IMG/VR virus record: IMGVR_UViG_3300026183_000930 | Coordinates: 60,222 to 124,221 of that record | Length of the DNA: 64,000 nucleotides | From: a virus | Direction: 5' to 3' (one strand) | In this document: piece by piece, positions 1 through 64,000 of the stretch | Numbering within the stretch: the first letter of the stretch is position 1 | How the letters are laid out: each line of letters opens with the position of its first letter | The notes under the pieces: generated by a model | What the model saw: the letters and a program-made list of their open reading frames with translations, nothing else | The model's database searches: none | What the model was told of the DNA's origin: nothing | Program-made: the position numbers and the translations under genes

Positions 1-872
1 ACATCACTTGCTGTCACTGTTGGATTAACCACTGTGCCAGTAACTGATGATTCTATAGGATCTGCTATTTTTAAAAACTGTATCTTTCCTGATGTTGATG
101 TTGTTGTAAATGCACCAGGCGTGGCCGTGTCTGCATACACAAAGTCACCAACTGATCCTGGTATCTCAGGTAAGAAGTCAATAATTCGTGTGTTTGGTCT
201 CAGCATGAATTGATTAGCACCAACTGTGTTTGTTACTGTGCCAATCACTTTGTCTGTGGTTGATGAATTTGTTTTTACAAAACCAGTTGACCCACACGAC
301 ACAAGATCACCTACACCAAATCCATGTGCTGTTTTGTCTAATACATAGTGCATCTGTGGATTTAGATATTGAAATCTTGAATTGATGTTTAGGTAAAAGT
401 CTGATGATGTAATAGAAACTGGTACTGGATCAAGCATTGGATGACCATTTTCATTCAATTGAAATATCACACAATATCCTGTTCCAAATATACCTGAACC
501 AATAGATGATCTAAATGTGTTGTATCTCAACCAATCTTCAACCACCATTGTAACTGTTGATGCTGTTTTTGAACTAATTGAAACAATTCTACAACAAGTT
601 CCTGTAGTAGCACCTGCAATCCAATCACCTACCTGTACATCAAGTCCGTTGTACTCAAAGTCTTTTCTTGTCAAGTGTGATCCGTGTGTTTGTGCTGAAA
701 CTGTACCTGTGATTTCCCATTGATAGTATTTTGGATTAGAACCGCCTGACCACCATTTGTCACCTTGGCCATCATTTTCTGTCCACTGTGCATTATTGTT
801 AATTGACGTTACGTTAATACTTAAAACTTTTGCTGGTTTGTTTACATCAATGTAATTTGTTTTGTAGGCCAT
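1..872 (-). CDS. Probable virion structural/tail protein; runs off the window start (3' end missing)
   Basis: ATG at 872 directly after the TAA-TAG of the upstream fibre gene. Reads MAYKTNYIDVNKPAKVLSINVTS... Absent from the ORF track, presumably because it has no stop in the window. Confidence 0.65.
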   Translation of the reverse strand, partial: MAYKTNYIDVNKPAKVLSINVTSINNNAQWTENDGQGDKWWSGGSNPKYYQWEITGTVSAQTHGSHLTRKDFEYNGLDVQVGDWIAGATTGTCCRIVSISSKTASTVTMVVEDWLRYNTFRSSIGSGIFGTGYCVIFQLNENGHPMLDPVPVSITSSDFYLNINSRFQYLNPQMHYVLDKTAHGFGVGDLVSCGSTGFVKTNSSTTDKVIGTVTNTVGANQFMLRPNTRIIDFLPEIPGSVGDFVYADTATPGAFTTTSTSGKIQFLKIADPIESSVTGTVVNPTVTASD

Positions 873-875
873 CTA

Positions 876-3800
876 TTAAGCCCCCATCACAAATCTCACC
901 CAAGCATGAGTGGTTGTACCAAACGATCTTGAAGCACCTGTTTCTGATTCACTAACTCTAATATTTAAACTTGAGAAAGAACCAAATGCTGTTGGTGATC
1001 CTGATGATCCGCCACCTGGTACTTTTCTCAGTGTAGTACCTGTTGAGCCCAGTGTGTTCATGTTATATTCATTTGATGGATAGTTGTAACCATAAAACAT
1101 AACTGATAGCGGTGGAGTTGTGTAACCTGTAAAGTTAACTGTCAAATCACCACCTGTTGCTGAATCAATTGATACACTTGATACACCCGATGATGTATCT
1201 GAAATACTAGATATGTCACCGTTAGTTGCATAATTGATTTTAAATTCTTCATACTCAGTACCTGCTGATCCACCTCCACCTGCGATTGTGATAGTTTTAG
1301 TTGCACCTGTACCTGATGCTGTAACACCTGCACCAACAAAGTTAAGTGTTGTGGCCGCTGTTGCTAATGATGAACCTTCATCTTGTACTGTCAATGCACT
1401 GCCACCTGACTGTGCCACCCAAGCATAGTCTGAACCATTCCATGATAACACAAATCCTGATGTTGGATTTGATTGGTTTAAGTGTGTGTCTACATCTGAG
1501 TCTGTGTATAAATCTGTTGTCAATGCAACTGTACCATCAGCATCTGGTAAGTTAATTGTTCTGTCTGCTGTTGGATCAATTGCTTGAAGTTTTGTTTCAT
1601 TTGCATCTGCTGTTGAACCTTCAAACGCAATACTTGTGATGCTGTTGATGTCTGCCGCTAAACTCAATGATACATTGTTTGCGGCAATATCTGCATTAAT
1701 CTGTCCTGTTGTTCCTAGGAATGTTAATGTTTCAGTTGCTGTGTCAAATGTGTGTGTTCCTGTGTTACCTGCTATGCCAAATGTGCCACCACCTGCATTT
1801 TTCCATTTGAATGAAGTTGAGGCATGATCGTAGTATAAAACTTTTCCGTCATCACCTGCTCCTGTTACTGCGTCAACATCTGACAATGTTGTTAAACCTG
1901 AGCCAGTTAAACTTGTTAGGTAACCCGCAGTTGAATGATCTCCCCAACTGTATGCTGTGTCCCAGTTAGTTGAGTTTGTAAGTTGTGAATCATTTGCCAT
2001 CTTGTTCCAACTGCCACCATGTGCAAAATACATAGCACCATCTGAATGACTGTGTGCTATTGCGCCATGATAAGTTGTTGCATTTGGAAATGCGGCTTGG
2101 TTGGCATAGTAGAAAGGAATAACTGCTGTTGTTGTTGTGGTTGCTCCTCTGCCTGTTACTGTAGCAAGTGTGTCTGCTTCTGCTGTCAAGTAACTTTGTA
2201 GATCTGAAATCTGTGATTCTGTAATTGACAATGCTGTTTGGTGCTGTGTTACTGAACTCTGTGTGATGTTCGCATCTGGAACATTTGCCCAAGTAACTGC
2301 ACTTGATAGGTCATTTGTCTCTGCTGTCAGGTAACCTGCCGTGCCGTGGTCTCCCCAACCATAAGCAGTATCCCATTGACCAACTTTTGCGTCACTGATG
2401 ACATTTGTGCCCATGTCAATGTTAGAATTAACATTAACAACACCTGTACCATTTGGTGTTAATGAAATATTGCCACTTGATGCAGTTGTTTCAATTGTTA
2501 AGTTGCCTGCCGCTGATACACTTGGTGATGCACCTGTTGTTGTTACTGATCCAACTGTTAATTCATCTGTAGTTTTGTTGTAAGTAAAACCAGCATCGCC
2601 ACCCATAACACCACCGTCATTGAACTGTACTTGTGTGTCTGAACCGGCCGCTGTTGAAGCCGTTACTGTTGCGTTCTCCCATTGTGATGTTGATGAGTTG
2701 TATTTTAAAAACTGATTGTTTGCCAACGATGCCAATGTGACATCAGTCATTTCACCTAATTCGTTTGCTGTTGCTACCTGTGAGTCAACGTATGCTTTAA
2801 CAGATTGCTGTGAAGGAATTTTTGTAGCACTGTCTGATACCATGTTGTCTTCATCAATCAACCAGTTGCCTGTGATTCTTGAATCAACTCTTGTATCTGT
2901 GTAATATAAATTTGTGCCTTCAGTTAGGTTAGTTGTTGTCTTTGTACCTAATCTTGTGTCAAAGTCTGTGTTGAAACTTGTGTAACCTGTGTTGTCAATC
3001 CAAGCATAGTCTGATCCATTCCAAGATAAAACATATCCTGCTGTTGGATTTGATTGGTTTAGATGTGCATCAACATCTGAATTTGTATAACCATCTGTGA
3101 TACCATATCCTGCAAGTGTAGTTGGTTTGCCTGTTAGTGAAGCAAACGATTGTGCTGGTACACTTGTTAGATAACCTGCACTTGCATGATCACCCCAACC
3201 AAATGCTGTGTTCCAGTTGGCTGAGTTGTCAGTCAGTATGCTGTAAGATCCTGCACTTGCACCACGTAACATGATGCCTTGTGATGTAAAGTCGCCATCT
3301 ACTACCACATCTGCATGTGATGTTTCTGCTGTCAAATAACTTTGTAGATCTGAAATCTGTGATTCTGTGATTGTTAAATTTGCTTGGTGCTGTACCACAC
3401 TTGATGATGTGATATTTGCATCTGGTACATTTGCCCAAGTAACTGCTGAACTCAAATCATTTGTTTCTGTGAAACTTGTCAAGTAACCAGCAGTTGAGTG
3501 ATCGCCCCAACTGTATGCTGTGTCCCACTGACCAACTTTTGTGTCAGTAATGACATTTGTTCCCATGTCAATGTCATTGCCGTTTGCGTCCAGTGTTCCA
3601 CCTAATTGAGGAGTAGTGTCCTCAACAAGATTAGACATTGTTCCGCCACCGCCTGCTGACTGAGCCACCCAAGCATAATCACTTCCGTTCCAACTTAGAA
3701 CATATCCTGCTGTTGGATTTGATTGGTTTAGGTGTGTGTCTACATCTGAATCTCCATAACTACCTGACTGTGCCACCCAAGCATAGTCTGACCCATTCCA

Positions 3801-5810
3801 TGATAACACAAATCCTGATGTTGGATTTGATTGGTTTAGATGTGAATCAATTGAAGCATTTAATCCTGCTACTGTTTGATACGTTCCTAGATCTGAGATC
3901 TGTGATTCTGTGATTGTTAAATTTGCTTGGTGTTGTACCACACTTGATGATGTGATGTTCACATCTGGTACATTTGCCCAAGTAACTGCACTTGATAGAT
4001 CGTTTGTTTCTGTGAAACTTGTCAAGTAACCAGCAGTTGAGTGATCACCCCAACCAAATGCTGTGTTCCAGTTAGCCGAACCTGCCGCTACTATTCTTGC
4101 ATCTGCTCTTGCATCTGTATAGTATAAATTTGAAGATCCTTCTGGTAATCCATCTGTGTCTGCCAACGCACCCGATTCAGTTTTCCATTTGAATGAAGTT
4201 GAGGCATGATCGTAGTATAAAATTTTTCCGTCATCTCCAGCACCTGCCACTGCATCTACATCTGACAGTGAAGTCAGTGTTGAACCAGTTAGATCTGTTA
4301 GGTAACCTGCTGTTGAATGATCACCCCAACTGTGTGCTGTGTCCCAATTTGTGATCTTGGCACCTGTGATACCAGTTGACGTTAATCTTGCATCTATGTC
4401 AGTGTTGGCTCTTGCTGTGGTATAATATAAGTTTGTTACACCTTCTGATAAATCATCTGTAGTCTTTGCCGCTATCTTGGCATCAATGGCCGCATTGGCT
4501 CTGGCTTCAGTGTAATATAAGTTTGTGCCTTCTGTTAAATCTGTTGTTGTGTTTGCAGACAAGTCTGTTGATACTGTGCCTACTACCCAAGCACTACCGT
4601 TCCATTTCAAAGCATTGTTTAATGCAACACCTGATGTGTCAACATCAGTTAAATCATTTATACTTGCCGCGGCAATACGAGCATCTGCTCTTGCATTTGT
4701 AAAGTACTGATTAGTACCTTCTGCTAAATCTGTTGTTGTGAAACTTGTTAAATCTGATAGGTATCCTGGATCTGCTACAAACTCAACTGCACTTGCACCT
4801 GCATTAACTTTCACAAAGTAACCGGCCGCACCTGCATAGTTTGTTGGAGTGTCTGTTAATCCCACAAGTGTGGAAGATCCACCTCCACCGCCGCCGCCAG
4901 TCATATTGCCTGGTTCCCATGCTGATGAAACTGAATTATAAATCAGTACCTGACCATTTGCCGCTCCGGCTGAGTTGACATCTGTCAATGCTCCCAAGTT
5001 GGTAGCACCTGCATCAACTGTTGATACCCAAGCACTGCCATTGTATTTTAACACATGACCACTTGCAACACCTGTTGTGTCAACATCTAGTAAATCATTT
5101 ATTTCATGATCTGAAATACTTGTTACTGTGCCTGCTCTTGTGGCAGTACCATGAAACTCTACTGCGTATACATCTGAATATCTGTTTGAGTTGTCACCAA
5201 TTGATCTTGTGTTATCAGCATCTGGCAACATATCACCTGATGTAGGTTGATATCTTGCATCTGCTTCTGTTTTTGAATATACGCCTAAGTTTGTTCTTGC
5301 AGTTGACACATCTGCCACTGCCGCTAAATTATCTGATTTTTGTAAAAATGCTGATGATGACAATCCACCCACTGTGCCTGCATCAACATTTGCACTGTCA
5401 ACTGACACTAACACTTCTGTGCCTGATGCTGTCAATGTTATTCCTGTGCCTGCTGTTATACTTTTTAATCTAATGTTACCTGTTGTGATATCAACAAATA
5501 AGCCTTCGCCACCACCTAGATTTAATCCTGATGTGACTGAGCTTGTAGCCGATATTGTTACATTGTCGGTGTTCTCTGTGATTGTAACATTGTTGCCAGC
5601 AACTAGTGATCTAAACTGTAAATCTGTTCCACTTGCTTGTTTGAATACACCACTACCAGTGCCAACATTTGCTCCACCTGTGATAGCAGAACCTGAATTA
5701 GTTACTGTGGCATTAACAAATGCCTGTTGTGTATCATCATATACTAGTGTTTGATTCGTCGTAGGACTTTGTACGTTAAAATTTGGGTCTGTGTTTGATC
5801 CTATTGCCAT
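876..5810 (-). CDS. Long repetitive tail fibre / virion appendage protein (1644 aa)
   Basis: G/S/T/D-rich with repeated modules (LxWNGSxW, WGDHSTAGYLT, TTDLxEGTNLYYT, HLNQSNPT) typical of phage fibres. AGGAG RBS and an upstream TAAATA. Confidence 0.75.
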   Translation of the reverse strand: MAIGSNTDPNFNVQSPTTNQTLVYDDTQQAFVNATVTNSGSAITGGANVGTGSGVFKQASGTDLQFRSLVAGNNVTITENTDNVTISATSSVTSGLNLGGGEGLFVDITTGNIRLKSITAGTGITLTASGTEVLVSVDSANVDAGTVGGLSSSAFLQKSDNLAAVADVSTARTNLGVYSKTEADARYQPTSGDMLPDADNTRSIGDNSNRYSDVYAVEFHGTATRAGTVTSISDHEINDLLDVDTTGVASGHVLKYNGSAWVSTVDAGATNLGALTDVNSAGAANGQVLIYNSVSSAWEPGNMTGGGGGGGSSTLVGLTDTPTNYAGAAGYFVKVNAGASAVEFVADPGYLSDLTSFTTTDLAEGTNQYFTNARADARIAAASINDLTDVDTSGVALNNALKWNGSAWVVGTVSTDLSANTTTDLTEGTNLYYTEARANAAIDAKIAAKTTDDLSEGVTNLYYTTARANTDIDARLTSTGITGAKITNWDTAHSWGDHSTAGYLTDLTGSTLTSLSDVDAVAGAGDDGKILYYDHASTSFKWKTESGALADTDGLPEGSSNLYYTDARADARIVAAGSANWNTAFGWGDHSTAGYLTSFTETNDLSSAVTWANVPDVNITSSSVVQHQANLTITESQISDLGTYQTVAGLNASIDSHLNQSNPTSGFVLSWNGSDYAWVAQSGSYGDSDVDTHLNQSNPTAGYVLSWNGSDYAWVAQSAGGGGTMSNLVEDTTPQLGGTLDANGNDIDMGTNVITDTKVGQWDTAYSWGDHSTAGYLTSFTETNDLSSAVTWANVPDANITSSSVVQHQANLTITESQISDLQSYLTAETSHADVVVDGDFTSQGIMLRGASAGSYSILTDNSANWNTAFGWGDHASAGYLTSVPAQSFASLTGKPTTLAGYGITDGYTNSDVDAHLNQSNPTAGYVLSWNGSDYAWIDNTGYTSFNTDFDTRLGTKTTTNLTEGTNLYYTDTRVDSRITGNWLIDEDNMVSDSATKIPSQQSVKAYVDSQVATANELGEMTDVTLASLANNQFLKYNSSTSQWENATVTASTAAGSDTQVQFNDGGVMGGDAGFTYNKTTDELTVGSVTTTGASPSVSAAGNLTIETTASSGNISLTPNGTGVVNVNSNIDMGTNVISDAKVGQWDTAYGWGDHGTAGYLTAETNDLSSAVTWANVPDANITQSSVTQHQTALSITESQISDLQSYLTAEADTLATVTGRGATTTTTAVIPFYYANQAAFPNATTYHGAIAHSHSDGAMYFAHGGSWNKMANDSQLTNSTNWDTAYSWGDHSTAGYLTSLTGSGLTTLSDVDAVTGAGDDGKVLYYDHASTSFKWKNAGGGTFGIAGNTGTHTFDTATETLTFLGTTGQINADIAANNVSLSLAADINSITSIAFEGSTADANETKLQAIDPTADRTINLPDADGTVALTTDLYTDSDVDTHLNQSNPTSGFVLSWNGSDYAWVAQSGGSALTVQDEGSSLATAATTLNFVGAGVTASGTGATKTITIAGGGGSAGTEYEEFKINYATNGDISSISDTSSGVSSVSIDSATGGDLTVNFTGYTTPPLSVMFYGYNYPSNEYNMNTLGSTGTTLRKVPGGGSSGSPTAFGSFSSLNIRVSESETGASRSFGTTTHAWVRFVMGA
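1404..1480. repeat. Intragenic repeat copy (HLNQSNPTSGFVLSWNGSDYAWVAQSG module)
   Basis: 77 nt, one mismatch to 3762-3838. More diverged copies near 3001-3080 and 3661-3750. Confidence 0.85.
3350..3510. repeat. Intragenic repeat copy (TETNDLSSAVTWANVPD...ITESQISDL module)
   Basis: Near-identical DNA at about 3890-4050, third copy at about 2190-2330. Confidence 0.8.
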
Positions 5811-5852
5811 CTTTGCTCCTTAATCTTTAAAATATTTATCAAAAAACATAGT

Positions 5853-6206
5853 TTAATAGTTCAACAAAATTTTGTCAATTGTACCCAAATTTGTTGCTTG
5901 TGGAGTGACTACTGCACGTAGATACAAAAAATTACCTCTAAATGTATAACCATCCACTGTTGACTGATTGTTGTACGTTGCGAACTGACCATTTTTGAGT
6001 GTGATGTTAAACCAATCTGCACTTGTTGGTGTTTCAGCCAATGTTGCTTGTATTTCAACCTGTCCTAAAAAATTTGTTGGGTATATTGCAATGGTATGAA
6101 GACCGTCAGTGAATCCATAAAATGAATCTCCTGCAATTTTATCACCTGTGACTGCCGTAGCACCAGAGACTGTGCTAGACAACATATTTACACTATTCTT
6201 TGACAT
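5853..6206 (-). CDS. Hypothetical late protein, possibly virion
   Basis: 117 aa ORF with TAAATA 5 nt upstream of the ATG. Confidence 0.6.
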   Translation of the reverse strand: MSKNSVNMLSSTVSGATAVTGDKIAGDSFYGFTDGLHTIAIYPTNFLGQVEIQATLAETPTSADWFNITLKNGQFATYNNQSTVDGYTFRGNFLYLRAVVTPQATNLGTIDKILLNY

Positions 6207-6291
6207 ACTGTTATTTATCCAAAATTTAAATCACGGGGTTAAACTAACTTACAAAAAAATTAGTGATCTAGCCCGAATCTAACAGTATTTA

Positions 6292-6588
6292 TTAATCTGT
6301 AACTTTGATAGTGTACTCAGAGAAAGGTGGGTAGTTATTGATTGCTGTTTCCAAACTTGAAGCAGTCCAACCACTGCTTGTACGCTCAACTCCAAGTGAC
6401 ACAGTGTTGTTTTTGATATCTCCCACATAAGAGATTGTGGCTCTCAAAGCCACACAGTTCACAACATAACCGTAATCTGTTTTTGAAATGTTTTTTGGTT
6501 CGCTGTCTTCAAAGAAACTTATGTTGTAGATATGATCTGCAGATGTTTCTTTGTTTTTAGAATTTTTATGATGCTGTTTGATTTCCAT
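6292..6588 (-). CDS. Hypothetical protein
   Basis: 98 aa ORF overlapping the upstream gene, same strand. Confidence 0.5.
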   Translation of the reverse strand: MEIKQHHKNSKNKETSADHIYNISFFEDSEPKNISKTDYGYVVNCVALRATISYVGDIKNNTVSLGVERTSSGWTASSLETAINNYPPFSEYTIKVTD

Positions 6589-7012
6589 TAGTACCTGCCT
6601 GCATTTCTTCGTATGTTCTGAAATCTGTTGCAGTTTCTAACGGCACTGGGTAATAAATTTCGCAACCATTTTCTCCATCTTCAGATACTTCAATTTTCAT
6701 ATCTCGTTTTGGATATTTTTCGCTAATTGTTTTATGTAAATCATCTGCCATCATTTCGCAACTCTTGTAATCTAACTCAAGTGTTTTATCATCATACAAT
6801 CTTTCTAACCATCTTTTAAACTGAATAAATTCAATATCTCTGTCATCATGAAATACTTCAATAGACACTTTGAAATGAAATATATGTCTGTGTGGATAGC
6901 CTAAAAATGAAACATCATCCCATTCACCTGTTGCTAGGTTTGGATCATCCAATGCCGCAGGGTATTTGTGAATTCCTTCTTTTCTAAATGTTACCCAAAT
7001 CAGTTTTTTCAT
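6566..7012 (-). CDS. QueD/PTPS-like T-fold protein (possibly DpdL-like CDG decarboxylase)
   Basis: EGIH...FLGYPHRHIFHFKV...DRDIEF...SCEMMA...VSEDGENG: a His-rich metal site in a tunnel-fold layout. Confidence 0.6.
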   Translation of the reverse strand: MKKLIWVTFRKEGIHKYPAALDDPNLATGEWDDVSFLGYPHRHIFHFKVSIEVFHDDRDIEFIQFKRWLERLYDDKTLELDYKSCEMMADDLHKTISEKYPKRDMKIEVSEDGENGCEIYYPVPLETATDFRTYEEMQAGTNGNQTAS

Positions 7013-7024
7013 ACGTGTTCCTTT

Positions 7025-7555
7025 CTATTCAATTACTTCATCTGTGCTGTATGATTCCCAAGAAGTTTTCACTAACGGATTCATTAGTTCTTCAAGTTTG
7101 TTACACCATACACCACTGTTGGTTATGTTAAAATCTATGTCATCAATTTTGATTGTTATTCTCTTTGAATAACTTTCAGCATGAGCTATTGGTAAAGAAT
7201 ACATGATATGAAAGTATTCGTTTTCTTTAAACTCATCTAGTTCTGTTAAATCAAAATCTTTTGAAATATCAAGTGTTACTTTGTGTGCTTTGGAAATTAA
7301 ACTTTTAATGATTTCTCTCAGTTTCATATATTTAGAATCATCCCACTTGGTGTTTCTAAAACACATGTTTGCTCCCAAATAAATGTGTCTACAAGTATTT
7401 TCTTTGGCTCTAAGAGCAATTTTTTTTGGATTACGAAACCCTACAACAAATAGAGTTTTTTCACCATAAAAAGGAGTCTTCTCTACTTCTGTTCCAGTAA
7501 AGTAGATTACATCAGTTAACTGTTTTTCATTACTGTAATCTCTTTTCATTACCAT
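7025..7555 (-). CDS. Phage hypothetical protein
   Basis: 176 aa ORF in operon with the QueD-like gene. Confidence 0.6.
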   Translation of the reverse strand: MVMKRDYSNEKQLTDVIYFTGTEVEKTPFYGEKTLFVVGFRNPKKIALRAKENTCRHIYLGANMCFRNTKWDDSKYMKLREIIKSLISKAHKVTLDISKDFDLTELDEFKENEYFHIMYSLPIAHAESYSKRITIKIDDIDFNITNSGVWCNKLEELMNPLVKTSWESYSTDEVIE

Positions 7556-7558
7556 TTG

Positions 7559-7759
7559 TTATTCCTTTTCAAGTTGTTTACAAGTTTCTTTATTGGCTTG
7601 TAAACCAGTGTCTTTGTCATATATCCAAACATATGAATAAGCAATTTGTCCATCATTAGTTTCTGTGCATTTTTTACCAAAACTCAAACTTGGATTTTTT
7701 GGCACAGCACAAGATGTAACTGCAAACAATACTAATAAAAATAAAATTGACTTTTTCAT
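7559..7759 (-). CDS. Small lipoprotein
   Basis: MKK, hydrophobic stretch and VTSC lipobox. Confidence 0.55.
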   Translation of the reverse strand: MKKSILFLLVLFAVTSCAVPKNPSLSFGKKCTETNDGQIAYSYVWIYDKDTGLQANKETCKQLEKE

Positions 7760-7765
7760 ATTTTC

Positions 7766-8377
7766 CTATTCTGGTGAAACAGGATCAGTTAATACTGACA
7801 TCTGTTCTAATCTATTTTTTGGTTCAAATGTTTCCTTTAAGTAGTTGATCATGTTGTCTGGTGTTGTTTCAATATAAGGATCATCATCTGTTCCTTCATT
7901 GTTGATGCCTGGCTCTTGCCACCATTTTTCAACTACACCATCGTTAATAACACACATGTATCTCCAACTTCTGTTTCCAAACCCTAAATGATTTTTGCCA
8001 ATCAACATACCCATAAATCTTGTGAAGTTTCCCGAACCATCTGGAATCATTTTTACATTTTTAACATTCATATGTATACTCCAAGCATTCATCACAAATG
8101 AATCATTTACTGACACACAGTAAATTTCATCTATGCCCATTGCTTGAATATTGTTGTATTCTTTTTCAAATCCTGGCAATTGTAGTGATGAACAAGTTGG
8201 TGTAAATGCACCCGGCAAACTGAATACCACAACTCTTTTGCCTTTGAAATATTCATCAGTTGTTTTATTAAGCCACTGTCCGCCAATAGCACAGCCGCCG
8301 TCAGTTTCAACTTCGTCACCAACTCTGGTTCTAAATGTTACTTTTGGAATTTTAAATCCTTCCATCATAAACTTCAT
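7766..8377 (-). CDS. Peroxiredoxin (Prx5/type II)
   Basis: VVVFSLPGAFTPTCS, SVNDSFVMNAW, RSWRY motifs. Confidence 0.9.
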   Translation of the reverse strand: MKFMMEGFKIPKVTFRTRVGDEVETDGGCAIGGQWLNKTTDEYFKGKRVVVFSLPGAFTPTCSSLQLPGFEKEYNNIQAMGIDEIYCVSVNDSFVMNAWSIHMNVKNVKMIPDGSGNFTRFMGMLIGKNHLGFGNRSWRYMCVINDGVVEKWWQEPGINNEGTDDDPYIETTPDNMINYLKETFEPKNRLEQMSVLTDPVSPE

Positions 8378-8394
8378 CCTTTATTAATAAGTTT

Positions 8395-8416
8395 GGGACT
8401 ACCCGAAGATAGTCCC
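8395..8416 (-). promoter_or_regulatory. Stable cUUCGg hairpin in the leader of the peroxiredoxin gene
   Basis: Minus strand GGGACTATC-TTCG-GGTAGTCCC. No U-tract follows, so it is not a classic terminator. Confidence 0.5.
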
Positions 8417-8474
8417 GGTTCCATAATGATTAAACAATGAGGGACAAGAACGTTTAATCTTATAGAAATCATTT

Positions 8475-9221
8475 TTAGTTGCTTGTCCTTGCAGGTAATA
8501 CATACTCATACAAACCAATACCTGAATCAATTGCAATTTTCATTGCACCTTGTTCTGCAAAAGATATTGATGCTTGTGAAGTATCACTTAATTTCAAAAT
8601 ACTCAATGTTTGTGCTAAAGGCCAACTCCATCCTCTTTTGATTTCTGTAGTTACTCCTTTACTGATTGGTATTTCTACTCTGTCATTTGATCCATCACCA
8701 ATATAAAACTTTAATGTGTCACCATCAGTTTTTGCAACAAATGTTGGTTGAACACTGCTCATCACTCCAGCAAAGTAGCTCAAATCTTTTAAATTTTGTT
8801 GTGTGGGTTGAATTGTCAAATCCCAATTTACACCTTTGAACTTAACAGTCTTAAGTTTTTCTTCAATCAACTGCGATACCATAAATCTATAATTTGCTGT
8901 GTATCCATTGCCTGATGTAAATTTTAATTCTTCTGGCACTTGTTCGCCATTTCTTTCATTTGTAACAACTTCAATGTTTGCTGTCTTGTCAGCATATCCT
9001 TCAAAGTTTAAATATCCTGCTAATACTGGCAGTTTACCTAAACCCATTGTGCCTTTAAATTCACTTACAGGATTATGTAATTTTCCTTTAAGAACAACTG
9101 TTCTATCATCATCCATTGCTTCAATTTCAGTTGCAGTACCATCGCCGCCATTTACTTTGACTGATTGAATAAAACCTAATGAATGAGTGTGTTTGACTAT
9201 GTCTAAGAGTACATCCCTCAT
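8475..9221 (-). CDS. Putative DNA sliding clamp (gp45/PCNA-like)
   Basis: 248 aa, directly downstream of PolB, C-terminal YEYVLPA strand as in clamps; a clamp loader is also in the window. Confidence 0.6.
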   Translation of the reverse strand: MRDVLLDIVKHTHSLGFIQSVKVNGGDGTATEIEAMDDDRTVVLKGKLHNPVSEFKGTMGLGKLPVLAGYLNFEGYADKTANIEVVTNERNGEQVPEELKFTSGNGYTANYRFMVSQLIEEKLKTVKFKGVNWDLTIQPTQQNLKDLSYFAGVMSSVQPTFVAKTDGDTLKFYIGDGSNDRVEIPISKGVTTEIKRGWSWPLAQTLSILKLSDTSQASISFAEQGAMKIAIDSGIGLYEYVLPARTSN

Positions 9222-9250
9222 AATATTTTCCTTTCAATGTTCATAAACTA

Positions 9251-9279
9251 ATAATAACAAAATAATATTGGAAAGTCAA
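9251..9279 (-). promoter_or_regulatory. Sigma70-type promoter
   Basis: TTGACT-N17-TATTAT upstream of the clamp gene. Confidence 0.55.
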
Positions 9280-9286
9280 ATGTTTT

Positions 9287-12001
9287 TTATCCAATTTCAA
9301 ATATGGAATCAAAGTTATTAACATGTTGCGTTTCTTTTAATTCCCAACCCAATACTCCAATTAAGTTTTTAATTTTCTGATCAATAATGGTTTTTTCCAT
9401 TTCTTCATGATCAAATGGTAACTCTTTAAACCATCTTGGTAGATTCAGTTCATCAATTGGGTAAGCAATTGATGTATAATTCATTGGATTGGGTTTGAGT
9501 TTACACACAATAACTTTTTGTCCATCCATAATAGGTAAACTGTATCTATCTCTGTAGGCTTTTCTAAGATCATTCCAATTTAAACTGGCTCTAACATGTC
9601 CTGGCATAATTGGTTTTTTAATTGCATTAGTATTGTCCAAATTTGCCATACTTGCTGTTTGATTATTATATGCAGTAACAATTCCCAAATACTTGGTCAA
9701 ATTGTTTACTCGTTTAGGTGTTCCTTTTTCCCAACCGTCTCTTTTTCCAAATTCATTTTTAAAATCAGCAATCATATCAAAACAATCTTGTTTTGTTTTA
9801 CCAATTAGTACCATTGTTAATAGTTCTTCAAGAAATCTCTGTACAAATTCTGGAGTATCTGATCTTTTTAGATCAACACCCATTGCTTTTATTTTACCGG
9901 GCTTACCATCTATATCTTGTCTGTTGCCTTCTAAGTCATAAATTAATGCCGCATATCTTTTCTTTGTGATATACAATCCTGACTCAGCAACAATTTCTCT
10001 ACCTGCTTGGATAATCTTACCTGCTTCTGTTGAAACATTAAATGAGTTAGTCATAAAACTTGGAAAAGAATTATTTACTTCATTACCAATTTGATCATAC
10101 AGTGATATTACTGAATCTTTGGTCCATGGCACATGACCTGCTTCAACATCTTGCTTAACTGATGGATATGCACTAAAATAAACTGAATCAGTGTCACCAT
10201 ATATAATTGATTCTCCAGTGTGATTATAATCATTGCAGATTATTTGGTTTGTTTGTGATGCCATGTGTTTTGTGATTGTTCTTCCTGACAGTGTTACTGA
10301 TTGACCAATACGAGTATCAAAAAATCTACAGCCTGGATTTAGAATAGCACCATACAATGAATTCAAGTTAATCTTTTTAACAAGTTGTCTTTTGTCCCAA
10401 AACTCTCGTTGTTTTTGATTTTCTGCTTCACGCATATTCTTTTGCATGACTTTTCTTTCTGAATACCAAAATTCAAGCAAACCAGGAACAACTGCTTTGA
10501 CGTCAGTTCTAAAAATAGTACCATTAGCACTCAAGCACCAATCTTGTCCTGATTCAAAAATAATCTTATACCATTCTGCACCACTTTTTGAATCTGAGAA
10601 TCCATCTTCAAAATCACAAACAATTTCTACACCAATATCTTTTTCAATAACTGCTTTGTATTCTAATGTACCAAACAAACCTTCCCAGGCATCTGCGGCT
10701 GACTTGCCTTCTTTCATTTTGTTGTCAATATACTTTTTAGTACTTTCTAATCTTAGTTGTCCTACAATGGTTTCCGGACCCATATTCAAACTTCTAATCA
10801 CACTTGGATACAGTGAGTTAATATCTAAACTGCCAATCCAATTGTGTAATCCTTTTTTAGGAAATGCCACATAGGCTCCAACAGCAGGTGTTGTATCAAC
10901 ATTGTCACCTTTCTTTCTGTCTGGAATAACAAATCCTCTTTTGTGTGATTCATTGATAATTGCTTGTTCAGTAACTGCTACAGCACCCATTGTAGTTTGT
11001 AGTAGCACTGTGTTAGCATGAGCCAATTCATTTGCTAGATCAATAAATTTTAATTTGTCATCAAGTTTGGCCAACAATGCCACGTCTTGTCTTGAATATG
11101 CAATAAACTTTTCAAAGTCATTGTTATATAACTGATCAAGTGTGCCATCATATGGAACTTTTTTTTCACCAATTTCATAATCACCAATTGCATCAAGTCT
11201 ATATGAATGCATTTCATGATATGTGTATTTTCTGTACAGTTCTAGATAATCTAAATGCACACGACCAATCAAGTCGTATGTTTCTTGCTCGTTACCATAT
11301 TTGATGTATTTTCTTTTTCTTGGATATTTGTCCCATAAGCAATATCTTGATAGATCAGCTCTGCTGAGAATCAATTGTGTCCTGTTAATAATGTAAGGAA
11401 TATCAAATCCTTCTGAGTTCCATCCACTCAATATATCAGCGTCATCAATAAGTTTTAAAAACATATCAAGAAGTTCTTTTTCATCATGACACAACACAGT
11501 GTTGTCATACTTGACTGAAATTGCTTCTGCTATTTCTTGATCTAATTTCTCAGGTTTCAAACACAAAGTGATCAATCGTTGATCTTCAGGTAACCAATTC
11601 AAATAGAGTGTTATGGCTGTGATTTTTTCATGTGGATCATGTGCAGGTGCAAAACCTCTATCTTTGTTGAAGTCTACCTCAATATCAAAAAAGCACACAT
11701 GAGGAACAGGAGAATCAATTCCCAAATAGTTTTCTTCCAAACATCTAAAAATTGGGTTTATATCAGATTCATGCAGTTTTTGATGACTGTATAGTTTTCT
11801 TTCTCTATCAAATTCTTTGATATGTTTTGTTGAAAATCTTGACACTGGTCTACCGTATATTGATCTGTGTTTTCCTTTTGGATCTGGATAATAGAAAACA
11901 TAGTTTGTTGAGTATTGTCGATATTCTCTTTTGCCTTTTACTCTTTCAACTACATTAATTCTGTCTTTGTCTCTTTCCAGAAATGCATCAATATAACTCA
12001 T
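9287..12001 (-). CDS. Family B DNA polymerase (gp43-like)
   Basis: Exo motifs FDIE, GWNSEGFDIPY, YSRQD; polymerase motifs DINSLYPS, KINLNSLYG, YGDTDS, KKRY. Confidence 0.97.
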   Translation of the reverse strand: MSYIDAFLERDKDRINVVERVKGKREYRQYSTNYVFYYPDPKGKHRSIYGRPVSRFSTKHIKEFDRERKLYSHQKLHESDINPIFRCLEENYLGIDSPVPHVCFFDIEVDFNKDRGFAPAHDPHEKITAITLYLNWLPEDQRLITLCLKPEKLDQEIAEAISVKYDNTVLCHDEKELLDMFLKLIDDADILSGWNSEGFDIPYIINRTQLILSRADLSRYCLWDKYPRKRKYIKYGNEQETYDLIGRVHLDYLELYRKYTYHEMHSYRLDAIGDYEIGEKKVPYDGTLDQLYNNDFEKFIAYSRQDVALLAKLDDKLKFIDLANELAHANTVLLQTTMGAVAVTEQAIINESHKRGFVIPDRKKGDNVDTTPAVGAYVAFPKKGLHNWIGSLDINSLYPSVIRSLNMGPETIVGQLRLESTKKYIDNKMKEGKSAADAWEGLFGTLEYKAVIEKDIGVEIVCDFEDGFSDSKSGAEWYKIIFESGQDWCLSANGTIFRTDVKAVVPGLLEFWYSERKVMQKNMREAENQKQREFWDKRQLVKKINLNSLYGAILNPGCRFFDTRIGQSVTLSGRTITKHMASQTNQIICNDYNHTGESIIYGDTDSVYFSAYPSVKQDVEAGHVPWTKDSVISLYDQIGNEVNNSFPSFMTNSFNVSTEAGKIIQAGREIVAESGLYITKKRYAALIYDLEGNRQDIDGKPGKIKAMGVDLKRSDTPEFVQRFLEELLTMVLIGKTKQDCFDMIADFKNEFGKRDGWEKGTPKRVNNLTKYLGIVTAYNNQTASMANLDNTNAIKKPIMPGHVRASLNWNDLRKAYRDRYSLPIMDGQKVIVCKLKPNPMNYTSIAYPIDELNLPRWFKELPFDHEEMEKTIIDQKIKNLIGVLGWELKETQHVNNFDSIFEIG

Positions 12002-12057
12002 AGATTTTTTGCCCTTGTTTTTATTATATTAACAGTTATAATAAAAGTTGTCAACTG

Positions 12058-12327
12058 TTATTTGATATTAAATGCTTTGGCTAACTTCTGTGGTTCCATA
12101 CCATCTATCTGGTACACTTGTTCTGATGTGAAATCTAAATATTCTCCATCTGCAATACTTCTGCCACGAAAGTGTGAATCATCAATAACTGACTCAACGG
12201 CAAACACTCCTTTAACAGGAAAAGGCGTACTGCCAAACCCAGTCACAGTATGCTCCACTTCCATTTCAGTTTCTTGTTTGATGATTTTATTAGATACTAG
12301 TTTCTTAATTATTTGTTTTTTATCCAT
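12058..12327 (-). CDS. Hypothetical protein
   Basis: 89 aa, overlaps the end of the upstream ORF. Confidence 0.55.
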   Translation of the reverse strand: MDKKQIIKKLVSNKIIKQETEMEVEHTVTGFGSTPFPVKGVFAVESVIDDSHFRGRSIADGEYLDFTSEQVYQIDGMEPQKLAKAFNIK

Positions 12328-12922
12328 AGTCTTTTATTTCCTTTATTGTGATTGCCTTTACTATTTTTACATTTTCAGATGCTAACTTGGCCAACATCAG
12401 ATCTTTATCATCCAAACAATACAGTTTTGGATAACAAACAAAAGGAGAATAAACACCTTTTGCCATCATTGTTCCTTTGTTTTCTACTGCTAATCTTTTT
12501 ACTCGCTGTGTTGTTTCATCATCAGCCATGCCATAGTCAACAAAATATCTATATTTGTTATAGTACAAAGAATTTTTAACTGCATGATTATCAGACTTGA
12601 GTACTGATAAATGATAATCATTTACCGGACCTTCGATTTTCATTTCTTCTTTGTCAAATATAGAAACAATTCTTTTTAACATTTCAAAATTTTGTATATA
12701 ATACCAATTTGTATCTCCTCTGTTACCCCATGCCACTTCTGGATACAGAATTGATGCTGTTATATCTCTATCTGGATCAAACCAGGATTCTCTTGCTATG
12801 TCTAAAACTTCGCTAAATTTTTCAGTTTCGTAACTTGTTGTTTCTAAAGTAAAGTTACGAGTTCTTGTGACTCTATAAGGATACTTTGTTTTGAAAAGTT
12901 TAGTGCTTGGTTGTATTTTCAT
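12320..12922 (-). CDS. Hypothetical protein
   Basis: 200 aa, overlaps the clpA end. Confidence 0.6.
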   Translation of the reverse strand: MKIQPSTKLFKTKYPYRVTRTRNFTLETTSYETEKFSEVLDIARESWFDPDRDITASILYPEVAWGNRGDTNWYYIQNFEMLKRIVSIFDKEEMKIEGPVNDYHLSVLKSDNHAVKNSLYYNKYRYFVDYGMADDETTQRVKRLAVENKGTMMAKGVYSPFVCYPKLYCLDDKDLMLAKLASENVKIVKAITIKEIKDYG

Positions 12923-15131
12923 ACTTGATAACTAGTTCTCCGTTTGCTTCGTCTACAATTACTTTTCCGCCTGTTATTAGTTTACCAAACAACAATTCTT
13001 TAGACACTGGTTTTTTAATGTGCTGATCAAACACTCGTTGCATTGGTCTTGCACCCATTGATGGATTATAACCTTTGTCCAATACCCAACGTTTTGCATT
13101 TTCAGTCATTTCAATTGTTATTGATTTGTCTTCTAACAGTTTATTAGTTTCATTTAAATTTTTATCAACTATACGTAAAACATTTTGTTTATCAAGTTTA
13201 ACAAACTTAACTATTCCATCAAGTCTGTTTCTAAATTCTGGTGTGAAGAATCCTTTGATATAGTTATCGTCTTCACCTTGTCTATCAGTTTTACCAATTC
13301 CCATTGGTGGTTTTTCACTTTCTGCGGCACCCAAATTTGATGTCATAATCAAAATAACTTTTTCAAATGAAACAGTTTTGCCTGTTGATGATGTTAATCT
13401 ACCATCATCCATTACTTGTAGTAATACTTGTAATACTTCTGGTGCGGCTTTTTCAACTTCATCTAGCAATAGCACACAGTTTGGATTGTCTTCTACATCA
13501 TTGATTAGTTGTCCTGATCCTGTTGACCCTTCTGCATAACCCACATATCCTGGAGGTGCACCAATCAGTTTTGATGTTGAATGTCTTTCTTGATATTCAC
13601 TCATATCATATTTTAATAATTTAATACTTAAATTGTCAGCAAGTTGTCTACAAGTTTCAGTTTTACCAACACCAGTTGGTCCTACAAACAAATAAGATCC
13701 AATTGGTTTGTTTGAAGGTCTAAGTCCTGCTTTGGCTATCAAAATACTGTCTACTAAAGTTTCTATTGCTGTGTCTTGGCCAAAAACTTTCTTCTTTACA
13801 TTGCCTTCTAAATCAGCATAATGATCAGTTTGTTTGATATTAATCATTTCAATTGGCACTTTGCTGATTCTACTAACAACGTTTTGTGCAACATCTAAAG
13901 TCACTATTGGCTTGTCAGCCAATTTGGTTCTCACTGCTGATGCATCTAACACATCAATTGCTTTGTCTGGAAAGAATTTGCCGTGTATATGCTTTTCACA
14001 CATGTCAACAATTTGCTCAAGCACACCTTCTTCAAATTTAACTTCATGAAATGCTTCATAAACTGGTGCAATGCCTTTGACAATTAATTTTGTATTCTCA
14101 ACATTAGGTGGATCAATGTCATACTTTTGAAACCTACGCATTAATGCTCTATCTTTTTCAATGTTTTCTCTGTATTCTTCAGGAGTAGTTGCACCAATAC
14201 AATTTAGTTTTCCTCTAGCAAGTAATGGTTTTAAAAGATTTGCCAAATCCATGTTACTACTTCCGGCTGTACCGGCTCCTGTTATCATGTGTATTTCATC
14301 AATGAATAAAATGATATCATCTTTTTGTGCTAAAGTATCAAGAACTAATTTAGCACGTTCTTCAAAGTCACCTCTATATTTTGTTCCGGCAACAAGAGCA
14401 CCAATATCTAAAGAAAAAACTGATTTGTTTAACAATGGTTTAGGTACATCTTTTTCTATAATCTTTTTTGCCAGTCCTTCTGCAATAGCAGTTTTACCAA
14501 CACCCGGATCACCAACTACAATGACATTATTCTTTTTACGTCTTGCTAAGATATGAGCTATATCATCAATTTCTTGACTTCTACCTATGATGTCATCGAT
14601 GTCACCTTTTTCAGCAACTTCATTTAAATTTTGACAGTATGTTTCAAACTTACCAGAATTCTCTTCAGCAGTTCCCATGGCTTGTTCCATGGCCTGTTTA
14701 TTGATTGCATCTTTGGTAATAAACTGTACTAATGAATTTCTTGTGACTCCGTGCTTTTTTAAATAAAATAATGCATAACTTTGTTTTTCACTCATGATAC
14801 TTACAAGAATATCTCGTGGCATCAAAGTTTTTCTTCCAGAAAAAATAACCTGTGTCACTGCTCTATTAAACACTCTTTCAGTTGCTTGAGTTTTTCTAGG
14901 CTTTGAACCATCATGAACAATGTCATTCATGTTTTGATCTAAATGATTAACAATATCAATTTTTAAAGCAGTCACATCAGTTTTTACTTCTGCTAAAATT
15001 TTACCTATTAATGGTTCTTGTAACAGTGATAACAATAAATGTTCCAGTGTTATGTATTCATGATTTCGATCAGAAGCCAGTTCGGCCGCTCTGTCTAATA
15101 ATGATTCAATTCTATCTCCGTCTGATGCCAT
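12900..15131 (-). CDS. clpA: ClpA-type ATP-dependent Clp protease ATPase subunit
   Basis: Clp N-domain (HEYITLEHLLL), two AAA modules (GDPGVGKT, GPTGVGKT), no ClpB middle domain, MGIG loop. Confidence 0.9.
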   Translation of the reverse strand: MASDGDRIESLLDRAAELASDRNHEYITLEHLLLSLLQEPLIGKILAEVKTDVTALKIDIVNHLDQNMNDIVHDGSKPRKTQATERVFNRAVTQVIFSGRKTLMPRDILVSIMSEKQSYALFYLKKHGVTRNSLVQFITKDAINKQAMEQAMGTAEENSGKFETYCQNLNEVAEKGDIDDIIGRSQEIDDIAHILARRKKNNVIVVGDPGVGKTAIAEGLAKKIIEKDVPKPLLNKSVFSLDIGALVAGTKYRGDFEERAKLVLDTLAQKDDIILFIDEIHMITGAGTAGSSNMDLANLLKPLLARGKLNCIGATTPEEYRENIEKDRALMRRFQKYDIDPPNVENTKLIVKGIAPVYEAFHEVKFEEGVLEQIVDMCEKHIHGKFFPDKAIDVLDASAVRTKLADKPIVTLDVAQNVVSRISKVPIEMINIKQTDHYADLEGNVKKKVFGQDTAIETLVDSILIAKAGLRPSNKPIGSYLFVGPTGVGKTETCRQLADNLSIKLLKYDMSEYQERHSTSKLIGAPPGYVGYAEGSTGSGQLINDVEDNPNCVLLLDEVEKAAPEVLQVLLQVMDDGRLTSSTGKTVSFEKVILIMTSNLGAAESEKPPMGIGKTDRQGEDDNYIKGFFTPEFRNRLDGIVKFVKLDKQNVLRIVDKNLNETNKLLEDKSITIEMTENAKRWVLDKGYNPSMGARPMQRVFDQHIKKPVSKELLFGKLITGGKVIVDEANGELVIKYENTTKH

Positions 15132-15134
15132 ATG

Positions 15135-15968
15135 TTATTTCAACTTTCTTAATTCATTTAGTATATTATTATTTAAACCTTTTGGTGTGAAAGGTTTTAA
15201 TACAACATAAAGATCGCCATAAGTTCCATTTGGCTTGGGCATGCCTTTACCTTTAAATCGTACAGTTTGTGTTGGTTGACTTTCTTGTGGTAAATCCCAA
15301 GAAATTTTTTCTCCAGAAATATGATCTAAACTGATTTTACTTCCTAACAATACGTCTATTACACTTATTTGATAATCCTGATATAAATCAAAATTTCTTT
15401 TTACATAAGTTGGGTGATTCATAACTGTTAAATGTATCATTAAATTTCCTGGTTGTAGTTCTTTATAACTGTGATCTCCTAACCCTCGTAATCTTATAAT
15501 AGTTCCTGTTTCAGCATTGGCTGGAATTTTTACTGTGACTTTCTTTTGACCTGAAGGTGTGTCTATTGACAATATTTTTTCTTCTTGTGTATAAATGTCT
15601 TCTATTCTGCATTGTAATGATAGTTTAATGTCTCTGTTACGCAAAGGTCTACGAAAAGGTGAGCCAAAACTGCCTCCAAAAAATTCTTCAAACAGATCTC
15701 CAACATTTTCAAAAACCTGTTCTCCGTTTCTGCCATATGAACTTCTACGAAATCCTGCTTGTTGCGGATCTGTGGTACCATATTGATCATACATTTTTCT
15801 TTTGTCTTTGTTTGATAAAATCTGATATGCTTCATTGATATCTTTGAATTTTGCCTCATCGCCACCTTTGTCAGGGTGATACTCGGCGGCTTTTTTTCTA
15901 AAAGCTCGTTTGATATCAGACTCTGATGCTGACTTGTCAATTTCTAAGATGTTATATGGATTTATCAT
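15135..15968 (-). CDS. DnaJ/CbpA-type co-chaperone (no Zn finger)
   Basis: J-domain with HPD, G/F region and C-terminal GKGMP...GDLYV. Likely start is MINPY at 15968. Confidence 0.9.
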   Translation of the reverse strand: MINPYNILEIDKSASESDIKRAFRKKAAEYHPDKGGDEAKFKDINEAYQILSNKDKRKMYDQYGTTDPQQAGFRRSSYGRNGEQVFENVGDLFEEFFGGSFGSPFRRPLRNRDIKLSLQCRIEDIYTQEEKILSIDTPSGQKKVTVKIPANAETGTIIRLRGLGDHSYKELQPGNLMIHLTVMNHPTYVKRNFDLYQDYQISVIDVLLGSKISLDHISGEKISWDLPQESQPTQTVRFKGKGMPKPNGTYGDLYVVLKPFTPKGLNNNILNELRKLK

Positions 15969-16003
15969 ACACATAATATAACATGAATTTGTAAAAAGTC
16001 AAG

Positions 16004-16390
16004 TTATTTTATGTCTTTTTCTGTGGTTTCAGAATTGTAATCTTCGTAATACTTTTTGTATTCTTCCAACAGTGTGTTTGTTTCTTGAAGTTTTGCTCTG
16101 ATCTGTGCAAAGTTTTTGGCCAATAACTCATAGTCCTTGTCTGATAGACCAAACAGCACAGGATCTAAACCTTGTTCTGCCATTTTGGCAAACACTTCAT
16201 CTGCATTGTCACTGTGGATAATTATCCATTGTATTTGCTCTAGTTGTAAAGGAGTAGGCAATTCATAATTTAATTGTTGTCTTGGTTCTTCAACTTGAAA
16301 TATTTTTATTTTCTTTTCTCCGCCAATTGAACAACCAGTAAGTAAAACTGCTGTAACTAATATCAAAATAATCTTATTCATATGGTACAT
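16004..16390 (-). CDS. Putative o-spanin (Rz1-like lipoprotein)
   Basis: LLTGC lipobox, Pro-rich stretch then helix; overlaps the upstream TM/coiled-coil gene. Confidence 0.55.
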   Translation of the reverse strand: MYHMNKIILILVTAVLLTGCSIGGEKKIKIFQVEEPRQQLNYELPTPLQLEQIQWIIIHSDNADEVFAKMAEQGLDPVLFGLSDKDYELLAKNFAQIRAKLQETNTLLEEYKKYYEDYNSETTEKDIK

Positions 16391-16847
16391 AAGAAGGATT
16401 TGCTAGTGCCGGACATTCTGGATTAATTTCCGACTTTTTAGTTGCCTTCAACTCCTCTTCAGTGTGTGGTGCACCTGATGCCAATTCTATACATCTTATG
16501 GCATTGTCAGATCCTTTGTTGAATATTCTTTCAACTGGTGCTGTTTTTTCAATTGCCAGTTTGCCCACGTCTCTTTTGCCTTTGTTGAATCTTTTGTCTA
16601 GTTCATCTAAATCTTTTTTAAGTGTGTTGATCAACTTGTTCAACTGTTTGTTAGATTCTAGTATCTCTTCAAAATCTTGTTTTTGTTTTTGCAGTAATTC
16701 TTTTTGTGATTCTACACTACGTTCAAGTTCAATTTGATTGGCTTTTAGTATAGCATTGTCAGAACGCAACTTCATCACATATAGTCCTGCACCTGCAATA
16801 GATGAGATTATTAATCCTACCAAAATGATTTTAACTGTGCTGAACAT
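16374..16847 (-). CDS. Putative i-spanin (Rz-like)
   Basis: Single N-terminal TM, long coiled coil and C-terminal cysteines. Confidence 0.55.
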   Translation of the reverse strand: MFSTVKIILVGLIISSIAGAGLYVMKLRSDNAILKANQIELERSVESQKELLQKQKQDFEEILESNKQLNKLINTLKKDLDELDKRFNKGKRDVGKLAIEKTAPVERIFNKGSDNAIRCIELASGAPHTEEELKATKKSEINPECPALANPSYVPYE

Positions 16848-17641
16848 TACTTGTTCCTTTTATCTAGTATTTCTTTCAAAGTGTTATAATATTCACTCAC
16901 TGAGTGATCTCTTAAACCATCACCAATTCTTGAAAACTGTCCTCTAAACCAATCTAAAAATAGCCCCCAAGCATTTTTGCCACCAATAAAAATTTTCTTT
17001 CTTTGAGAAAGATAACATAACCTACCAATGTGTCTGAAACCCATCATAGCCAAAGGTACTTTTGTTACAACATCATTGTTGTTTCTCACACGCCATACAG
17101 GAGTTTTAACAAAGTCTTTGAAATTCCAAGCACCGACTCTTGGTCCACCATATGTGTAACAACATCTAATAGTAAATCCTTCTTCGTCTTCTAATCTGTT
17201 TGTAGATATCAATGCACCTGCACCACCTAGTGAATGACCAGTAACATAGATATCAAACCAACTGTTGCTGTTTCTGTTTATGATTTCTTTTATGTAATTA
17301 CGAAGTTTTGGATAAACTTTGTCTACATACTCTTTGAAACCTCTGTGTACACTTGCTTGGTGTCCAACAACTTTTCTAAATTTCAAATCAGCAAGTATGT
17401 CTTCCATTTCAGATACTTCTGTGCCTCTCCATGTAATAAAAATTTTTTTCTCAGTGATTGAATAAACAACATAACACTGAGTGCCGTTGTTTTCTATCAT
17501 TTGATATTTGTATTGTCCTAATCCTAAGGCTCTAATTTTATGTATAAAAGATTTTGGTGTAAAATAAGCCGCTTGTGATAAACCAGCAAGTTTGACTGCT
17601 AATTCAAGATCAAACTCTTTTTTGTGTTTAATATCTTCCAT
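16847..17641 (-). CDS. Class 3 lipase (alpha/beta hydrolase)
   Basis: RGT, VHRGF, TGHSLGG, TYGGPRVG, NNNDVVTKVP and C-terminal DH catalytic His. Confidence 0.88.
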   Translation of the reverse strand: MEDIKHKKEFDLELAVKLAGLSQAAYFTPKSFIHKIRALGLGQYKYQMIENNGTQCYVVYSITEKKIFITWRGTEVSEMEDILADLKFRKVVGHQASVHRGFKEYVDKVYPKLRNYIKEIINRNSNSWFDIYVTGHSLGGAGALISTNRLEDEEGFTIRCCYTYGGPRVGAWNFKDFVKTPVWRVRNNNDVVTKVPLAMMGFRHIGRLCYLSQRKKIFIGGKNAWGLFLDWFRGQFSRIGDGLRDHSVSEYYNTLKEILDKRNK

Positions 17642-17643
17642 TT

Positions 17644-17934
17644 TTATTTTTTTTCAAGTTTGTCAAGTCTGTTTTTGATATCTTCAATTTCTTTTGTTAG
17701 TTGTGGATGTACTTTTCTCCAAGCACCCAAATCTTGATTTAACCAAGTCCAGCCATATCTATCTCTAAAGAAATCAATTGTTGCGTCCCATTTACCATAT
17801 ACCCAAATTGCCGCTCTAGTGTTACGCATATAAGCAATAAACAATGCACCAAATGTTGCACCAGCCAATGCTGTCCATATCCACAGTCTGTCTGTGAACA
17901 TTGCATTGATCATTGATGTAATATATTCCCACAT
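17644..17934 (-). CDS. Small membrane protein (holin/antiholin candidate)
   Basis: One TM segment and a charged coiled tail. Confidence 0.5.
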   Translation of the reverse strand: MWEYITSMINAMFTDRLWIWTALAGATFGALFIAYMRNTRAAIWVYGKWDATIDFFRDRYGWTWLNQDLGAWRKVHPQLTKEIEDIKNRLDKLEKK

Positions 17935-17943
17935 GACTGTTTT

Positions 17944-18111
17944 TTAATTTTTTATTGCTTTGTAAATTTTATATAAACCGTATGCTAGTCCGCCATATGC
18001 TAAAAGTTTTGCCAAAGGACCAAACACAATTACTATTAAACAGAAAAGAACAATACCTATGCCCTCAACTGATTCAAAAGATTTAATTTTTTCTAATATA
18101 CTGTTAATCAT
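17944..18111 (-). CDS. 55 aa two-TM protein (holin candidate)
   Basis: Below the ORF-track cut-off. GGAG RBS; MINSILEKIKSFESVEGIGIVLFCLIVIVFGPLAKLLAYGGLAYGLYKIYKAIKN. Confidence 0.5.
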   Translation of the reverse strand: MINSILEKIKSFESVEGIGIVLFCLIVIVFGPLAKLLAYGGLAYGLYKIYKAIKN

Positions 18112-18120
18112 AACTTCTCC

Positions 18121-18525
18121 TTATTTGACTTCTATTTCAACCATTCCGTTTTTATAGAATTCAACATTCCATTTATCAATTGAAACTACTTGTTTAATGT
18201 CTTCTAAAACTTTCATAAAAGAATCAGTAAGTGTTTCGTCTCTGTGCATCTCAACAAACACCAAATAATTACCTTCTTCATCTGGTGATGGAGAAACTTC
18301 TGTATCAAGAATGTTGTGAGCACCTCGCTCAATAAAACTTGCCAAATCTTGTGCTGGATCCAAATCTTTTACATAAAAAGACACTACCACCACATTTTCA
18401 GGTGAGCCACTTTTGGGTTCAAAATCATCCACAGTAATCTCTGGAAGAACAAGGTCTTCCAAATCACCAGGTCTAAGTCCCTCAAATATCTGTTTCTGAT
18501 GCGTTTCCAGATTGTCTAGTCTCAT
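18121..18525 (-). CDS. Phage hypothetical protein
   Basis: 134 aa acidic ORF. Confidence 0.6.
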   Translation of the reverse strand: MRLDNLETHQKQIFEGLRPGDLEDLVLPEITVDDFEPKSGSPENVVVVSFYVKDLDPAQDLASFIERGAHNILDTEVSPSPDEEGNYLVFVEMHRDETLTDSFMKVLEDIKQVVSIDKWNVEFYKNGMVEIEVK

Positions 18526-18982
18526 CGTTTAATCCTTTTTGTTCACCTTTAACAATTTCTTCTTGATCTAATTCATTTTTGTCATAAATCATAACATATT
18601 TTTTTGGTACTCTAATTTTAACAACCCAAACAGGTATTTCATCTATTTTTGGCTTTTTAGTGCCTGGCTCATAGTCATCTGGCGTTTTGATTCTTCTGGG
18701 TTCATTGTAATGATCTTCTCTAAAAGAAACTTTACATTTTTTATCAGTTAGTCTTTCAGCACCCATTGGGTTTGGCATTTGTTTATAAGGGTACATAATT
18801 GATACTTCGCACCAATATCTTGACAGATGTGGTCCATCAACTATTTCGCCTTCCATCCAATTTTCGTAAGAGTACACATTTAAATCGTCTAAAAACTTGT
18901 CAAATTCAATTAACACATCTAACAATGACGCATTTTTGTGAATTTGATAGTGATTGTGTACAGTATCGTTAATGTTTATCAT
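18482..18982 (-). CDS. Phage hypothetical protein (late)
   Basis: 166 aa; TAAATA-N5-ATG. Confidence 0.6.
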   Translation of the reverse strand: MININDTVHNHYQIHKNASLLDVLIEFDKFLDDLNVYSYENWMEGEIVDGPHLSRYWCEVSIMYPYKQMPNPMGAERLTDKKCKVSFREDHYNEPRRIKTPDDYEPGTKKPKIDEIPVWVVKIRVPKKYVMIYDKNELDQEEIVKGEQKGLNDETRQSGNASETDI

Positions 18983-19013
18983 ACAAGTATTTATCCAAAA
19001 AATACTATTTGAT

Positions 19014-19244
19014 TTATAACGATGAAGCGTCTAGCTCAATTAATTGGGTATATCCGCCTATGCTTTTGTCATCAATGTATATTTGAGGCATAGTTCTGTG
19101 CCCTTTACTGATAACAAAATCTCTTGCTTCTGTATTTTCTTCAATATTAACTTCTTCAAATTGAAGGTTTTTACCTTTTAACCAACTTTTAGCCATTGAA
19201 CAGTAACCACAACTGTTTTTTGTGTATACTTTAATATTTGCCAT
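19014..19244 (-). CDS. Glutaredoxin
   Basis: CGYC, TMPQI, IGGY motifs. Confidence 0.9.
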   Translation of the reverse strand: MANIKVYTKNSCGYCSMAKSWLKGKNLQFEEVNIEENTEARDFVISKGHRTMPQIYIDDKSIGGYTQLIELDASSL

Positions 19245-19246
19245 TT

Positions 19247-20320
19247 TTATCTCCCAAATGTTGTATCTTCAGGTGCTGGTCTTTCACCCAAAGGAATGTT
19301 GTAATAAAATATTTTTTCGTTACGATATATTCCAATTTTTATAATATCGCCTGGATCATAATCCCATAATGCTTCTATAAGTTCAATCTGTGTTGAAATT
19401 TTAGTATCATTTACAGAAACAATAAAGTCACCTTCTAGTAACCCTATTTCTTTTGCTGGCTGGCCATCAACTAACGATGAAATATAAATTATTGTGTCAA
19501 TACCGTTGTCAAGCATTTTTTGATATAGTTCTTCATCTTCTAAGCCACCCATTGCTATACCAATCGAAGGTCTTTGATGTATGCCTCTGTCAATCAATCT
19601 TGTTACAACCCTGTCAACAAGTTTTGCAGGAATACTGTAACCATACCCAATATAAAATTTTGTAGGTGAAAATATTAGAACATTAACTCCAACTACTTCT
19701 CCGTCTTCGTTAAACAAAGGACCACCACTGTTGCCTGGATTAATCACTGCGTCGGTTTGTATATAGTTAACAAAACTGTCAGCCGGATTAGGTCTATGAG
19801 TTGCACTCACAACTCCGCTAGTCAATGACCATACCATTGATAATCCATGACCATATGCATAAACATCATTGCCAAGTTCTACAGGCTGTTTTGCAAATTC
19901 TAAAATTTCGTGAGGCTGATTTGTGTTTACTTTTAATACTGCAATATCAATACTTTTGTCATAACCAACAACTGTTACATTCTTTATTGCAAAAGGATAA
20001 TGAGGCATCCATATTTGAATATTATCCATATTACGAATAACATGATAATTAGTCACAATGTGTTTGTCATTAATCCAAAATCCTGTGCCCATGCCTGATA
20101 AATTTCTTTCTAGTTCTTCTGTTTTTGGAGGATTTTCTGGATTAAGAAATTTTTCAAACTTTTCTGTAGACCCTTGATCTGGTTCTACAAGATCTTCGCT
20201 ACTGGCATTGTATACTAATACAATTCCTTTAGATATTTTTTCCCAATCAAGATTGTTTTCATGTGCATTGACATTTATTGGTAATACTATTAAACATAAA
20301 ATTAAAAAAACTCTTATCAT
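19247..20320 (-). CDS. HtrA/DegP-like serine protease with PDZ domain
   Basis: Signal peptide, TNYHV, DIAVLK, IQTDAVINPGNSGGPL and C-terminal PDZ. Confidence 0.92.
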   Translation of the reverse strand: MIRVFLILCLIVLPINVNAHENNLDWEKISKGIVLVYNASSEDLVEPDQGSTEKFEKFLNPENPPKTEELERNLSGMGTGFWINDKHIVTNYHVIRNMDNIQIWMPHYPFAIKNVTVVGYDKSIDIAVLKVNTNQPHEILEFAKQPVELGNDVYAYGHGLSMVWSLTSGVVSATHRPNPADSFVNYIQTDAVINPGNSGGPLFNEDGEVVGVNVLIFSPTKFYIGYGYSIPAKLVDRVVTRLIDRGIHQRPSIGIAMGGLEDEELYQKMLDNGIDTIIYISSLVDGQPAKEIGLLEGDFIVSVNDTKISTQIELIEALWDYDPGDIIKIGIYRNEKIFYYNIPLGERPAPEDTTFGR

Positions 20321-20535
20321 TAAAACGACCCACCATCAAATAAAGATTCTCTGGGTTTTTGAATTTCTGCTGTTTCATTTTGCACTGAAGGAAATTTTGC
20401 CGACAGTATTTCAGATATTTCTAATGCTAACAGCACTGCTTTATCAGTGTCAAGACGTATTTCTTTTTGACGCAATGATTTTGCATTTTTTACTATCTTA
20501 TTAAAATGTTCTAAATTAGGATAACCCATGTTCAA
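20320..20535 (-). CDS. Hypothetical protein
   Basis: 71 aa in a tightly packed operon. Confidence 0.5.
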   Translation of the reverse strand: MNMGYPNLEHFNKIVKNAKSLRQKEIRLDTDKAVLLALEISEILSAKFPSVQNETAEIQKPRESLFDGGSF

Positions 20536-20539
20536 CCTT

Positions 20540-21019
20540 TTATATTTTTTGTTTCTTTTTGAAAGTACTTATATTTATGTTTGCTTCCATTTCGTTTTTG
20601 AATGGTCCAATCCAATTTAGGCATTTTTCTTCAAGTGTTTCCAACTTTGGATTGTAAGAAAAGAATGTACCACCCTCAAATTGCACTCCATAATAACCAG
20701 CACAAAACAACTCTTTTCCACTAGGCGTTTTTGTAAAAATTGGTATATTTTGTTTCCATGTTGTGTTCCATGGTTTAACTTTTGTTGGATATCCTTCAAA
20801 CTCACTGGTTTCTTTGACTAAATCAGAAGTTTTTAATTCAGCAGAAAAAATATCACTGTTAAAAAATTCATTGACTTGTGTTTTTGTAAAAGTTTGTTTG
20901 TTATTTTCTTTGATCAATAAAAAACTATCAGTATCTTTTTTTTCCACTGTTGCAACATTGACATTATCATCTTTGACTATCCAAAATTTATCTTTGATAA
21001 TTTCTTTTGCGTATAACAT
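20540..21019 (-). CDS. Phage hypothetical protein
   Basis: 159 aa, coupled to the RNase H-like gene. Confidence 0.6.
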   Translation of the reverse strand: MLYAKEIIKDKFWIVKDDNVNVATVEKKDTDSFLLIKENNKQTFTKTQVNEFFNSDIFSAELKTSDLVKETSEFEGYPTKVKPWNTTWKQNIPIFTKTPSGKELFCAGYYGVQFEGGTFFSYNPKLETLEEKCLNWIGPFKNEMEANINISTFKKKQKI

Positions 21020-21987
21020 TAATTGTATCCGTTGTTTAGATATTTTGCATGATCTGTTGGGTTTTCAGCAAGTTTAGTCAAATTATATTTGTTACAAAAT
21101 TTCATAAATCTCACACCAACTTGATCTATGTGCTTGGCATTTTGAGCATCTGCAATCTGCTTGAACACATCAACTTTAACTTCTTCTGGTTGTTGTGTTA
21201 AATCAATAAGATGTTTGTTTCTTTCATAACAGTCTTTGACTCTATATTCATTACCATTATGATCAGTCCATCTTGCTAACATAAAATTGTTCCATGCAAA
21301 CCCTTGATTGTCTTTGTCATTAAATGCTTCTTTGATTTTAGTTGCTCTCACTCCAGGATAAGCACTAAACACATTGTCAGATGAGTCACCTCTGATACAT
21401 TTTTCAAACAACATGTACTCTGGTTCAGGAGCCAATTTAGGTTGTTTTGTTTTTTTATCTATAATAGGATTATCTTTTTCATCATAATAACCACTTGAAG
21501 TGATTATTTGATTGGTCATTCCATTATAAATTGAAACTAAAGGATTAATCAATTGAAAGAAATCACTATCTGTACTTACAATAATATTTCTAGCATCTTT
21601 ATGAGCTTTGACCCATAATGCAATACAGTCATCTGCTTCTGCAATTGATGATCTCAAAGTAGAACAATTTGTTTGCTTGACTATATAATCAAGAAAGTCA
21701 TCATATGCTTCCCACCAAAATCTATCTTCTTCTTGTTCTTTAACTGATCTTTTGTCTGCAACTACTTTTCTATTTTTCTTATAAGGTTCATATACATCTT
21801 TACGCCAACTTCTGCCTTCCATACAAAAAACAACATGTCCTGCATTGAACATCTGATGAGCTTTCTTAACTGAATTAAACATTATGTGGAATGCTAGTCC
21901 AATTTTCTCATCTAAACTTGTTGCACGACCAGAAACATGTCTAGCTCGAAAAAACATATTTTGTGTATCAACTAGTATATAATTCAT
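21019..21987 (-). CDS. T4 RNase H-like 5'-3' exonuclease (FEN/PIN fold)
   Basis: ILVD, SWRK..YK.NR, EADD, STDSDF, GDSSDN motifs. Confidence 0.88.
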   Translation of the reverse strand: MNYILVDTQNMFFRARHVSGRATSLDEKIGLAFHIMFNSVKKAHQMFNAGHVVFCMEGRSWRKDVYEPYKKNRKVVADKRSVKEQEEDRFWWEAYDDFLDYIVKQTNCSTLRSSIAEADDCIALWVKAHKDARNIIVSTDSDFFQLINPLVSIYNGMTNQIITSSGYYDEKDNPIIDKKTKQPKLAPEPEYMLFEKCIRGDSSDNVFSAYPGVRATKIKEAFNDKDNQGFAWNNFMLARWTDHNGNEYRVKDCYERNKHLIDLTQQPEEVKVDVFKQIADAQNAKHIDQVGVRFMKFCNKYNLTKLAENPTDHAKYLNNGYN

Positions 21988-21995
21988 TTTGTTTT

Positions 21996-22442
21996 TTATC
22001 CTTGATTGTGTCTACGATCTGTTTGTTGCAAATAGAGTTCATTTTCAACCCATAAACCATTTTTCATAAAGCCCCATTCTTTTCTTTTCTTGCCCATGTA
22101 AAATATACTCCAGCAAGGTATTTCGTTGCCATCTTTATCTTTTGCTAATTCTAAATAATGTAAATCTTCTGCTTTTCTAAATCTTATGTGTCCCGGACCT
22201 CTCCAAAATTTGCCTTCTGGAGTGTGTTCCCAATAGCCACCTTTAATAATCATAGCACCCCAATCCCATGGATGATCATGCAGTGTGGGTTCATCACTAA
22301 CTAAAACTTTGTGTAATGTTACGTTAAATGGAAAATCTTTTCTATCTTTTAAAAAAAGATAATACCTTACCAAATAAGGTATTTCGCCATATCTGTCATA
22401 TATAATTCTTTTTCTGCTTTTAAAAAAATTAACTATACTCAA
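21996..22442 (-). CDS. Cupin-like protein
   Basis: LHDHPW...GGYWE...H motif. Confidence 0.5.
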   Translation of the reverse strand: MSIVNFFKSRKRIIYDRYGEIPYLVRYYLFLKDRKDFPFNVTLHKVLVSDEPTLHDHPWDWGAMIIKGGYWEHTPEGKFWRGPGHIRFRKAEDLHYLELAKDKDGNEIPCWSIFYMGKKRKEWGFMKNGLWVENELYLQQTDRRHNQG

Positions 22443-22941
22443 CTTTCCCGTCCCCTATTTCAGTTTTGTTTTCTTTGATGTTGTCTTTTAATTCTTGTAC
22501 GACATCAGAATCCATTTCTTCCATCATTACATTTCTACAAAGATCATTAAACCACTTGTTTACAACATCCTCGTCTTTTTCACCTGTGTATCCTGCTGTT
22601 ACTAAATCATCAACAAACTTTTGATTCCAATCAAGTTCAAACCAACCATTTTTTGGCTTTGCTGGATTAAAGTTTGTTTTTAACACACCAACATATGGTT
22701 CATTTTTGATTGTTGAAACTTGCTTGTCATGTTCAACATCAGATAATTTGCCATACTTTTTATCAACACCCAATAATGCTATTTGTTTTTCTTCATCATT
22801 AGTTATTTCAAGATCAATCAACTTCTTTTCAAGTTCTTCACCTGCTAGATTGTATTTGGCTTTTGAAATCTCTCTTTGTTTTTTATCTTTTTGCCAATAT
22901 TCTTTTGTAAAAATAAAAGGCATTTTTATTTTATTTTTCAT
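22429..22941 (-). CDS. Phage hypothetical protein
   Basis: 170 aa with a good RBS. Confidence 0.6.
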   Translation of the reverse strand: MKNKIKMPFIFTKEYWQKDKKQREISKAKYNLAGEELEKKLIDLEITNDEEKQIALLGVDKKYGKLSDVEHDKQVSTIKNEPYVGVLKTNFNPAKPKNGWFELDWNQKFVDDLVTAGYTGEKDEDVVNKWFNDLCRNVMMEEMDSDVVQELKDNIKENKTEIGDGKVEYS

Positions 22942-22977
22942 ATGAGTCCTTTCTTTCGCATATTATCTATCCAATCT

Positions 22978-23850
22978 TTACGTTCCCCAGGCGTTTCCGA
23001 AGATATCGACGTGTAATCTAGGTGTGTATCTCCAGCCTCGTTCCATTGCGAGTTCGGCCACTCGTTTAGTGTTGAGTTTGTACTCTTCTGATCGTCCGCC
23101 GAGTGGCATGATGTAAACCGGAACTTCAATACCTTGTTTTGTATACTCTTGTACAGCTCTGGTAACTTCATCCACGTCATCATTATCAGAAACCACAAAC
23201 TTGAAATACATATCACTGTTAGCCACACTGTAATAACTATGAGCAACATTAGGCTTAATAGCATCACTCCAAGACTCGCCTGATACGGAAAGTTTCGGAG
23301 AGCAACTAAAAGTAAATTGTATCCTTGTTTGATTTTCAAGATAATCTCTGAAATCATTGTGTAAAGTCTGTGTTGTATTTGTTTCAAATGTGACATTTTT
23401 CAAATCTCTCATTCTAGGATGTTCAAATAATTCAATGTAAAGTCTTTGCCATCCCAACAAAGGCTCTCCACCTGTCATAATAAGATGAACGTCTTGACCA
23501 TTTGACATTGTCCATTTGCCTTCTGGTGTTAAACTTAACAAATGATCTACAACTTCATCTACTGTTTTATCCATCATGTATTTTTTAAATTCAGGATAGA
23601 TACTAGCATACGTATCACAACCAGTATGCACAATTGGTAAATCTTCAAATTTTTCTACTTTGTCTAATATACCATTGTCTAACAGTTCTTTAACTTCTGT
23701 GTTGTATTTTCCTTTGACTGTGTTTTTTGCTATACCAAAGTTCATACAACGAAAATTACAACCAAAGGTACGTAAAAACACACTTGGTACTCCTACAAAT
23801 TTACCTTCACCTTGCACACTGTAAAATGCTTCACTATATCTTAATTTCAT
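22978..23850 (-). CDS. queE: 7-carboxy-7-deazaguanine synthase (radical SAM)
   Basis: EAFYSVQGEG, FLRTFGCNFRC...GCDT, TGGEP, ETN, SPKL, RLH. Confidence 0.88.
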   Translation of the reverse strand: MKLRYSEAFYSVQGEGKFVGVPSVFLRTFGCNFRCMNFGIAKNTVKGKYNTEVKELLDNGILDKVEKFEDLPIVHTGCDTYASIYPEFKKYMMDKTVDEVVDHLLSLTPEGKWTMSNGQDVHLIMTGGEPLLGWQRLYIELFEHPRMRDLKNVTFETNTTQTLHNDFRDYLENQTRIQFTFSCSPKLSVSGESWSDAIKPNVAHSYYSVANSDMYFKFVVSDNDDVDEVTRAVQEYTKQGIEVPVYIMPLGGRSEEYKLNTKRVAELAMERGWRYTPRLHVDIFGNAWGT

Positions 23851-23870
23851 TTTTCACCTATTTCTTATAT

Positions 23871-23898
23871 ATTATACATTATTTAGAAAAAATGTCAA
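23871..23898 (-). promoter_or_regulatory. Sigma70-type promoter
   Basis: TTGACA-N16-TATAAT upstream of queE. Confidence 0.6.
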
Positions 23899-23905
23899 CT
23901 AAAGA

Positions 23906-24427
23906 TTACTGTTTTAGATTCTCTAAAATAGAGTTAATAATTGGGCTTTCTACTGCGTCTCGTTTCCACCAATCTTCCCATGGATAAACCAACCAAACAT
24001 CTTTTTTGTCCTTGTCAATCGAAGTACCATACCAATCCACTGCAAAATTACTTGGTTTGTTGTAATGTAAACAACAAAACCTAGCATCTAAACCTTTGTA
24101 GTTCTGTAAAATATCCTGTTTTAGTTTTTTAAAAGTGTCTCCTGTATCGCAGATGTCATCAACTATACATATTTTTTCAACTTTTGAAAAGTTTTCAGAC
24201 TGTGTGTTCCAACTTGGATGATCTCTTAATGCCGCTTCAATAGGAACAAAGGGTTTTCCTAAAAAATGGCTTAACATAATTCCTGGAACTAAACCACCTC
24301 TGCTTAATCCAACTATTATATCAGGAACAAAATCATCTTTGTTCATTTTTTCTATTATTAAAGTCAGATAAGATGCAACTGTGGCATGATTAATATATTT
24401 TTTACTCAAAGTCACTGTATACCTCAT
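23906..24427 (-). CDS. Purine (xanthine/guanine-type) phosphoribosyltransferase
   Basis: GLSRGGLVP, PRPP motif IVDDICDTGDT, WLVYPWE. Confidence 0.85.
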   Translation of the reverse strand: MRYTVTLSKKYINHATVASYLTLIIEKMNKDDFVPDIIVGLSRGGLVPGIMLSHFLGKPFVPIEAALRDHPSWNTQSENFSKVEKICIVDDICDTGDTFKKLKQDILQNYKGLDARFCCLHYNKPSNFAVDWYGTSIDKDKKDVWLVYPWEDWWKRDAVESPIINSILENLKQ

Positions 24428-25517
24428 TTACTTGTTTATTAACTTGAACAAACGTTGCACATTTAGGCATGTCCTTTAATCGCCTTGCACCAATATAGGT
24501 ACAACTGCTACGCACACCTCCTAAAATATCTTGCACTGTTGATTCAATTTTACCTTTGTAAGGAATTAGCACTTCTCTTCCTTCTGAAGATCTGTACTCT
24601 TTCATTCCTCCAAAATGTTTGTTGTTGGCCGCTTTTGAACTCATACCATAGAATTGAACAAACTGCTTTTCTTGATAATGAGGTAAGTAGTTGCCATTTT
24701 CTAAACGTGTTGCTTCACCATTAGCAAAATGTTTAGTAATTACTTTTCCGCCGCCTTCATCATGGCCAGCAAACATGCCTCCTAGCATGACAAAATCTGA
24801 ACCAGATGCAAATGCTTTTGATACATCTCCAGGAACAACACAACCACCATCTGCAATGACCATGCCTCCAACACCGTGTGCCGCATCGGCACACTCAATC
24901 ATTCCTGACAGTTGAGGAACTCCAATACCAGTTTTTAATCTAGTAGTACAAACTGATCCTGGTCCTATACCGCATTTTACAATATCAGCACCTTTTAATA
25001 TCAGTTCTTCTGTTGCTCCTCCTGTAATAACATTACCAGCAATGATAGTTTTGTCAGGATACATATCTCTAACTTGACTAACAAAGTCAATAAACCTTTG
25101 ATGATATCCGTTAGCAACATCAATTGTAATAAAATTAATATCTGGCCAACGTCTTAAAATTTCTTGCATGTTAGCAAAATCTTGTGCCTCATCATCTTTA
25201 ATTTTACTTGTTCCAGTACATACACTTACATATTTTAATTTTAATCCATTGCCAACAGCACTTGCCCAATCATCAACTGAATAATGTTTGTTCATAACTG
25301 TTAAAATTCTGTGTTTCTGTAAAACTTTGGCTACTTCAAATGTGCCAACGCCGTCCATGTTGGCGGCCATAATAGGTATGCACTTGAGTGATTTTTTACT
25401 GTGAAGAAAAGTAAACTCTCTTTCCATAACAACATCACTTCTTGATGTTAATACTGATCTTTTGGGTTCTAATAAAACGTCTCTGTAGTCTAATTTAATA
25501 TCTGGTTTAATTCTCAT
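24402..25517 (-). CDS. guaC: GMP reductase
   Basis: [42 protein letters not shown]. Confidence 0.93.
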
Positions 25518-25538
25518 TTTTATAACCTTATAAGAAAC

Positions 25539-25562
25539 TTGTAGGGGGAATTCCCCCTACAA
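25539..25562. terminator. Perfect 24 bp palindrome; terminator or attenuator candidate
   Basis: TTGTAGGGGGAATTCCCCCTACAA between the permease and guaC; followed by GTTTCTT on the minus strand. Confidence 0.55.
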
Positions 25563-25577
25563 TAAAACATAGTCTTA

Positions 25578-26870
25578 TTATACTGCAATGAAGTAAATTA
25601 AACTTACTAGTGCAATAGCAAGACTGCCTCCGTTTAATTCCGCATGTTTACCACTTGCGGCTTTGATAACCACATAGGCTATGAAACCTAATGCAATACC
25701 ATAAGCAATACTAAATGTCAAAGGCATAATTACAGCCGCCAACACAGCCGGAGCATATTCGCTTACGTCATCCCAATCAATATCTTTGAGATTTCTCAAA
25801 AAGTATGTTGCAATGAATATCAATGCAGGTGCAGTTGCAAATGCTGGAATACTCTGTGCCAAAGGAGCAAAGAATAAACACAATGCAAATAATATTGCAA
25901 CTGTGACAGACGTTAATCCTGTTTTTCCACCTTCTTTGATACCAGCACCTGATTCAATATAAGATGTTGTGTTTGAAGTTCCTGCTAATGCACCCACTGA
26001 TGTAGCAACAGAATCTGATAATAAAGCTCTATCAATTCCTTCAACTTCACCGTTTTTGTTTACTTTACCTGTAAGGTTAGCCACAGAAGTCAAAGTACCT
26101 GCTGTGTCCATAAAGTCAACAAATAAGAATGCAAATGCAGTTCCAATAAATCCTGCTGTTGCAATCAAACTAAAGTCTAAACTAAATGCATGAGCTGGAC
26201 TTGGTATTGCACCTGCCACACCATTTAGATCAGATATTCCAAATACCCAAGCAATGATACTCACTGCCAAGATACCAATTATGATTGCACCTGGTACTTT
26301 TCTTTTGTCAAGAATTGCCATCACAGCAAAACCTAAACCTGCAAGTAACACTGGCCACGATGAAATATCACCTAAGCCAACTAATGTTGCTGGATTGTCT
26401 ACCACAATACCTGCATTTTTAAAACCAATGATAGCAAGGAATAAACCTATACCTGCACCAACACCTAATTTCATTGAACGCGGTATTGAATTGATAATAT
26501 ATTTTCTTGCTGGTGTTACACTCAAACCAATAAACACCAAACCTGCAATGAATACTGCCGCTAGTGCCTGTTGAAAAGTATATCCCATACCAAAGATTAC
26601 ACCAAATGTAAAGAACGCATTAAGTCCCATACCTGGTGCTAGAGCCACAGGCCAATTTGCCCATAATCCCATAATTAATGTACCTACCACTGCGGCAATA
26701 ATTGTTGCTGTAAACACAGCACCAAAAGCCATTCCTGTACCTTCTGTTGAAAGTATTGCAGGATTGACCACAGTAATATAGGCCATTGTTAAAAATGTAG
26801 CCAAACCTGCCATTACTTCAGTTTTGACTGTTGTACCGGCTTTAGACAAGCCGAATAGTTTTTCTAACAT
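25578..26870 (-). CDS. NCS2/AzgA-family purine permease
   Basis: TFLTMAYI.VNP, APGMGLNAFF, DTAGT, YIESGAG...GGKTG; highly hydrophobic. Confidence 0.92.
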   Translation of the reverse strand: MLEKLFGLSKAGTTVKTEVMAGLATFLTMAYITVVNPAILSTEGTGMAFGAVFTATIIAAVVGTLIMGLWANWPVALAPGMGLNAFFTFGVIFGMGYTFQQALAAVFIAGLVFIGLSVTPARKYIINSIPRSMKLGVGAGIGLFLAIIGFKNAGIVVDNPATLVGLGDISSWPVLLAGLGFAVMAILDKRKVPGAIIIGILAVSIIAWVFGISDLNGVAGAIPSPAHAFSLDFSLIATAGFIGTAFAFLFVDFMDTAGTLTSVANLTGKVNKNGEVEGIDRALLSDSVATSVGALAGTSNTTSYIESGAGIKEGGKTGLTSVTVAILFALCLFFAPLAQSIPAFATAPALIFIATYFLRNLKDIDWDDVSEYAPAVLAAVIMPLTFSIAYGIALGFIAYVVIKAASGKHAELNGGSLAIALVSLIYFIAV

Positions 26871-26889
26871 AGTTTTCCTCCTATTAGAT

Positions 26890-27570
26890 TTAGTTGCTGT
26901 GCCCTTTCATAGACAAGCAAATTTTATAAAATTCATCTCGTGTTGCTGGATCATCTTTAAATGCTCCTAACATGATTGCAGTTGTCATATCTGACTCATG
27001 CTCTCTTACACCCCTATGTGTCATACAGTGATGTTCTGCTTTCACTACCACAGCAACGTTTTTAGTATGAGCATACTCTTGCAATTCTTCTGCAATTTGT
27101 GTAGTCATCTCTTCCTGTATCTGTGGTCGTTCCGCAATGTGATGAATAATTCTGTTGAATTTACTTAAACCAATAACTTCACCATTTGGAATAATACCCA
27201 CCCATGCTTTACCTACAATGTTTTGAAAATGATGAGCACAGGTTGATTTGATTGATATTGGTCCTGATGTGTACATACTTTTGTAACCCATGTTGGGAAA
27301 ACTTGTGACCTTTGGCATTGGTCTGTATCTTCCACCAAACACTTCTTTGACCCACATTTTTGCCACACGTCTTGCTGTGTCTTTTGTGTTGTGATCGTTG
27401 TCAGTGTCAATTACTAGTGTTTGTAACACATCATAAAACTTATTTTCTACTTCTTGTTGAAGAAGATCAATTTCACCTTCTTTGATATACTCGCTGATAT
27501 TGTCATTGCAATGATATCTGGCCTTTGCTTCTTCAAGTCTTTGTTTGATTTGTTTGCTTATTTCTGTCAT
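26890..27570 (-). CDS. folE: GTP cyclohydrolase I
   Basis: STCAHH, IGLSK..R, QIQE, AEHHCMTHRG. Confidence 0.93.
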   Translation of the reverse strand: MTEISKQIKQRLEEAKARYHCNDNISEYIKEGEIDLLQQEVENKFYDVLQTLVIDTDNDHNTKDTARRVAKMWVKEVFGGRYRPMPKVTSFPNMGYKSMYTSGPISIKSTCAHHFQNIVGKAWVGIIPNGEVIGLSKFNRIIHHIAERPQIQEEMTTQIAEELQEYAHTKNVAVVVKAEHHCMTHRGVREHESDMTTAIMLGAFKDDPATRDEFYKICLSMKGHSN

Positions 27571-27600
27571 TTGTTTCTCCGAGTTATAGTCGTGGATGAC

Positions 27601-28641
27601 TTAAGAAGGAATTTTTGTGAGGTCAATCTTCTTATATGCATCGCTATTCAACCAGTTTACTGTATCTTGACATATTTTGTCAATCTCTGAATTTATTGGA
27701 TTCCAATTTAACATTTTTGTTGTTTTTGAAATATCTGCTGAAACATGAGTAGGGTCACCTTCTCTTTTTGGAAACTCTTTCACAGGAATTGTTTTACCTA
27801 ATGCTTTTTCCATCGATGAAACTACTTGTTTAACACTGAAACCTTTGCCGGCACCTACATTAAACACTTCAGCAATAGGTTGTTGTTGATTTTCTAAAAA
27901 GTCATTTGCTAATTTAAATGCTTTTGCAACATCCCATACATGTGTGTAATCTCTAATTGCTGTGCCGTCTGGTGTGTCATAGTCAGTGCCAAATATTGTG
28001 AAGTGTTCTTTTCTACCTGCGGCCACTTCAACCACATTTGGAATCAAATGTGTTGGTTTGATTCTAACTTCACCTATTTCACAATCAGGTGATGCACCAC
28101 AAACATTAAACAATCTCAGTGCAACTGATTTTAAATCATATGCTCTAGCATAATCTTTCAAAACTTCTTCAACCATTAACTTTGATTTACCATAACTTGT
28201 TAAAGGTCTTTTTGATACATCTTCTGTTATTGGTGGTGTATGACCATCTCCATATACAGATGATGTTGAAGCAAAAACAAACTTTTTTACTCCGTGCTTG
28301 ACACACATATCTAACAGTTGAATTGTACCGTAGACATTGTTACGATAATATTTGCTTGGTTCAGTTACCGAAGGACCTACTAAACTGTTTGCCGCTAAAT
28401 GAAAAACACAATCAAAATTGTTTTTTTGAAAAAGTTCATCAAGCATTGGTAAGTCTGCTTCTTTGTTATAATCAAGACTGTGTCCTTGTGCAAATCTATT
28501 TGCAAAAGGTCTTGTTCCTAAGTTTCTATCAATAGATAGAACTTGATATCCACTTTCTAAAAGATATTTGCTAACATGAGAACCCACATAACCAGTTCCA
28601 CCTGTTACCAAAACTTTTTTAATACTTTGAGTTTGCGACAT
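27601..28641 (-). CDS. galE: UDP-glucose 4-epimerase
   Basis: GGTGYVGSH, YGKSK, DYDTPDGTAIRDYTHV. Confidence 0.9.
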   Translation of the reverse strand: MSQTQSIKKVLVTGGTGYVGSHVSKYLLESGYQVLSIDRNLGTRPFANRFAQGHSLDYNKEADLPMLDELFQKNNFDCVFHLAANSLVGPSVTEPSKYYRNNVYGTIQLLDMCVKHGVKKFVFASTSSVYGDGHTPPITEDVSKRPLTSYGKSKLMVEEVLKDYARAYDLKSVALRLFNVCGASPDCEIGEVRIKPTHLIPNVVEVAAGRKEHFTIFGTDYDTPDGTAIRDYTHVWDVAKAFKLANDFLENQQQPIAEVFNVGAGKGFSVKQVVSSMEKALGKTIPVKEFPKREGDPTHVSADISKTTKMLNWNPINSEIDKICQDTVNWLNSDAYKKIDLTKIPS

Positions 28642-29797
28642 AATCTCTATACCTATTTCCGCTTCTTAGCCATTGTTCGCCATGGCCTTGCATGATATCG
28701 ATCATACGGTCGATAGTTCCGTTGTTCCAATCTGAAATTCTTCCTTGATTACCATGTGGTTTTTGCAAAGACATTTTTATTTTGTCAATTGCATCTCTTT
28801 TGCTCCATGGCACATATAATCTTGTGTGATCATTTGCAAATGTTTCAGGGAAACTTCTGTATGCTGGATAAACAACATTACATCCTAATGCATCTGCTTC
28901 ACTTACTGTGTTTGACACCCAATCCTGTAAAGCACAATTGAATAGAACTTTACTTTTGTTTACTAGATCATAATAATCATTCTTTTTGAGATTTTCATAA
29001 ACTTTAAATCTACCATTGGTGCTGATTTCTAAATCTTTTGCTCTTTCAACATATTTGACATTGTTGCTTCTCAAAGGACCTCCAGACAGTATTGCAAACT
29101 CAACATCTGGTCTTTGTTGTAATACTTCTTGTACTATGTCCATAAAAAAGTCTGGTTGTTTTTCTTGATCAAATCTTGCCGCAAACACAACACGATTATC
29201 ACGTTCTTCCCAACTATTGATTTTTGCAACTCTGCTTACTACTTCTTCTTTGCCAAAGCTCAAACCTGATATGTTGTAAATGGGTGCTGACCAATTGGCA
29301 ATTCTCATGTGTGCAACCATTTCTTCATTGGTAGCAAGTATATTCACATTTGGAATTTCATTGCACATCTGTTCATACAAACTCATCCATTTAGCCATGC
29401 CCCAAACATGAACAAAGTCATCTGGGTCTACTGCCTGTGCTAGACATCTCAAATAAATTTTTGGTCTGTGTTGTTCTGGTACTTGACAAAGAATATATGG
29501 TAATGATTCCATACCTGGTTGAAACATGTCTTCGAAAAACACAGCATCTTCAGATGTTACATCACCGTTACGCATCATCTGTACTAGATTCATAATCTGA
29601 CTCATGCCAAAATAACTTCTGCCATGTGCATCTAACACTTGTCCTACGGAAATTGATTTGGTATTATCAATTGTTTCTCCAGGCACAATAACATAATCAA
29701 TGTTTCTTCTTTTAAAAGCTCTTTCTGACCAGTCTTGTAACTGAAGTGTGTATCTTCCCTCATATGGTTCTAATCCCATGTAAAACAGTTTTCTCAT
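28619..29797 (-). CDS. GT-B glycosyltransferase
   Basis: VFAARFDQEKQP, EADALGC.VVYP..SFPE: GT4-like C-terminal domain. Confidence 0.75.
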   Translation of the reverse strand: MRKLFYMGLEPYEGRYTLQLQDWSERAFKRRNIDYVIVPGETIDNTKSISVGQVLDAHGRSYFGMSQIMNLVQMMRNGDVTSEDAVFFEDMFQPGMESLPYILCQVPEQHRPKIYLRCLAQAVDPDDFVHVWGMAKWMSLYEQMCNEIPNVNILATNEEMVAHMRIANWSAPIYNISGLSFGKEEVVSRVAKINSWEERDNRVVFAARFDQEKQPDFFMDIVQEVLQQRPDVEFAILSGGPLRSNNVKYVERAKDLEISTNGRFKVYENLKKNDYYDLVNKSKVLFNCALQDWVSNTVSEADALGCNVVYPAYRSFPETFANDHTRLYVPWSKRDAIDKIKMSLQKPHGNQGRISDWNNGTIDRMIDIMQGHGEQWLRSGNRYRDYVANSKY

Positions 29798-29809
29798 AAT
29801 TTTATACTA

Positions 29810-30397
29810 CTACCTTTCTTGTAATTTGTCAAAGTTTTTTTCAGTCTCTTTTACCATCTCAAAATGTTTTTCCAATGTCCAATCATGAATATTAACTCTG
29901 TGGTTGTGTTGTGTTACAAATTCACTTTCAATACCTGCTTGAATATAACGTTGAAAAGGATTTATCCAACTGGGTGTTTTGGTTCCAAGTCCTTCTTCTT
30001 GTAAAAGTCTATCTGATTTGTTAGACAATTTTACCATAGGCATACACAACACTTGATTAAATGTTAACAAGCCATCAATGTAAGCATCAATCAAAAGATT
30101 TTGTGGTATTAAATGTTCTTCTGTGTATCCTTCATCTTGTACTTGTTCTATGTAATGACATCCCACTTGTTCTAGCACAAGATACTTCTGACATCTACGT
30201 AAAAATAAATTAATTTGTCTACGAGCTTCTTGTGTTTGTTGTGCTGTCAGTTTACCACTTAAAACTTCTTGCTTCATAGCATCACATTTGGGCTGATACC
30301 ATTGATAGAAATCTTTGGTGTTGTCTGTGTTTCTACCTAGCCTTGATCTTGTTGGTGGGGTCCAGGATTCTAACTTTTCAATTTGTTCTGTGATCAT
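29810..30397 (-). CDS. Hypothetical protein, possible HNH/His-Me nuclease
   Basis: EEHLIPQ resembles the (D/E)HxxP motif. Coupled (ATGA-type overlap) to the DGQHR gene. Confidence 0.45.
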   Translation of the reverse strand: MITEQIEKLESWTPPTRSRLGRNTDNTKDFYQWYQPKCDAMKQEVLSGKLTAQQTQEARRQINLFLRRCQKYLVLEQVGCHYIEQVQDEGYTEEHLIPQNLLIDAYIDGLLTFNQVLCMPMVKLSNKSDRLLQEEGLGTKTPSWINPFQRYIQAGIESEFVTQHNHRVNIHDWTLEKHFEMVKETEKNFDKLQER

Positions 30398-31482
30398 GCT
30401 ACTGCCACCATTTCAAGTGGTGACCAGAATCCTTCACACACATTATTTGTTTCAATTTCCATGCTTGATCCTTTACCATGTGTGGGCAATTCAAGTTTTG
30501 TTTGATCATCAGTTTTCATAAGATAAACTTCTCTTATAAAATTACACATGGCCTCAGGTGCTGACCAACTTGCTCCTGGTCTCACATATTCCCATTGACG
30601 TTTGGCTTTGGTATGTGCTGTGTGACTTGAACCAAATTCTGTTTTGATTGGCTTTAAAACTCTTTCACACCAATCATCTGATAACTTTATATTAAGTTCT
30701 CTACTCAAACGTGACAATTCATACAAACCAATATAAACACCTTGATCAACTTCTTCTTGATTAGGAAATGTTTTTGTTATTGACTGCAGAATGTCGTGTA
30801 GTGCTGTTCCAGTCTTATCAAGCTCTATACCTTTGTAAGCATATTTGAAATGACTGAAAAAATGTTTGCCTGTTCCACGTGTGTTTGAGTTTGCTCTTGT
30901 TTTTTTATCTTCAAGATCAATATCAAGTGTGTCAAATTGATCTTGTAGTGTACGAGCTTGTACTGATTTAATTTCTCTTGATCCTAATTTGTATCTTGTC
31001 AAACTGTTTCTATGCAAATCAGCAGGTGTTAATCTTTTTACACCTGTGTCATTCAACAGTTCAAAGGCATATGAGGCAAATGCAGGATCTTCTGTTTCCA
31101 CAGGACAACAAGGCACACTGTCGTAACCTAACAATGCTAATGTCACTATTCTGTGCTGACCATCATATGTGAAAAGTCTTCCGTCCCAAACACCGTCTTT
31201 GATAATTTTTACACCAGCCGCTGGCATACACACACGTGGATCAAATTTACGCATGATGTTAACCACGTGTTTTAGAATAACATCTCGTTGTACTTCGTAA
31301 TCAATCCAAATTGACTCAACTGGTTCCCATTCTACATTTTTTGGAAACCCTAACTTGGAATTATCAATCTTTTGTTTGAATTGATCTAGATGTTGTTCAG
31401 TTATACCAAACTCTTGTTGAAGATTGTTTTTGATTTCTGGCAATATATCGACAAGTTTTTTTGCCAATCTTTGTTGTTGCAT
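30394..31482 (-). CDS. ParB/Srx-fold DGQHR-domain protein
   Basis: YEVQRD, YDGQHR, FELLN motifs. Confidence 0.7.
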   Translation of the reverse strand: MQQQRLAKKLVDILPEIKNNLQQEFGITEQHLDQFKQKIDNSKLGFPKNVEWEPVESIWIDYEVQRDVILKHVVNIMRKFDPRVCMPAAGVKIIKDGVWDGRLFTYDGQHRIVTLALLGYDSVPCCPVETEDPAFASYAFELLNDTGVKRLTPADLHRNSLTRYKLGSREIKSVQARTLQDQFDTLDIDLEDKKTRANSNTRGTGKHFFSHFKYAYKGIELDKTGTALHDILQSITKTFPNQEEVDQGVYIGLYELSRLSRELNIKLSDDWCERVLKPIKTEFGSSHTAHTKAKRQWEYVRPGASWSAPEAMCNFIREVYLMKTDDQTKLELPTHGKGSSMEIETNNVCEGFWSPLEMVAVA

Positions 31483-31536
31483 TTGTTTCTCCTTCTTTAC
31501 CAGTACAATACTGGATTGGTTGAAATATATACTATA

Positions 31537-31564
31537 ACTATAACATATTTTTCAAATATGTCAA
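31537..31564 (-). promoter_or_regulatory. Sigma70-type promoter
   Basis: TTGACA-N16-TATAGT with TG extension, upstream of the DGQHR gene. Confidence 0.5.
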
Positions 31565-31770
31565 CCTTGTTTTTTCAAGTATTCTTCTTTGGATATGTCA
31601 TAGAAAACTATACAATCATAATCTTCTTTTATCTTGTTAAATATGTCCCAGGATTGTTTTTTGGTGATTTTACCATGATATTTCCAACTGACTTTGTTGT
31701 TTTTAACTTGATATATTTTAATATAGCCTGTAAACTCGTCCATATTATTCAATGTCAAATATTGAATCAA
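31561..31770 (-). CDS. Hypothetical protein
   Basis: 69 aa; true start may be the internal MDEF. Confidence 0.4.
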   Translation of the reverse strand: MIQYLTLNNMDEFTGYIKIYQVKNNKVSWKYHGKITKKQSWDIFNKIKEDYDCIVFYDISKEEYLKKQG

Positions 31771-33217
31771 AATTAGACACTGTTTCTTGTACTACTTTCT
31801 TTTCTTTTTGTACCAGAGCTGGCACTGATTCAACTAGACTGTCAAATGTGGTTGTTTTAGGTGCTCCTGAAAATTTTGCTTTGCTTAATCCGTTTAACAA
31901 TGAACTGTGTTTTTCAATTAATTCAAAAGGTTTTTCAGATTGGAATACTTCTGTAGTAAGATCCACAAACTCCAAAACATTTTCTGGAATACTTTTAACA
32001 TCGTGTGCATCTGTTCTACGATTGGCTTCTTGCACTGCTTCAATCTGTTGATACACATTATGAGCCATCAACAACACATAACTCAAACTGTCCCAACTTG
32101 TTTTTGATTCAAAATCTTCACCTCTACAACAGATATCACCTTCCATGTAACAATCCATTACTGGTGAGTTGTTTACATAAGTTTCATATTCACCTGGAAT
32201 AATATCAGCATACTTTCTATCAAAATTGCCTGCATATTTTTTGTTGTCTTTGGCTTTGTCCATTGTGAATCCAAAACGTGGATTCTTTCTCATCATATCA
32301 AATTCATTAACTGTGTAAACAAGTCCTCTTGCTACGCTGACAAATGCTGATGCTGAATCAAATGACACTTCTATGTTTGGATTGATTTTAACAAGTTCTC
32401 TTTTGATTGCTGTTAACATCACTGCTGGCTCCAGTGCTGACGTACCTAAGAAATGAATCCAATCTTTGCCATTAAACCAACCACCATCTCTCATTTTGAT
32501 CATTCTATACAAGATCAGTTTCCACCATCTCATGTGTTCACCGCCCATAGCCCAACCTTCAAATGCTCTGTCGCCATACACTTTTGGGTCACTAAATGGT
32601 GCCATTGTATCAAACCATTCGTCTGCACTTGCTATGTCATTGCCTTGAATCACATTCAAAAACTTTGTAGCACCCGGAACTCTGTTATTAACAAACCATT
32701 CGTTGTTGTAGGCTGTGTATGCCATACAATCTTTCACAGTGTTAACACCAATACCCAAGTTAACTGAAAAACTTGGTATATCCAAACACATACTCCAATC
32801 AGCAGTGTGTTCTAACCATCTAAGAATCTGCATTCTTATTTCATCGTTTTTGTGTCCTGGTGTAAAAAAATTATCCCAATCAAATTTAAGAATACCTTTT
32901 GCTACCTGAAATCCTCCACTGTCACCTAGTATTACAGTTTTGTCTCTGGGTCTGTCTTGCACAAATGCTTCTTGTACCTTTGACTTTTCAATATCTAATT
33001 TGGCATGCCCTGCCGAATACAAACTCCATTTGTAGTTGAACATTCCTTTGTCATCATACAAATATTTCAAACTGTCTAAGCCTTTAGGCAGTCCTTTTGG
33101 CACTCGGTCTCCCCATTTTTCTTCAGCATTCTTTGATAATAAGTCTGCATAGATAAAACTGATTGCTGGCAAAAACACAGCATAGTCTTTGTTAGATTCT
33201 GTTAAATTTATACTCAT
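31745..33217 (-). CDS. TGT-family guanine transglycosylase (DpdA-like)
   Basis: ILGDSGGFQ, CLD, NVIQG, WAMGG, IHFLG, SFDSAS, HN. Both catalytic Asp positions present; no CxCxxC Zn motif. Confidence 0.8.
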   Translation of the reverse strand: MSINLTESNKDYAVFLPAISFIYADLLSKNAEEKWGDRVPKGLPKGLDSLKYLYDDKGMFNYKWSLYSAGHAKLDIEKSKVQEAFVQDRPRDKTVILGDSGGFQVAKGILKFDWDNFFTPGHKNDEIRMQILRWLEHTADWSMCLDIPSFSVNLGIGVNTVKDCMAYTAYNNEWFVNNRVPGATKFLNVIQGNDIASADEWFDTMAPFSDPKVYGDRAFEGWAMGGEHMRWWKLILYRMIKMRDGGWFNGKDWIHFLGTSALEPAVMLTAIKRELVKINPNIEVSFDSASAFVSVARGLVYTVNEFDMMRKNPRFGFTMDKAKDNKKYAGNFDRKYADIIPGEYETYVNNSPVMDCYMEGDICCRGEDFESKTSWDSLSYVLLMAHNVYQQIEAVQEANRRTDAHDVKSIPENVLEFVDLTTEVFQSEKPFELIEKHSSLLNGLSKAKFSGAPKTTTFDSLVESVPALVQKEKKVVQETVSNFDSIFDIE

Positions 33218-33405
33218 TGTTTTTCTCCTGCCCAGTCTATTTTACCGTTTTCAATTGCTTCATATGTTGCATGGTCACGATCATCAAGAATAATTTCTTG
33301 TTGTAACCCAGCAATAAGTCTTTCAACATCATTTTTGTTTATTGGCTTTTTATTTGTTCCTTTTAACTTTTTCCAAAACATTGTTCTTGATAATCTTTTT
33401 TTCAC
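33214..33405 (-). CDS. Hypothetical protein
   Basis: 63 aa, coupled on both sides. Confidence 0.45.
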   Translation of the reverse strand: MKKRLSRTMFWKKLKGTNKKPINKNDVERLIAGLQQEIILDDRDHATYEAIENGKIDWAGEKQ

Positions 33406-34331
33406 TTTTTATTTCTAATTCTTTCAAGTTCAACCATTGTGGCCGCTAAATTGATTTCAGGGTCAACAACTATAGAATGATTTACTAAACCATTTCTAAT
33501 TGATAATAATGCTTTACCTTTTGATAAATCATCTTCACCAAACCATTCAAGATTCTCATACATTTTTCTATAAACTTTTTCATACTGTTCAGAATCAGCA
33601 TTGTTGATTATAAACTCTCTTGCACTTTTAATATCTCCATTTTGGAACATGGCCACATAAGTTACTTCAACTTCACCTTCTTGTGTGTCACCACTTTGAG
33701 GAACAGTTAATTCACCTGTCTGTGAATTCATTTGACATGTATTAATACATTTTCTTAAATCTGGATAAGTTGCTTTGACATAAGTTTGTAATACTTCAAC
33801 TCCAAACTTAATTTGTTCTTGTGTTAATATTTCACCAACTCTTACTGTGAACATTGTTTCATCTAATTTGAGAATTTTAAAACCTTGACATCTAGAATGT
33901 ATTGCAGGAATAATTCTACGTTCATAATTACAAGTCAATAAAAATCTACAAGTTGATGCATACTGCTCCATTACACCACGCAATGCCGCTTGACCATTTG
34001 GTGATATGTAATCTGCCTCATCAAGTATAATGTATTTGAAATCACCAAAAGGCATTGTTTGTGAAAAGTTTGTAATCTTATCTCGTATAACATCTACAGA
34101 GTTTTCACTTGATGCATTAATTTGTAATACATCACCCCAGTCAACTTCTAGTTCATGTAATAGCAGTTTTGCTAAAGTAGTTTTTCCTGTGCCCGGTGAT
34201 CCGCTAAAAAGTAAATGTGGTATTGCTTTTGATTCAAGCCAAGACATGACTTGACTTTTTTGTGCTTCATCTCTAAAAACGTAATCAGTTACTTTTTTAG
34301 GTCTATACTTTTCTACCCAAAGTTCTTTCAT
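33402..34331 (-). CDS. Clamp loader AAA+ subunit (gp44/RFC-like)
   Basis: LWVEKYRP, GSPGTGKTT, INAS, LDEAD, SRC. Confidence 0.92.
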   Translation of the reverse strand: MKELWVEKYRPKKVTDYVFRDEAQKSQVMSWLESKAIPHLLFSGSPGTGKTTLAKLLLHELEVDWGDVLQINASSENSVDVIRDKITNFSQTMPFGDFKYIILDEADYISPNGQAALRGVMEQYASTCRFLLTCNYERRIIPAIHSRCQGFKILKLDETMFTVRVGEILTQEQIKFGVEVLQTYVKATYPDLRKCINTCQMNSQTGELTVPQSGDTQEGEVEVTYVAMFQNGDIKSAREFIINNADSEQYEKVYRKMYENLEWFGEDDLSKGKALLSIRNGLVNHSIVVDPEINLAATMVELERIRNKK

Positions 34332-34624
34332 TTATTTGTTGCCTCTATCTTTGTTTCATATTTTGTTTTAAAGTAATCATGTGTAACGTACGAAGCAGTA
34401 ACAAAGCCTGCCGCAAATACTAACACGTAAATCACAGTAGTTTTTAAATTCTTCTTGAACCCACCTTTACCTTTATTTCTTTTGTATGCTCTCCACATCC
34501 ACCAAAAACCTGCAATGGTTAAAATAACACCTATTGCAATTACCCAGGGATTGTTGGCTATTGCAACTCCTGAAGCACCAAAGATTAAAAACAGCAATCC
34601 ATTTATATAACACATTGGACACAT
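34328..34624 (-). CDS. Small membrane protein with N-terminal CPMC
   Basis: Strong AGGAGG RBS and about three hydrophobic segments. Confidence 0.55.
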   Translation of the reverse strand: MCPMCYINGLLFLIFGASGVAIANNPWVIAIGVILTIAGFWWMWRAYKRNKGKGGFKKNLKTTVIYVLVFAAGFVTASYVTHDYFKTKYETKIEATNK

Positions 34625-34785
34625 TATCCAGCCTCCTTTATTCGTTGCCTCACGTGTAAATTTTACTCATGAAGTTTATTACAGTGTCAACGTTGTTCCA
34701 ATATAGTGTGTATACAAAACATAAGAACACAGTAATCATCACTGCTTTGATCATGTTTTTATATTATACGATTTTTTAGAATTTG

Positions 34786-35064
34786 TCAAATATAAAGTTT
34801 TAAGATAGTTGGAATTTTTTTGTCATTATATGTAATTGTTAATTCTTCACATCCAGAATCTTCCCAATACCAATCTTTTCCATAAATGTATCCCATCTGT
34901 CCTAGTTTGTTACTAAGATGAGCAACTGCATCTACTTCTCTGTAATTGGCATTCAAGGCTCCACCTTCTACGCTGGTGCCAGATGATTCTCCAATATAAT
35001 GATCTCTTTGTGATAGTTTGTCAGTATCTAATACTAACTCGTTTTTGAATTTGTTTTGTTGCAT
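34786..35064 (-). CDS. Hypothetical protein
   Basis: 92 aa ORF. Confidence 0.5.
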   Translation of the reverse strand: MQQNKFKNELVLDTDKLSQRDHYIGESSGTSVEGGALNANYREVDAVAHLSNKLGQMGYIYGKDWYWEDSGCEELTITYNDKKIPTILKLYI

Positions 35065-35068
35065 AAAT

Positions 35069-35422
35069 TTAATATGTTGTACTGCCTACGTTTGTGTCTC
35101 TAGGTTCGTCATCTGAAACCATAAGAATACTTTTACCTTCTGCTAATCGAAGATCAAATATTTCGCCATTTTCTTCTAAATTGAAACCTTCACTCCAACG
35201 ACCATGTTCCATCAGCACCCATTGTCCAACTTTTACATAGTCAATTTTAGAACCCACAGCATACACACGAGCCCAACGTGGATGAATACCACGTTCTGTG
35301 GCATCATCATCTGGTAACAAAATACCTCCAGCAGTTTTTTGTATACCTTTTTGCATATTTCTTACTAGTATTCTGTCACTTAAAGGTTTTATAGGACCTT
35401 TGATACACTGTAATGATGCCAT
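35069..35422 (-). CDS. groES: Co-chaperonin GroES-like
   Basis: IKPLSDRILV, KTAGGILLP, VYAVG, VKVG. Confidence 0.82.
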   Translation of the reverse strand: MASLQCIKGPIKPLSDRILVRNMQKGIQKTAGGILLPDDDATERGIHPRWARVYAVGSKIDYVKVGQWVLMEHGRWSEGFNLEENGEIFDLRLAEGKSILMVSDDEPRDTNVGSTTY

Positions 35423-35425
35423 TTA

Positions 35426-35782
35426 TTATTCTTCCACTTCTTGGATTTCAATATCACCGTTTGGTAGTTCAACTTCTTTAGTCTTTTTGACTTTAGTTTT
35501 TCTAACAACAGTTGAAGAAGCCTTTGGTGTTTCTGCTTTCATTTCAGTTACACCTGTATCAACATTATCTTTTATAGATACTGTTTTTACAACTGCTTTT
35601 GGATTTGCATTGTAGTATTCTCTTCCAACTTCTTCTTTTCTTTTGACAATTTTGCCATTAGGACCAAGTTTGTCTCCACGAGCATTTACTTTCATGTTAC
35701 CAAGAGCAATTTCTTCTTCGTTTTTCAACATCAGAGCATCCATGTCAATCATAGTTCCTCTGTTTGTTCTTTTTTGTACCAT
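35426..35782 (-). CDS. Phage hypothetical protein
   Basis: AGGAG RBS and TAAATA at 35819-35824. Confidence 0.6.
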   Translation of the reverse strand: MVQKRTNRGTMIDMDALMLKNEEEIALGNMKVNARGDKLGPNGKIVKRKEEVGREYYNANPKAVVKTVSIKDNVDTGVTEMKAETPKASSTVVRKTKVKKTKEVELPNGDIEIQEVEE

Positions 35783-35821
35783 TTTGTTCTCCTTTTTTAA
35801 TAAAGTAGTATATAATTGTAT

Positions 35822-36328
35822 TTATCGCAAAAATTCTTCAATGTTAAGCTCAAATTTAATTGAATCTACTTTATGTACTCCAATTAAGTATAAAATATAA
35901 CTAGAAACACTGGATCCTCTACCTACACCCCATACTATGTTATTTTTTCTCATTGTGTCTATCATGTAGACCATAAAACGCAACACATCTAACATACCAC
36001 GTTCTTCAAACATCTTGTACTCATACATAACTCGAGTTGTTTGAATTTCATTGCTGGTTTTGTTTAAAAGATGCTGTTTGATATCAAGGTCTTTGTACTC
36101 TTGTGTCATGTACCAAGTTTGTTGATTAACTGTATCAAACTCTTCTTGACTTATATCAACATAATTTTTTAATTCAGACAATGACAATGTGTTTGTTGTA
36201 ACTGAATTGTTGTACTGTTCTACAACTGATTTTTCAAATGATGCATTTTCAATTGGTTTGTTTTGATACAACAGTTCCAATCCATCATGCTCATCTAAAA
36301 TACATCTTTTTAAATTATCAAGTCTCAT
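35822..36328 (-). CDS. Stand-alone DnaE (Pol III alpha) fragment-like protein
   Basis: WGVGRGSSVSSYILYLIGVHKVDSIKFELNIEEFLR aligns with DnaE GRGS.AGS...LGIT.VDP..Y.L.FERFL. Confidence 0.7.
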   Translation of the reverse strand: MRLDNLKRCILDEHDGLELLYQNKPIENASFEKSVVEQYNNSVTTNTLSLSELKNYVDISQEEFDTVNQQTWYMTQEYKDLDIKQHLLNKTSNEIQTTRVMYEYKMFEERGMLDVLRFMVYMIDTMRKNNIVWGVGRGSSVSSYILYLIGVHKVDSIKFELNIEEFLR

Positions 36329-36362
36329 TATCTGCTATAATACAGAATTTTGTTTCAAATGT

Positions 36363-36641
36363 CTATGATTTTTTTTCTTTATTTTCTATCCACTTTTTAT
36401 AACAGTTTTCAAGTTCAACATCTACTCTGTCTACATTTCCTTTGGAATTTATAGTGTGTAGTGCTTCAAACAAAAAGTCTGCTAATTCTTTTGGTGAATG
36501 ATTTACTGAAAGTTTGGTTAAAAATCTATTACAACGTTTTTTTAATTGGTCGTGTGTAAACACTCTGCGTTTACCCGTTCCGTCACCCAAAGTACCTACG
36601 TTCTCAGTTTCTGACATTGTGTATATTTCAATCCTCACCAA
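36363..36641 (-). CDS. Hypothetical protein
   Basis: ORF in a packed array; start possibly MSET. Confidence 0.45.
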   Translation of the reverse strand: MVRIEIYTMSETENVGTLGDGTGKRRVFTHDQLKKRCNRFLTKLSVNHSPKELADFLFEALHTINSKGNVDRVDVELENCYKKWIENKEKKS

Positions 36642-36855
36642 TTATCTTACTGTCAGTTGGCCAAAACTTGTTATACATATCATTTTTCTTGCGTTCTATT
36701 CTTGCCTGCAACTCTTGTATAATTAATTGTCTGTGTGTTTTTAATTGAGGTAAAGCAACTTGTGAATGTGTTCGTGTAGCAAATGCTATTTTTTTGTTTA
36801 AGTCAATCAGTTTTTTGTTGAGCTCTGTGACTTCATATGTTGTGTAATCAATCAT
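36628..36855 (-). CDS. Hypothetical protein
   Basis: 75 aa, predicted helical. Confidence 0.5.
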   Translation of the reverse strand: MIDYTTYEVTELNKKLIDLNKKIAFATRTHSQVALPQLKTHRQLIIQELQARIERKKNDMYNKFWPTDSKIIGED

Positions 36856-36858
36856 AAT

Positions 36859-37185
36859 TTATACTGCAAAAGATTCTCCGCAACCACATGACGAAGTTGC
36901 ATTTGGATTTTTGATTTGAAAACTTGATCCCCAAACCTCCTTTACATAATCTATAGTTGTGCCTGCTACAAACATGACACTCATTTTGTCAACTACAAAC
37001 TTTGTATTGTTTTCTAAATCAACTACTTCATCATCAATAGATATGTCATTAGCAAAACCCCACTTGTATTGAAAGCCAGCACAGCCTCCGCCTTTGACAT
37101 TTAATCTCACTGCTTGAACTTCATTTTCTTTGCATAGTTTCTGCATCTGTTCTTTTGCAGATTCTGTTAAAGTAAATAAACTCAT
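36859..37185 (-). CDS. A-type Fe-S carrier (IscA/HesB/ErpA family)
   Basis: GGGCAGFQY and NPNATSSCGCGESF. Confidence 0.92.
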   Translation of the reverse strand: MSLFTLTESAKEQMQKLCKENEVQAVRLNVKGGGCAGFQYKWGFANDISIDDEVVDLENNTKFVVDKMSVMFVAGTTIDYVKEVWGSSFQIKNPNATSSCGCGESFAV

Positions 37186-37239
37186 AAAATTATTTAATCC
37201 TTATAATTGTTGTAATTATGTACTATGATAAAGAAAATG

Positions 37240-37809
37240 TCAACTAAATTCTTGAAGTTTTCGCTGTGTAAGTCTCCTAGACCTACGTTTTTTGGCTTTT
37301 TTGGAAGGGCTACACAGTTTGCCATATTTGACTATCTGTCTATTATTTTCGTTGAACCACTGTACATATTTCACAGCCGCTGAATACGAATCTGGTATGT
37401 CTGTTTCCAAGATAGGTGTATAAATTATTTTATCTTTTTGTTCAGTGAAAGGTCTTAATTTAACATAGTAATCACCATTGTGTTCAATCACAGTTTTACC
37501 TATGATATGATTGTGTGTTTTTTGAGCAGGAACTCTTTCAGTTAAAAATTCATGATGACCTATGATTTGTATTGAGTTTTTTATATCTTGTTCTGCCCAA
37601 AACATACGTGGATACCACGAAACAGTGCCATTCCATGAAATCGATTCTCCTGATCTATTTTCTTTGATTTCCCAGGCCATGAAATGGCCACTGATTCCTT
37701 TATCCGTACCACGTGCTACAACCAATTCATCATTCAATTGGTTCAGTCTTTTTGATCTCCACACTGTTGTTTCAATGTGGCAGTCTGTGAGATATTGTTT
37801 ATCCTGCAT
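37240..37809 (-). CDS. Hypothetical protein with basic tail
   Basis: 189 aa ORF. Confidence 0.5.
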   Translation of the reverse strand: MQDKQYLTDCHIETTVWRSKRLNQLNDELVVARGTDKGISGHFMAWEIKENRSGESISWNGTVSWYPRMFWAEQDIKNSIQIIGHHEFLTERVPAQKTHNHIIGKTVIEHNGDYYVKLRPFTEQKDKIIYTPILETDIPDSYSAAVKYVQWFNENNRQIVKYGKLCSPSKKAKKRRSRRLTQRKLQEFS

Positions 37810-37987
37810 TCTTTTGTTCTTGAATTTGTTTTCTAATTTCTTTGCAAAGTTTAGAAATTTCTGCTAATGCTTTTCTGGCTCTTGTGCCAGCCGCTTTAAC
37901 ATTATCATTTGAAAACTTTGTATAGTTCTCATTAAATGATTCCACATGAGATTCAAATTCTTTTACTATTGTACTTTGTTCTGTCAT
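37799..37987 (-). CDS. Histone H1-like Hc1-family small protein
   Basis: KAAGTRARKAL.EI.KL.KEIRK.IQE signature and AGGAG RBS. Confidence 0.7.
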   Translation of the reverse strand: MTEQSTIVKEFESHVESFNENYTKFSNDNVKAAGTRARKALAEISKLCKEIRKQIQEQKNAG

Positions 37988-38021
37988 ATTGACTCCTTAT
38001 GTTTTTCATTATTATAATAAT

Positions 38022-38135
38022 TAAAAGTTAACCCCAGATTGCTGACCTACAGTGGAGCAACGACAATAACCCAGGTCTGGGGTCCACTCGTATCTGAAGC
38101 ATCTGTTCATAGGTTACTGGGAACTTCAGCATTAC
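38022..38135 (-). ncRNA. Candidate structured ncRNA (pseudoknotted)
   Basis: GC-richer island with several complementary segments, TAAATA at 38141-38146 upstream and a U-rich end. Confidence 0.5.
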
Positions 38136-38150
38136 AATTATATTTAGCTT

Positions 38151-38384
38151 TTATGATTTTGGATTTTTTTGGTTTTCAATGACTTTTGGAAAAATAGTTG
38201 AAACAGCATCTTTATAAACTAATTGAGTATGGCTGTCTTTTTCTAAAAGAAAGCAAGATTCATCTTGCTTTGTAATCTTACCAATTAGTTTTATACCATT
38301 TTTCAAAAATGCAGTAATTTGTGTTTCTGTGGCCATTACTGCATGGTAAAATTCTTGTTCTACATTATTTGTATTTGTTGTCAT
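38151..38384 (-). CDS. hfq: Hfq-like Sm protein (divergent)
   Basis: FLKNGIKLIGKI...D...LL...QLVYKDAVSTIFP matches Hfq Sm1/Sm2. Start reassigned to the ATG at 38384. Confidence 0.85.
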   Translation of the reverse strand: MTTNTNNVEQEFYHAVMATETQITAFLKNGIKLIGKITKQDESCFLLEKDSHTQLVYKDAVSTIFPKVIENQKNPKS

Positions 38385-38513
38385 TTTTTTATATACCTTT
38401 GTTAACAATATCAATGATATTATTTATAGATATTTATGATTTATTTTAAATATTCAACAACAACAGAGCTGAGATCCATAATAACATCAGAAATAAAACC
38501 GGCTTTGGATTTA

Positions 38514-38966
38514 TCATACTTTTTTACCTGCTGTTTTTAGATCTTCTCTTGCCACTACCATGTACGGGCCTTTGTTGTATGCTGGTGCAATAGAATACTG
38601 CTTACTGATTTCAAGACGTTCTTGTACTTCTTTCCATGATGATCTTGAACTTCTATAGTATTTGGCTTTGGGTTCTGGTAATTGTGTTGTGACTGATATT
38701 TTAGGATTAGGCAGTGCTTCTGTTGATTCTGCAACATAGATTGGCTTTTTAGGGGTTGCTTTGGCTTTGTAACAACCAAAACAATAGTCTATGTATTCTT
38801 TTAAGCTCATTTGCATATGACTACATTTTATCTGTCTCATATACTTGTTGTGCTCACGCATCATTTTTTCATACTTTTTGATTTGATTATCAGAAAGTTT
38901 GTTTCTTTTGCTTTTTGGCTTTTTGAGATTAAGAGTTGTCAGCCCTTGTTCCAGATGCATTGTCAT
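38514..38966 (-). CDS. Basic hypothetical protein
   Basis: 150 aa with a C-terminal APAYNKGPY. Confidence 0.55.
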   Translation of the reverse strand: MTMHLEQGLTTLNLKKPKSKRNKLSDNQIKKYEKMMREHNKYMRQIKCSHMQMSLKEYIDYCFGCYKAKATPKKPIYVAESTEALPNPKISVTTQLPEPKAKYYRSSRSSWKEVQERLEISKQYSIAPAYNKGPYMVVAREDLKTAGKKV

Positions 38967-39678
38967 TTTTTTGTCTTTCTAAAATAATACTGTTTACTTT
39001 TTTCATAAAATCAGTGTCAGCAGGTTCATAATCTGATCTATCTAAAATTTTAGTCATAATATACCAATCGTATGGTTCTTTTATTTCTTTGTCTGGTTGT
39101 TCTTGGTTTTTAAGTTTTAAATCATATGTGTTGCTGATATAATCAAAACCAGCTCTAAGCATCAACGATCCCCATTGTTTTTTGCCCATCACTGAGTAAT
39201 GATTAGGCCAATGTTCTAAGTTACGATCTGTTAATTCCGGAGTGGGCATTTCAATGTAAACTCTGCTGTCCATTTTCATAATTCTATTAAATTCTAACAG
39301 AGTCAAGTATGGCCAAACTGAATGTTCTAAACAGTGTCTCACAATCATCCAATCAATACTGTTGCTTTCAAAATTTGTAAAACTCATATCACAATTATGA
39401 GCAGTGTATCCTTTACTTTTCACTGTGTTAAAATCATTTTCACTATATGTAACTGCAATTAAATCTTTTTTGTCTAATCCAAGTTCTACTAATTGATCTA
39501 GCATGAAGCCAGAACCACTTCCCATATCTACTAGGGTTTGTCCTTTTTTTGGACCATCAGGTCTTTGAAATAAATCTTTTGATACTTGCTTTATGATTTT
39601 CATATGCAAAGGAGAATCTTCTTCTGAATAAACTTCCTTTGAAATCATTTCATAAAATTTTTTTATTTGTTGTTCCAT
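38929..39678 (-). CDS. Class I SAM-dependent methyltransferase
   Basis: VDMGSGSG, HCLEH, EFNRIMK. Confidence 0.78.
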   Translation of the reverse strand: MEQQIKKFYEMISKEVYSEEDSPLHMKIIKQVSKDLFQRPDGPKKGQTLVDMGSGSGFMLDQLVELGLDKKDLIAVTYSENDFNTVKSKGYTAHNCDMSFTNFESNSIDWMIVRHCLEHSVWPYLTLLEFNRIMKMDSRVYIEMPTPELTDRNLEHWPNHYSVMGKKQWGSLMLRAGFDYISNTYDLKLKNQEQPDKEIKEPYDWYIMTKILDRSDYEPADTDFMKKVNSIILERQKNDNASGTRADNS

Positions 39679-39692
39679 TATTTTTCCTTTTT

Positions 39693-39767
39693 TGGAGCGG
39701 GCGATCGGGGTCGAACCGACGACCTATTCGTTGGCAACGAATCGCTCTACCACTGAGCTACGCCCGC
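39693..39767 (-). tRNA. tRNA-Gly(GCC)
   Basis: GCGGGCGTAGCTCAGTGGTAGAGC...TTGCCAA...GGTTCGACCC...CTCCA; encoded CCA. Confidence 0.95.
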
Positions 39768-39780
39768 CTAACTGTTTAAC

Positions 39781-39808
39781 AGTATAACACATAGTACTTA
39801 TAAGTCAA
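39781..39808 (-). promoter_or_regulatory. Sigma70-type promoter for tRNA-Gly
   Basis: TTGACT-N16-TATACT. Confidence 0.5.
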
Positions 39809-39905
39809 GTAAAAACTGTATATCAATGTATAAATGTGGAAAATCAACTATTTTTTTGGATTAATCAAAGCCTCTCTTCTAAGATGGCTACTAATATTAT
39901 TTATC

Positions 39906-40511
39906 CTAAAACAAATTCATATCAAAATTTAAAACGGTAGCAACCAAGTGTACTCTATCTTCTTCTCCACCATTAAATGCATTATGATATTTTGTGTTGT
40001 CAGTTACCCAAACATGACCATCTGCTGGCATGTGATGAACTACTTTGTCAACACACATTCTTGCTCCATAGTTTGTAACTATGGGTATATGTATTCTAGG
40101 CTCTGGATCTCTATGCCAACTCAATGTGGTTCTTGGTAACTTCCATAACAATCTAATTCTACCAATCTGATATTTTTTACACAAAGTATCATATACATAC
40201 TTGAAATATGTATCTTCAAAAAGTTTTACAAACTGACTGTACTTTGTTTCATCTATTGGTTCTTCACGTTGCACTTCATTGTAAGTGCTGTCTGGTTTAG
40301 TCCAAAACAATCCTCTCACATTACCGCCTGTGATTGAATTTGGATCACCTGGTATTTGTGTCAAACAGATTGCATTGATATCTCTTTCACCCAATGGCGA
40401 CTGTCTTGCCACTCTTGAATCTACTTCTGCTAATGCTGATTGCAACTTTTTTATATCAAAATATATATCTGGATCTTGATAAAAGCCTTTTGGCCAAACA
40501 CTAGACATCAA
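39906..40511 (-). CDS. 2OG-Fe(II) oxygenase (Asp/Asn beta-hydroxylase-like)
   Basis: LSWHRD...RIHIP...HNAFN...RVHL. Confidence 0.75.
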   Translation of the reverse strand: MMSSVWPKGFYQDPDIYFDIKKLQSALAEVDSRVARQSPLGERDINAICLTQIPGDPNSITGGNVRGLFWTKPDSTYNEVQREEPIDETKYSQFVKLFEDTYFKYVYDTLCKKYQIGRIRLLWKLPRTTLSWHRDPEPRIHIPIVTNYGARMCVDKVVHHMPADGHVWVTDNTKYHNAFNGGEEDRVHLVATVLNFDMNLF

Positions 40512-41871
40512 ACTTAATACCTTGTGCTAACGGCAATGACTTTCCATAGTTAATTGTGACTGTGCTTCTACGCATATATTGTTTCCAAGCATCTGATCCA
40601 GACTCACGACCACCACCTGTGTCTTTTTCACCACCAAAGGCTCCGCCAATCTCAGCACCACTTGGGCCAATGTTGACATTAACAATACCACAATCAGAAC
40701 CAGTTGCTGATGTAAACGTTTCTGCTTCTTGTACATTATCAGTGAATATACAAGAACTCAAACCTTGTGGTACACTGTTTTGTATTTCAATTGCTTCTTC
40801 TAAAGTATTATATTTCATAACATACAATATTGGTGCAAAAGTTTCAGTTTTTATAATATCACATTGTTCTGTGGCTTCAACTATTGCTGGGTTCACAAAT
40901 GAATCACCTAACGCAGGTAATGGTTCTCCGCCATACACTGTGTAATTTTTTTCTTTACACTCTTTTAAAACTGTCTGCATAGTTTTCAAAGACTCTTTGT
41001 TTATCAAAGGACCTACTAAATTCTTTTTATCTAAAGGATCACCAATTAGTAAACTTGCATATGATTTTTTTAATCGTTCTAACAGTTCATCATATTTAGA
41101 CCAATGCACAATTAATCTTCTTAATGTAGTACATCTTTGACCACATGTACCTACAGCACTGAACACAATAGCTCTAACTGCCAAATCTAAATTTGCATGT
41201 TCAGACACTATCATTGCATTGTTACCACCAAGTTCATATAAACCTTTGCCCATTCTTTCTGCTACCAACGGTGCTAAAGTTTTACCCATTTGTGTTGACC
41301 CTGTAGCACTTAACAAATTAATTCTTTTATCTTGTGCCATCCATTTTGCTTCCACATCATGACCTGTTATGATCTGCATTAAATCTTTTTGATACTGTTC
41401 GTCACACACACTGTCCCAAATTGATTTGCATAACATTGAAACTTTCATTGTTTTTGGAGAAGGTTTCCATAAAACACTATTACCACAAACAATTGCCAAA
41501 CAAAGATTCCATCCCCAAACTGCCACTGGAAAATTAAAAGCAGTGATCACACCAACCACTCCAATTGGGTTCCACACTTCTTGCAGTTTGTGTTCATTTC
41601 TTTCTGATGGCATTGTTTTACCGTACAGTTGTCTTGATAAACCAACTGCAAAATCACACATGTCTATGACTTCTTGTGCTTCACCAACACCTTCAATAAA
41701 AATTTTTCTACTTTCAAGTGTGATGCCTTTTCCTACCTCGTCAAGTCTTTCTCTTAATTTATTACCAAATTTTCTTATTAGTTCTCCACGACTTGGAGCA
41801 GGAACTGTTTTCCATTGTTTTTGAGATGCAATTGATTTTTCAATTGTGCTTGTATAATCTTTTACGTTCAC
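40501..41871 (-). CDS. ALDH7-family aldehyde dehydrogenase (aminoadipate-semialdehyde/P6C dehydrogenase)
   Basis: ITAFNFPVAV, ELGGNNA, GQRCTT, ETFAP, GAEIGGAFGGEK.TGGGRESGSDAWKQY. Confidence 0.9.
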   Translation of the reverse strand: MNVKDYTSTIEKSIASQKQWKTVPAPSRGELIRKFGNKLRERLDEVGKGITLESRKIFIEGVGEAQEVIDMCDFAVGLSRQLYGKTMPSERNEHKLQEVWNPIGVVGVITAFNFPVAVWGWNLCLAIVCGNSVLWKPSPKTMKVSMLCKSIWDSVCDEQYQKDLMQIITGHDVEAKWMAQDKRINLLSATGSTQMGKTLAPLVAERMGKGLYELGGNNAMIVSEHANLDLAVRAIVFSAVGTCGQRCTTLRRLIVHWSKYDELLERLKKSYASLLIGDPLDKKNLVGPLINKESLKTMQTVLKECKEKNYTVYGGEPLPALGDSFVNPAIVEATEQCDIIKTETFAPILYVMKYNTLEEAIEIQNSVPQGLSSCIFTDNVQEAETFTSATGSDCGIVNVNIGPSGAEIGGAFGGEKDTGGGRESGSDAWKQYMRRSTVTINYGKSLPLAQGIKFDV

Positions 41872-42896
41872 AGATATACCTTTCCAAATTTATTGTTTGT
41901 AAATATTTTGTAGTCAATACTTTCTTGTGATATAAAACCTTCACCTACAAGTTCATTATTTGCATAGGCAGTGACAACTGAACATACTCCTGATGCTGTT
42001 GTTCTTTGTATAGCACTGTGTCCATCTTCACCATATATTTTTTTTGACCAAGTCTTTTCTAAAAGTTTGCCGTCTTTGTATCCAATTACTGATATTAACA
42101 TGACAACAACATCTGAGGTTGTATAAGGAACTTCTTGATCAAACAGATCTACAAATTTTTTCTTGTTGTGTCTTAAATTTAAATCATCTAATAAAAACTT
42201 CATCGATGCCTGATGACCTGGGTACCTAATAGTTTTATAACTTAAAGATTTTACTTTGTCAGCAAATGTTACACACATTGATGCTGAACCACCTGAAGTA
42301 TTAAATGCTTCATACCTGTCACCATCAATATAAATTTGTTCTAATCCATCTAATGGCTGAGTTTTAATATGCTTGTGGTTTGATAAGACATCACAGTCAT
42401 TCACATACTCATTGATTAATCCATCAGTTGACCATGTCAAATAATATGCCATAGCATTTGTTGGATATTTTGGTAATGCACCTACTCGCATTTTTACTTT
42501 GTCAACAGTGTCAAATTTTTTAATTAGATCTGATGCAATAATATTAACTGCACCCGGAGCCAATCCACACTGTGGCATCATAAAAGTTTTAGTGTTTAAT
42601 TTTCTAATGTGTTCTGAAACTTCTGTGTCTTCAGTTAGATCAAAATATGCTGTATCACAAATAGCACACATATCAGCAATACCTATATTCAAATGATACA
42701 GTGTTGCTGAAATAATAATATCTTTTTTTTCTACAAAACTTTTTAATTCTGTTTGATTTGATGCATCTAACACTGTGTTGTCAATATCTGTTTTTACCAC
42801 ATCTGTTATTTCAACATCAAATCCATGGTCACATAGATATTGATAAATTGTTTTACCAATTTTTCCAGCACCAATTATTCCTATTAACTTTGACAT
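41868..42896 (-). CDS. Saccharopine dehydrogenase family / lysine 6-dehydrogenase
   Basis: GAGKIG, CGLAPG, VGALP, TWS.DGLINEY, YKTIRYPGH. Confidence 0.82.
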   Translation of the reverse strand: MSKLIGIIGAGKIGKTIYQYLCDHGFDVEITDVVKTDIDNTVLDASNQTELKSFVEKKDIIISATLYHLNIGIADMCAICDTAYFDLTEDTEVSEHIRKLNTKTFMMPQCGLAPGAVNIIASDLIKKFDTVDKVKMRVGALPKYPTNAMAYYLTWSTDGLINEYVNDCDVLSNHKHIKTQPLDGLEQIYIDGDRYEAFNTSGGSASMCVTFADKVKSLSYKTIRYPGHQASMKFLLDDLNLRHNKKKFVDLFDQEVPYTTSDVVVMLISVIGYKDGKLLEKTWSKKIYGEDGHSAIQRTTASGVCSVVTAYANNELVGEGFISQESIDYKIFTNNKFGKVYL

Positions 42897-42937
42897 TTAT
42901 TGTCCTTTTTGTTAATTATTGTATTAACGTTATTTAT

Positions 42938-43171
42938 CTACTTTTTTTCTTTAATATTTTTAAGTGTTTTTACTTTGGTTCGTAATCTAATTAGATCATT
43001 GTCAAGCATTCTTACTCTGTCAATTAATTTGATTAATGTGCCTGATGCAGATCCTAATTTTGGTTTAATTTCATTCACAATATACTTGTACAAATAAAAT
43101 ATAAAATAAGCCAAAAAGAATACTGCCACAATTGGAAATCCATAATAGTTTATTAATTCTACAATATTCAT
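42938..43171 (-). CDS. Small TM plus coiled-coil protein
   Basis: GFPIVA TM then LIDRVRMLDND; paralog-like to its neighbour. Confidence 0.55.
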   Translation of the reverse strand: MNIVELINYYGFPIVAVFFLAYFIFYLYKYIVNEIKPKLGSASGTLIKLIDRVRMLDNDLIRLRTKVKTLKNIKEKK

Positions 43172-43449
43172 TAGTCTTTCCTTGCGTCTTCTTTGCCATC
43201 TGCTCTGGCTATTCTATCTGTATCAACTGGTAAGCCAAGTTGTTCTGAAACTTCATTGTCAATTTTAAGTATATCATTGTTCATTGTTTTTATTCTATTA
43301 TCTAATTGTTCTGCAACTGTTTCAATGAATTTGATTGATGACACAATACTACTTAGAATGTAATTTATAACAATCATTATAAAAACGCCAGATGCTACTG
43401 CGGCCGCTATAGGCAACCCTAAATCAGCAATAACTGTCCAAAAGTCCAT
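43171..43449 (-). CDS. Small TM plus coiled-coil protein
   Basis: GLPIAA TM then LDNRIKTMNND. Confidence 0.55.
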   Translation of the reverse strand: MDFWTVIADLGLPIAAAVASGVFIMIVINYILSSIVSSIKFIETVAEQLDNRIKTMNNDILKIDNEVSEQLGLPVDTDRIARADGKEDARKD

Positions 43450-43464
43450 GTTTTAAATACGCAA

Positions 43465-45492
43465 TTATTTTGTAGTTGCTACGTATACTCCATTCCAAGT
43501 TTTAATTTTTTGTTGCTCCATATTAATTATTCTTTGAAGCATTACATTATAGTACTTATCCAATATTTGAGGATATCGAGTTGTAATTTGTTCAATTTGT
43601 TGTCTAGCATTTATCCATTGTGCATTTCTATAAAACTTCAAAAAATCATTGTGTTTATTAAAAAATTCACTATCAACACTTTCAAATAATACTGTGTATA
43701 TAGTTACTGGTTCTGTTTTACCTTTGACTGCTATCATATCTAACTCAATAAATTTATATGCATCTGATACTGATGTTTCGCCTACTAATAATGTTAATCC
43801 GTATTCTTTACTTTGTCCTTCTAAACGTGCCGCTAAATTGACTGCATCGCCAAGAACACTGTAATCAAATCTTTGGTTTGAGCCCATATTGCCAACAACA
43901 ACACTACCAGTATTAATACCAATACCAATCTTAATTGGTAAGAGACCTTCATTTTCCAATTCCTTGTTAAGTTTTGCTAATGCTACAAACATTTCATTGG
44001 CAGTTTTGATTGCTAATTGTTTTTGTTGAGGGACGTCTAATGGTGCATTCCAAAACGCCATAAGAGCGTCACCAATGTACTTGTCAACAGTTCCATCATT
44101 TTTCATAACAATGTCCGTCATTGGTGTCATATATCTATTAATAAGTTTTGTCAATCCTTGTGGATCTGTTTTATATTGTTCACTAATTGGAGTAAATCCT
44201 CTTATGTCACTAAACAATATTGTTAATTCTCTTGTGTCTCCACCAAGTTTTAGTAACTCTGGATTCTTTTGTAATTTTTTAACCATAGCAGGTGCCAAAT
44301 AATGTTCAAATTGTTTTTTGATTTGTTGTTTGAGTTGAAACTCTTTTACAAATCTATTAAACACTGCATGAAACGAAACTATTGTGGTTACTAATAGTAT
44401 CCAACTCACATCCCATAACTGTAGATGTCTTGTGAACACAAAGTACGAAGCATAACTTGAGCCTGCCCATAACAAAACTATCGCCGCACCTGTTAACCAA
44501 TATGGTGCAAACGCCGCCATTACAATTAATAATACTGCTAATATACCTGCTGTGACATATTCAACAAATGTTGCATAGTCTGTTCGTACTATAGAGTCAC
44601 CATTTATAATTGTTTGTAAACTCACTGCTATTGGAGTGTGACTGTATGCTTCACCGTTGGGTGTTGCTATGATAGATCCTATTCCTTCTGCTGTGATACC
44701 AAGTATCACAGTTTTGCCTTGTACAGATTCAAAACTGTCTGTAACACTTATTGTTTCAAACTGTTTGTTCCAACGCAACCATATCTGTCCGTTGGCATCT
44801 GTGTTGATTACAGGATATCCAGGAACACGAACTGCTTGTACACCACCTGGTCCTGCTTTGACTTGATAACTTGGAGCACCTGTGGCCACACGTATTGTTT
44901 CAATGGCTATGGCAGGATACGTTTCACTATCAACTGTAACAATCAAAGGCACACGTCTTACCACACCATCAATTTCTGGTGCTGTGTTGATTACACCTAC
45001 ACCGTCTGCATTTAATCCAAACAGTTCTATAGGTCCCAACATACCTGGCCATTCAAACAACCAAGACAGCGGATCACCTATTTTGGCAACACCTCTTGGC
45101 ACAGCATTACGATTGGTTTGTGTTGTGCCTACCTGTGCTATAACAACACCATTTTGAACCAGTGCTTCTGCAAGATCCATGTCGCCACCCAGTCTGTCTT
45201 GTTCTGAAAACAGTATAGGTAAAATAATAAGTCCTGCACCTGCTTCACGCAACTGCCATATGATGTCTGCTATAACTGTTCGTTTCCATGGCCATTGTCC
45301 ATATTGTTCAATTGACTTTTCATCTAGTTCAACTATCACAACGTCATTGCTGACAGTTGGTGCATCATATTTTTGAATTAGATCAAATGTTTTTAGCCTG
45401 GCAGTTTGTTTTACAAAAGGATCCGAAAACCCCCACAGCATCAAACCTGTCAGTGTTAAAAATGCTACTGCCCAGTGTGTTAAGTATTTCAT
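43465..45492 (-). CDS. CHASE2-sensor class III adenylate cyclase
   Basis: CHASE2 (GQWPWKR, DGVVRRVPL), three TMs, FSDIRGFT, DKYIGD, DYSVLGDAVNLAARLE. Confidence 0.92.
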   Translation of the reverse strand: MKYLTHWAVAFLTLTGLMLWGFSDPFVKQTARLKTFDLIQKYDAPTVSNDVVIVELDEKSIEQYGQWPWKRTVIADIIWQLREAGAGLIILPILFSEQDRLGGDMDLAEALVQNGVVIAQVGTTQTNRNAVPRGVAKIGDPLSWLFEWPGMLGPIELFGLNADGVGVINTAPEIDGVVRRVPLIVTVDSETYPAIAIETIRVATGAPSYQVKAGPGGVQAVRVPGYPVINTDANGQIWLRWNKQFETISVTDSFESVQGKTVILGITAEGIGSIIATPNGEAYSHTPIAVSLQTIINGDSIVRTDYATFVEYVTAGILAVLLIVMAAFAPYWLTGAAIVLLWAGSSYASYFVFTRHLQLWDVSWILLVTTIVSFHAVFNRFVKEFQLKQQIKKQFEHYLAPAMVKKLQKNPELLKLGGDTRELTILFSDIRGFTPISEQYKTDPQGLTKLINRYMTPMTDIVMKNDGTVDKYIGDALMAFWNAPLDVPQQKQLAIKTANEMFVALAKLNKELENEGLLPIKIGIGINTGSVVVGNMGSNQRFDYSVLGDAVNLAARLEGQSKEYGLTLLVGETSVSDAYKFIELDMIAVKGKTEPVTIYTVLFESVDSEFFNKHNDFLKFYRNAQWINARQQIEQITTRYPQILDKYYNVMLQRIINMEQQKIKTWNGVYVATTK

Positions 45493-45493
45493 A

Positions 45494-45820
45494 CTATCCT
45501 ATTAGTACTAGTGTTGCTTCACCTGAAATTAAACTGACTAACACACTTACAATTAACCAAACCAAAAGTGTATAACCAACCCACCAATACCATTTTTTAC
45601 CTGTTAAGAATTTTTTAGTTGCACGTTTTGTACCTAATGGATCTTTTGATGCCGCCCAGCCAAATACTCTGTCACTGCCTGAAAACGGAGGCGTCTTCCA
45701 CCATACCACAGGAATCATCAGCCAAAATATCCAGCCTTCTCCTGTGCCCCATGCGGCCCATATTCCTACAGCAAGTATGCCTAGCAAATACCATCCAATG
45801 TTTTGTTTTAGATGTTCCAT
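45494..45820 (-). CDS. Trp-rich membrane protein
   Basis: Start reassigned to MEHLKQ at 45820, which has TAAATA-N5-ATG. Confidence 0.55.
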   Translation of the reverse strand: MEHLKQNIGWYLLGILAVGIWAAWGTGEGWIFWLMIPVVWWKTPPFSGSDRVFGWAASKDPLGTKRATKKFLTGKKWYWWVGYTLLVWLIVSVLVSLISGEATLVLIG

Positions 45821-45840
45821 ACTAGTATTTATATGATGTT

Positions 45841-47319
45841 TTAATTTTGTGTTACTGTGGTTGTGCCACAACCTGACGAATTCACACAACTTTGTGTTAA
45901 TGAATATGTTTGATTACTGGAACCTGTTTGATCTAGATCCAGTGTTGATGAATATCCACTCATGTCAATGGTTGCTGACATGTTGCCAGAACCGTCTTGA
46001 TTTACATCTATGGTTTGATTACTGCCTGCTGTGACATCTAAAAAATGTTCTCCAGTGCCTTGTTGTATAAGATCAATGTCATTTGAAGAACCATTTATGT
46101 CTACAAACATGATCTTGTCACCATCGTCTTTTTGATCCATATACATGATATTGCTGTTGCCATCAACATCTACACTCATAAAATGACCTTCATCGCCAAC
46201 ACCCATACCATCGTTTTCCTGTAGAACACCCACTGTGTTGTAATTACCTGTGACATCAAGTATCAATCTAGAATCACCAGCATCGTCTACGTTGTCACCT
46301 TGTCTCACAGTTAAATTATTATTATTACCATTCACACCCATTAACACCACATTGTTGTCGCTGACTGAACCAGCATTGTTACCTTGTGTGATTAACACAG
46401 TGTTGTCATCACCTGATATCACAGCATCAGCAATAGTAGAACTTGTGGATGCGGTACCTGCCACAAGATTGTCATTGTCATACTGCACAATGTCCAAATC
46501 CAAATTGTCACCTGCTTGATCAATGTAGATAGCATTGCTGTTTGATGTGATGTTTCTTGTGTTGTCAACTATGGTTTGTTGTGCTGAAGTTATGCTTGAT
46601 GAGTATGTAGGTGTTGATGAATACAGGCCTTCTTGTTCCATCGTGGTTGTGAGGAACGTTGTCATGTTCGAAGTGTTGCTTATGTTTGTCTGGAACTGAT
46701 CATATCCCATGGCAACTATTATGCTACCACCGTTGGATCCATAGTCCCATTTATACCAAGTGTGCCAACTACTGCCATAGGAGTTGGATGCCATTGCTGT
46801 TCCACCCGTGGCGTTAAACAGTTGACCCGCTCCTGGCAATGTTGTTTGATATGCTGTGGCGTAATCACCCACTGTTATACTCTGCCAACACAGGTCTATG
46901 TTACAGGTGCTGGTGTTATAGGTCATGGTTCCTACACCCATCTTGTTTTCAATCAAGGACTCGATGGTGCTCTGTCTGTTGGAGGCTCCTTGTGGTGCGG
47001 CTATGATAAGTTTGCCTCCGCCACTCACATAAGTGTCATACACTGAACGACAGGTGCTACCACAGTTGGATGTGCCTGCTATGTCAATCACCAGTTCCTT
47101 GCCTGATACATCATTTGAACTTACTGAATTTGAAGTGCTACCTGTAACTGTAAAGTTTAAACTTTCAAGGTGTGACTTTAGTCGACTGTATTCAGCACCA
47201 GTGTCTGATGAGTTGTAGTATATGAATGCGTCATTGGCCTTGGCATTGTTACTAATTGCCATAAAAACAATTATGCCAAACAGTATAAAAGCCAATCTTG
47301 TTATTAATCTTTCAAACAT
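45841..47319 (-). CDS. Secreted protein with C-terminal curlin-like repeats
   Basis: Signal peptide; C-terminal half with IxQxG.xN repeats (IYIDQAGD, ITQGNN, LIQQGTG, LDQTGS). Confidence 0.7.
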   Translation of the reverse strand: MFERLITRLAFILFGIIVFMAISNNAKANDAFIYYNSSDTGAEYSRLKSHLESLNFTVTGSTSNSVSSNDVSGKELVIDIAGTSNCGSTCRSVYDTYVSGGGKLIIAAPQGASNRQSTIESLIENKMGVGTMTYNTSTCNIDLCWQSITVGDYATAYQTTLPGAGQLFNATGGTAMASNSYGSSWHTWYKWDYGSNGGSIIVAMGYDQFQTNISNTSNMTTFLTTTMEQEGLYSSTPTYSSSITSAQQTIVDNTRNITSNSNAIYIDQAGDNLDLDIVQYDNDNLVAGTASTSSTIADAVISGDDNTVLITQGNNAGSVSDNNVVLMGVNGNNNNLTVRQGDNVDDAGDSRLILDVTGNYNTVGVLQENDGMGVGDEGHFMSVDVDGNSNIMYMDQKDDGDKIMFVDINGSSNDIDLIQQGTGEHFLDVTAGSNQTIDVNQDGSGNMSATIDMSGYSSTLDLDQTGSSNQTYSLTQSCVNSSGCGTTTVTQN

Positions 47320-48413
47320 TATTTTTGTATGATGTTGATATCATTACCACCACCTTCTCCTATAATAAAATCTCTTGTAGTAAAATCATCTTGTTGTAGA
47401 TCAAGTGTGTAACTGTAATTTTTATTCAGTCTTAACTGTACCACACTGGATGATCCTTCACGTCTAAAAAACCAATTTGATCCTTGATCTAGCAATATGA
47501 TATTGCCTGGTAGTTGTCCTACTTGCTGTTGTTTTTTCACAAACACATCAGTTAGTTCACTCAAAAATTCTGCCGCTAATATTTTGTTTAATTGTGCTAG
47601 TACATCTCCCAAAAAGTCACCTGCTAAAAAATCAATGTCTAGTTCTGTTTGCCACTGTTGATCATCTTGTGCTAGTAGGTCTTGGTCTAGCACATCAATT
47701 TCTAAAAAGTCTAATCCTAATATATCTGCTACAGATCGAACAGATTGTTCATCTTCTAGATCGTTAATTTCTCTTGGTGGCGACACAATCAACAGATTGC
47801 CCAACAGTGATTCATCTATTTCTAATGTTATTGCAGGTGTGGGCCTGCGTTCTGCTACTTCAACTCTGGTGGCTTGAAATGCTTGATTTAGTATGACCTG
47901 TCCCATAGCCGAATCCACTGTGATTTCACCTACCACACAGTTGCCATTTGAATTACATGAAGGCAATAAAATAATTGTTGATCCACCCAACTCGTCTACA
48001 ATCATAGCAAAGTCTGTGCCACGCACACCAATTGTTGCTGTGGGTGTTTTTATTTTGACATTGTCTTTGTAGTCTTTGGCAATTTGACCTGATGCGTATC
48101 TCACTGTGCCCAATGCGGCTGTGAGTGTTAGTCCACCTTGATTGTTGGCTGGATCATACACAAACTCGTCTATAATAAGTTTTGAATGTTCTGTGACTTC
48201 TACTCTGGTGTCGTCAATAAAGTCAATGGCAGTTCTGCCTTGACCTGTCATTACTTCATCATAGGAAAACACATCAAGACTCTGCTCAAGATCAATTTTA
48301 GCACCATCTGTGCGTTTGATCTTGCCTTTGCCTTCTAGCTCGCTCACAGCACCAATACTGGCCTGTGCTGACCATGAGAATAAAATCAAAAATAATGATA
48401 ATATAAATTTCAC
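47319..48413 (-). CDS. FecR-domain periplasmic protein
   Basis: Signal peptide; F.DDT.V.V.E.S.L, IKTPTATIGVRGTDF. Confidence 0.8.
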   Translation of the reverse strand: MKFILSLFLILFSWSAQASIGAVSELEGKGKIKRTDGAKIDLEQSLDVFSYDEVMTGQGRTAIDFIDDTRVEVTEHSKLIIDEFVYDPANNQGGLTLTAALGTVRYASGQIAKDYKDNVKIKTPTATIGVRGTDFAMIVDELGGSTIILLPSCNSNGNCVVGEITVDSAMGQVILNQAFQATRVEVAERRPTPAITLEIDESLLGNLLIVSPPREINDLEDEQSVRSVADILGLDFLEIDVLDQDLLAQDDQQWQTELDIDFLAGDFLGDVLAQLNKILAAEFLSELTDVFVKKQQQVGQLPGNIILLDQGSNWFFRREGSSSVVQLRLNKNYSYTLDLQQDDFTTRDFIIGEGGGNDINIIQK

Positions 48414-48415
48414 AG

Positions 48416-49126
48416 TTAGTCACTTTGTGTTATATCTACATCAAAACTATCGCCATTAACTGTTAGGTCAACTGTGTTGTCGTAGATACCACTTTGAGTA
48501 ATATCAATTGTTCCACCTCCACCATCTACATCTAATGTGATAGTGTTTCCTGCTGAATCACCGTTGCCAGTTTGTGAAGTTGTTAGTGCAACACCTTCAT
48601 CTGAATTAGCACTGGTTGTGGCCAATGAAGAACTATTGTTAATGTCAACTGTTAGTGCGGCACTTTGACCATCAACTGTTGAATTTATAATACTGTTGTC
48701 ACCAGTAACTGTGAAAGCCACTGTTGAGCTGTCTGAGTCAGCAGTTTCACCTATACGTATTGTATAGTCGTTGCTGTCACCAGTATTAGTAATATTCAGT
48801 GTCACAGTGTCACAGTTTCCTGCTGATGTACTAGAACATAACAAGTCTACTGTGTTTGACCCACCGGTAAATGTCCAAGTACCTGTATATGTGTCACCTT
48901 TGATTGTTGCATCAATTGTGTTGTAACTACCAGTTTGTGTAATTGCAAACGTCATGCTGTCACCTTGCAGTGTAGCATCAGTTGTTGAATCACCAAATTC
49001 GTTATCTTGACCATCTTGTGTGATATCTAAATCTAAATCATCACCTATTTGATCAATGTAGATATCATTTGCTACCAATGATGTTCCAAACATTGATAAC
49101 AACAATATTAAAATTAATCTTTTCAT
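48416..49126 (-). CDS. Curlin-like (CsgA/CsgB-like) repeat protein
   Basis: Signal peptide; repeated I.Q.G..N units, D/T/S/G-rich. Confidence 0.7.
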   Translation of the reverse strand: MKRLILILLLSMFGTSLVANDIYIDQIGDDLDLDITQDGQDNEFGDSTTDATLQGDSMTFAITQTGSYNTIDATIKGDTYTGTWTFTGGSNTVDLLCSSTSAGNCDTVTLNITNTGDSNDYTIRIGETADSDSSTVAFTVTGDNSIINSTVDGQSAALTVDINNSSSLATTSANSDEGVALTTSQTGNGDSAGNTITLDVDGGGGTIDITQSGIYDNTVDLTVNGDSFDVDITQSD

Positions 49127-49962
49127 TTACTTTCCTCTCTTATGTTGACCTGGGGATTGTTAATCTGTGAATCAATTACAATTGCTTTGTAATTCCAAAG
49201 ACCTTTAGAATGTCCAAGTTCAACTAAATCGCAGACCGCCTGCTCTATTGCGGCTCTTACTGCATAATTAACTGGTTCATTAACTGCCGTACCTGCTTCT
49301 ACTTCAATTAGTTTAGTGCCTAGGTCTAAAAATTTAAACACATCAGCACCAGTAGAATAACTGGCAATGTCTTTTTGTGTAGCAACAGAAAGAAGTACTT
49401 CTCCTGTGCTTACTGAAACAATACGCATGGACACTGTTACTGTGTCAACACGATATTGAGTTTTGGCACCAATACCTAGGTATCGTGCACCAGAGCCGCC
49501 TGTGACCACATTTGAATCATAGCCTACCACGGCACCTTCTACAATTAAACCAGCAAAAAGTAAAGGTTTTAATTTTTTATCTTTTTCGTCTTCATACTGT
49601 TCTCTGGTTGAACGAATCAATTGTCGTTCTTTGACTAGATTGTCTAGTCCTCCTCTTTCAACAACTGTGAACCATGTGTTGTTGCCCACTTCTGACAGTG
49701 CTTGAATTACCCAAACTTCAGCACCTTGAGTTACAGCACTTGAAAGTTGTGAAAAGTTTTGACTTGGTTTACGTTGTCCTGTTTTGTCATTAAAACTGTA
49801 AACTGCTATTGTGATTTTTGGACCATCAAGTTCTGGTATTGCTTTGAACTGTTGTTGTAATGGTGCCACAGCAGTTTCTGGTGCTTTGAATCCGTTTACA
49901 CCGGCATGGCCGGCACATCCTGCCAAGGCTATCAATAATAACAAAGCAAATATCTGTCTCAT
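49123..49962 (-). CDS. csgG: Curli secretion channel CsgG
   Basis: LAGC lipobox, AVYSFNDKTGQRK, SSAVTQGA, VVERGGLDNLVKERQLIR, GGSGARYLGIG. Confidence 0.9.
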   Translation of the reverse strand: MRQIFALLLLIALAGCAGHAGVNGFKAPETAVAPLQQQFKAIPELDGPKITIAVYSFNDKTGQRKPSQNFSQLSSAVTQGAEVWVIQALSEVGNNTWFTVVERGGLDNLVKERQLIRSTREQYEDEKDKKLKPLLFAGLIVEGAVVGYDSNVVTGGSGARYLGIGAKTQYRVDTVTVSMRIVSVSTGEVLLSVATQKDIASYSTGADVFKFLDLGTKLIEVEAGTAVNEPVNYAVRAAIEQAVCDLVELGHSKGLWNYKAIVIDSQINNPQVNIREESK

Positions 49963-49963
49963 A

Positions 49964-50422
49964 TTAAAATCCAAAATCTCCTACTGGCACAGTAAGTGTT
50001 GTTATAGTACCATCTGCTTCTGTGATTCTAATTGATATTTCACCTAGGTCTACATCTTTTTCCCAATAAATGGTGGCACCTTCTATTTCAGCAGTGCCTG
50101 TGGTTTGTCCTCCTGATGAGAACATGTTGTCTACCAACTGTTTAGATAGGTTGGCATAGATTCTTGATTCCACATTGGCAATGAATTTGTTTATTACTTC
50201 ATTATTTTCATCACGTTCTGCGTCTCTGAGTTTCTTTTCTATGTCTTTACGTAATTCTTCTTTACGTTGAAATTGCAGTTGCTCTGTGGCTAACACATGA
50301 TTTGAATAGCCATTTCCTGAAAAACTAGGATTTGAAAATTCTTGTGTTAATTCGCTCGCCTGAATAGAACTCATAGAAGCAACAAACGTCACAAAAATGC
50401 TGTAATATATATATTTTTTCAT
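49964..50422 (-). CDS. csgF: Curli assembly factor CsgF-like
   Basis: Signal peptide then SELTQEFSNPSFSG; directly upstream of csgG. Confidence 0.78.
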   Translation of the reverse strand: MKKYIYYSIFVTFVASMSSIQASELTQEFSNPSFSGNGYSNHVLATEQLQFQRKEELRKDIEKKLRDAERDENNEVINKFIANVESRIYANLSKQLVDNMFSSGGQTTGTAEIEGATIYWEKDVDLGEISIRITEADGTITTLTVPVGDFGF

Positions 50423-50526
50423 AATTTTAATCTAAATAAATGTAGTTATAACTATTTAAGTTATGAAGATTAAGGTTATGTTTATACTTTATTTGAGAAG
50501 GTGTTTATTTTAGTTTTTTTTTGATG

Positions 50527-50602
50527 TGGTGGAGGATAGCGGGATCGAACCGCTGACCTCCTGAATGCAAATCAGGCGCTCTCCCGGCTGAGCTAATCCC
50601 CC
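50527..50602 (-). tRNA. tRNA-Ala(UGC)
   Basis: GGGGGATTAGCTCAG...TTTGCAT...GGTTCGATCC...CCACCA. Confidence 0.95.
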
Positions 50603-50606
50603 ACAT

Positions 50607-51158
50607 TTACCCAGAAATAATTGTTTTAACATCATTAAAACTATATTCTGCTGGAATGCTCCAACTAATAGAGCTTCTTGGTAATTTACTATTGCTATTT
50701 ACTAATACTTCATGTGGATATTCAGTATTAAACAGTACCGGATCAGTTAAGCAAAATCTATATACTTCTTTGATATCTTCTTTTTTGACAGGAAATGACC
50801 AGAAACCAGATCCTAGATCATCTATGATATCTTTGCGTTCTTTGTCAGTTAATTTTTTTATGAACTCATAAACCACTGTTTCACTGTCATTGCAGTTCCA
50901 TAACGGAATGTTTATTGTGCATTTTCTAGGATTGTCAACGTGTAACGGTAATGATTCAACCATGTCATAAAAATTATACAGTTCTCCTAAAAATGGATAT
51001 TTTTCCATTAGAAAAACCATGTATGGTTCTTTGTTTGCTGATCGTTGAAAATGCCCAAGTCCCTCTTCAATATCATTTTTGCGTCTGTGATATATCATTT
51101 GCATTTCATTGATATCACAAAAACTCTCATCTAATGTAAAAACATATTGGTTGTTCAT
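50607..51158 (-). CDS. Possible 2OG-Fe(II)/cupin-fold protein
   Basis: LPLHVD...INIP...PHEV...R. Confidence 0.5.
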   Translation of the reverse strand: MNNQYVFTLDESFCDINEMQMIYHRRKNDIEEGLGHFQRSANKEPYMVFLMEKYPFLGELYNFYDMVESLPLHVDNPRKCTINIPLWNCNDSETVVYEFIKKLTDKERKDIIDDLGSGFWSFPVKKEDIKEVYRFCLTDPVLFNTEYPHEVLVNSNSKLPRSSISWSIPAEYSFNDVKTIISG

Positions 51159-51177
51159 TTTAATATAACTCTAATAA

Positions 51178-51411
51178 TTATTTACTAAATTTACGCCAAG
51201 TAGTGTGTAAAATATAAAACCACACACCATTAATACAGGGTTCTACAAGAGCATTTAAAGCCGCAAGATTTAAAGTGGTACCAGTTATAAAATAAGTTGT
51301 GGTCATTGCTATAACAATATGACCAAATGTATAAATTAATGCCAATGTTAAAGACGACTTAGTCATTAACTTCTTAAAAGTATTGAAAATACCATTATTA
51401 AATTCACTCAT
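51178..51411 (-). CDS. Small membrane protein (DUF2061-like)
   Basis: YTFGHIVIA...ALVEP.ING.WFY.LH; preceded by TTGACA-N17-TATAAC at 51418-51446. Confidence 0.55.
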   Translation of the reverse strand: MSEFNNGIFNTFKKLMTKSSLTLALIYTFGHIVIAMTTTYFITGTTLNLAALNALVEPCINGVWFYILHTTWRKFSK

Positions 51412-51442
51412 TCTAATGTTATAACAAACTTTTATCTAGTTG

Positions 51443-52213
51443 TCAAGACAAAAAACTTGTGGGCTTGGTTGTGGAATAACCTAACTTTTCCAACAAACTT
51501 TTATCTAAATGCTTGTCTACTACATTAATCTGTTCTTGGGTCAAAGTTTTTATATTATTGGAGTCCCAATAATCTTGAATTTTTTTATTTCTTAATGATT
51601 CTGTCCAGTTTTCACTCAATGTGACATGAGCAGGAATAACCAAATGCGAATGTTTAATTATGTTCCATTTGTATACTTGACTTAAATCTTCTATGAACTG
51701 TAAACAGTTTTCTAAATCTAACAGTGTTTCATATTTTACTAGATTCCAATTTTTAATTTTTGGTTGAAGATTAATCCAATTGTTATAAAATTCATTGTAC
51801 AATTTTACCAATTCAACAAGATTAATTTTTTCAAGTTTCCAAGAATTATTCATGTTTTTCTTTGTCAAAGTGCTGAATTCTAATATGTGATCATGTGGAA
51901 GAGCATCTAAATCATACAGCACTTGAGGTCTACGTATTTTGATGTCTACAGGATTTCTTAAAATACTTTCAACCCATTTGTATGGATTTTTTGAAACCAA
52001 AATATGTGCGTGATTTTCTTTTTTTTGTTTTTTGTATAACTTGTAAACAAACTCAGTGTCAGGTTCATGTTTCCATGCATACTTGATCAAACTTTGATCT
52101 AGATTTAAACTTTGAAAATTGTTGATAACTAACTGGTGAGTAAAGTTAGTTCCAGTTCTTTGTAATCCAAACACAGTGAATGATTTGACCAACATAACAT
52201 AACTATTTAACAA
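51443..52213 (-). CDS. Sulfotransferase-like protein
   Basis: GLQRTGTN (PAPS 5'-loop-like), KNPYKWVES, VKYETL. Confidence 0.6.
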   Translation of the reverse strand: MLNSYVMLVKSFTVFGLQRTGTNFTHQLVINNFQSLNLDQSLIKYAWKHEPDTEFVYKLYKKQKKENHAHILVSKNPYKWVESILRNPVDIKIRRPQVLYDLDALPHDHILEFSTLTKKNMNNSWKLEKINLVELVKLYNEFYNNWINLQPKIKNWNLVKYETLLDLENCLQFIEDLSQVYKWNIIKHSHLVIPAHVTLSENWTESLRNKKIQDYWDSNNIKTLTQEQINVVDKHLDKSLLEKLGYSTTKPTSFLS

Positions 52214-52508
52214 TCCTTAAAGTCATGCCATCTAAAGCATCTGTTAATTGTATTTGGCAACTCAACCTACTGTTTTTGTTTCTGTCTTCACTGTCTAACA
52301 ATGCATCTTCATCTTCATCCATTTTGGGTAACAGATTCAAATACTGATCATCAATTTTGACATGACAAGTGGCACAGGCACAACAGCCTCCACACATCAT
52401 AAAGTTGTCTGGTGAAATTTCTTTTTTGATCACTGAAGCCAACGTTTCATATGATTGTGCTTCAATTACATGCTCTTTGTCGTCTCTGTCAATTACTGTT
52501 ATTTTCAT
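52203..52508 (-). CDS. 2Fe-2S ferredoxin (adrenodoxin/ISC type)
   Basis: CGGCCACATCH...SRLSCQI; promoter TTGACA-N17-TACATT at 52515-52543. Confidence 0.9.
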   Translation of the reverse strand: MKITVIDRDDKEHVIEAQSYETLASVIKKEISPDNFMMCGGCCACATCHVKIDDQYLNLLPKMDEDEDALLDSEDRNKNSRLSCQIQLTDALDGMTLRIVK

Positions 52509-52551
52509 AATGTTAATGTAAACTATAAATGTGATCTTGTCAACTGTTTTC

Positions 52552-52627
52552 TGGCTCCTCGGGCAGGACTCGAACCTGCGACCAATTGATTAACAGTCAA
52601 CTGCTCTACCAACTGAGCTACCGAGGA
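52552..52627 (-). tRNA. tRNA-Asn(GUU)
   Basis: TCCTCGGTAGCTCAGTTGG...CTGTTAA...GGTTCGAGTCC...GCCA. Confidence 0.95.
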
Positions 52628-52640
52628 ATATGCTCTAGAA

Positions 52641-52716
52641 TGGTGCCGGCAGAGAGATTCGAACTCCCGACCTGACGATTACAAATCGCCTGCTCTACCA
52701 ACTGAGCTACGCCGGC
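52641..52716 (-). tRNA. tRNA-Thr(UGU)
   Basis: GCCGGCGTAGCTCAG...TTTGTAA...AGTTCGAATCT...ACCA. Confidence 0.95.
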
Positions 52717-52737
52717 ATTAAAGTTATACTACTATAA

Positions 52738-53028
52738 CTATTCAGTTTTGTCAACTGAATCCTGTTCAGATTCTTTGTTGACTGTCATTGATGATTCCAT
52801 GTAATCTGCAACTACTGATATATTTTCTTTTGCTTTGGTAATTTTTGATGCTACCCAACCTTCAAGGTTGTCGCCTTTTTTAATCATTTCAATTAATTTG
52901 ATAGCATCTTTGGCAATGTGATATAACTGACCTCTAGCCATTGATGCCTCGTGATCATGCTGACCATAGTCACGATCTAATTCATAATGATTTTGTGTTG
53001 CTTGTTTCCATTTTCTAATATCGTCCAT
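52738..53028 (-). CDS. Phage hypothetical protein
   Basis: 96 aa; EASMARGQL...LEGWVASKIT. Confidence 0.55.
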   Translation of the reverse strand: MDDIRKWKQATQNHYELDRDYGQHDHEASMARGQLYHIAKDAIKLIEMIKKGDNLEGWVASKITKAKENISVVADYMESSMTVNKESEQDSVDKTE

Positions 53029-53210
53029 TATGCTTTCTCCTTGGCTTGTTTTGTTATAGTTGCAAAATATGCCTGCTCACCTCTCTCTGCTCCATATTGA
53101 TCAATGAAATTCTGTTTCATGTCTGTCTTATCATATTTTTTCTTAAGAGATTCACGTTTGTTGTATTCTGCTTTGGTAAGTTTTCGTTCAGTGATATCTT
53201 GAATTAACAT
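53028..53210 (-). CDS. Small late protein (MLIQDITE N-terminus)
   Basis: TAAATA-N5-ATG. Confidence 0.55.
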   Translation of the reverse strand: MLIQDITERKLTKAEYNKRESLKKKYDKTDMKQNFIDQYGAERGEQAYFATITKQAKEKA

Positions 53211-53214
53211 AGTA

Positions 53215-53475
53215 CTATTTATAGATGTCTTTTACTTTTTTAGTATATGCTAGAGTGTCACCACTGTGTCCCATTTTGTAAGGTTTCATTTTGAGTTTTT
53301 TACCGTGAAATATATGACCCATTGGATCTATAGCACGTCTGGCTGTGGCATGATGTGCCGCACCTTTTTGCCCTGTGAAAAGTGGCATGGCAATTGAAGC
53401 CATCACACCTGATGTTGTTGCACCAGCAGTTGCGTCTTCATTAATTTCTATATTAAATATTTCAGCTATTAACAT
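53215..53475 (-). CDS. Small late protein (MLIAEI N-terminus)
   Basis: TAAATA at 53495-53500 and AAGGA RBS. Confidence 0.55.
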   Translation of the reverse strand: MLIAEIFNIEINEDATAGATTSGVMASIAMPLFTGQKGAAHHATARRAIDPMGHIFHGKKLKMKPYKMGHSGDTLAYTKKVKDIYK

Positions 53476-53527
53476 AATGTATTCCTTACTAAAGTATTTA
53501 TCTTATGTTTTTAGTTTGAGTGTTTAA

Positions 53528-53845
53528 TTAAACTGAAATTTCTTTGTCTTTGTTGGTTTGAATCTGTTTTTCTAGTTCTTTTTGCTTTTTTTCGTTTTCA
53601 ATGTCTTGCATCATTTTAAGTAATTTTTCACCAACAGATTTAAATTCTTGATACTTTGGATCATTTAAAACTTTGTCACTTAAAAACTTGTCCATAAAAT
53701 CAAAATTCTGTGGTATTTCATTTGGCCATGCTTTGGTAGGAAAAGCACCTAAAGCCAATGCACCCATACCTGCCACAGCAGATTTTCCCATGGCTTTCAT
53801 AAAATTTCTTCTGTTGTTCTCTGTTGTGATTTCACTTATTCTCAT
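53528..53845 (-). CDS. Protein with twin-arginine-like signal
   Basis: MRISEITTE-NNRRNFMK followed by a hydrophobic stretch. Confidence 0.5.
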   Translation of the reverse strand: MRISEITTENNRRNFMKAMGKSAVAGMGALALGAFPTKAWPNEIPQNFDFMDKFLSDKVLNDPKYQEFKSVGEKLLKMMQDIENEKKQKELEKQIQTNKDKEISV

Positions 53846-54486
53846 GCTTCTAATCTTCTGTTTAGTTTGTTCCAGTCTATCAATTTTAGCACTGCTGTAA
53901 CATATTTAGCCTTGGCATCTTTGGCTGGTGTGTAGTCTGTGAAACTGTGTTCCCACATGTCTATTGGCATGAACACATCTGATCTGAAACTTTGATTTGG
54001 TGTGGTTTTAATTGTGCCTGTTTTGGTCAAGTATACCCAACCTGAACCTTGTATGGTCATGGCCGCTTCTACCAACTTGTCTGCTAAACCTTTTAGATCT
54101 CCGTAATTGGCAAACACTGTTTGTTTGATCGGACCATCTATTGTGCTTGATTCTTTGGCTGGTTTGAATTGTTGCCACCAAAGATTGTGCAACTTGGCAC
54201 CACCATAATTGAAATCTGCATCACCTTCTTTGTTGTTGTATCTGGTCACATAACCTCTGCTTAATACATCATAATGATAATCTACATTTTGTTTTGACAA
54301 CACTGGTTGTAATGCATCTAGGTTGTAAGGTAATTTTTCTAATTCCAATTGTTCTTCTTTGGCTTCTTTCATCATAGACATCATTGCTTCACGTCTGTTC
54401 TTTGCCAACTCTTGTTCCAAAGACATCACTGACTGTGCGGGTGTTTCGCCTATGCCTGCTAATTTTTTTAGATAGTCAAGATCCAT
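53842..54486 (-). CDS. Fe/Mn superoxide dismutase with N-terminal extension
   Basis: LPYNLDALQP, YH, LHNLWW, QGSGWVYL, IDMWEHS. Confidence 0.82.
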   Translation of the reverse strand: MDLDYLKKLAGIGETPAQSVMSLEQELAKNRREAMMSMMKEAKEEQLELEKLPYNLDALQPVLSKQNVDYHYDVLSRGYVTRYNNKEGDADFNYGGAKLHNLWWQQFKPAKESSTIDGPIKQTVFANYGDLKGLADKLVEAAMTIQGSGWVYLTKTGTIKTTPNQSFRSDVFMPIDMWEHSFTDYTPAKDAKAKYVTAVLKLIDWNKLNRRLEA

Positions 54487-56598
54487 TTAACGGACCTTGT
54501 TGAATGCTGTTTTCACTGCTCCAGCAGTTTGTGGATTTGATATTGCTTTTGAAAGTTTTGAAACATATGGTTCAACTGCTTTGATCTGTGTTGGTGTTAA
54601 ACGATCACCTTTTGCTATTGCATCAAATCCTTTTGCTGTCAATTGCGGTGACATAGTAGTGTCAACTGAAGGTTTAACTGAATTTAAACCTCTTGCAAGA
54701 TCCTGTGTGGCTTCTACTGGTTCTTCGTCTCTTGCTAATTTGTAACCCTGCTGTGCTCTGTCCATTGCATCATCTTCTATGCTTTTTCTAATGGCTTCAA
54801 TTCTTTTGCCTGTTTCACCTGTTCTTGCTTGAATTTCTTCATCTGACTTACCATCACCAATCAGTTTACTGATTAAATCATGTGTCATTTTAGCATAGTC
54901 TTCTTGCATCTGCATTGGTACTATGCCAGCCAGTTTTTGCATTCTGGCAATGTCATTGTCTTTGTTTCTGTTGGCAACATTTAACATGTTGTCATAATCA
55001 GTTTTTTTAATTGACTCATTTTCTACTTCAACACTAGTAACTGCTTTTTTTGAATCAGCTCTTCTTTGCTTGTTGGCATCATGTTTGATCTGTTTCAGCA
55101 CTTTGTTTTTGGCTCTTGGTGTTAACACGTCATGTTTGGCATCTCTACCTTTTTGTGTTGGCACATCATCTTGTTCTTTGAATGTTTTGCCATCTTTGAA
55201 ATCTACTTGATGTACGCCACCTTCTCTGTCTTGATACTCAATTGAAATTCCTTTTGGACCTGCACCTTGGCTTAGAATTTTGTAACCTTGGTCTTGAATA
55301 TAGTCAATAAAGTTTCTTGCTTCATCATCGAGATCTTCGTTAACATCTTCGTTGTATGGATCTTTGGCTTCTGTGCCACATTTCACACACTTTGAACCAT
55401 AATGGAATCCACTGTCTTCACCTTGATCAAGAGCATCTATGAGTGCGGCCTCACCTGCATCACCTGGTTTTTGATCGGGTCTGATCTCATCTTCATATTC
55501 ACGTTCCCAATCTTGAATGTACTTTTGTGCGTCCTGGGGACTCATTGAAAATTCATTTTCTGTGCCACATTTTTTGCAGTTCCATGTGTATCCATACACA
55601 TTATTAGAATCTTCTTTGATGCCTTTAATGTTTGCTGTGGCGGCTTTGAATTGTTGATACAATGTTTTGATCTTGGGTGCAAACTTTTTATCCACTAACA
55701 CAGCATCACCTTGTCCTGCAAACCCACCTGGTTGTGCTTGGCTAACTGCTGTAGACACAGTGTCAATAAAGTCCTCATAAAAATCGTAACCTGGAATACC
55801 GGACATATCCAAATATTGAAGAACATCACCATATGAGAACATATCGTCCTCTGAAACTTCTTCACCAGCCATTATGGTTTGATAAATGTCTTTCATGTTC
55901 CACAGTGCGGCATTCACCAATGCTGGGTGATCTTCACCTTCGTTATGATTGTAAGGGTTATCATCAATACCTGTGGCTCTTCGGGTCTTGCCTTTTTTGC
56001 CATATCCCACAGTGCCTGTGCTCATGTTATTTTCTTCAACTAAACCTAAATCATCAAGTCTATTTGCAATCCATTCATCTGGCATACCTGTTCTTGCCTT
56101 CATAACACCATATGGCATTTCACCTGAATCCATATAGTAGCCAAATAATTCTTCATATGCTAGTGTGCCAAGTTCTATGTCATCTGCTTTTGTTATACCA
56201 TGCTTGTCTAGTATTGCTTTGACTTCTTTGTATTCTGAATCCATTGTTTCGTTGATGCCTAATTCTTTTGCCACTGCTGATCTGTCCAAATCAAAAGTGT
56301 GTACTTTGACACCATCTGCTGTTTTTTCTGGATATGCTCTTAAATTTTTTGCTTTGATTATATCAACAATCTTTTTGATATCTGCATTTTTAAAAATGTG
56401 ATATGTTGGTTCTGATTGCCCTTGATACCCACTAGCCTCTTCTACTTTGCTTTTGTGTTTTTGATACCCTTTTTTGACTTCTTTTTTCTTGTCAATTTCA
56501 GTTTTTGCTTTAAACTGTGGATTTGCTCGTAACTCTTGTGCTATAGGATTACGATTTTTAATCTCTTTTTTGTTTTCAAATAAATCTGTCAAGTTCAT
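54487..56598 (-). CDS. Large modular acidic late protein (putative head/internal protein)
   Basis: 703 aa; MNLTDLFE start, CKKC/CVKC Zn-ribbon pair, RMQKLAGI; TAAATA-N5-ATG. Confidence 0.6.
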   Translation of the reverse strand: MNLTDLFENKKEIKNRNPIAQELRANPQFKAKTEIDKKKEVKKGYQKHKSKVEEASGYQGQSEPTYHIFKNADIKKIVDIIKAKNLRAYPEKTADGVKVHTFDLDRSAVAKELGINETMDSEYKEVKAILDKHGITKADDIELGTLAYEELFGYYMDSGEMPYGVMKARTGMPDEWIANRLDDLGLVEENNMSTGTVGYGKKGKTRRATGIDDNPYNHNEGEDHPALVNAALWNMKDIYQTIMAGEEVSEDDMFSYGDVLQYLDMSGIPGYDFYEDFIDTVSTAVSQAQPGGFAGQGDAVLVDKKFAPKIKTLYQQFKAATANIKGIKEDSNNVYGYTWNCKKCGTENEFSMSPQDAQKYIQDWEREYEDEIRPDQKPGDAGEAALIDALDQGEDSGFHYGSKCVKCGTEAKDPYNEDVNEDLDDEARNFIDYIQDQGYKILSQGAGPKGISIEYQDREGGVHQVDFKDGKTFKEQDDVPTQKGRDAKHDVLTPRAKNKVLKQIKHDANKQRRADSKKAVTSVEVENESIKKTDYDNMLNVANRNKDNDIARMQKLAGIVPMQMQEDYAKMTHDLISKLIGDGKSDEEIQARTGETGKRIEAIRKSIEDDAMDRAQQGYKLARDEEPVEATQDLARGLNSVKPSVDTTMSPQLTAKGFDAIAKGDRLTPTQIKAVEPYVSKLSKAISNPQTAGAVKTAFNKVR

Positions 56599-56610
56599 AA
56601 TAATATTTAC

Positions 56611-57099
56611 CTAATTTGCCCAAACATGTGTAGCACCATTTTGTTTGCCTGTTCTAGCAATTTGATTCATCTGTTTAATAACTCTGTTGAAATAACCTTC
56701 TGGTCTACCGCCACTAATAAATGTAGCACCACCTGGATTTTTCTCAATCTGAGATGGTTCTTCTGGGGACTGTTTTCCAATATGCTTTTGCAACCATTGT
56801 GTAGTTCTTGCAATAAATTCATCTATTGGAAAAGGTGGAGCATCTTCTAAATCTGTTGGATATCCTAATGTACTCATTACTTGTCTCATGCTGGCATTTG
56901 CTAGTGTTAAATCTAGTTCTGGTTTGTAGTTAGGATTTTTAGGTGGTTCTTCATCACCATACATGTACTTGTCGCTGTTTTTGTAAAAATCTTCACCGTA
57001 TTGATCACCCGAATCTGTGTCAGAAGTCCAATACCCCTTCTGTTTATGTTTGTGACCTGCGGTAAACGACATTGACTCTAATAATTCTGAATATCTCAT
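56611..57099 (-). CDS. Late hypothetical protein (MRYSELLE)
   Basis: TAAATA-N5-ATG. Confidence 0.6.
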   Translation of the reverse strand: MRYSELLESMSFTAGHKHKQKGYWTSDTDSGDQYGEDFYKNSDKYMYGDEEPPKNPNYKPELDLTLANASMRQVMSTLGYPTDLEDAPPFPIDEFIARTTQWLQKHIGKQSPEEPSQIEKNPGGATFISGGRPEGYFNRVIKQMNQIARTGKQNGATHVWAN

Positions 57100-57121
57100 A
57101 AAAGTATTTATTAATTAAAAG

Positions 57122-57427
57122 TTATTTTTTAGGACTTGTAGATACTCTTATAGGCTTATTGCCTTGTCCTTTTTGCGTTTTTCCACCTCGTCCTGCTTTA
57201 TTTTGAGCCGCACGTTTTCTTCTTGTTGCAGATTGTTTTTCTTTTTTGCTCATGCTAGATGCTTTGTTGGCTGGTACACATTTAGCATATCCTTTTTTAT
57301 CACCGCTTGTACCACATTCAGGATGACTGCCATCTTTGTTTTTTTTGCCAATGTTTACCCATTTCTGTTTAAACCATTTACGCAGTCCGCCTTTGTATTC
57401 TTCATTTAAAATTTCATTTATCAACAT
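57122..57427 (-). CDS. Basic hypothetical protein (MLINEILNE)
   Basis: Start reassigned to the ATG at 57427; GLRKWFKQKWVNI...CG...KCVP. Confidence 0.55.
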   Translation of the reverse strand: MLINEILNEEYKGGLRKWFKQKWVNIGKKNKDGSHPECGTSGDKKGYAKCVPANKASSMSKKEKQSATRRKRAAQNKAGRGGKTQKGQGNKPIRVSTSPKK

Positions 57428-57437
57428 AACTCTAATT

Positions 57438-57641
57438 CTATTGCATTGTTGGTTTGCCAAAAAGTAATTTAACAGTTATTGTGGCATCATCATTGATTTC
57501 GTAAGTCATCATGCCATCTGTTTGATTAGGGTTAATAAAACCTTCATCATGCAAATAATTTGCCAGTGCTTGTATCACTTGATCTACATTAAGATTAATA
57601 ACTTTATCGTCAGTACTTGATGTAGTTTCTTTGTTATCCAT
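57438..57641 (-). CDS. Hypothetical protein
   Basis: 67 aa ORF. Confidence 0.45.
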   Translation of the reverse strand: MDNKETTSSTDDKVINLNVDQVIQALANYLHDEGFINPNQTDGMMTYEINDDATITVKLLFGKPTMQ

Positions 57642-57643
57642 TT

Positions 57644-57931
57644 TTATTTTTCCTTACTATTTGGTTCAGTAATTTCTAATACCAAATCTGTTTTGCCTTT
57701 AATGATTCTATGATATTGCTCTGCTTCAATTGTAAAAGTATCATTTTTAAAAATTTCTTTTGGTAAAGAATCTTCTAACTGAACTTTCCATCCTGTGCCT
57801 TCAAGCACTTTAATTATTCGTGTGTTGTGATCTTGATGCCAAACTAATTCGTTAGCATCTACAGAACTTTCAAAAACACGTCTAATTATTCCTTTTGCCA
57901 GTGAAGTCTGTGAGTAAGGCTTTACCACCAC
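57644..57931 (-). CDS. Small cupin-like protein
   Basis: ELVWHQD...YHRIIKG. Confidence 0.5.
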   Translation of the reverse strand: MVVKPYSQTSLAKGIIRRVFESSVDANELVWHQDHNTRIIKVLEGTGWKVQLEDSLPKEIFKNDTFTIEAEQYHRIIKGKTDLVLEITEPNSKEK

Positions 57932-58593
57932 TGGCCTCCTTTAACTCCTAGACTTTTATATCTTGGAGTACGACAAGCCCAATAACCTGCTTTGGTCTTA
58001 TCTTTTTTGTTTTTGCAATCATGTCTTGCTACAAAACTTTTCACTGCACCTGGATTGTTTGCTTTGGTTTTTAAACCTGTGGTGTCACCCCAACTGACTT
58101 TTTTAATCTTTCCTGTTTTAGGATTACGAGTGTACACATAATACTTTTTACTACCACCTCTTTTAGGTTTGTTTAATTCAACTTTTTTACCTTGATATTC
58201 TGCTTCGTTGATATTTTTATTTTTATTATAACAGTCACAATGTTTACAATCTGGGCCACATGTACAATCTTTAACAGGTGCTCCACAACATTCTTTTGAA
58301 CACATTTCTACACCATCTTTATACCATGTGTCTTTTGCTTCAAATGGTAAATCAAGTGCAATATCACCTTGTGTTGTTTTTAATACTTTACCTATTTCTG
58401 TTTCAAATAATTCTTGATCTTCCCAGTCAACTGTTAATAATCCTTCTTCATACATTTTACGAGCTTCACAAAATAATTTAAAAAAATTATCTGTGCCTGG
58501 TCTAAAAATATTTTCTCTAAAAGGTATATTATTTTTGATATGATACTGTATTGCTTCTGCAATTTTATTTGTTTCTAATTCTGCTAATCTCAT
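57922..58593 (-). CDS. Modular hypothetical protein with Cys-rich insert and basic C-domain
   Basis: MRLAELE start, CSKECCGAPVKDCTCGPDCKHCDC, EAEYQGKKV...YWACR. Confidence 0.6.
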   Translation of the reverse strand: MRLAELETNKIAEAIQYHIKNNIPFRENIFRPGTDNFFKLFCEARKMYEEGLLTVDWEDQELFETEIGKVLKTTQGDIALDLPFEAKDTWYKDGVEMCSKECCGAPVKDCTCGPDCKHCDCYNKNKNINEAEYQGKKVELNKPKRGGSKKYYVYTRNPKTGKIKKVSWGDTTGLKTKANNPGAVKSFVARHDCKNKKDKTKAGYWACRTPRYKSLGVKGGQWW

Positions 58594-58952
58594 TATCTCC
58601 AGCCTCCACCTGCTTTTTTATACATTTTGGCCGCCCAAGCATTTGCATAAGCCGATGGATAAACATCAAACTTTTGCTTTGCTTGTGATTTATAATATGC
58701 CCATTTGCTAGGATTTGTTGGTTTTGGTTTTTTTGCTTCAGACACTGACTTACCTTTTTGAACTCTGTCCCAGTAGTAAGGACTCATCTTGCCGTATCCG
58801 TGTCTCCATGCCATTTGACGTAATCTTGTTTCATCAAAATCTTTGAAACGATCTGCAAGTTCTTGGTCAGTCATGTTGGCTAATTTTTGCTTGTGCTTTA
58901 TGATAGAACCAGGCATTCTCTCACCAAGTGTAATCAATTCTTGAAGTTTCAT
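58593..58952 (-). CDS. Basic late protein (MKLQEL)
   Basis: TAAATA-N5-ATG; C-module KFDVYPSAYAN. Confidence 0.55.
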   Translation of the reverse strand: MKLQELITLGERMPGSIIKHKQKLANMTDQELADRFKDFDETRLRQMAWRHGYGKMSPYYWDRVQKGKSVSEAKKPKPTNPSKWAYYKSQAKQKFDVYPSAYANAWAAKMYKKAGGGWR

Positions 58953-58960
58953 AAAAGTAT

Positions 58961-59734
58961 TTATTTCAGAAAGATTGTTTTTGGTGTGTAAGTTTCTCTG
59001 TTAAAATCTTCAGGTCTTCCTCTTGGATTACTATGATATGTCACTGTGTTTTGCACAAATTCCTGTTGATCATGATTGTGTCCAAAACACCATAGTTTTA
59101 TTTTGTTGTAATACAGTGGTAATTCTTCCATTAATGCATTTCCATAACAACCCACTGCTTTTTGTATTGGTGGATAAACTGCCCAACTTATTGCTCTTTT
59201 TACTGGTAGTGTGTGAGTTATGCAAACAATTGATTCTATGTTGTCATTCCATTGATACTCTGCTAACCAATTGGCCATCTGTGCATAATCGCTGGCTGAC
59301 TGTTTTAAAATTTTAATTGCTGTGTCTTGTCCAAACTGTTTGGTTGTGTGTTCAAAACTGTATGATCTTGGCACATATGGTTCGCCAATTTTAAAATCCC
59401 ACCATCCATTGATTCCTAAAAATACACAGTTGTCTTTGACATATGGTTGTTTGGAAAGATAATGTAAGTTTTCAATGTCTTTGGTTTTGTTGTAAACTTT
59501 GTCACACAAAGAATTCATTGGAAATCCTACACCTTGATGTTCGTGATTTCCATCAATAAACAAAATCTGTTTGTATTCATCTTTTACACGGTTTAACCAT
59601 TCCACAGTTAATTTGGGATCATCGCTTACATCTCCAGCAACAACTAATAAATCAGAATTTTTGTGTTGTAAAAAATCATAATTGTTATTCCAGTGTTCTA
59701 CATGAACGTCACTTACTAAATCAAAATTCAACAT
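58961..59734 (-). CDS. Calcineurin-like metallophosphoesterase
   Basis: SDVH, AGD, GNHE, TH, FGHNH. Confidence 0.85.
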   Translation of the reverse strand: MLNFDLVSDVHVEHWNNNYDFLQHKNSDLLVVAGDVSDDPKLTVEWLNRVKDEYKQILFIDGNHEHQGVGFPMNSLCDKVYNKTKDIENLHYLSKQPYVKDNCVFLGINGWWDFKIGEPYVPRSYSFEHTTKQFGQDTAIKILKQSASDYAQMANWLAEYQWNDNIESIVCITHTLPVKRAISWAVYPPIQKAVGCYGNALMEELPLYYNKIKLWCFGHNHDQQEFVQNTVTYHSNPRGRPEDFNRETYTPKTIFLK

Positions 59735-59776
59735 TTTTTTCTTCTTTGTTTACTTAACTATGTAGTATAGTTTGAA

Positions 59777-60340
59777 TTAACTGTTTTGTCTACCACTTTT
59801 CATGTTGGCACACCAATGATACATTTTAGCCTTTTCACCACTGGATTTTTTTGCTTTTGCTCTTAAACTTGTAACTGATCCTTTGCAACTGGCACCTGCA
59901 CGTTTTACTCTGCCTGGTCTTGATTTGCCTTTTACTTTGCCATCAGCAAAATTTTCAACAGCAAATTCTGGATTAGGTGTTGCAAAATTAGACTTACGCA
60001 TGATTGTTTTTGCAACAAGATCTAATTCTTGTCCATCCCATTGCAATGCAAAAGGAATATTAACATCTGTTCGCATGTCTTTCATCACTGCTTCTGCATC
60101 TGGTCCTAACTGTGCAATTGGTTTACCGTGTTGTTTGTAAACTTGTTTGAATAGTCTTGTGAGTTCTGCCATTGTTATTGGCTTTTGATTTCTTGGATCG
60201 TTTACTCTGTCTTTGAAATGTTTTGAAAATTCAATGTCTATACCCAATGAAGCAAACAATCTGTCAGCATAAACTTCAAGTTGTTGTAAATCTTGATCAG
60301 TAATTTCTTTGTTTTCTTTTAGTAATTCAAAAAACCTCAT
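59777..60340 (-). CDS. Two-module hypothetical protein (possible BECR-fold RNase plus basic tail)
   Basis: MRFFELLKE; IEFSKHFKDRV...LVAKTIMRK; basic Cys-containing tail. Confidence 0.5.
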   Translation of the reverse strand: MRFFELLKENKEITDQDLQQLEVYADRLFASLGIDIEFSKHFKDRVNDPRNQKPITMAELTRLFKQVYKQHGKPIAQLGPDAEAVMKDMRTDVNIPFALQWDGQELDLVAKTIMRKSNFATPNPEFAVENFADGKVKGKSRPGRVKRAGASCKGSVTSLRAKAKKSSGEKAKMYHWCANMKSGRQNS

Positions 60341-60954
60341 TTAACAAATGCTCCAATTCTACCATGCATATCAGGATGTTTTATATATTTGTACCCTTCA
60401 GGTGCTTTGGTGCTTTGTCCTTCCCATACAGGTAGATATTCTTGTCTATCACCTTCAAAGTCTACATTGTGTCTAAAATGCATTTCAATGACCTTACCAC
60501 CAATGTATTCAACATTCAATCTTGGTCTATTTCCAAAATGCTTTTTGATAAGCGGATGTAACGGCACTTGCTCATCTACACGAATCCATTTATCCCAACG
60601 TTGTAATGTGTTTTCTTTTTTGAATCCTTCTACACATCTTACTTGTTTACCTTTATCATAATCAACTGTAAAATGTCTACCTTTAAACCATTCACACCAA
60701 AATGTTCCTATAGGTAAATGATTTGTGTTTTTTTTGAGGTGCATTTTCTTTGCACCCATTCCTAAACCAAAAACATTAAGCACGGGTCTTATGATATAAT
60801 CACCTTCTTTTGGAACTTCAATACCTGCTGGACCACAAGTGTATCCTAATTTTTTTGAAAGAATCAGTTTATCTAATGCCCATAAATCATCTATCTTTGG
60901 ATTCTTCCAATACAAATCTTCTTCGTCAGGACCAATGACTTCGTTTAATCTCAT
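60337..60954 (-). CDS. Phage hypothetical protein (MRLNEV)
   Basis: 205 aa, coupled to both neighbours. Confidence 0.55.
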   Translation of the reverse strand: MRLNEVIGPDEEDLYWKNPKIDDLWALDKLILSKKLGYTCGPAGIEVPKEGDYIIRPVLNVFGLGMGAKKMHLKKNTNHLPIGTFWCEWFKGRHFTVDYDKGKQVRCVEGFKKENTLQRWDKWIRVDEQVPLHPLIKKHFGNRPRLNVEYIGGKVIEMHFRHNVDFEGDRQEYLPVWEGQSTKAPEGYKYIKHPDMHGRIGAFVK

Positions 60955-62840
60955 TTCTTTTTACGTCCTGCACAGTGAGCCTTTTGACTAAAACCTTTGG
61001 GATTTGTGCAATCAATACTTTTTTTATATTTTGCACTCCATTTTTCTTGTAACTCTTTTAGCTCTTGTTCTAAAATTTCAATTCTTTCTTTGACTGGTAG
61101 CATGTAATGATTTTTTCTACCTTTGGTCAGCAAAGGTAATGTTCTGTATGCTTTGAACCATTTGTCAGTTCCAGGTTCAGAAGTCTTTTTCATTTTTTGA
61201 TATTTAGATGTGCCTGGCAGTGTTAATAAACTTTTATCACCTTTGTCATTTTGAAATTTTAATTCATCTTCTACTATAGCACTAAAAATACTTTTCTTTT
61301 CTCGTATGTTTGGTGGTCTTCCATCTCTGTCTACTTTGAATCCTAATTTAGCAGACTGTTTTGTTATGGCATCAACACCAACATCTACTGTGGTATTAAC
61401 TCCTTTAACAACTCTGCCTCCCCATTCATTGACCTGTTTAGTGTCAGGATCATGATAAAGATAAGTGTGCTTGGTGTCTCTTGAATTTAAACCAGTGTGC
61501 TTTTTGATACGTTTCATGTATTCATTTTTTACTTTTTCGCTTTGAAAAGTAACAAGTGTATCTGGTTTACCATTTGGTCCATATTTTTTTCTATCTGCCT
61601 GATCCAAGTTAGATATATCTTTTGTAAGTTCATAATAATCACTTTTGCTGTCTATGTCAACAACCAATGTGTTATCAGGAAAAGGTATTAAATCTCCTTC
61701 ATTGACTTGAGCAAAACTACCCGAATTAATTGCTTTGTTGATAGGTGCAACTTTTGAAAGGTCTTGTTTTTCAACATACTTCAATGCTTGTGAAACTCTG
61801 TTTAAATTGTCTTTGTTGGCTTGATATCTAATTCCAATACCGCCTTTGGCTTGCCATCTTTCAATATTGCTTGGTTTGTCATCAATCAATATGTTTGGCA
61901 ACCCTGTGGTTTTGTCTACAGCATAACTTTCTTTTCTGCCTGTTATGATAACACCATTTGGTGTGAACCCGTTTGATCTTAACCAATCCAACTTATGCTT
62001 TTTTGAATTCTCATAATCTCCACGCAAAGGAGAACTGCAAATATACCATTCGCCACCTGTGAAACTTTTTACAATGTTAATTAATTCTTTTGATGTTGCA
62101 AACAAAGGCAATGTTGAAAAGAAGTCTGTGCCTGCTATTGCTTTGATACTGTCTTCAACACTGATTTCACCTTTGTCTTTCCAATGATTTACTTTTCTAA
62201 ATTTTGCCAATGCTGAAAAAAAGTCAGCAATAACACCATCCATGTCAACATACACTTTTGGTTTTTGTGAAACTTCTTCTTGTATTCCTTCAGTAGATAT
62301 ATTCATTCCTGTTCTTACAGCGTCATACATTTCTTTTGCAATGCCTGGATTAGCAACACCTTGTTTGAAACTTTCAAAATCACCATCCACTGCCGCTTGA
62401 CGCATTTTACTTGCACTCATACCTTCAACACTGTCATCGGACTCTTCGTCCCTAACACCAGCAGTTACAACTTTGATAGAATCAAATTTATAATCTTTAC
62501 CATTGTACTTTGGTAAAAGTTCAGAAAAATAAGGAACTCTATCAGATCCTACAACAAGCACAACATTTGCATAACCTTTTTTCTGTAAAGACTGCATGGC
62601 TTGTATTATGGTCTTGACATTTGGATCACCTATGGCGATATCTGAAAAACTCTGTTTAGCAAATTTTAACTTTTGCTCAAAAGACAAAGGATCTTTTTTG
62701 GCATTTTGAGTGTGTGTTAAAAATAAAAAAGGTTTTCCAGGTAAACTTTTGATTTTGTCAATGACTTTTTTGTGACCAATAGTAGGAGGATTCATTCTAC
62801 CAAATGTAAAAACTGCTGTGTTAAGTTCGTTTGCTCTCAT
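60951..62840 (-). CDS. HIGH-motif nucleotidyltransferase fused to HAD-family nucleotidase and short tail modules
   Basis: FGRMNPPTIGH...VGSDR...MSASKMR; VDMDGVIADF...LIDDK. Confidence 0.75.
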   Translation of the reverse strand: MRANELNTAVFTFGRMNPPTIGHKKVIDKIKSLPGKPFLFLTHTQNAKKDPLSFEQKLKFAKQSFSDIAIGDPNVKTIIQAMQSLQKKGYANVVLVVGSDRVPYFSELLPKYNGKDYKFDSIKVVTAGVRDEESDDSVEGMSASKMRQAAVDGDFESFKQGVANPGIAKEMYDAVRTGMNISTEGIQEEVSQKPKVYVDMDGVIADFFSALAKFRKVNHWKDKGEISVEDSIKAIAGTDFFSTLPLFATSKELINIVKSFTGGEWYICSSPLRGDYENSKKHKLDWLRSNGFTPNGVIITGRKESYAVDKTTGLPNILIDDKPSNIERWQAKGGIGIRYQANKDNLNRVSQALKYVEKQDLSKVAPINKAINSGSFAQVNEGDLIPFPDNTLVVDIDSKSDYYELTKDISNLDQADRKKYGPNGKPDTLVTFQSEKVKNEYMKRIKKHTGLNSRDTKHTYLYHDPDTKQVNEWGGRVVKGVNTTVDVGVDAITKQSAKLGFKVDRDGRPPNIREKKSIFSAIVEDELKFQNDKGDKSLLTLPGTSKYQKMKKTSEPGTDKWFKAYRTLPLLTKGRKNHYMLPVKERIEILEQELKELQEKWSAKYKKSIDCTNPKGFSQKAHCAGRKKK

Positions 62841-62845
62841 TACTT

Positions 62846-62986
62846 TTATTTTCCTTGACCATTATAAGGTTTGTATGATCTTTTTTTACCCTTATTCATG
62901 CTCGACTTTTTTACTCTGCCGCCACCAATTGATGTTCTTTTTGGCTTGGATTCATGAGCAACAAACGTCTTGCTCGTTTTTGGCAT
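62846..62986 (-). CDS. 46 aa very basic small protein
   Basis: Below the ORF-track cut-off. GGAG RBS; MPKTSKTFVAHESKPKRTSIGGGRVKKSSMNKGKKRSYKPYNGQGK. Confidence 0.55.
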   Translation of the reverse strand: MPKTSKTFVAHESKPKRTSIGGGRVKKSSMNKGKKRSYKPYNGQGK

Positions 62987-63004
62987 AAAATCTCCTTGTT
63001 TAAC

Positions 63005-64000
63005 TTATTTAGTTAAAACAAAAAGATCATACAACTGCTGTGATGCTAGATTTTTACCTTTGGCTTCTGCTTGTATATCAAAATATTCACCAAAGCTCAA
63101 TGCCCATTCATTTACTGTTTGATTAGGGAAAAAGTCGCTGTGTGCTCTGAGCTTTTGCTTTTTACACCCTAGTTCAAGCAATTTTTTAATATCGTGCATA
63201 CCTACATGTGTTTGCTCACCTAGTCCTGCTGGTGCCAGTGCTTCATCACGTGAATATGAGTAATGCAGTGTTGGTCTACTGCCTCTCCAACTGTCTACTA
63301 CTCGTTTGACTCTGTCATCGTTGGATTGTATGTATTCTTCGTCTCTGATCCAATGATGATGTATATCTAAAACCAATGCACAGTGTTTTTCCAACTGTAA
63401 ACTTGCATCAAGTCCCCAACCCATTTCATCATTCTCAATAGTAAGCAAATTACGTGCTTCAGATGACAGTTTTGGTATCATTTCAATAATACCTTCAGGT
63501 CCACGTCTGCCTGATATATGCACATTCAATTTACAACCATCTTGAAAACTTTTACCAAAACCCATCCATCTGGCCATGTCTGCATGATATTCAAATTCCA
63601 GTCTGCTTCGTTCAGCAACATCTTCTCTGTCACTTGCTAACACACAAAACTGTCCTGGATGAAAACTGATTTTAACTCCCAAACGTCTAGATGCTTCGCC
63701 AACAGGTGCAAATATTTTTGCTAGATGATTTTGTATATGTGACTGTTGCCACCATTCAATCCAATTAGGTTCAGTATAGCCTTGTAGCATTTCTGATCCA
63801 AGTCTGACCATTCTTCGTTCTTCTGGTAGTGATGCAACACGTTCAACCATTTTCAATGCCGCTTGAGCATTGTGATTCATTATGTCCCATTGACGTTGTT
63901 CTGCATCTTCAGGATGTTCTCTTAACCAACGCATGGTCGTGCTTCTGCCATTGAGATCTCTGTCTTTGGCATTGACTTTCATGCCTTTGCATTCACTAGG
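63005..64000 (-). CDS. uvsE: UV damage endonuclease (UvsE/UVDE); 5' end probably outside the window
   Basis: SFHPGQF.VL, NVH, LTIEND, LVLDIHHH, HYS, AHSD, EAKGK. The frame stays open to the window edge. Confidence 0.88.
   Translation of the reverse strand, partial: PSECKGMKVNAKDRDLNGRSTTMRWLREHPEDAEQRQWDIMNHNAQAALKMVERVASLPEERRMVRLGSEMLQGYTEPNWIEWWQQSHIQNHLAKIFAPVGEASRRLGVKISFHPGQFCVLASDREDVAERSRLEFEYHADMARWMGFGKSFQDGCKLNVHISGRRGPEGIIEMIPKLSSEARNLLTIENDEMGWGLDASLQLEKHCALVLDIHHHWIRDEEYIQSNDDRVKRVVDSWRGSRPTLHYSYSRDEALAPAGLGEQTHVGMHDIKKLLELGCKKQKLRAHSDFFPNQTVNEWALSFGEYFDIQAEAKGKNLASQQLYDLFVLTK

Follow-up and report, generated by a model that had tools for sequence, protein, structure and literature searches.

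The DNA guanine transglycosylase of DpdA3 type encoded on the minus strand at 31745-33217 of the window (here the whole stretch of 64,000 nucleotides of viral DNA that was analysed) carries a C-terminal tail that nearly copies the end of the phage's own family-B DNA polymerase (PolB). Because this tail is almost identical to that of a DNA polymerase, the enzyme, called DpdA3 below, probably attaches to the sliding clamp and acts at the replication fork. The explanation as a whole, in which DpdA3 docks on the phage clamp through its PolB-like tail, is given a probability of about 0.6, the binding itself being putative. The original prediction knew of no such description for DpdA, and the literature searched likewise contained no paper describing a clamp-docking tail on DpdA3.

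The enzyme and the peptide shared with DNA polymerase

The 490-residue protein is recognised by its homology to PA5oct QCG76197.1, to which it is 34.6% identical over 93% of the DpdA3 length (E 3e-77, tblastn) and which is entered as DpdA3 in Supplementary Data S1 of Cui, Hutinet et al. 2023, NAR (PMC10516641). This homology supports membership of the window protein in the DNA-modifying DpdA3 subfamily and means that the enzyme family is already known. The family comprises 6066 proteins at E <= 0.001 among 8000 candidates scored, with 753 clusters at 50% identity. Residues 1-447 (31877-33217, minus strand) form a globular catalytic domain with the fold of tRNA-guanine transglycosylases (TGT), modelled by AlphaFold2 with a mean pLDDT of 89.7. 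The VIA structural search aligns 307 residues with 2ash_A (Z 21.0, rmsd 4.7), and Foldseek gives a probability of 1.00; the best 50 matches listed by either search are all tRNA-guanine transglycosylases, with no DpdA structure among the structural matches listed. Six residues, D99 (within GDSGGFQ), S100, G102, D146, H255 and D287, are invariant across 83 relatives, and D99, D146 and D287 are, by the TGT motif, candidates for the catalytic aspartates.

Sequence searches with DpdA3 yielded no usable match in Pfam, PHROGs, NCBIfam, PADLOC or PDB sequences. The Pfam TGT model, PF01702, does not recognise the window protein even with E values as high as 10 admitted, and gives only weak matches, in 5 of 66 relatives (best E 0.0045); the Pfam DpdA model, PF23859, has none anywhere in the contig at E up to 10, and the 31-residue stretch around GDSGGFQ has none in the PDB. 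A language-model atlas, used for leads only, placed the enzyme at 0.93 for TGT and 0.90 for DpdA. DNA rather than tRNA as the class of substrate, as originally proposed, agrees with the DpdA3 homology (PA5oct QCG76197.1).

The last 43 or so residues of DpdA3 (448-490; 31748-31876, minus strand) form a predicted disordered tail in the AlphaFold2 model, in which residues 448-486 and 488-490 have pLDDT values under 50 and the only predicted helix is a short one (483-486). The translation ends in TVSNFDSIFDIE and a stop, and the terminal peptide NFDSIFDIE (residues 482-490; 31748-31774, minus strand) is the putative clamp-docking motif. An internal degenerate copy, TTFDSLVE, is found at residues 456-463 (31829-31852, minus strand), and the stretch between the two is rich in K and E. 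The 904-residue translation of PolB (9287-12001, minus strand) ends in HVNNFDSIFEIG and a stop; its terminal peptide, located by translation and motif scan, is NFDSIFEIG (residues 896-904; 9290-9316, minus strand). Eight of the nine residues before the stop are identical in the two proteins, as are 24 of the last 27 bases of the two genes. Both termini, the internal copy and the K/E-rich linker are, by translation, exactly as first described. PolB lies 20 kb away from the DpdA3 gene in this genome.

The likeness is more than chance would give. When all six frames of the window were scanned for F[DE][SAT][ILVM][FLIVM], 12 matches appeared, only three of them in long frames, two in DpdA3 and one in PolB; the remaining nine are on the plus strand, in stop-to-stop frames of 9-108 amino acids. 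The whole 124,221-base contig was then represented by 728 ORFs of at least 40 amino acids, and F[DNSEGA][DNSEGATR][LIM]F occurs within the last 45 amino acids of five of them: PolB, DpdA3 and three ORFs of 40-48 amino acids. The peptide is confined to PolB and DpdA3 among the real ORFs of the 124-kb contig, so that the proteome check suggested earlier for further tails of FDSIF type turned up no other. The consensus of the PIP box, the clamp-binding motif of PCNA clients, is Qxx[ILM]xx[FY][FY]; the window tails, VNNFDSIF and VSNFDSIF, depart from the canonical form in lacking Q at position 1 and in having I-F in place of two aromatics.

Replication and 7-deazaguanine genes in the window

PolB is a T4 gp43-like polymerase (PF00136, E 4.9e-38; PF03104; phrog_262, E 1.5e-197), about 27% identical to Tequatrovirus gp43. 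Directly downstream of it, at 8475-9221 on the minus strand, lies the gene for a 248-residue PCNA-type sliding clamp, the proposed docking partner, recognised from its predicted structure. The model (pLDDT 91.5) has the two-domain protomer fold of clamps: the best Foldseek match is PCNA 8dr4_F (E 6.1e-11, probability 1.00), and VIA aligns about 224 of the 248 residues with PCNA (Z 18.3, rmsd 3.0-3.3). Profile searches of Pfam and PDB gave no match for this protein, and the language-model atlas, again for leads only, scored gp45/PCNA at 0.93-0.95. The earlier reading of 8475-9221 as a clamp is thus matched by the predicted PCNA-type fold. The clamp gene adjoins PolB here; in PA5oct and Vibrio phage 2.275.O its neighbours are PolB and DpdA3.

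The large subunit of the clamp loader, a gp44/RFC-like AAA+ protein, is encoded upstream of DpdA3 (33402-34331, minus strand; phrog_168, E 1.2e-77; Pfam AAA, DNA_pol3_delta2 and Gp44_lid). Between the two genes is a 63-residue ORF (33214-33405, minus strand) with no family match in Pfam, PHROGs or NCBIfam. The three frames overlap by four bases at each junction and no terminator-like site was found on the minus strand between them, which makes co-transcription plausible. The position of DpdA3 just downstream of the clamp loader, as first noted, is therefore plain from gene order and overlaps, while the co-transcription claimed with it is plausible only.

Genes for 7-deazaguanine synthesis accompany DpdA3 in the window. 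These are a GTP cyclohydrolase I, FolE (26890-27570, minus strand; PF01227, E 3.4e-49; NF006824, E 6.9e-54), a QueE-like radical SAM enzyme (22978-23850, minus strand; phrog_2076, E 8.8e-53, with NCBIfam QueE matches below their cut-offs) and a homologue of DpdL, the predicted 7-carboxy-7-deazaguanine decarboxylase (6566-7012, minus strand), which is 60% identical to PA5oct DpdL QCG76199.1 (E 1.3e-48). The last contains LGYPHRHIF, in agreement with a signature published in PMC10516641, LxxxHRHxF. The presence of the DpdL homologue, QueE and FolE points to 7-deazaguanine itself as the probable inserted base. A search for QueD (PF01242) gave no match in the 124-kb fragment, whose completeness CheckV puts at about 35%. 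In PA5oct, the DNA is reported to resist restriction enzymes that have G in their sites (PMC12191111). A ParB-like gene downstream of DpdA3 (30394-31482) was considered as an equivalent of DpdB and set aside, as its one match is to phrog_1033 (E 4.7e-5), NCBIfam and PADLOC give nothing, and the DpdA3 of PA5oct has no counterpart of it alongside.

The tail peptide in relatives

Within 80 IMG/VR loci, the core pattern F..[LIM]F occurs in the last 50 amino acids of all 76 PolB proteins, 49 of 73 DpdA3 proteins, none of 77 clamps and 13 of 930 other ORFs. With the stricter N.F..[LIM]F, the same loci give 71 PolB, 45 DpdA3, no clamp and one other ORF. The remaining 24 of the 73 DpdA3 tails do not have the core pattern as written. 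All 32 of the closest DpdA3 relatives carry [FY]xx[LIM]F within their last nine amino acids, while the linker varies, and 29 of the 32 also have the internal copy TTFDSLVE, which occupies the position of the N.F..LF motif in the PA5oct-like clade. The enzymes of that clade have, after this first motif, a second conserved acidic one, D[DE].L..LE. Across the family, 82 of 119 tails have the motif, compared with 11.6 expected from shuffled tails; the enrichment over shuffled tails is four- to seven-fold. Distant lineages also show the motif, in a different sequence, and nearly all tails have N, T or F in its first position instead of Q. Conservation of the tail in relatives, which the original prediction required, is therefore seen as a disordered tail with the motif across the family (49/73 DpdA3, 76/76 PolB). 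Two proteins of about 193 amino acids, from loci L028 and L029, also carry the motif and were examined as a third widespread client; this was rejected, for the L029 protein finds only itself among the loci by BLAST, and neither protein has a homologue in this contig.

The tail of DpdA3 was also compared with that of its cognate PolB. The peptides of the window pair score 38, and so do those of Vibrio phage 2.275.O (NNTDLFDW in PolB and NNNDLFGW in DpdA3), whereas scores between lineages do not exceed 30. The cognate scores of PA5oct (19) and Phosso (12) are weak. Within the PA5oct-like clade, cognate pairs score 23.9 and non-cognate pairs 23.1, a difference without statistical significance, since a value as high arises in 310 of 5000 permutations, while a scrambled PolB peptide scores 14.0 against the enzyme tails and the real one 23.9. 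This clade displays co-conservation and not covariation. The covariation of the two tails that had been anticipated is thus clear between major lineages only, and is not significant inside the PA5oct-like clade.

Not all members of the subfamily possess a tail. The DpdA3 of phiST, located by annotated gene order and length and 100% identical in phi19:2 and phiST (tblastn), has 259 amino acids and no tail, and the phiST polymerase is of DnaE type. In CP220 the likely DpdA3 is CPT_0056 (258 amino acids), picked out by its RefSeq numbering and by a local alignment that is weak; it is tail-less and shares nothing with the tail of CP220 gp43. The jumbo-phage branch differs from these type members in being about twice as long and in adding a disordered tail with a polymerase-like peptide. 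Neither the profile built from relatives of the window enzyme nor PF01702 has a match in the CP220 or phi19:2 (phiST-type) records, so that it is the PSI-BLAST of PMC10516641 which connects the window enzyme to the type members. Complete replacement of guanine is reported for both phiST and CP220 in that paper; as the phiST enzyme and the likely CP220 one are tail-less, efficient modification does not generally depend on a tail.

Proposed clamp docking and its significance

The precedent invoked in the original prediction is confirmed in Geiduschek and Kassavetis 2010 (PMC2988020), where T4 gp43, gp55 and gp33 have in common a hydrophobic, acidic C-terminal tail that binds the clamp, the epitope being carried on an unstructured linker. 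DpdA3 likewise has at its C-terminus, after a predicted flexible linker, a short peptide that is hydrophobic and acidic and that the polymerase also carries. As with the clients of T4/RB69 gp45, unrelated proteins of one phage, its polymerase included, have near-identical ends of this kind, and the linker is variable and unstructured. The T4-like gp43 of UFV-AREG1, which ends in ASLDFLFG, has the same h-x-x-L-F pattern as the PolB and DpdA3 tails. Unlike the T4/RB69 case, the second putative client in this phage exchanges DNA bases and is not a transcription factor, and the clamp is nearer in fold to PCNA than to the other structures listed. The PIP-box clients of PCNA include the maintenance DNA methyltransferase DNMT1, tethered by a short linear motif. 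Like them, DpdA3 would be a DNA-modifying enzyme that marks new DNA from the replication clamp as it is made; it differs in belonging to a phage, in exchanging bases instead of methylating them, and in a peptide without the canonical Q and double aromatic. In the bacterial Dpd restriction-modification system, DpdA and DpdB, a TGT-fold enzyme and its partner, put a 7-deazaguanine into DNA (PMC10164549). The window enzyme would resemble this pair in combining a TGT fold with a partner protein, but it has no PF23859 match, and the partner proposed is a sliding clamp and not a ParB-like ATPase. With the DpdA3 subfamily of PMC10516641 it has the companions FolE, QueE and DpdL in common; the word clamp is absent from the main text of that paper.

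In the proposed mechanism, DpdA3 would swap guanine in the phage DNA for a 7-deazaguanine base. Its disordered tail of about 43 residues would extend from the globular domain and present the copy of the PolB peptide as a docking motif of the gp43/gp55/gp33 type, which would fit into a hydrophobic pocket on the PCNA-like clamp that the phage itself encodes. Once the loader, whose gene lies just upstream, had put this clamp on DNA, docking would keep DpdA3 with the freshly copied phage DNA, either at the fork or behind it. Complex prediction with three copies of the clamp and DpdA3 residues 431-490 gave a median of 0.58, and one unrelated 62-residue control gave 0.62.

The shared peptide might instead dock PolB and DpdA3 on another hub of the replisome, whether the clamp loader, a single-strand-binding protein or the helicase-primase, which would preserve the coupling to replication and give up the riding of the ring. 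Acidic and hydrophobic peptides at the ends of proteins are the general style of other replisome tails too, and the peptide here is of this kind; the second motif of the PA5oct-like enzymes, moreover, makes more than one partner likely for them. In T4, gp45 has more than one site that the gp43 tail can occupy, on a face that the loader uses too (PMC2988020), but the closest precedent studied for the PolB family puts the C-terminal tail on the clamp (PMC2988020), and the position of the clamp gene beside PolB, and in PA5oct and Vibrio 2.275.O beside DpdA3 as well, also makes another hub improbable. A substrate of tRNA, with a tail whose role is unrelated to DNA, is barely credible: the structural neighbours listed are indeed all tRNA enzymes, none being a DpdA, yet the protein is a homologue of published DpdA3 with no match to PF01702, its gene is linked to those of DpdL, QueE and FolE and lies among replication genes, and PA5oct DNA behaves as if modified at G (PMC12191111).

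Two further readings concern the peptide itself. If it bound the host beta clamp (DnaN), the phage enzymes would be brought to host-loaded clamps. The core of the peptide, x-[DN]-S-[LI]-F, is similar to QL[SD]LF, the consensus for binding to the bacterial clamp, but the phage has a PCNA-type clamp and a loader of its own, and the Q of that consensus is replaced by N, T or F in nearly all tails. PolB is, in addition, T4-like, and T4-like gp43 binds its own clamp (PMC2988020), all of which renders DnaN quite unlikely as the target. The agreement in 24 of 27 bases could reflect recent recombination or copying between the genes of an AT-rich genome, or composition, as 35% G+C narrows codon choice, in which case the shared end would be a by-product with no function. 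That is very unlikely given a motif kept in 32 of 32 closest relatives despite a varying linker, its recurrence in distant lineages, and its four- to seven-fold enrichment over shuffled tails.

Docking of DpdA3 on the phage clamp is the favoured reading. Self/non-self specificity conferred by the tail, as put forward originally, is a hypothesis. For a very large clade of jumbo phages it is proposed tentatively, at slightly less than even odds, that DpdA3 rides the clamp and so modifies DNA during its synthesis, and none but the clamp-loaded (phage) DNA; the published view is that DpdA3 inserts the base after replication (PMC10516641). If clamp docking is true, the DpdA3 of this branch would depend for its activity on the clamp and the loader of the phage. 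DpdA3 members were inactive in E. coli, the paper not stating, in the passage concerned, which members were tried (PMC10516641), and dependence on the clamp could explain a failure to reconstitute tailed DpdA3 without the phage clamp and loader. Tailed DpdA3 would form a new class of sliding-clamp client, a base-exchange enzyme would join the "tool belt" of the clamp, and the engineering of deazaguanine DNA in vitro would be helped. The proposal bears on how, across several hundred kb of genome, the enzyme reaches each G and spares the DNA of the host, and because the DpdA3 family is large (6066 proteins, 753 clusters), such a mechanism would be common in nature.

The transglycosylase and its pathway

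The 490-residue protein encoded at 31745-33217 (minus strand) has no match in Pfam (to E 10), PHROGs, NCBIfam, PADLOC or the PDB sequences. Its family is very large: of the 8000 candidates scored, 6066 proteins reach E <= 0.001, and clustering at 50% identity gives 753 clusters. Modelled with AlphaFold2 from 83 relatives, the protein reaches a mean pLDDT of 89.7; the Foldseek matches listed, down to rank 50, are tRNA-guanine transglycosylases throughout, and VIA-align aligns 307 residues with 2ash_A (Z 21.0, rmsd 4.7). D99 (within GDSGGFQ), D146, H255 and D287 are invariant among the relatives and, going by the TGT motif, are presumably the catalytic residues.

The closest cultured relatives (13 records) are found in the PA5oct group, Vibrio phage 2.275.O and Sinorhizobium phage Phosso. 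The PA5oct homologue, QCG76197.1, is listed as DpdA3, together with FolE, QueD, QueE and DpdL, in Supplementary Data S1 of Cui, Hutinet et al. (NAR 2023, PMC10516641), and PA5oct DNA is reported to resist restriction enzymes having G in their sites (PMC12191111). The window encodes QueE, FolE and a DpdL homologue (6566-7012) with 60% identity to PA5oct DpdL and the LxxxHRHxF signature; QueD was not found in the contig, a 124,221-base IMG/VR record estimated by CheckV to be about 35% complete. The enzyme family and DNA as its substrate are thus already published, and the likely product is 2'-deoxy-7-deazaguanosine. That the window enzyme acts on tRNA, like the proteins it resembles in fold, is extremely improbable.

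Several other genes, all on the minus strand, accompany those of the pathway. Between QueE and FolE (23906-26870) are encoded a GMP reductase (NF003470, E 3.6e-152), a protein resembling xanthine/guanine phosphoribosyltransferases and a permease of the xanthine/uracil family, which together look like a purine salvage module for the deazaguanine pathway; a phosphoribosyltransferase-like gene is also found nearby in phi19:2 and PA5oct. Between FolE and DpdA3 (27601-29797) lie genes for a UDP-glucose 4-epimerase of the GalE type (TIGR01179, E 2.1e-106) and a glycosyltransferase of the GT1 type, the latter homologous (E 4e-10) to gp317, encoded directly after DpdA3 in PA5oct; a deazaguanine bearing a sugar is conceivable. 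Just downstream of DpdA3, a 362-residue ParB-like protein (30394-31482; phrog_1033, E 4.7e-5) recalls bacterial DpdB; it has no NCBIfam or PADLOC match, and no counterpart at the same place in PA5oct. A 168-residue protein (35822-36328) matches no more than part of the NTPase domain of DnaE (Pol III alpha; PF07733, E 5.6e-12; phrog_11127), and a small "DnaE-like" gene resembling it lies close to DpdA3 in Phosso. Host-like proteostasis genes (12900-15974, 19247-20320, 35069-35422) encode a double AAA+ chaperone of the ClpB type, DnaJ, a PDZ-containing protease of the HtrA type, and GroES, and 43465-45492 encodes a 675-residue fusion of a CHASE2 sensor with an adenylate/guanylate cyclase domain.

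A terminal peptide shared with the DNA polymerase

The original prediction held that the family-B polymerase PolB (9287-12001, minus strand) and the enzyme share a C-terminal tail, with an internal copy in the latter, and both translations and a six-frame scan confirm it. PolB ends in ...HVNNFDSIFEIG and the enzyme in ...TVSNFDSIFDIE; the internal copy, TTFDSLVE (residues 456-463), is separated from the terminal motif by a K/E-rich stretch. Pentapeptides of the FDSIF kind occur 12 times in the window, only three times in long frames, all in these two proteins. The scan for further such tails found the pattern within the last 45 residues of five of the 728 contig ORFs, namely PolB, the enzyme and three ORFs of 40-48 amino acids. 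Residues 448-490 of the enzyme are predicted to be disordered (pLDDT <50), with only a short helix at 483-486.

The 248-residue protein adjoining PolB (8475-9221, minus strand) has no sequence-family match, and its model (pLDDT 91.5) adopts the fold of a PCNA-type clamp protomer (Foldseek E 6.1e-11 against PCNA; Z 18.3 across about 224 residues). The phage has 35% G+C and its genes in the window form a minus-strand array, in which the gene of a gp44-like clamp loader (33402-34331), a 63-residue ORF and the enzyme gene overlap by 4 bases at both junctions; no terminator-like sites were found among them on the coding strand. PA5oct and Vibrio 2.275.O share the order PolB, clamp and then, within about 1 kb, DpdA3, with one small ORF between in PA5oct and two in Vibrio. 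PolB of PA5oct (locus positions 1-4831) is annotated as two pieces, interrupted by a Hef-like homing endonuclease gene, and its clamp homologue is annotated as "structural protein" on mass spectrometry.

Conservation and covariation of the tails

All 32 closest relatives of the enzyme end in [FY]xx[LIM]F after a variable linker, and 29 of them keep the internal copy. In the PA5oct-like branch, represented by 80 IMG/VR loci, PolB terminates in N[TN]F..LF[DST]F[ED] and DpdA3 carries N.F..LF about 30-38 residues ahead of its end; an acidic stretch follows, closed by another conserved motif, D[DE].L..LE, within the C-terminal 30 residues, which the window's clade has lost. Since the internal copy of the window enzyme occupies the place of this branch's motif, the terminal copy looks, from the sequences, like a later relocation. 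F..[LIM]F is present in the last 50 residues of 76/76 PolB, 49/73 DpdA3, 0/77 clamp and 13/930 other ORFs (of at least 100 residues), and a strict form in 71, 45, 0 and 1, respectively; in the tails of family representatives the motif is four to seven times as frequent as in shuffled tails. In other jumbo-phage contigs, two proteins of about 193 residues and unrelated to each other (L028, 11557-12141; L029, 12230-12811) have N.F..LF near their ends and may be additional, sporadic clients of the clamp; the window's contig encodes no homologue of either, and a BLAST search of the loci with the L029 protein hit nothing but the query.

The expected covariation of PolB and DpdA tails holds between lineages but not inside the PA5oct-like clade. 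A score of 38 is obtained both for the PolB peptide of the window with the window enzyme and for that of Vibrio 2.275.O with its own (NNTDLFDW and NNNDLFGW), and off-diagonal scores do not exceed 30; the enzyme tails of PA5oct and Phosso are weak matches to the PolB of their own phage (19 and 12, respectively). Inside the PA5oct-like clade, mean scores are 23.9 for cognate pairs, 23.1 for non-cognate pairs and 14.0 for scrambled peptides, the cognate value being reached in 310 of 5000 permutations (69 unique pairs of 72).

Proposed clamp tethering and its alternatives

The C-terminal clamp epitopes of T4 gp43, gp55 and gp33 are described as hydrophobic and acidic, highly similar and interchangeable, that of gp55 being carried on a divergent unstructured linker (PMC2988020), in agreement with the precedent originally invoked. 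The window motif likewise lies on a tail predicted to be disordered, and a T4-like gp43, ending in ...ASLDFLFG, has the h-x-x-L-F pattern of the window tails. The tail is read, with a probability of about 0.6, as a putative T4-type docking peptide: it would bind the phage PCNA-like clamp, and DpdA3 so tethered would concentrate base exchange on clamp-loaded phage DNA. No description of a link between DpdA or DpdA3 and a clamp was found in the literature searched; the main text of the paper defining DpdA3 lacks the word "clamp", and a review touching on the sliding clamp, hypermodified phage DNA and transglycosylase has nothing on such a link.

A peptide held in common with PolB might instead dock on another hub of the replisome, which is rather unlikely beside a clamp encoded next to PolB. 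Binding to the host beta clamp is less probable again, the window encoding a clamp and a loader of its own. Counting the stop, the final nine codons of both genes agree at 24 of 27 bases, which fits recent copying too; that the shared end is a copy without function is nevertheless very doubtful, the motif being kept in all 32 closest relatives.

Docking on the phage clamp has to be viewed beside tailless members of the subfamily. The phiST enzyme, a type DpdA3 with an identical copy in phi19:2, has 259 residues and no tail, and the phiST polymerase is a split DnaE; the candidate DpdA3 of CP220 (CPT_0056, its identity inferred) has 258 residues and a terminus unlike that of CP220 gp43. Because complete replacement of G is reported for both phiST and CP220 (PMC10516641), the tail is a feature of the long jumbo-phage DpdA3 branch and is not needed for high efficiency.

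Follow-up and report, generated by a model that had tools for sequence, protein, structure and literature searches.

Intrinsic terminators and attenuators, as well as riboswitch platforms, share a common layout in which a G+C-rich hairpin stands against a U run upstream of the gene that is regulated. Structured RNA is also found between genes: in phage T7, intercistronic hairpins are processing sites that separate messages. Hfq-dependent sRNAs such as DapZ and MicL, in turn, arise from the 3' ends of mRNAs by way of an internal promoter. In phage T4, the operator of gene 32 is described in excerpts of PMC535899 as a pseudoknot of about 28 nt followed by a less structured, A/U-rich stretch with the ribosome-binding site, the folded part being the one that nucleates binding of the gene's own product. 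In Chlamydia, the sRNA IhtA represses the translation of hctA, the gene for Hc1, in trans by pairing at the hctA start region (excerpts of PMC4355289 and PMC3469542), and in Burkholderia cenocepacia a cis-encoded small RNA, h2cR, lies beside hfq2 and regulates it (excerpt of PMC3474761). As for phages, a paper on a lineage of large aquatic jumbo phages reports Hc1-like genes (PMC12619734), and in the excerpted part of that paper the words 'Hfq' and 'non-coding' have 0 occurrences each. Full-text literature searches yielded no paper in which hfq and hc1 are paired in a phage and, among the matches listed, no phrase naming a phage-encoded or viral Hfq; a virus-encoded Hfq appears not to have been described previously.

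The locus studied here, from an uncultured jumbo phage, holds a viral hfq, a gene for a histone-like protein of the Hc1 type and a structured RNA between the two. It lies in a window of 64,000 nt, by which we mean the whole stretch of DNA that was analysed (positions 60,222 to 124,221 of IMG/VR record IMGVR_UViG_3300026183_000930). The virus record has 124,221 bases and an estimated completeness of 35%. The stretch is present in 20 of the 24 sequencing runs listed, which carry the labels of estuary, salt-marsh, marine, freshwater and soil metagenomes, and 6 of those 20 are recorded as RNA. In its DNA polymerase, the phage shares 42-50% identity with jumbo myoviruses such as Sinorhizobium phage Phosso, Agrobacterium phage Atu_ph07 and Klebsiella phage K64-1. 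The cassette lies entirely on the minus strand of the window:

38151..38384, minus strand: hfq, 77 aa from the ATG that agrees with the starts of its homologues (the open reading frame, 38151-38414, is extended by a TTG at 38414)
Between hfq and hc1, minus strand: the whole RNA element (window, about 115 nt; relatives, 115-140 nt)
37799..37987, minus strand: hc1-like gene, 62 aa, Pfam PF07432
37240..37809, minus strand: p189, a conserved protein with a basic C-terminal tail, whose start overlaps the hc1 stop by 11 nt

The phage Hfq belongs to Pfam family PF17209 (54.5 bits, cut-off 27, E 8.7e-15) and matches 35 solved Hfq sequences at E <= 0.01, the best being chain 6gwk_A (E 2.4e-12). In the alignment, its Sm2 motif has YKD at the site of the YKH of solved Hfq, the histidine of which has a role in binding 3' uridines. 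The Hc1 histone H1-like protein was likewise assigned by Pfam (PF07432, 61.9 bits, cut-off 23.5, E 5.1e-17). As for p189, it has no family in Pfam or PHROG; its AF2 model reached a pLDDT of 79.5, a Foldseek search with it returned none at E <= 0.001, the best VIA Z of 5.2 was not convincing, and a look-up in the Atlas gave no usable match.

An earlier note, made from the letters of the window alone, had put forward three possible functions for the RNA: an sRNA partner of Hfq, a ribozyme or a switch controlling hc1. Our preferred reading, to which we assign a probability of roughly 45%, is that the element is a cis-acting leader or attenuator, or an operator, of hc1–p189, with a promoter-like box of its own and a protein of the cassette as its effector.

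All that the earlier note had read from the letters is indeed there. On the plus strand, 8 bp of complementarity connect 38031-38038 (accccaga) with 38076-38083 (tctggggt), ttgct at 38039-38043 faces agcaa at 38056-38060, and agtgga at 38051-38056 has its crossing partner tccact at 38083-38088. A further stem, 38094-38099 (ctgaag) with 38124-38129 (cttcag), turned out to be part of a closing stem which covaries between groups of relatives. The alternative pairing of 38044-38048 (gacct) with 38073-38077 (aggtc) exists in the window but is not kept elsewhere, most relatives having U and A at the partner positions 38044/38073 where the window has G. Both the TAAATA box and the UUAACUUUU end lie where the note had placed them: on the minus strand, the box is CTAAATATAAT at 38137-38147 and the element ends in GGGGUUAACUUUU at 38023-38035. 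The region is also richer in G+C than its surroundings, with a content of 0.40-0.44 in 100-nt segments over 38000-38149 compared with 0.27-0.28 on both sides. The fold of the window's element has z = -1.93 on the minus strand, with 6 of 200 shuffles as good, and z = -0.69 on the plus strand; the single sequence by itself does not show that the element is more than chance, whereas the comparison with relatives does.

Relatives were collected by scanning metagenomes with a 17-mer of the element, which gave 71 stretches to which nhmmer was then applied. The whole element is present in 26 of these 71 stretches and in 7 further viral or own loci, the remaining 45 stretches being chance matches. In total there are 26 distinct element sequences, which form seven sequence groups. 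Weak nhmmer matches in the loci L023, L024, L027, L070 and L071 resemble coding sequence and were rejected, as was L083, a chance match in G+C-rich DNA. Scans of viral contigs with three patterns returned two known phage contigs and chance matches, and nothing else. Two viral contigs carry hfq, one near-identical to the window and the other, L002, more distant: its Hfq and Hc1 are 75% and 62% identical to those of the window, yet 70 nt of its spacer are 90% identical. Wherever the contigs reach, the gene order p150..hfq–RNA–hc1–p189 is constant, and across loci the identity to the window's proteins is 64-82% for Hfq, 59-72% for Hc1 and 43-60% for p189.

Conservation was measured as between-group means over eight group representatives, using the 43 core bases that lie outside the search pattern. 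These bases are 91% identical between groups, compared with 73% for hfq and 76% for hc1 in the same representatives (third codon positions 50% and 62%), and thus the element is under much stronger constraint at the nucleotide level than its neighbours. It is single-copy in the 124-kb record, where covariance model R1 finds it at the window site with 91.3 bits. Among 79 viral loci with an Hc1 gene, such a spacer occurs only in 2, the ones that also have hfq and p189, and a covariance-model match at E <= 1 was obtained only in L006. The other 77 have neither the element nor hfq. This constant adjoining of hfq, and the absence of the element from Hc1 loci without hfq, are points in favour of the main rival to a cis-acting leader: a stand-alone sRNA from the 3' end of the hfq unit, transcribed from an internal promoter, bound by the phage Hfq and acting in trans on host or phage messages. 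On the whole evidence, weighed further below, we consider such an sRNA rather unlikely; the two roles are not mutually exclusive.

Upstream of the core, the element consists of a structured 5' domain that follows the promoter-like box:

38137..38147, minus strand: conserved box CTAAATATAAT directly 3' of the hfq stop, a candidate promoter of the RNA
38088..38136, minus strand: 5' domain, an irregular hairpin closed by the long-range stem P1 and containing the stem 38124-38129 / 38094-38099
38106..38118, minus strand: apical motif AGUA-A-CCUA-U-GAA, of the pattern AGUA-N-loop-N'-GAA, near the tip

The length of this domain ranges from 49 to 84 nt and its sequence varies by group, and the first bases 3' of the box always pair with the bases immediately 5' of the core. 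Duplexes of the two P1 strands have a mean energy of -7.8 kcal/mol when cognate and of -3.8 kcal/mol when non-cognate (7 groups, permutation p = 1e-4); the closing stem P1 covaries between the seven sequence groups, and MFE folds show the domain closed in all 7 representatives. The apical AGUA...GAA pattern is found in 26 of 26 sequences compared with 427 of 5200 shuffles (8%). Its closing pair is G-C in 23 sequences, A-U in 2 (the window and L176) and G-U in 1. This last sequence is L002, in which the pattern counted is a second one close to the 5' end; at the site homologous to that of L161 and L169, its near-identical relatives, L002 reads AAUA-G..C-GAA. The motif recurs in the distant L219, and its signature presumably resembles the bulged-G (loop E, sarcin-ricin) module.

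That the conserved feature is a non-coding structured RNA of the minus (gene) strand, linked to the hfq–hc1 pair, bears out what the earlier note had supposed. With the covariance model, the minus strand reaches 91.3 bits and the plus strand 15.8, and the variable pairs are G-C/G-U and U-A/U-G on the gene strand. Dyad symmetry, high sequence conservation and one antisense frame that is stop-free in 26 of 26 core sequences could also point to a site acting at the DNA level (in protein binding, packaging or replication) or to a small protein-coding gene, an explanation to which we give hardly any weight. G-U pairs and changes from G-C to G-U are strand-specific, appearing as C-A mismatches on the other strand, and P1 covaries with wholly different sequences. 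Moreover, in a gene the third codon positions would not stay invariant, those of the neighbours being 50-62% identical. Sense frames have stops in 7, 11 and 5 of the 26 core sequences and antisense frames in 16, 0 and 26; in group G, a 1-nt insertion shifts the open antisense frame, the flanks of which are unrelated between groups. A small gene was rejected, as no frame is open and in register across homologues.

Downstream of P1 lies the best conserved part of the element:

38027..38087, minus strand: near-invariant core of 61 nt, GUGGACCCCAGA ... UCUGGGGUUAAC, a long irregular hairpin with a pseudoknot as alternative
38076..38083, minus strand: 5' strand of the outer helix, ACCCCAGA, which pairs with 38031-38038
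38031..38038, minus strand: 3' strand of the outer helix, UCUGGGGU, which pairs with 38076-38083
38051..38056, minus strand: UCCACU in the apical region, partner of AGUGGA (38083-38088) in the crossing helix
38023..38026, minus strand: U tract UUUU, directly 3' of the hairpin base

RNAalifold, like the MFE folds of all 7 representatives, gives the core as one long irregular hairpin of about 62 nt, a rod of approximately 23 pairs with bulges and internal loops, the base of which (G-C, U-A and G-U) stands directly against the U run. All 7 representatives show two adjacent hairpins followed by a U-rich tail, with MFE z-scores that are unremarkable (+0.17 to -2.67). In alignment A3, 50 core columns are invariant; the core helices mostly do not vary, and energy and conservation are the grounds for the greater part of the core fold. 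Covariation inside the core is confined to the nested model: both sides are changed in 2 pairs, and further pair types number 9 compared with 6.2 in shuffles, a value reached by 2 of 500 shuffles. Columns 26-46 hold A-U, U-A and G-U, columns 27-45 hold U-G, A-U and C-G, and columns 28-44 hold U-G, C-G and U-A. The peculiarities of the window, UUAU and GUAG in place of the UAUU and GCUA of the others, are mutually compensating. The 8-bp outer helix is invariant in the close family and is changed on both sides, yet kept, in the distant loci L218, L219 and L224. With homologues collected and covariation tested, as the earlier note had advised, compensatory changes were thus found in P1 and in the outer helix, and within the core covariation supports the 8-bp helix and the nested inner helix.

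The candidate pseudoknot of the same note is not sustained as the defining fold by the comparison. Its strands never vary (for columns 6-10/39-43, 4 of 5 pairs are constant and the fifth, an A-U at the end, is broken in 4 of 18 distinct rows), and the invariance of the 5' strand is partly a matter of ascertainment, as this strand lay in the search pattern. Distant relatives are without the loop partner, and the covarying pairs 28-44, 26-46, 7-68 and 8-67 all belong to the nested hairpin, which uses the pseudoknot's bases. The 5-bp helix and the 6-bp crossing one do not vary, which speaks neither for nor against them. The crossing helix competes with the nested pairs 29-31/41-43. In terms of energy, the rod has -26.4 kcal/mol; with the strands of the crossing helix kept free it has -19.6, and adding -5.1 for the crossing helix gives about -24.7. 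The pseudoknot is therefore best described as a plausible conserved alternative of similar energy, which competes with the base and the tip of the hairpin and has no covariation behind it. We also evaluated a core made of a three-way junction and a pseudoknot (outer helix, small hairpin, UUGCU/AGCAA and AGUGG/CCACU). This model is 98.7% paired, nothing in it covaries, and its nested part has -15.1 kcal/mol compared with -26.4 for the rod. It was demoted because its pairs are invariant, its energy is poorer and the covarying pairs lie in the rod.

Searches for known families were consistently negative. Rfam 15 at the gathering threshold identified just 4 tRNAs in the whole window, all elsewhere. 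Relaxing the threshold to E <= 10 over 37900-38300 gave a best score of 15.8 bits (gathering score 45), and at E <= 5 the eight homologous loci gave tRNAs plus two weak plastid motifs overlying a tRNA. ARAGORN found four tRNAs and no tmRNA or tRNA at 38022-38150. A blastn search of 37700-38450 in 50,697 phage records produced no match, nor did tblastn with the phage Hfq and p189, and Hc1 matched 4 records at 39-50% identity; this Hfq and p189 are absent from the cultured phages of that collection. When 185,579 species genomes of bacteria and archaea were scanned twice with two-block core patterns, there were 0 matches, which leaves an origin from the host, from a host tRNA fragment or from an attachment site unsupported. 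No Rfam family matches the element, which constitutes a new RNA family; its likely kind of action, be it that of a structured regulatory leader or of an sRNA, is a known one.

These results also bear on whether the element could be a metabolite riboswitch of a new class or a self-cleaving ribozyme. The invariant core is what one would expect of an aptamer or a catalytic core, there are two exclusive conserved pairings (-26.4 and about -24.7 kcal/mol), and the position upstream of a gene would suit a switch. Against this stand the lack of any Rfam match even at E <= 10, in keeping with the earlier note, which had recognised no riboswitch or ribozyme, the histone-like gene, which hints at no ligand, and the three distant relatives, which retain the outer helix alone. 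As for ribozymes, HDV-like ones have the helix order P1-P2-P3-P1'-P4-P2', with P1' directly after P3. The order here is unlike it, with a 7-nt downstream-pairing strand between the small hairpin and the P1'-like strand, and an HDV-like ribozyme was rejected. The ribozyme considered in the earlier note found no support, and we hold either a riboswitch or a ribozyme to be very unlikely.

A further possibility is an RNase III-type processing site, or a 5' stabiliser, which would separate the hfq and hc1–p189 messages and set their half-lives. The rod of about 23 pairs with its bulges and internal loops would suit such a role, as would the intercistronic position in a unit bridged by RNA-library contigs (see below) and a structured 5' domain that could be left on or taken off the hc1 message. 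Such sites, however, need shape and not sequence, whereas here the loops and bulges are invariant, and the conserved promoter-like box and the 5' domain would be left unexplained. We therefore find this role decidedly doubtful. The near-invariance of paired and unpaired bases alike, including loops and bulges, suggests a specific binding partner instead.

Beyond the close family, three distant cassettes (L078/L218/L223, L219/L225 and L224) encode Hfq proteins that are 46-55% identical. Their spacers, at about 200-285 nt, are longer, G+C-richer and largely unalignable, and they have no match in Rfam, with 0 matches in L218 and L219. Nevertheless, the core covariance model has its best sense-strand hit directly upstream of hc1, within the hfq–hc1 spacer, in each of L218, L219 and L224. 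These hits are marginal (E 0.0013, 0.018 and 0.41 in a 12.7-kb search), with an alignment fitted to the model, and are credible because the syntenic position repeats. Outer-helix pairs are changed on both sides in four positions each in L218 and L219, the latter including 7-68 and 8-67, and no pair of this helix is broken in any of the three. A CCAC-type partner for the crossing helix is found in none of them; only the outer helix is kept. L219 and L224 share TTGACT...TAAAAT between the hairpin and hc1, which could be a separate hc1 promoter, making the RNA an independent unit there. In L226, whose Hfq is 35% identical, the model has no hit downstream of hfq.

How the element might be transcribed is suggested by its flanks, two further features of which are needed here:

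38421..38428, minus strand: TATAAATA, a promoter-like box upstream of hfq, by exact match
37988..38022, minus strand: A/U-rich spacer with the hc1 Shine-Dalgarno sequence, GGAG at 37993-37996

The first of these corresponds to the consensus of T4 late promoters, and in 21 of 21 homologous loci examined a TAAATA precedes the hfq start by no more than 70 nt. The box that follows hfq is of this same kind; it reads GCTAAATATAATTA in most groups and CATAAATACAT in group G, and in 24 of 26 distinct sequences TAAATA stands 53-88 nt before the core; the contig of L161 ends before the position of the box, and L197 has none within the stretch examined. In the window as a whole, TAAATA-type boxes are not enriched (10 matches compared with 11.8 expected, and the same is true of TATAAATA and CTAAATA), so that we infer, rather than observe, a promoter function. 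On the plus strand, a sigma-70-like promoter at 37989-38018 (11 of 12 matches) was rejected, its bases not being conserved in relatives; as two sigma-70-like sites were found where 4.1 are expected, they are taken as chance.

At the other end, the nested fold closes with G-C and U-A pairs directly before UUUU, and relatives have 3-5 U, interrupted by A. A scan for terminator consensus with loops of 3-8 did not call the long hairpin. Counter to a leader with an attenuator are thus a short U tract and a hairpin not called by the scan, as well as the possible separate hc1 promoter in L219 and L224. The distance from the end of the core to the hc1 AUG ranges from 24 to 99 nt in 8 representatives. 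In L200, L150 and L002 it is merely 24-30 nt, with no TAAATA box between, which means that hc1 and the overlapping p189 must be expressed by read-through and that the element is at least a leader. It is because of this short distance in three groups that a cis role for hc1 fits best.

Contigs from four salt-marsh metatranscriptome runs were mapped on 37200-39000; as contigs only, they carry no information on ends, strand or level, and could stem from DNA. In two runs, a single contig extends from the 5' region of hfq to p189 (37423-38422 and 37379-38406), and contigs of three runs end at 38401-38422. In run X16, contigs break at 38023 and 38098, flanking the core, where a contig of related sequence joins; given this coincidence, the breaks may be branch points of the assembly and not transcript ends, and neither they nor the uncovered parts around the core in that run are taken as evidence. 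What these contigs show is only that RNA libraries contain the locus, and in them a form in which hfq, element, hc1 and p189 are joined.

Under our preferred reading of a cis-acting leader, the RNA would start at the TAAATA box right after the hfq stop and serve as leader to hc1–p189 in their common message. Together with the U tract, the hairpin could then form a leaky terminator or attenuator, and possibly a protein landing site close to the ribosome-binding site, and attenuation would limit the transcription or translation that reaches the histone-like gene. Pairing of GUGG with the apical CCAC, i.e. the pseudoknot of the earlier note, might pull the hairpin base off the U tract and so allow read-through. 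Candidates for the macromolecule that would recognise the RNA are the phage Hfq, Hc1 and p189 of the cassette itself. What the data show directly is the conservation and synteny, the lack of coding, the covariation of P1 and of the outer helix, and the presence of the element in RNA-library contigs that span hfq to p189; promoter, termination, switch and effector are what we infer in this scheme. A more specific version, which we consider speculative and unlikely, is that the 61-nt domain is a new protein-responsive switch between terminator hairpin and pseudoknot, read by the phage's own divergent YKD Hfq, and that the two make up a dedicated phage Hfq–RNA module, which would time Hc1 synthesis and DNA compaction late in infection. 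If true, it would be the first regulatory circuit around a virus-encoded Hfq.

Much of the same layout could also serve the Hfq-bound sRNA introduced above. There is a promoter-like box at the hfq stop, a hairpin with a U-rich tail at the end and, in L219 and L224, a possible separate hc1 promoter after the hairpin, while the extreme conservation of the loop is as in a seed. Such an sRNA may use the invariant apical UUGCUCCAC, which contains the anti-Shine-Dalgarno CUCC. Points against it are the U tail, which is short and interrupted, the YKD of the phage Hfq in place of the YKH of solved Hfq proteins, and a conservation that extends over the whole 61 nt and not just a short seed. Furthermore, with hc1 lying 24-30 nt after the hairpin and no box between in three groups, read-through is required.

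The significance of the locus lies in a phage hfq fixed beside an RNA that is better conserved than the surrounding proteins, and beside a histone-like gene whose chlamydial counterpart is, in the excerpts cited at the outset, under small-RNA control. What the element offers is a new RNA family for which alignment and model are defined, a concrete and testable connection of a viral Hfq to one specific RNA, and an entry point into the control of a DNA-compacting protein in large phages. Even if it were merely a conserved terminator and leader, it would be a well-supported new cis-regulatory motif.

Each of the systems from which we set out resembles the phage element in part. With h2cR, likened here by its description in the excerpt, it shares the position of a small RNA gene beside an extra copy of hfq, but h2cR is bacterial and targets hfq2. 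sRNAs of the DapZ and MicL type resemble it in the promoter at the end of a coding region and the shared terminator hairpin, both of them putative here, and in the link to Hfq, and differ in that here the upstream gene is hfq itself, on a phage, and the U tail is short. The likeness to IhtA, as far as the excerpts describe it, is RNA-level control of an Hc1-type protein whose untimely synthesis does harm; the phage element, in contrast, lies in cis directly upstream of hc1 and has no Rfam match. IhtA-like pairing at the hc1 start was tried and rejected, as 8 cognate combinations (mean -16.09 kcal/mol) have no advantage over 56 non-cognate ones (-16.11 kcal/mol). Intrinsic terminators and attenuators are alike in the hairpin and U run upstream of a gene and in an alternative pairing that would disrupt the hairpin base, whereas the phage hairpin, at about 62 nt, is of unusual length, its sequence does not vary and its U run is short. 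The operator of T4 gene 32, going by its excerpted description, is alike in having a folded 5' element followed by an A/U-rich stretch with the ribosome-binding site, in the leader of a gene whose product binds nucleic acids non-specifically, and in a T4-related phage. It is unlike in that here there is no similarity by sequence or model, the length is about 115 nt and a second domain is present; unlike that operator, the phage element also ends in a U tract, which suggests control at both the transcriptional and the translational level.

The structured RNA of about 115 nt that separates hfq from the histone-like gene hc1 lies within a gene order that can be followed further in the 3' direction, through the following features (window coordinates):

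38151-38384 (-), phage hfq, found also at L002, L185, L160 and other homologous loci
37240-37809 (-), p189, a conserved protein invariably 3' of hc1
36859-37185 (-), iscA, a gene for iron-sulphur assembly of the IscA type (66.6 bits for PF01521)

Since iscA comes next after p189, on its 3' side, in the window as well as in distant relatives of the cassette (L219, 2004-2327; L224, 2678-2998), the conserved block is hfq–RNA–hc1–p189–iscA. Between the hc1 stop and the start of p189 there is an overlap of 11 nt, and the p189 sequence combines invariant W/R/F motifs with a C-terminal tail rich in lysine and arginine. Neither Pfam nor PHROG holds a family for it; its AF2 model is largely beta (pLDDT 79.5), and fold searches returned no convincing match (top Z 5.2). 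We consider that p189 could be a partner of the RNA or of DNA. Other features of the window are:

35822-36328 (-), a 168-aa ORF with a PF07733 match (residues 85-167)
39693-39767 (-), tRNA-Gly (GCC)
50527-50602 (-), tRNA-Ala (UGC)
52552-52627 (-), tRNA-Asn (GUU)
52641-52716 (-), tRNA-Thr (UGU)

Of DNA polymerase III alpha, this ORF matches the N-terminal NTPase portion only; it is a fragment or split gene. A tRNA-Gly also occurs about 2-2.4 kb from the element at L176 and L215.

The hfq–hc1 spacers of the distant relatives are these:

L078, 2250-2467
L219, 992-1277
L224, 1696-1944

They are G+C-rich, far longer (about 200-285 nt) and begin with a TAAATA-type promoter-like box. They have no Rfam match, the AGUA...GAA apical motif is retained in L219, and L219 and L224 share TTGACT...TAAAAT upstream of the hc1 Shine-Dalgarno; these spacers may represent enlarged forms of the window's RNA. 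A contig from the salt-marsh metatranscriptome run X16 has the core in common with the window (38022-38064), whereas its flanks differ, and thus a related phage with the same core is represented in the same RNA library.

One promoter-like site is antisense and directed into the element:

37989-38018 (+), sigma-70-like TTGACT-18-TATAAT, 11/12 matches

Because its bases are not conserved in relatives, the match is probably due to chance.

The nearest solved relative of the phage Hfq is chain 6gwk_A. The Sm2 motif of the phage protein reads YKS in L192, NKH in L078 and YKN in L219 and L224; in the window, L002, L185, L160 and others it is YKD, whereas solved bacterial Hfq has YKH.
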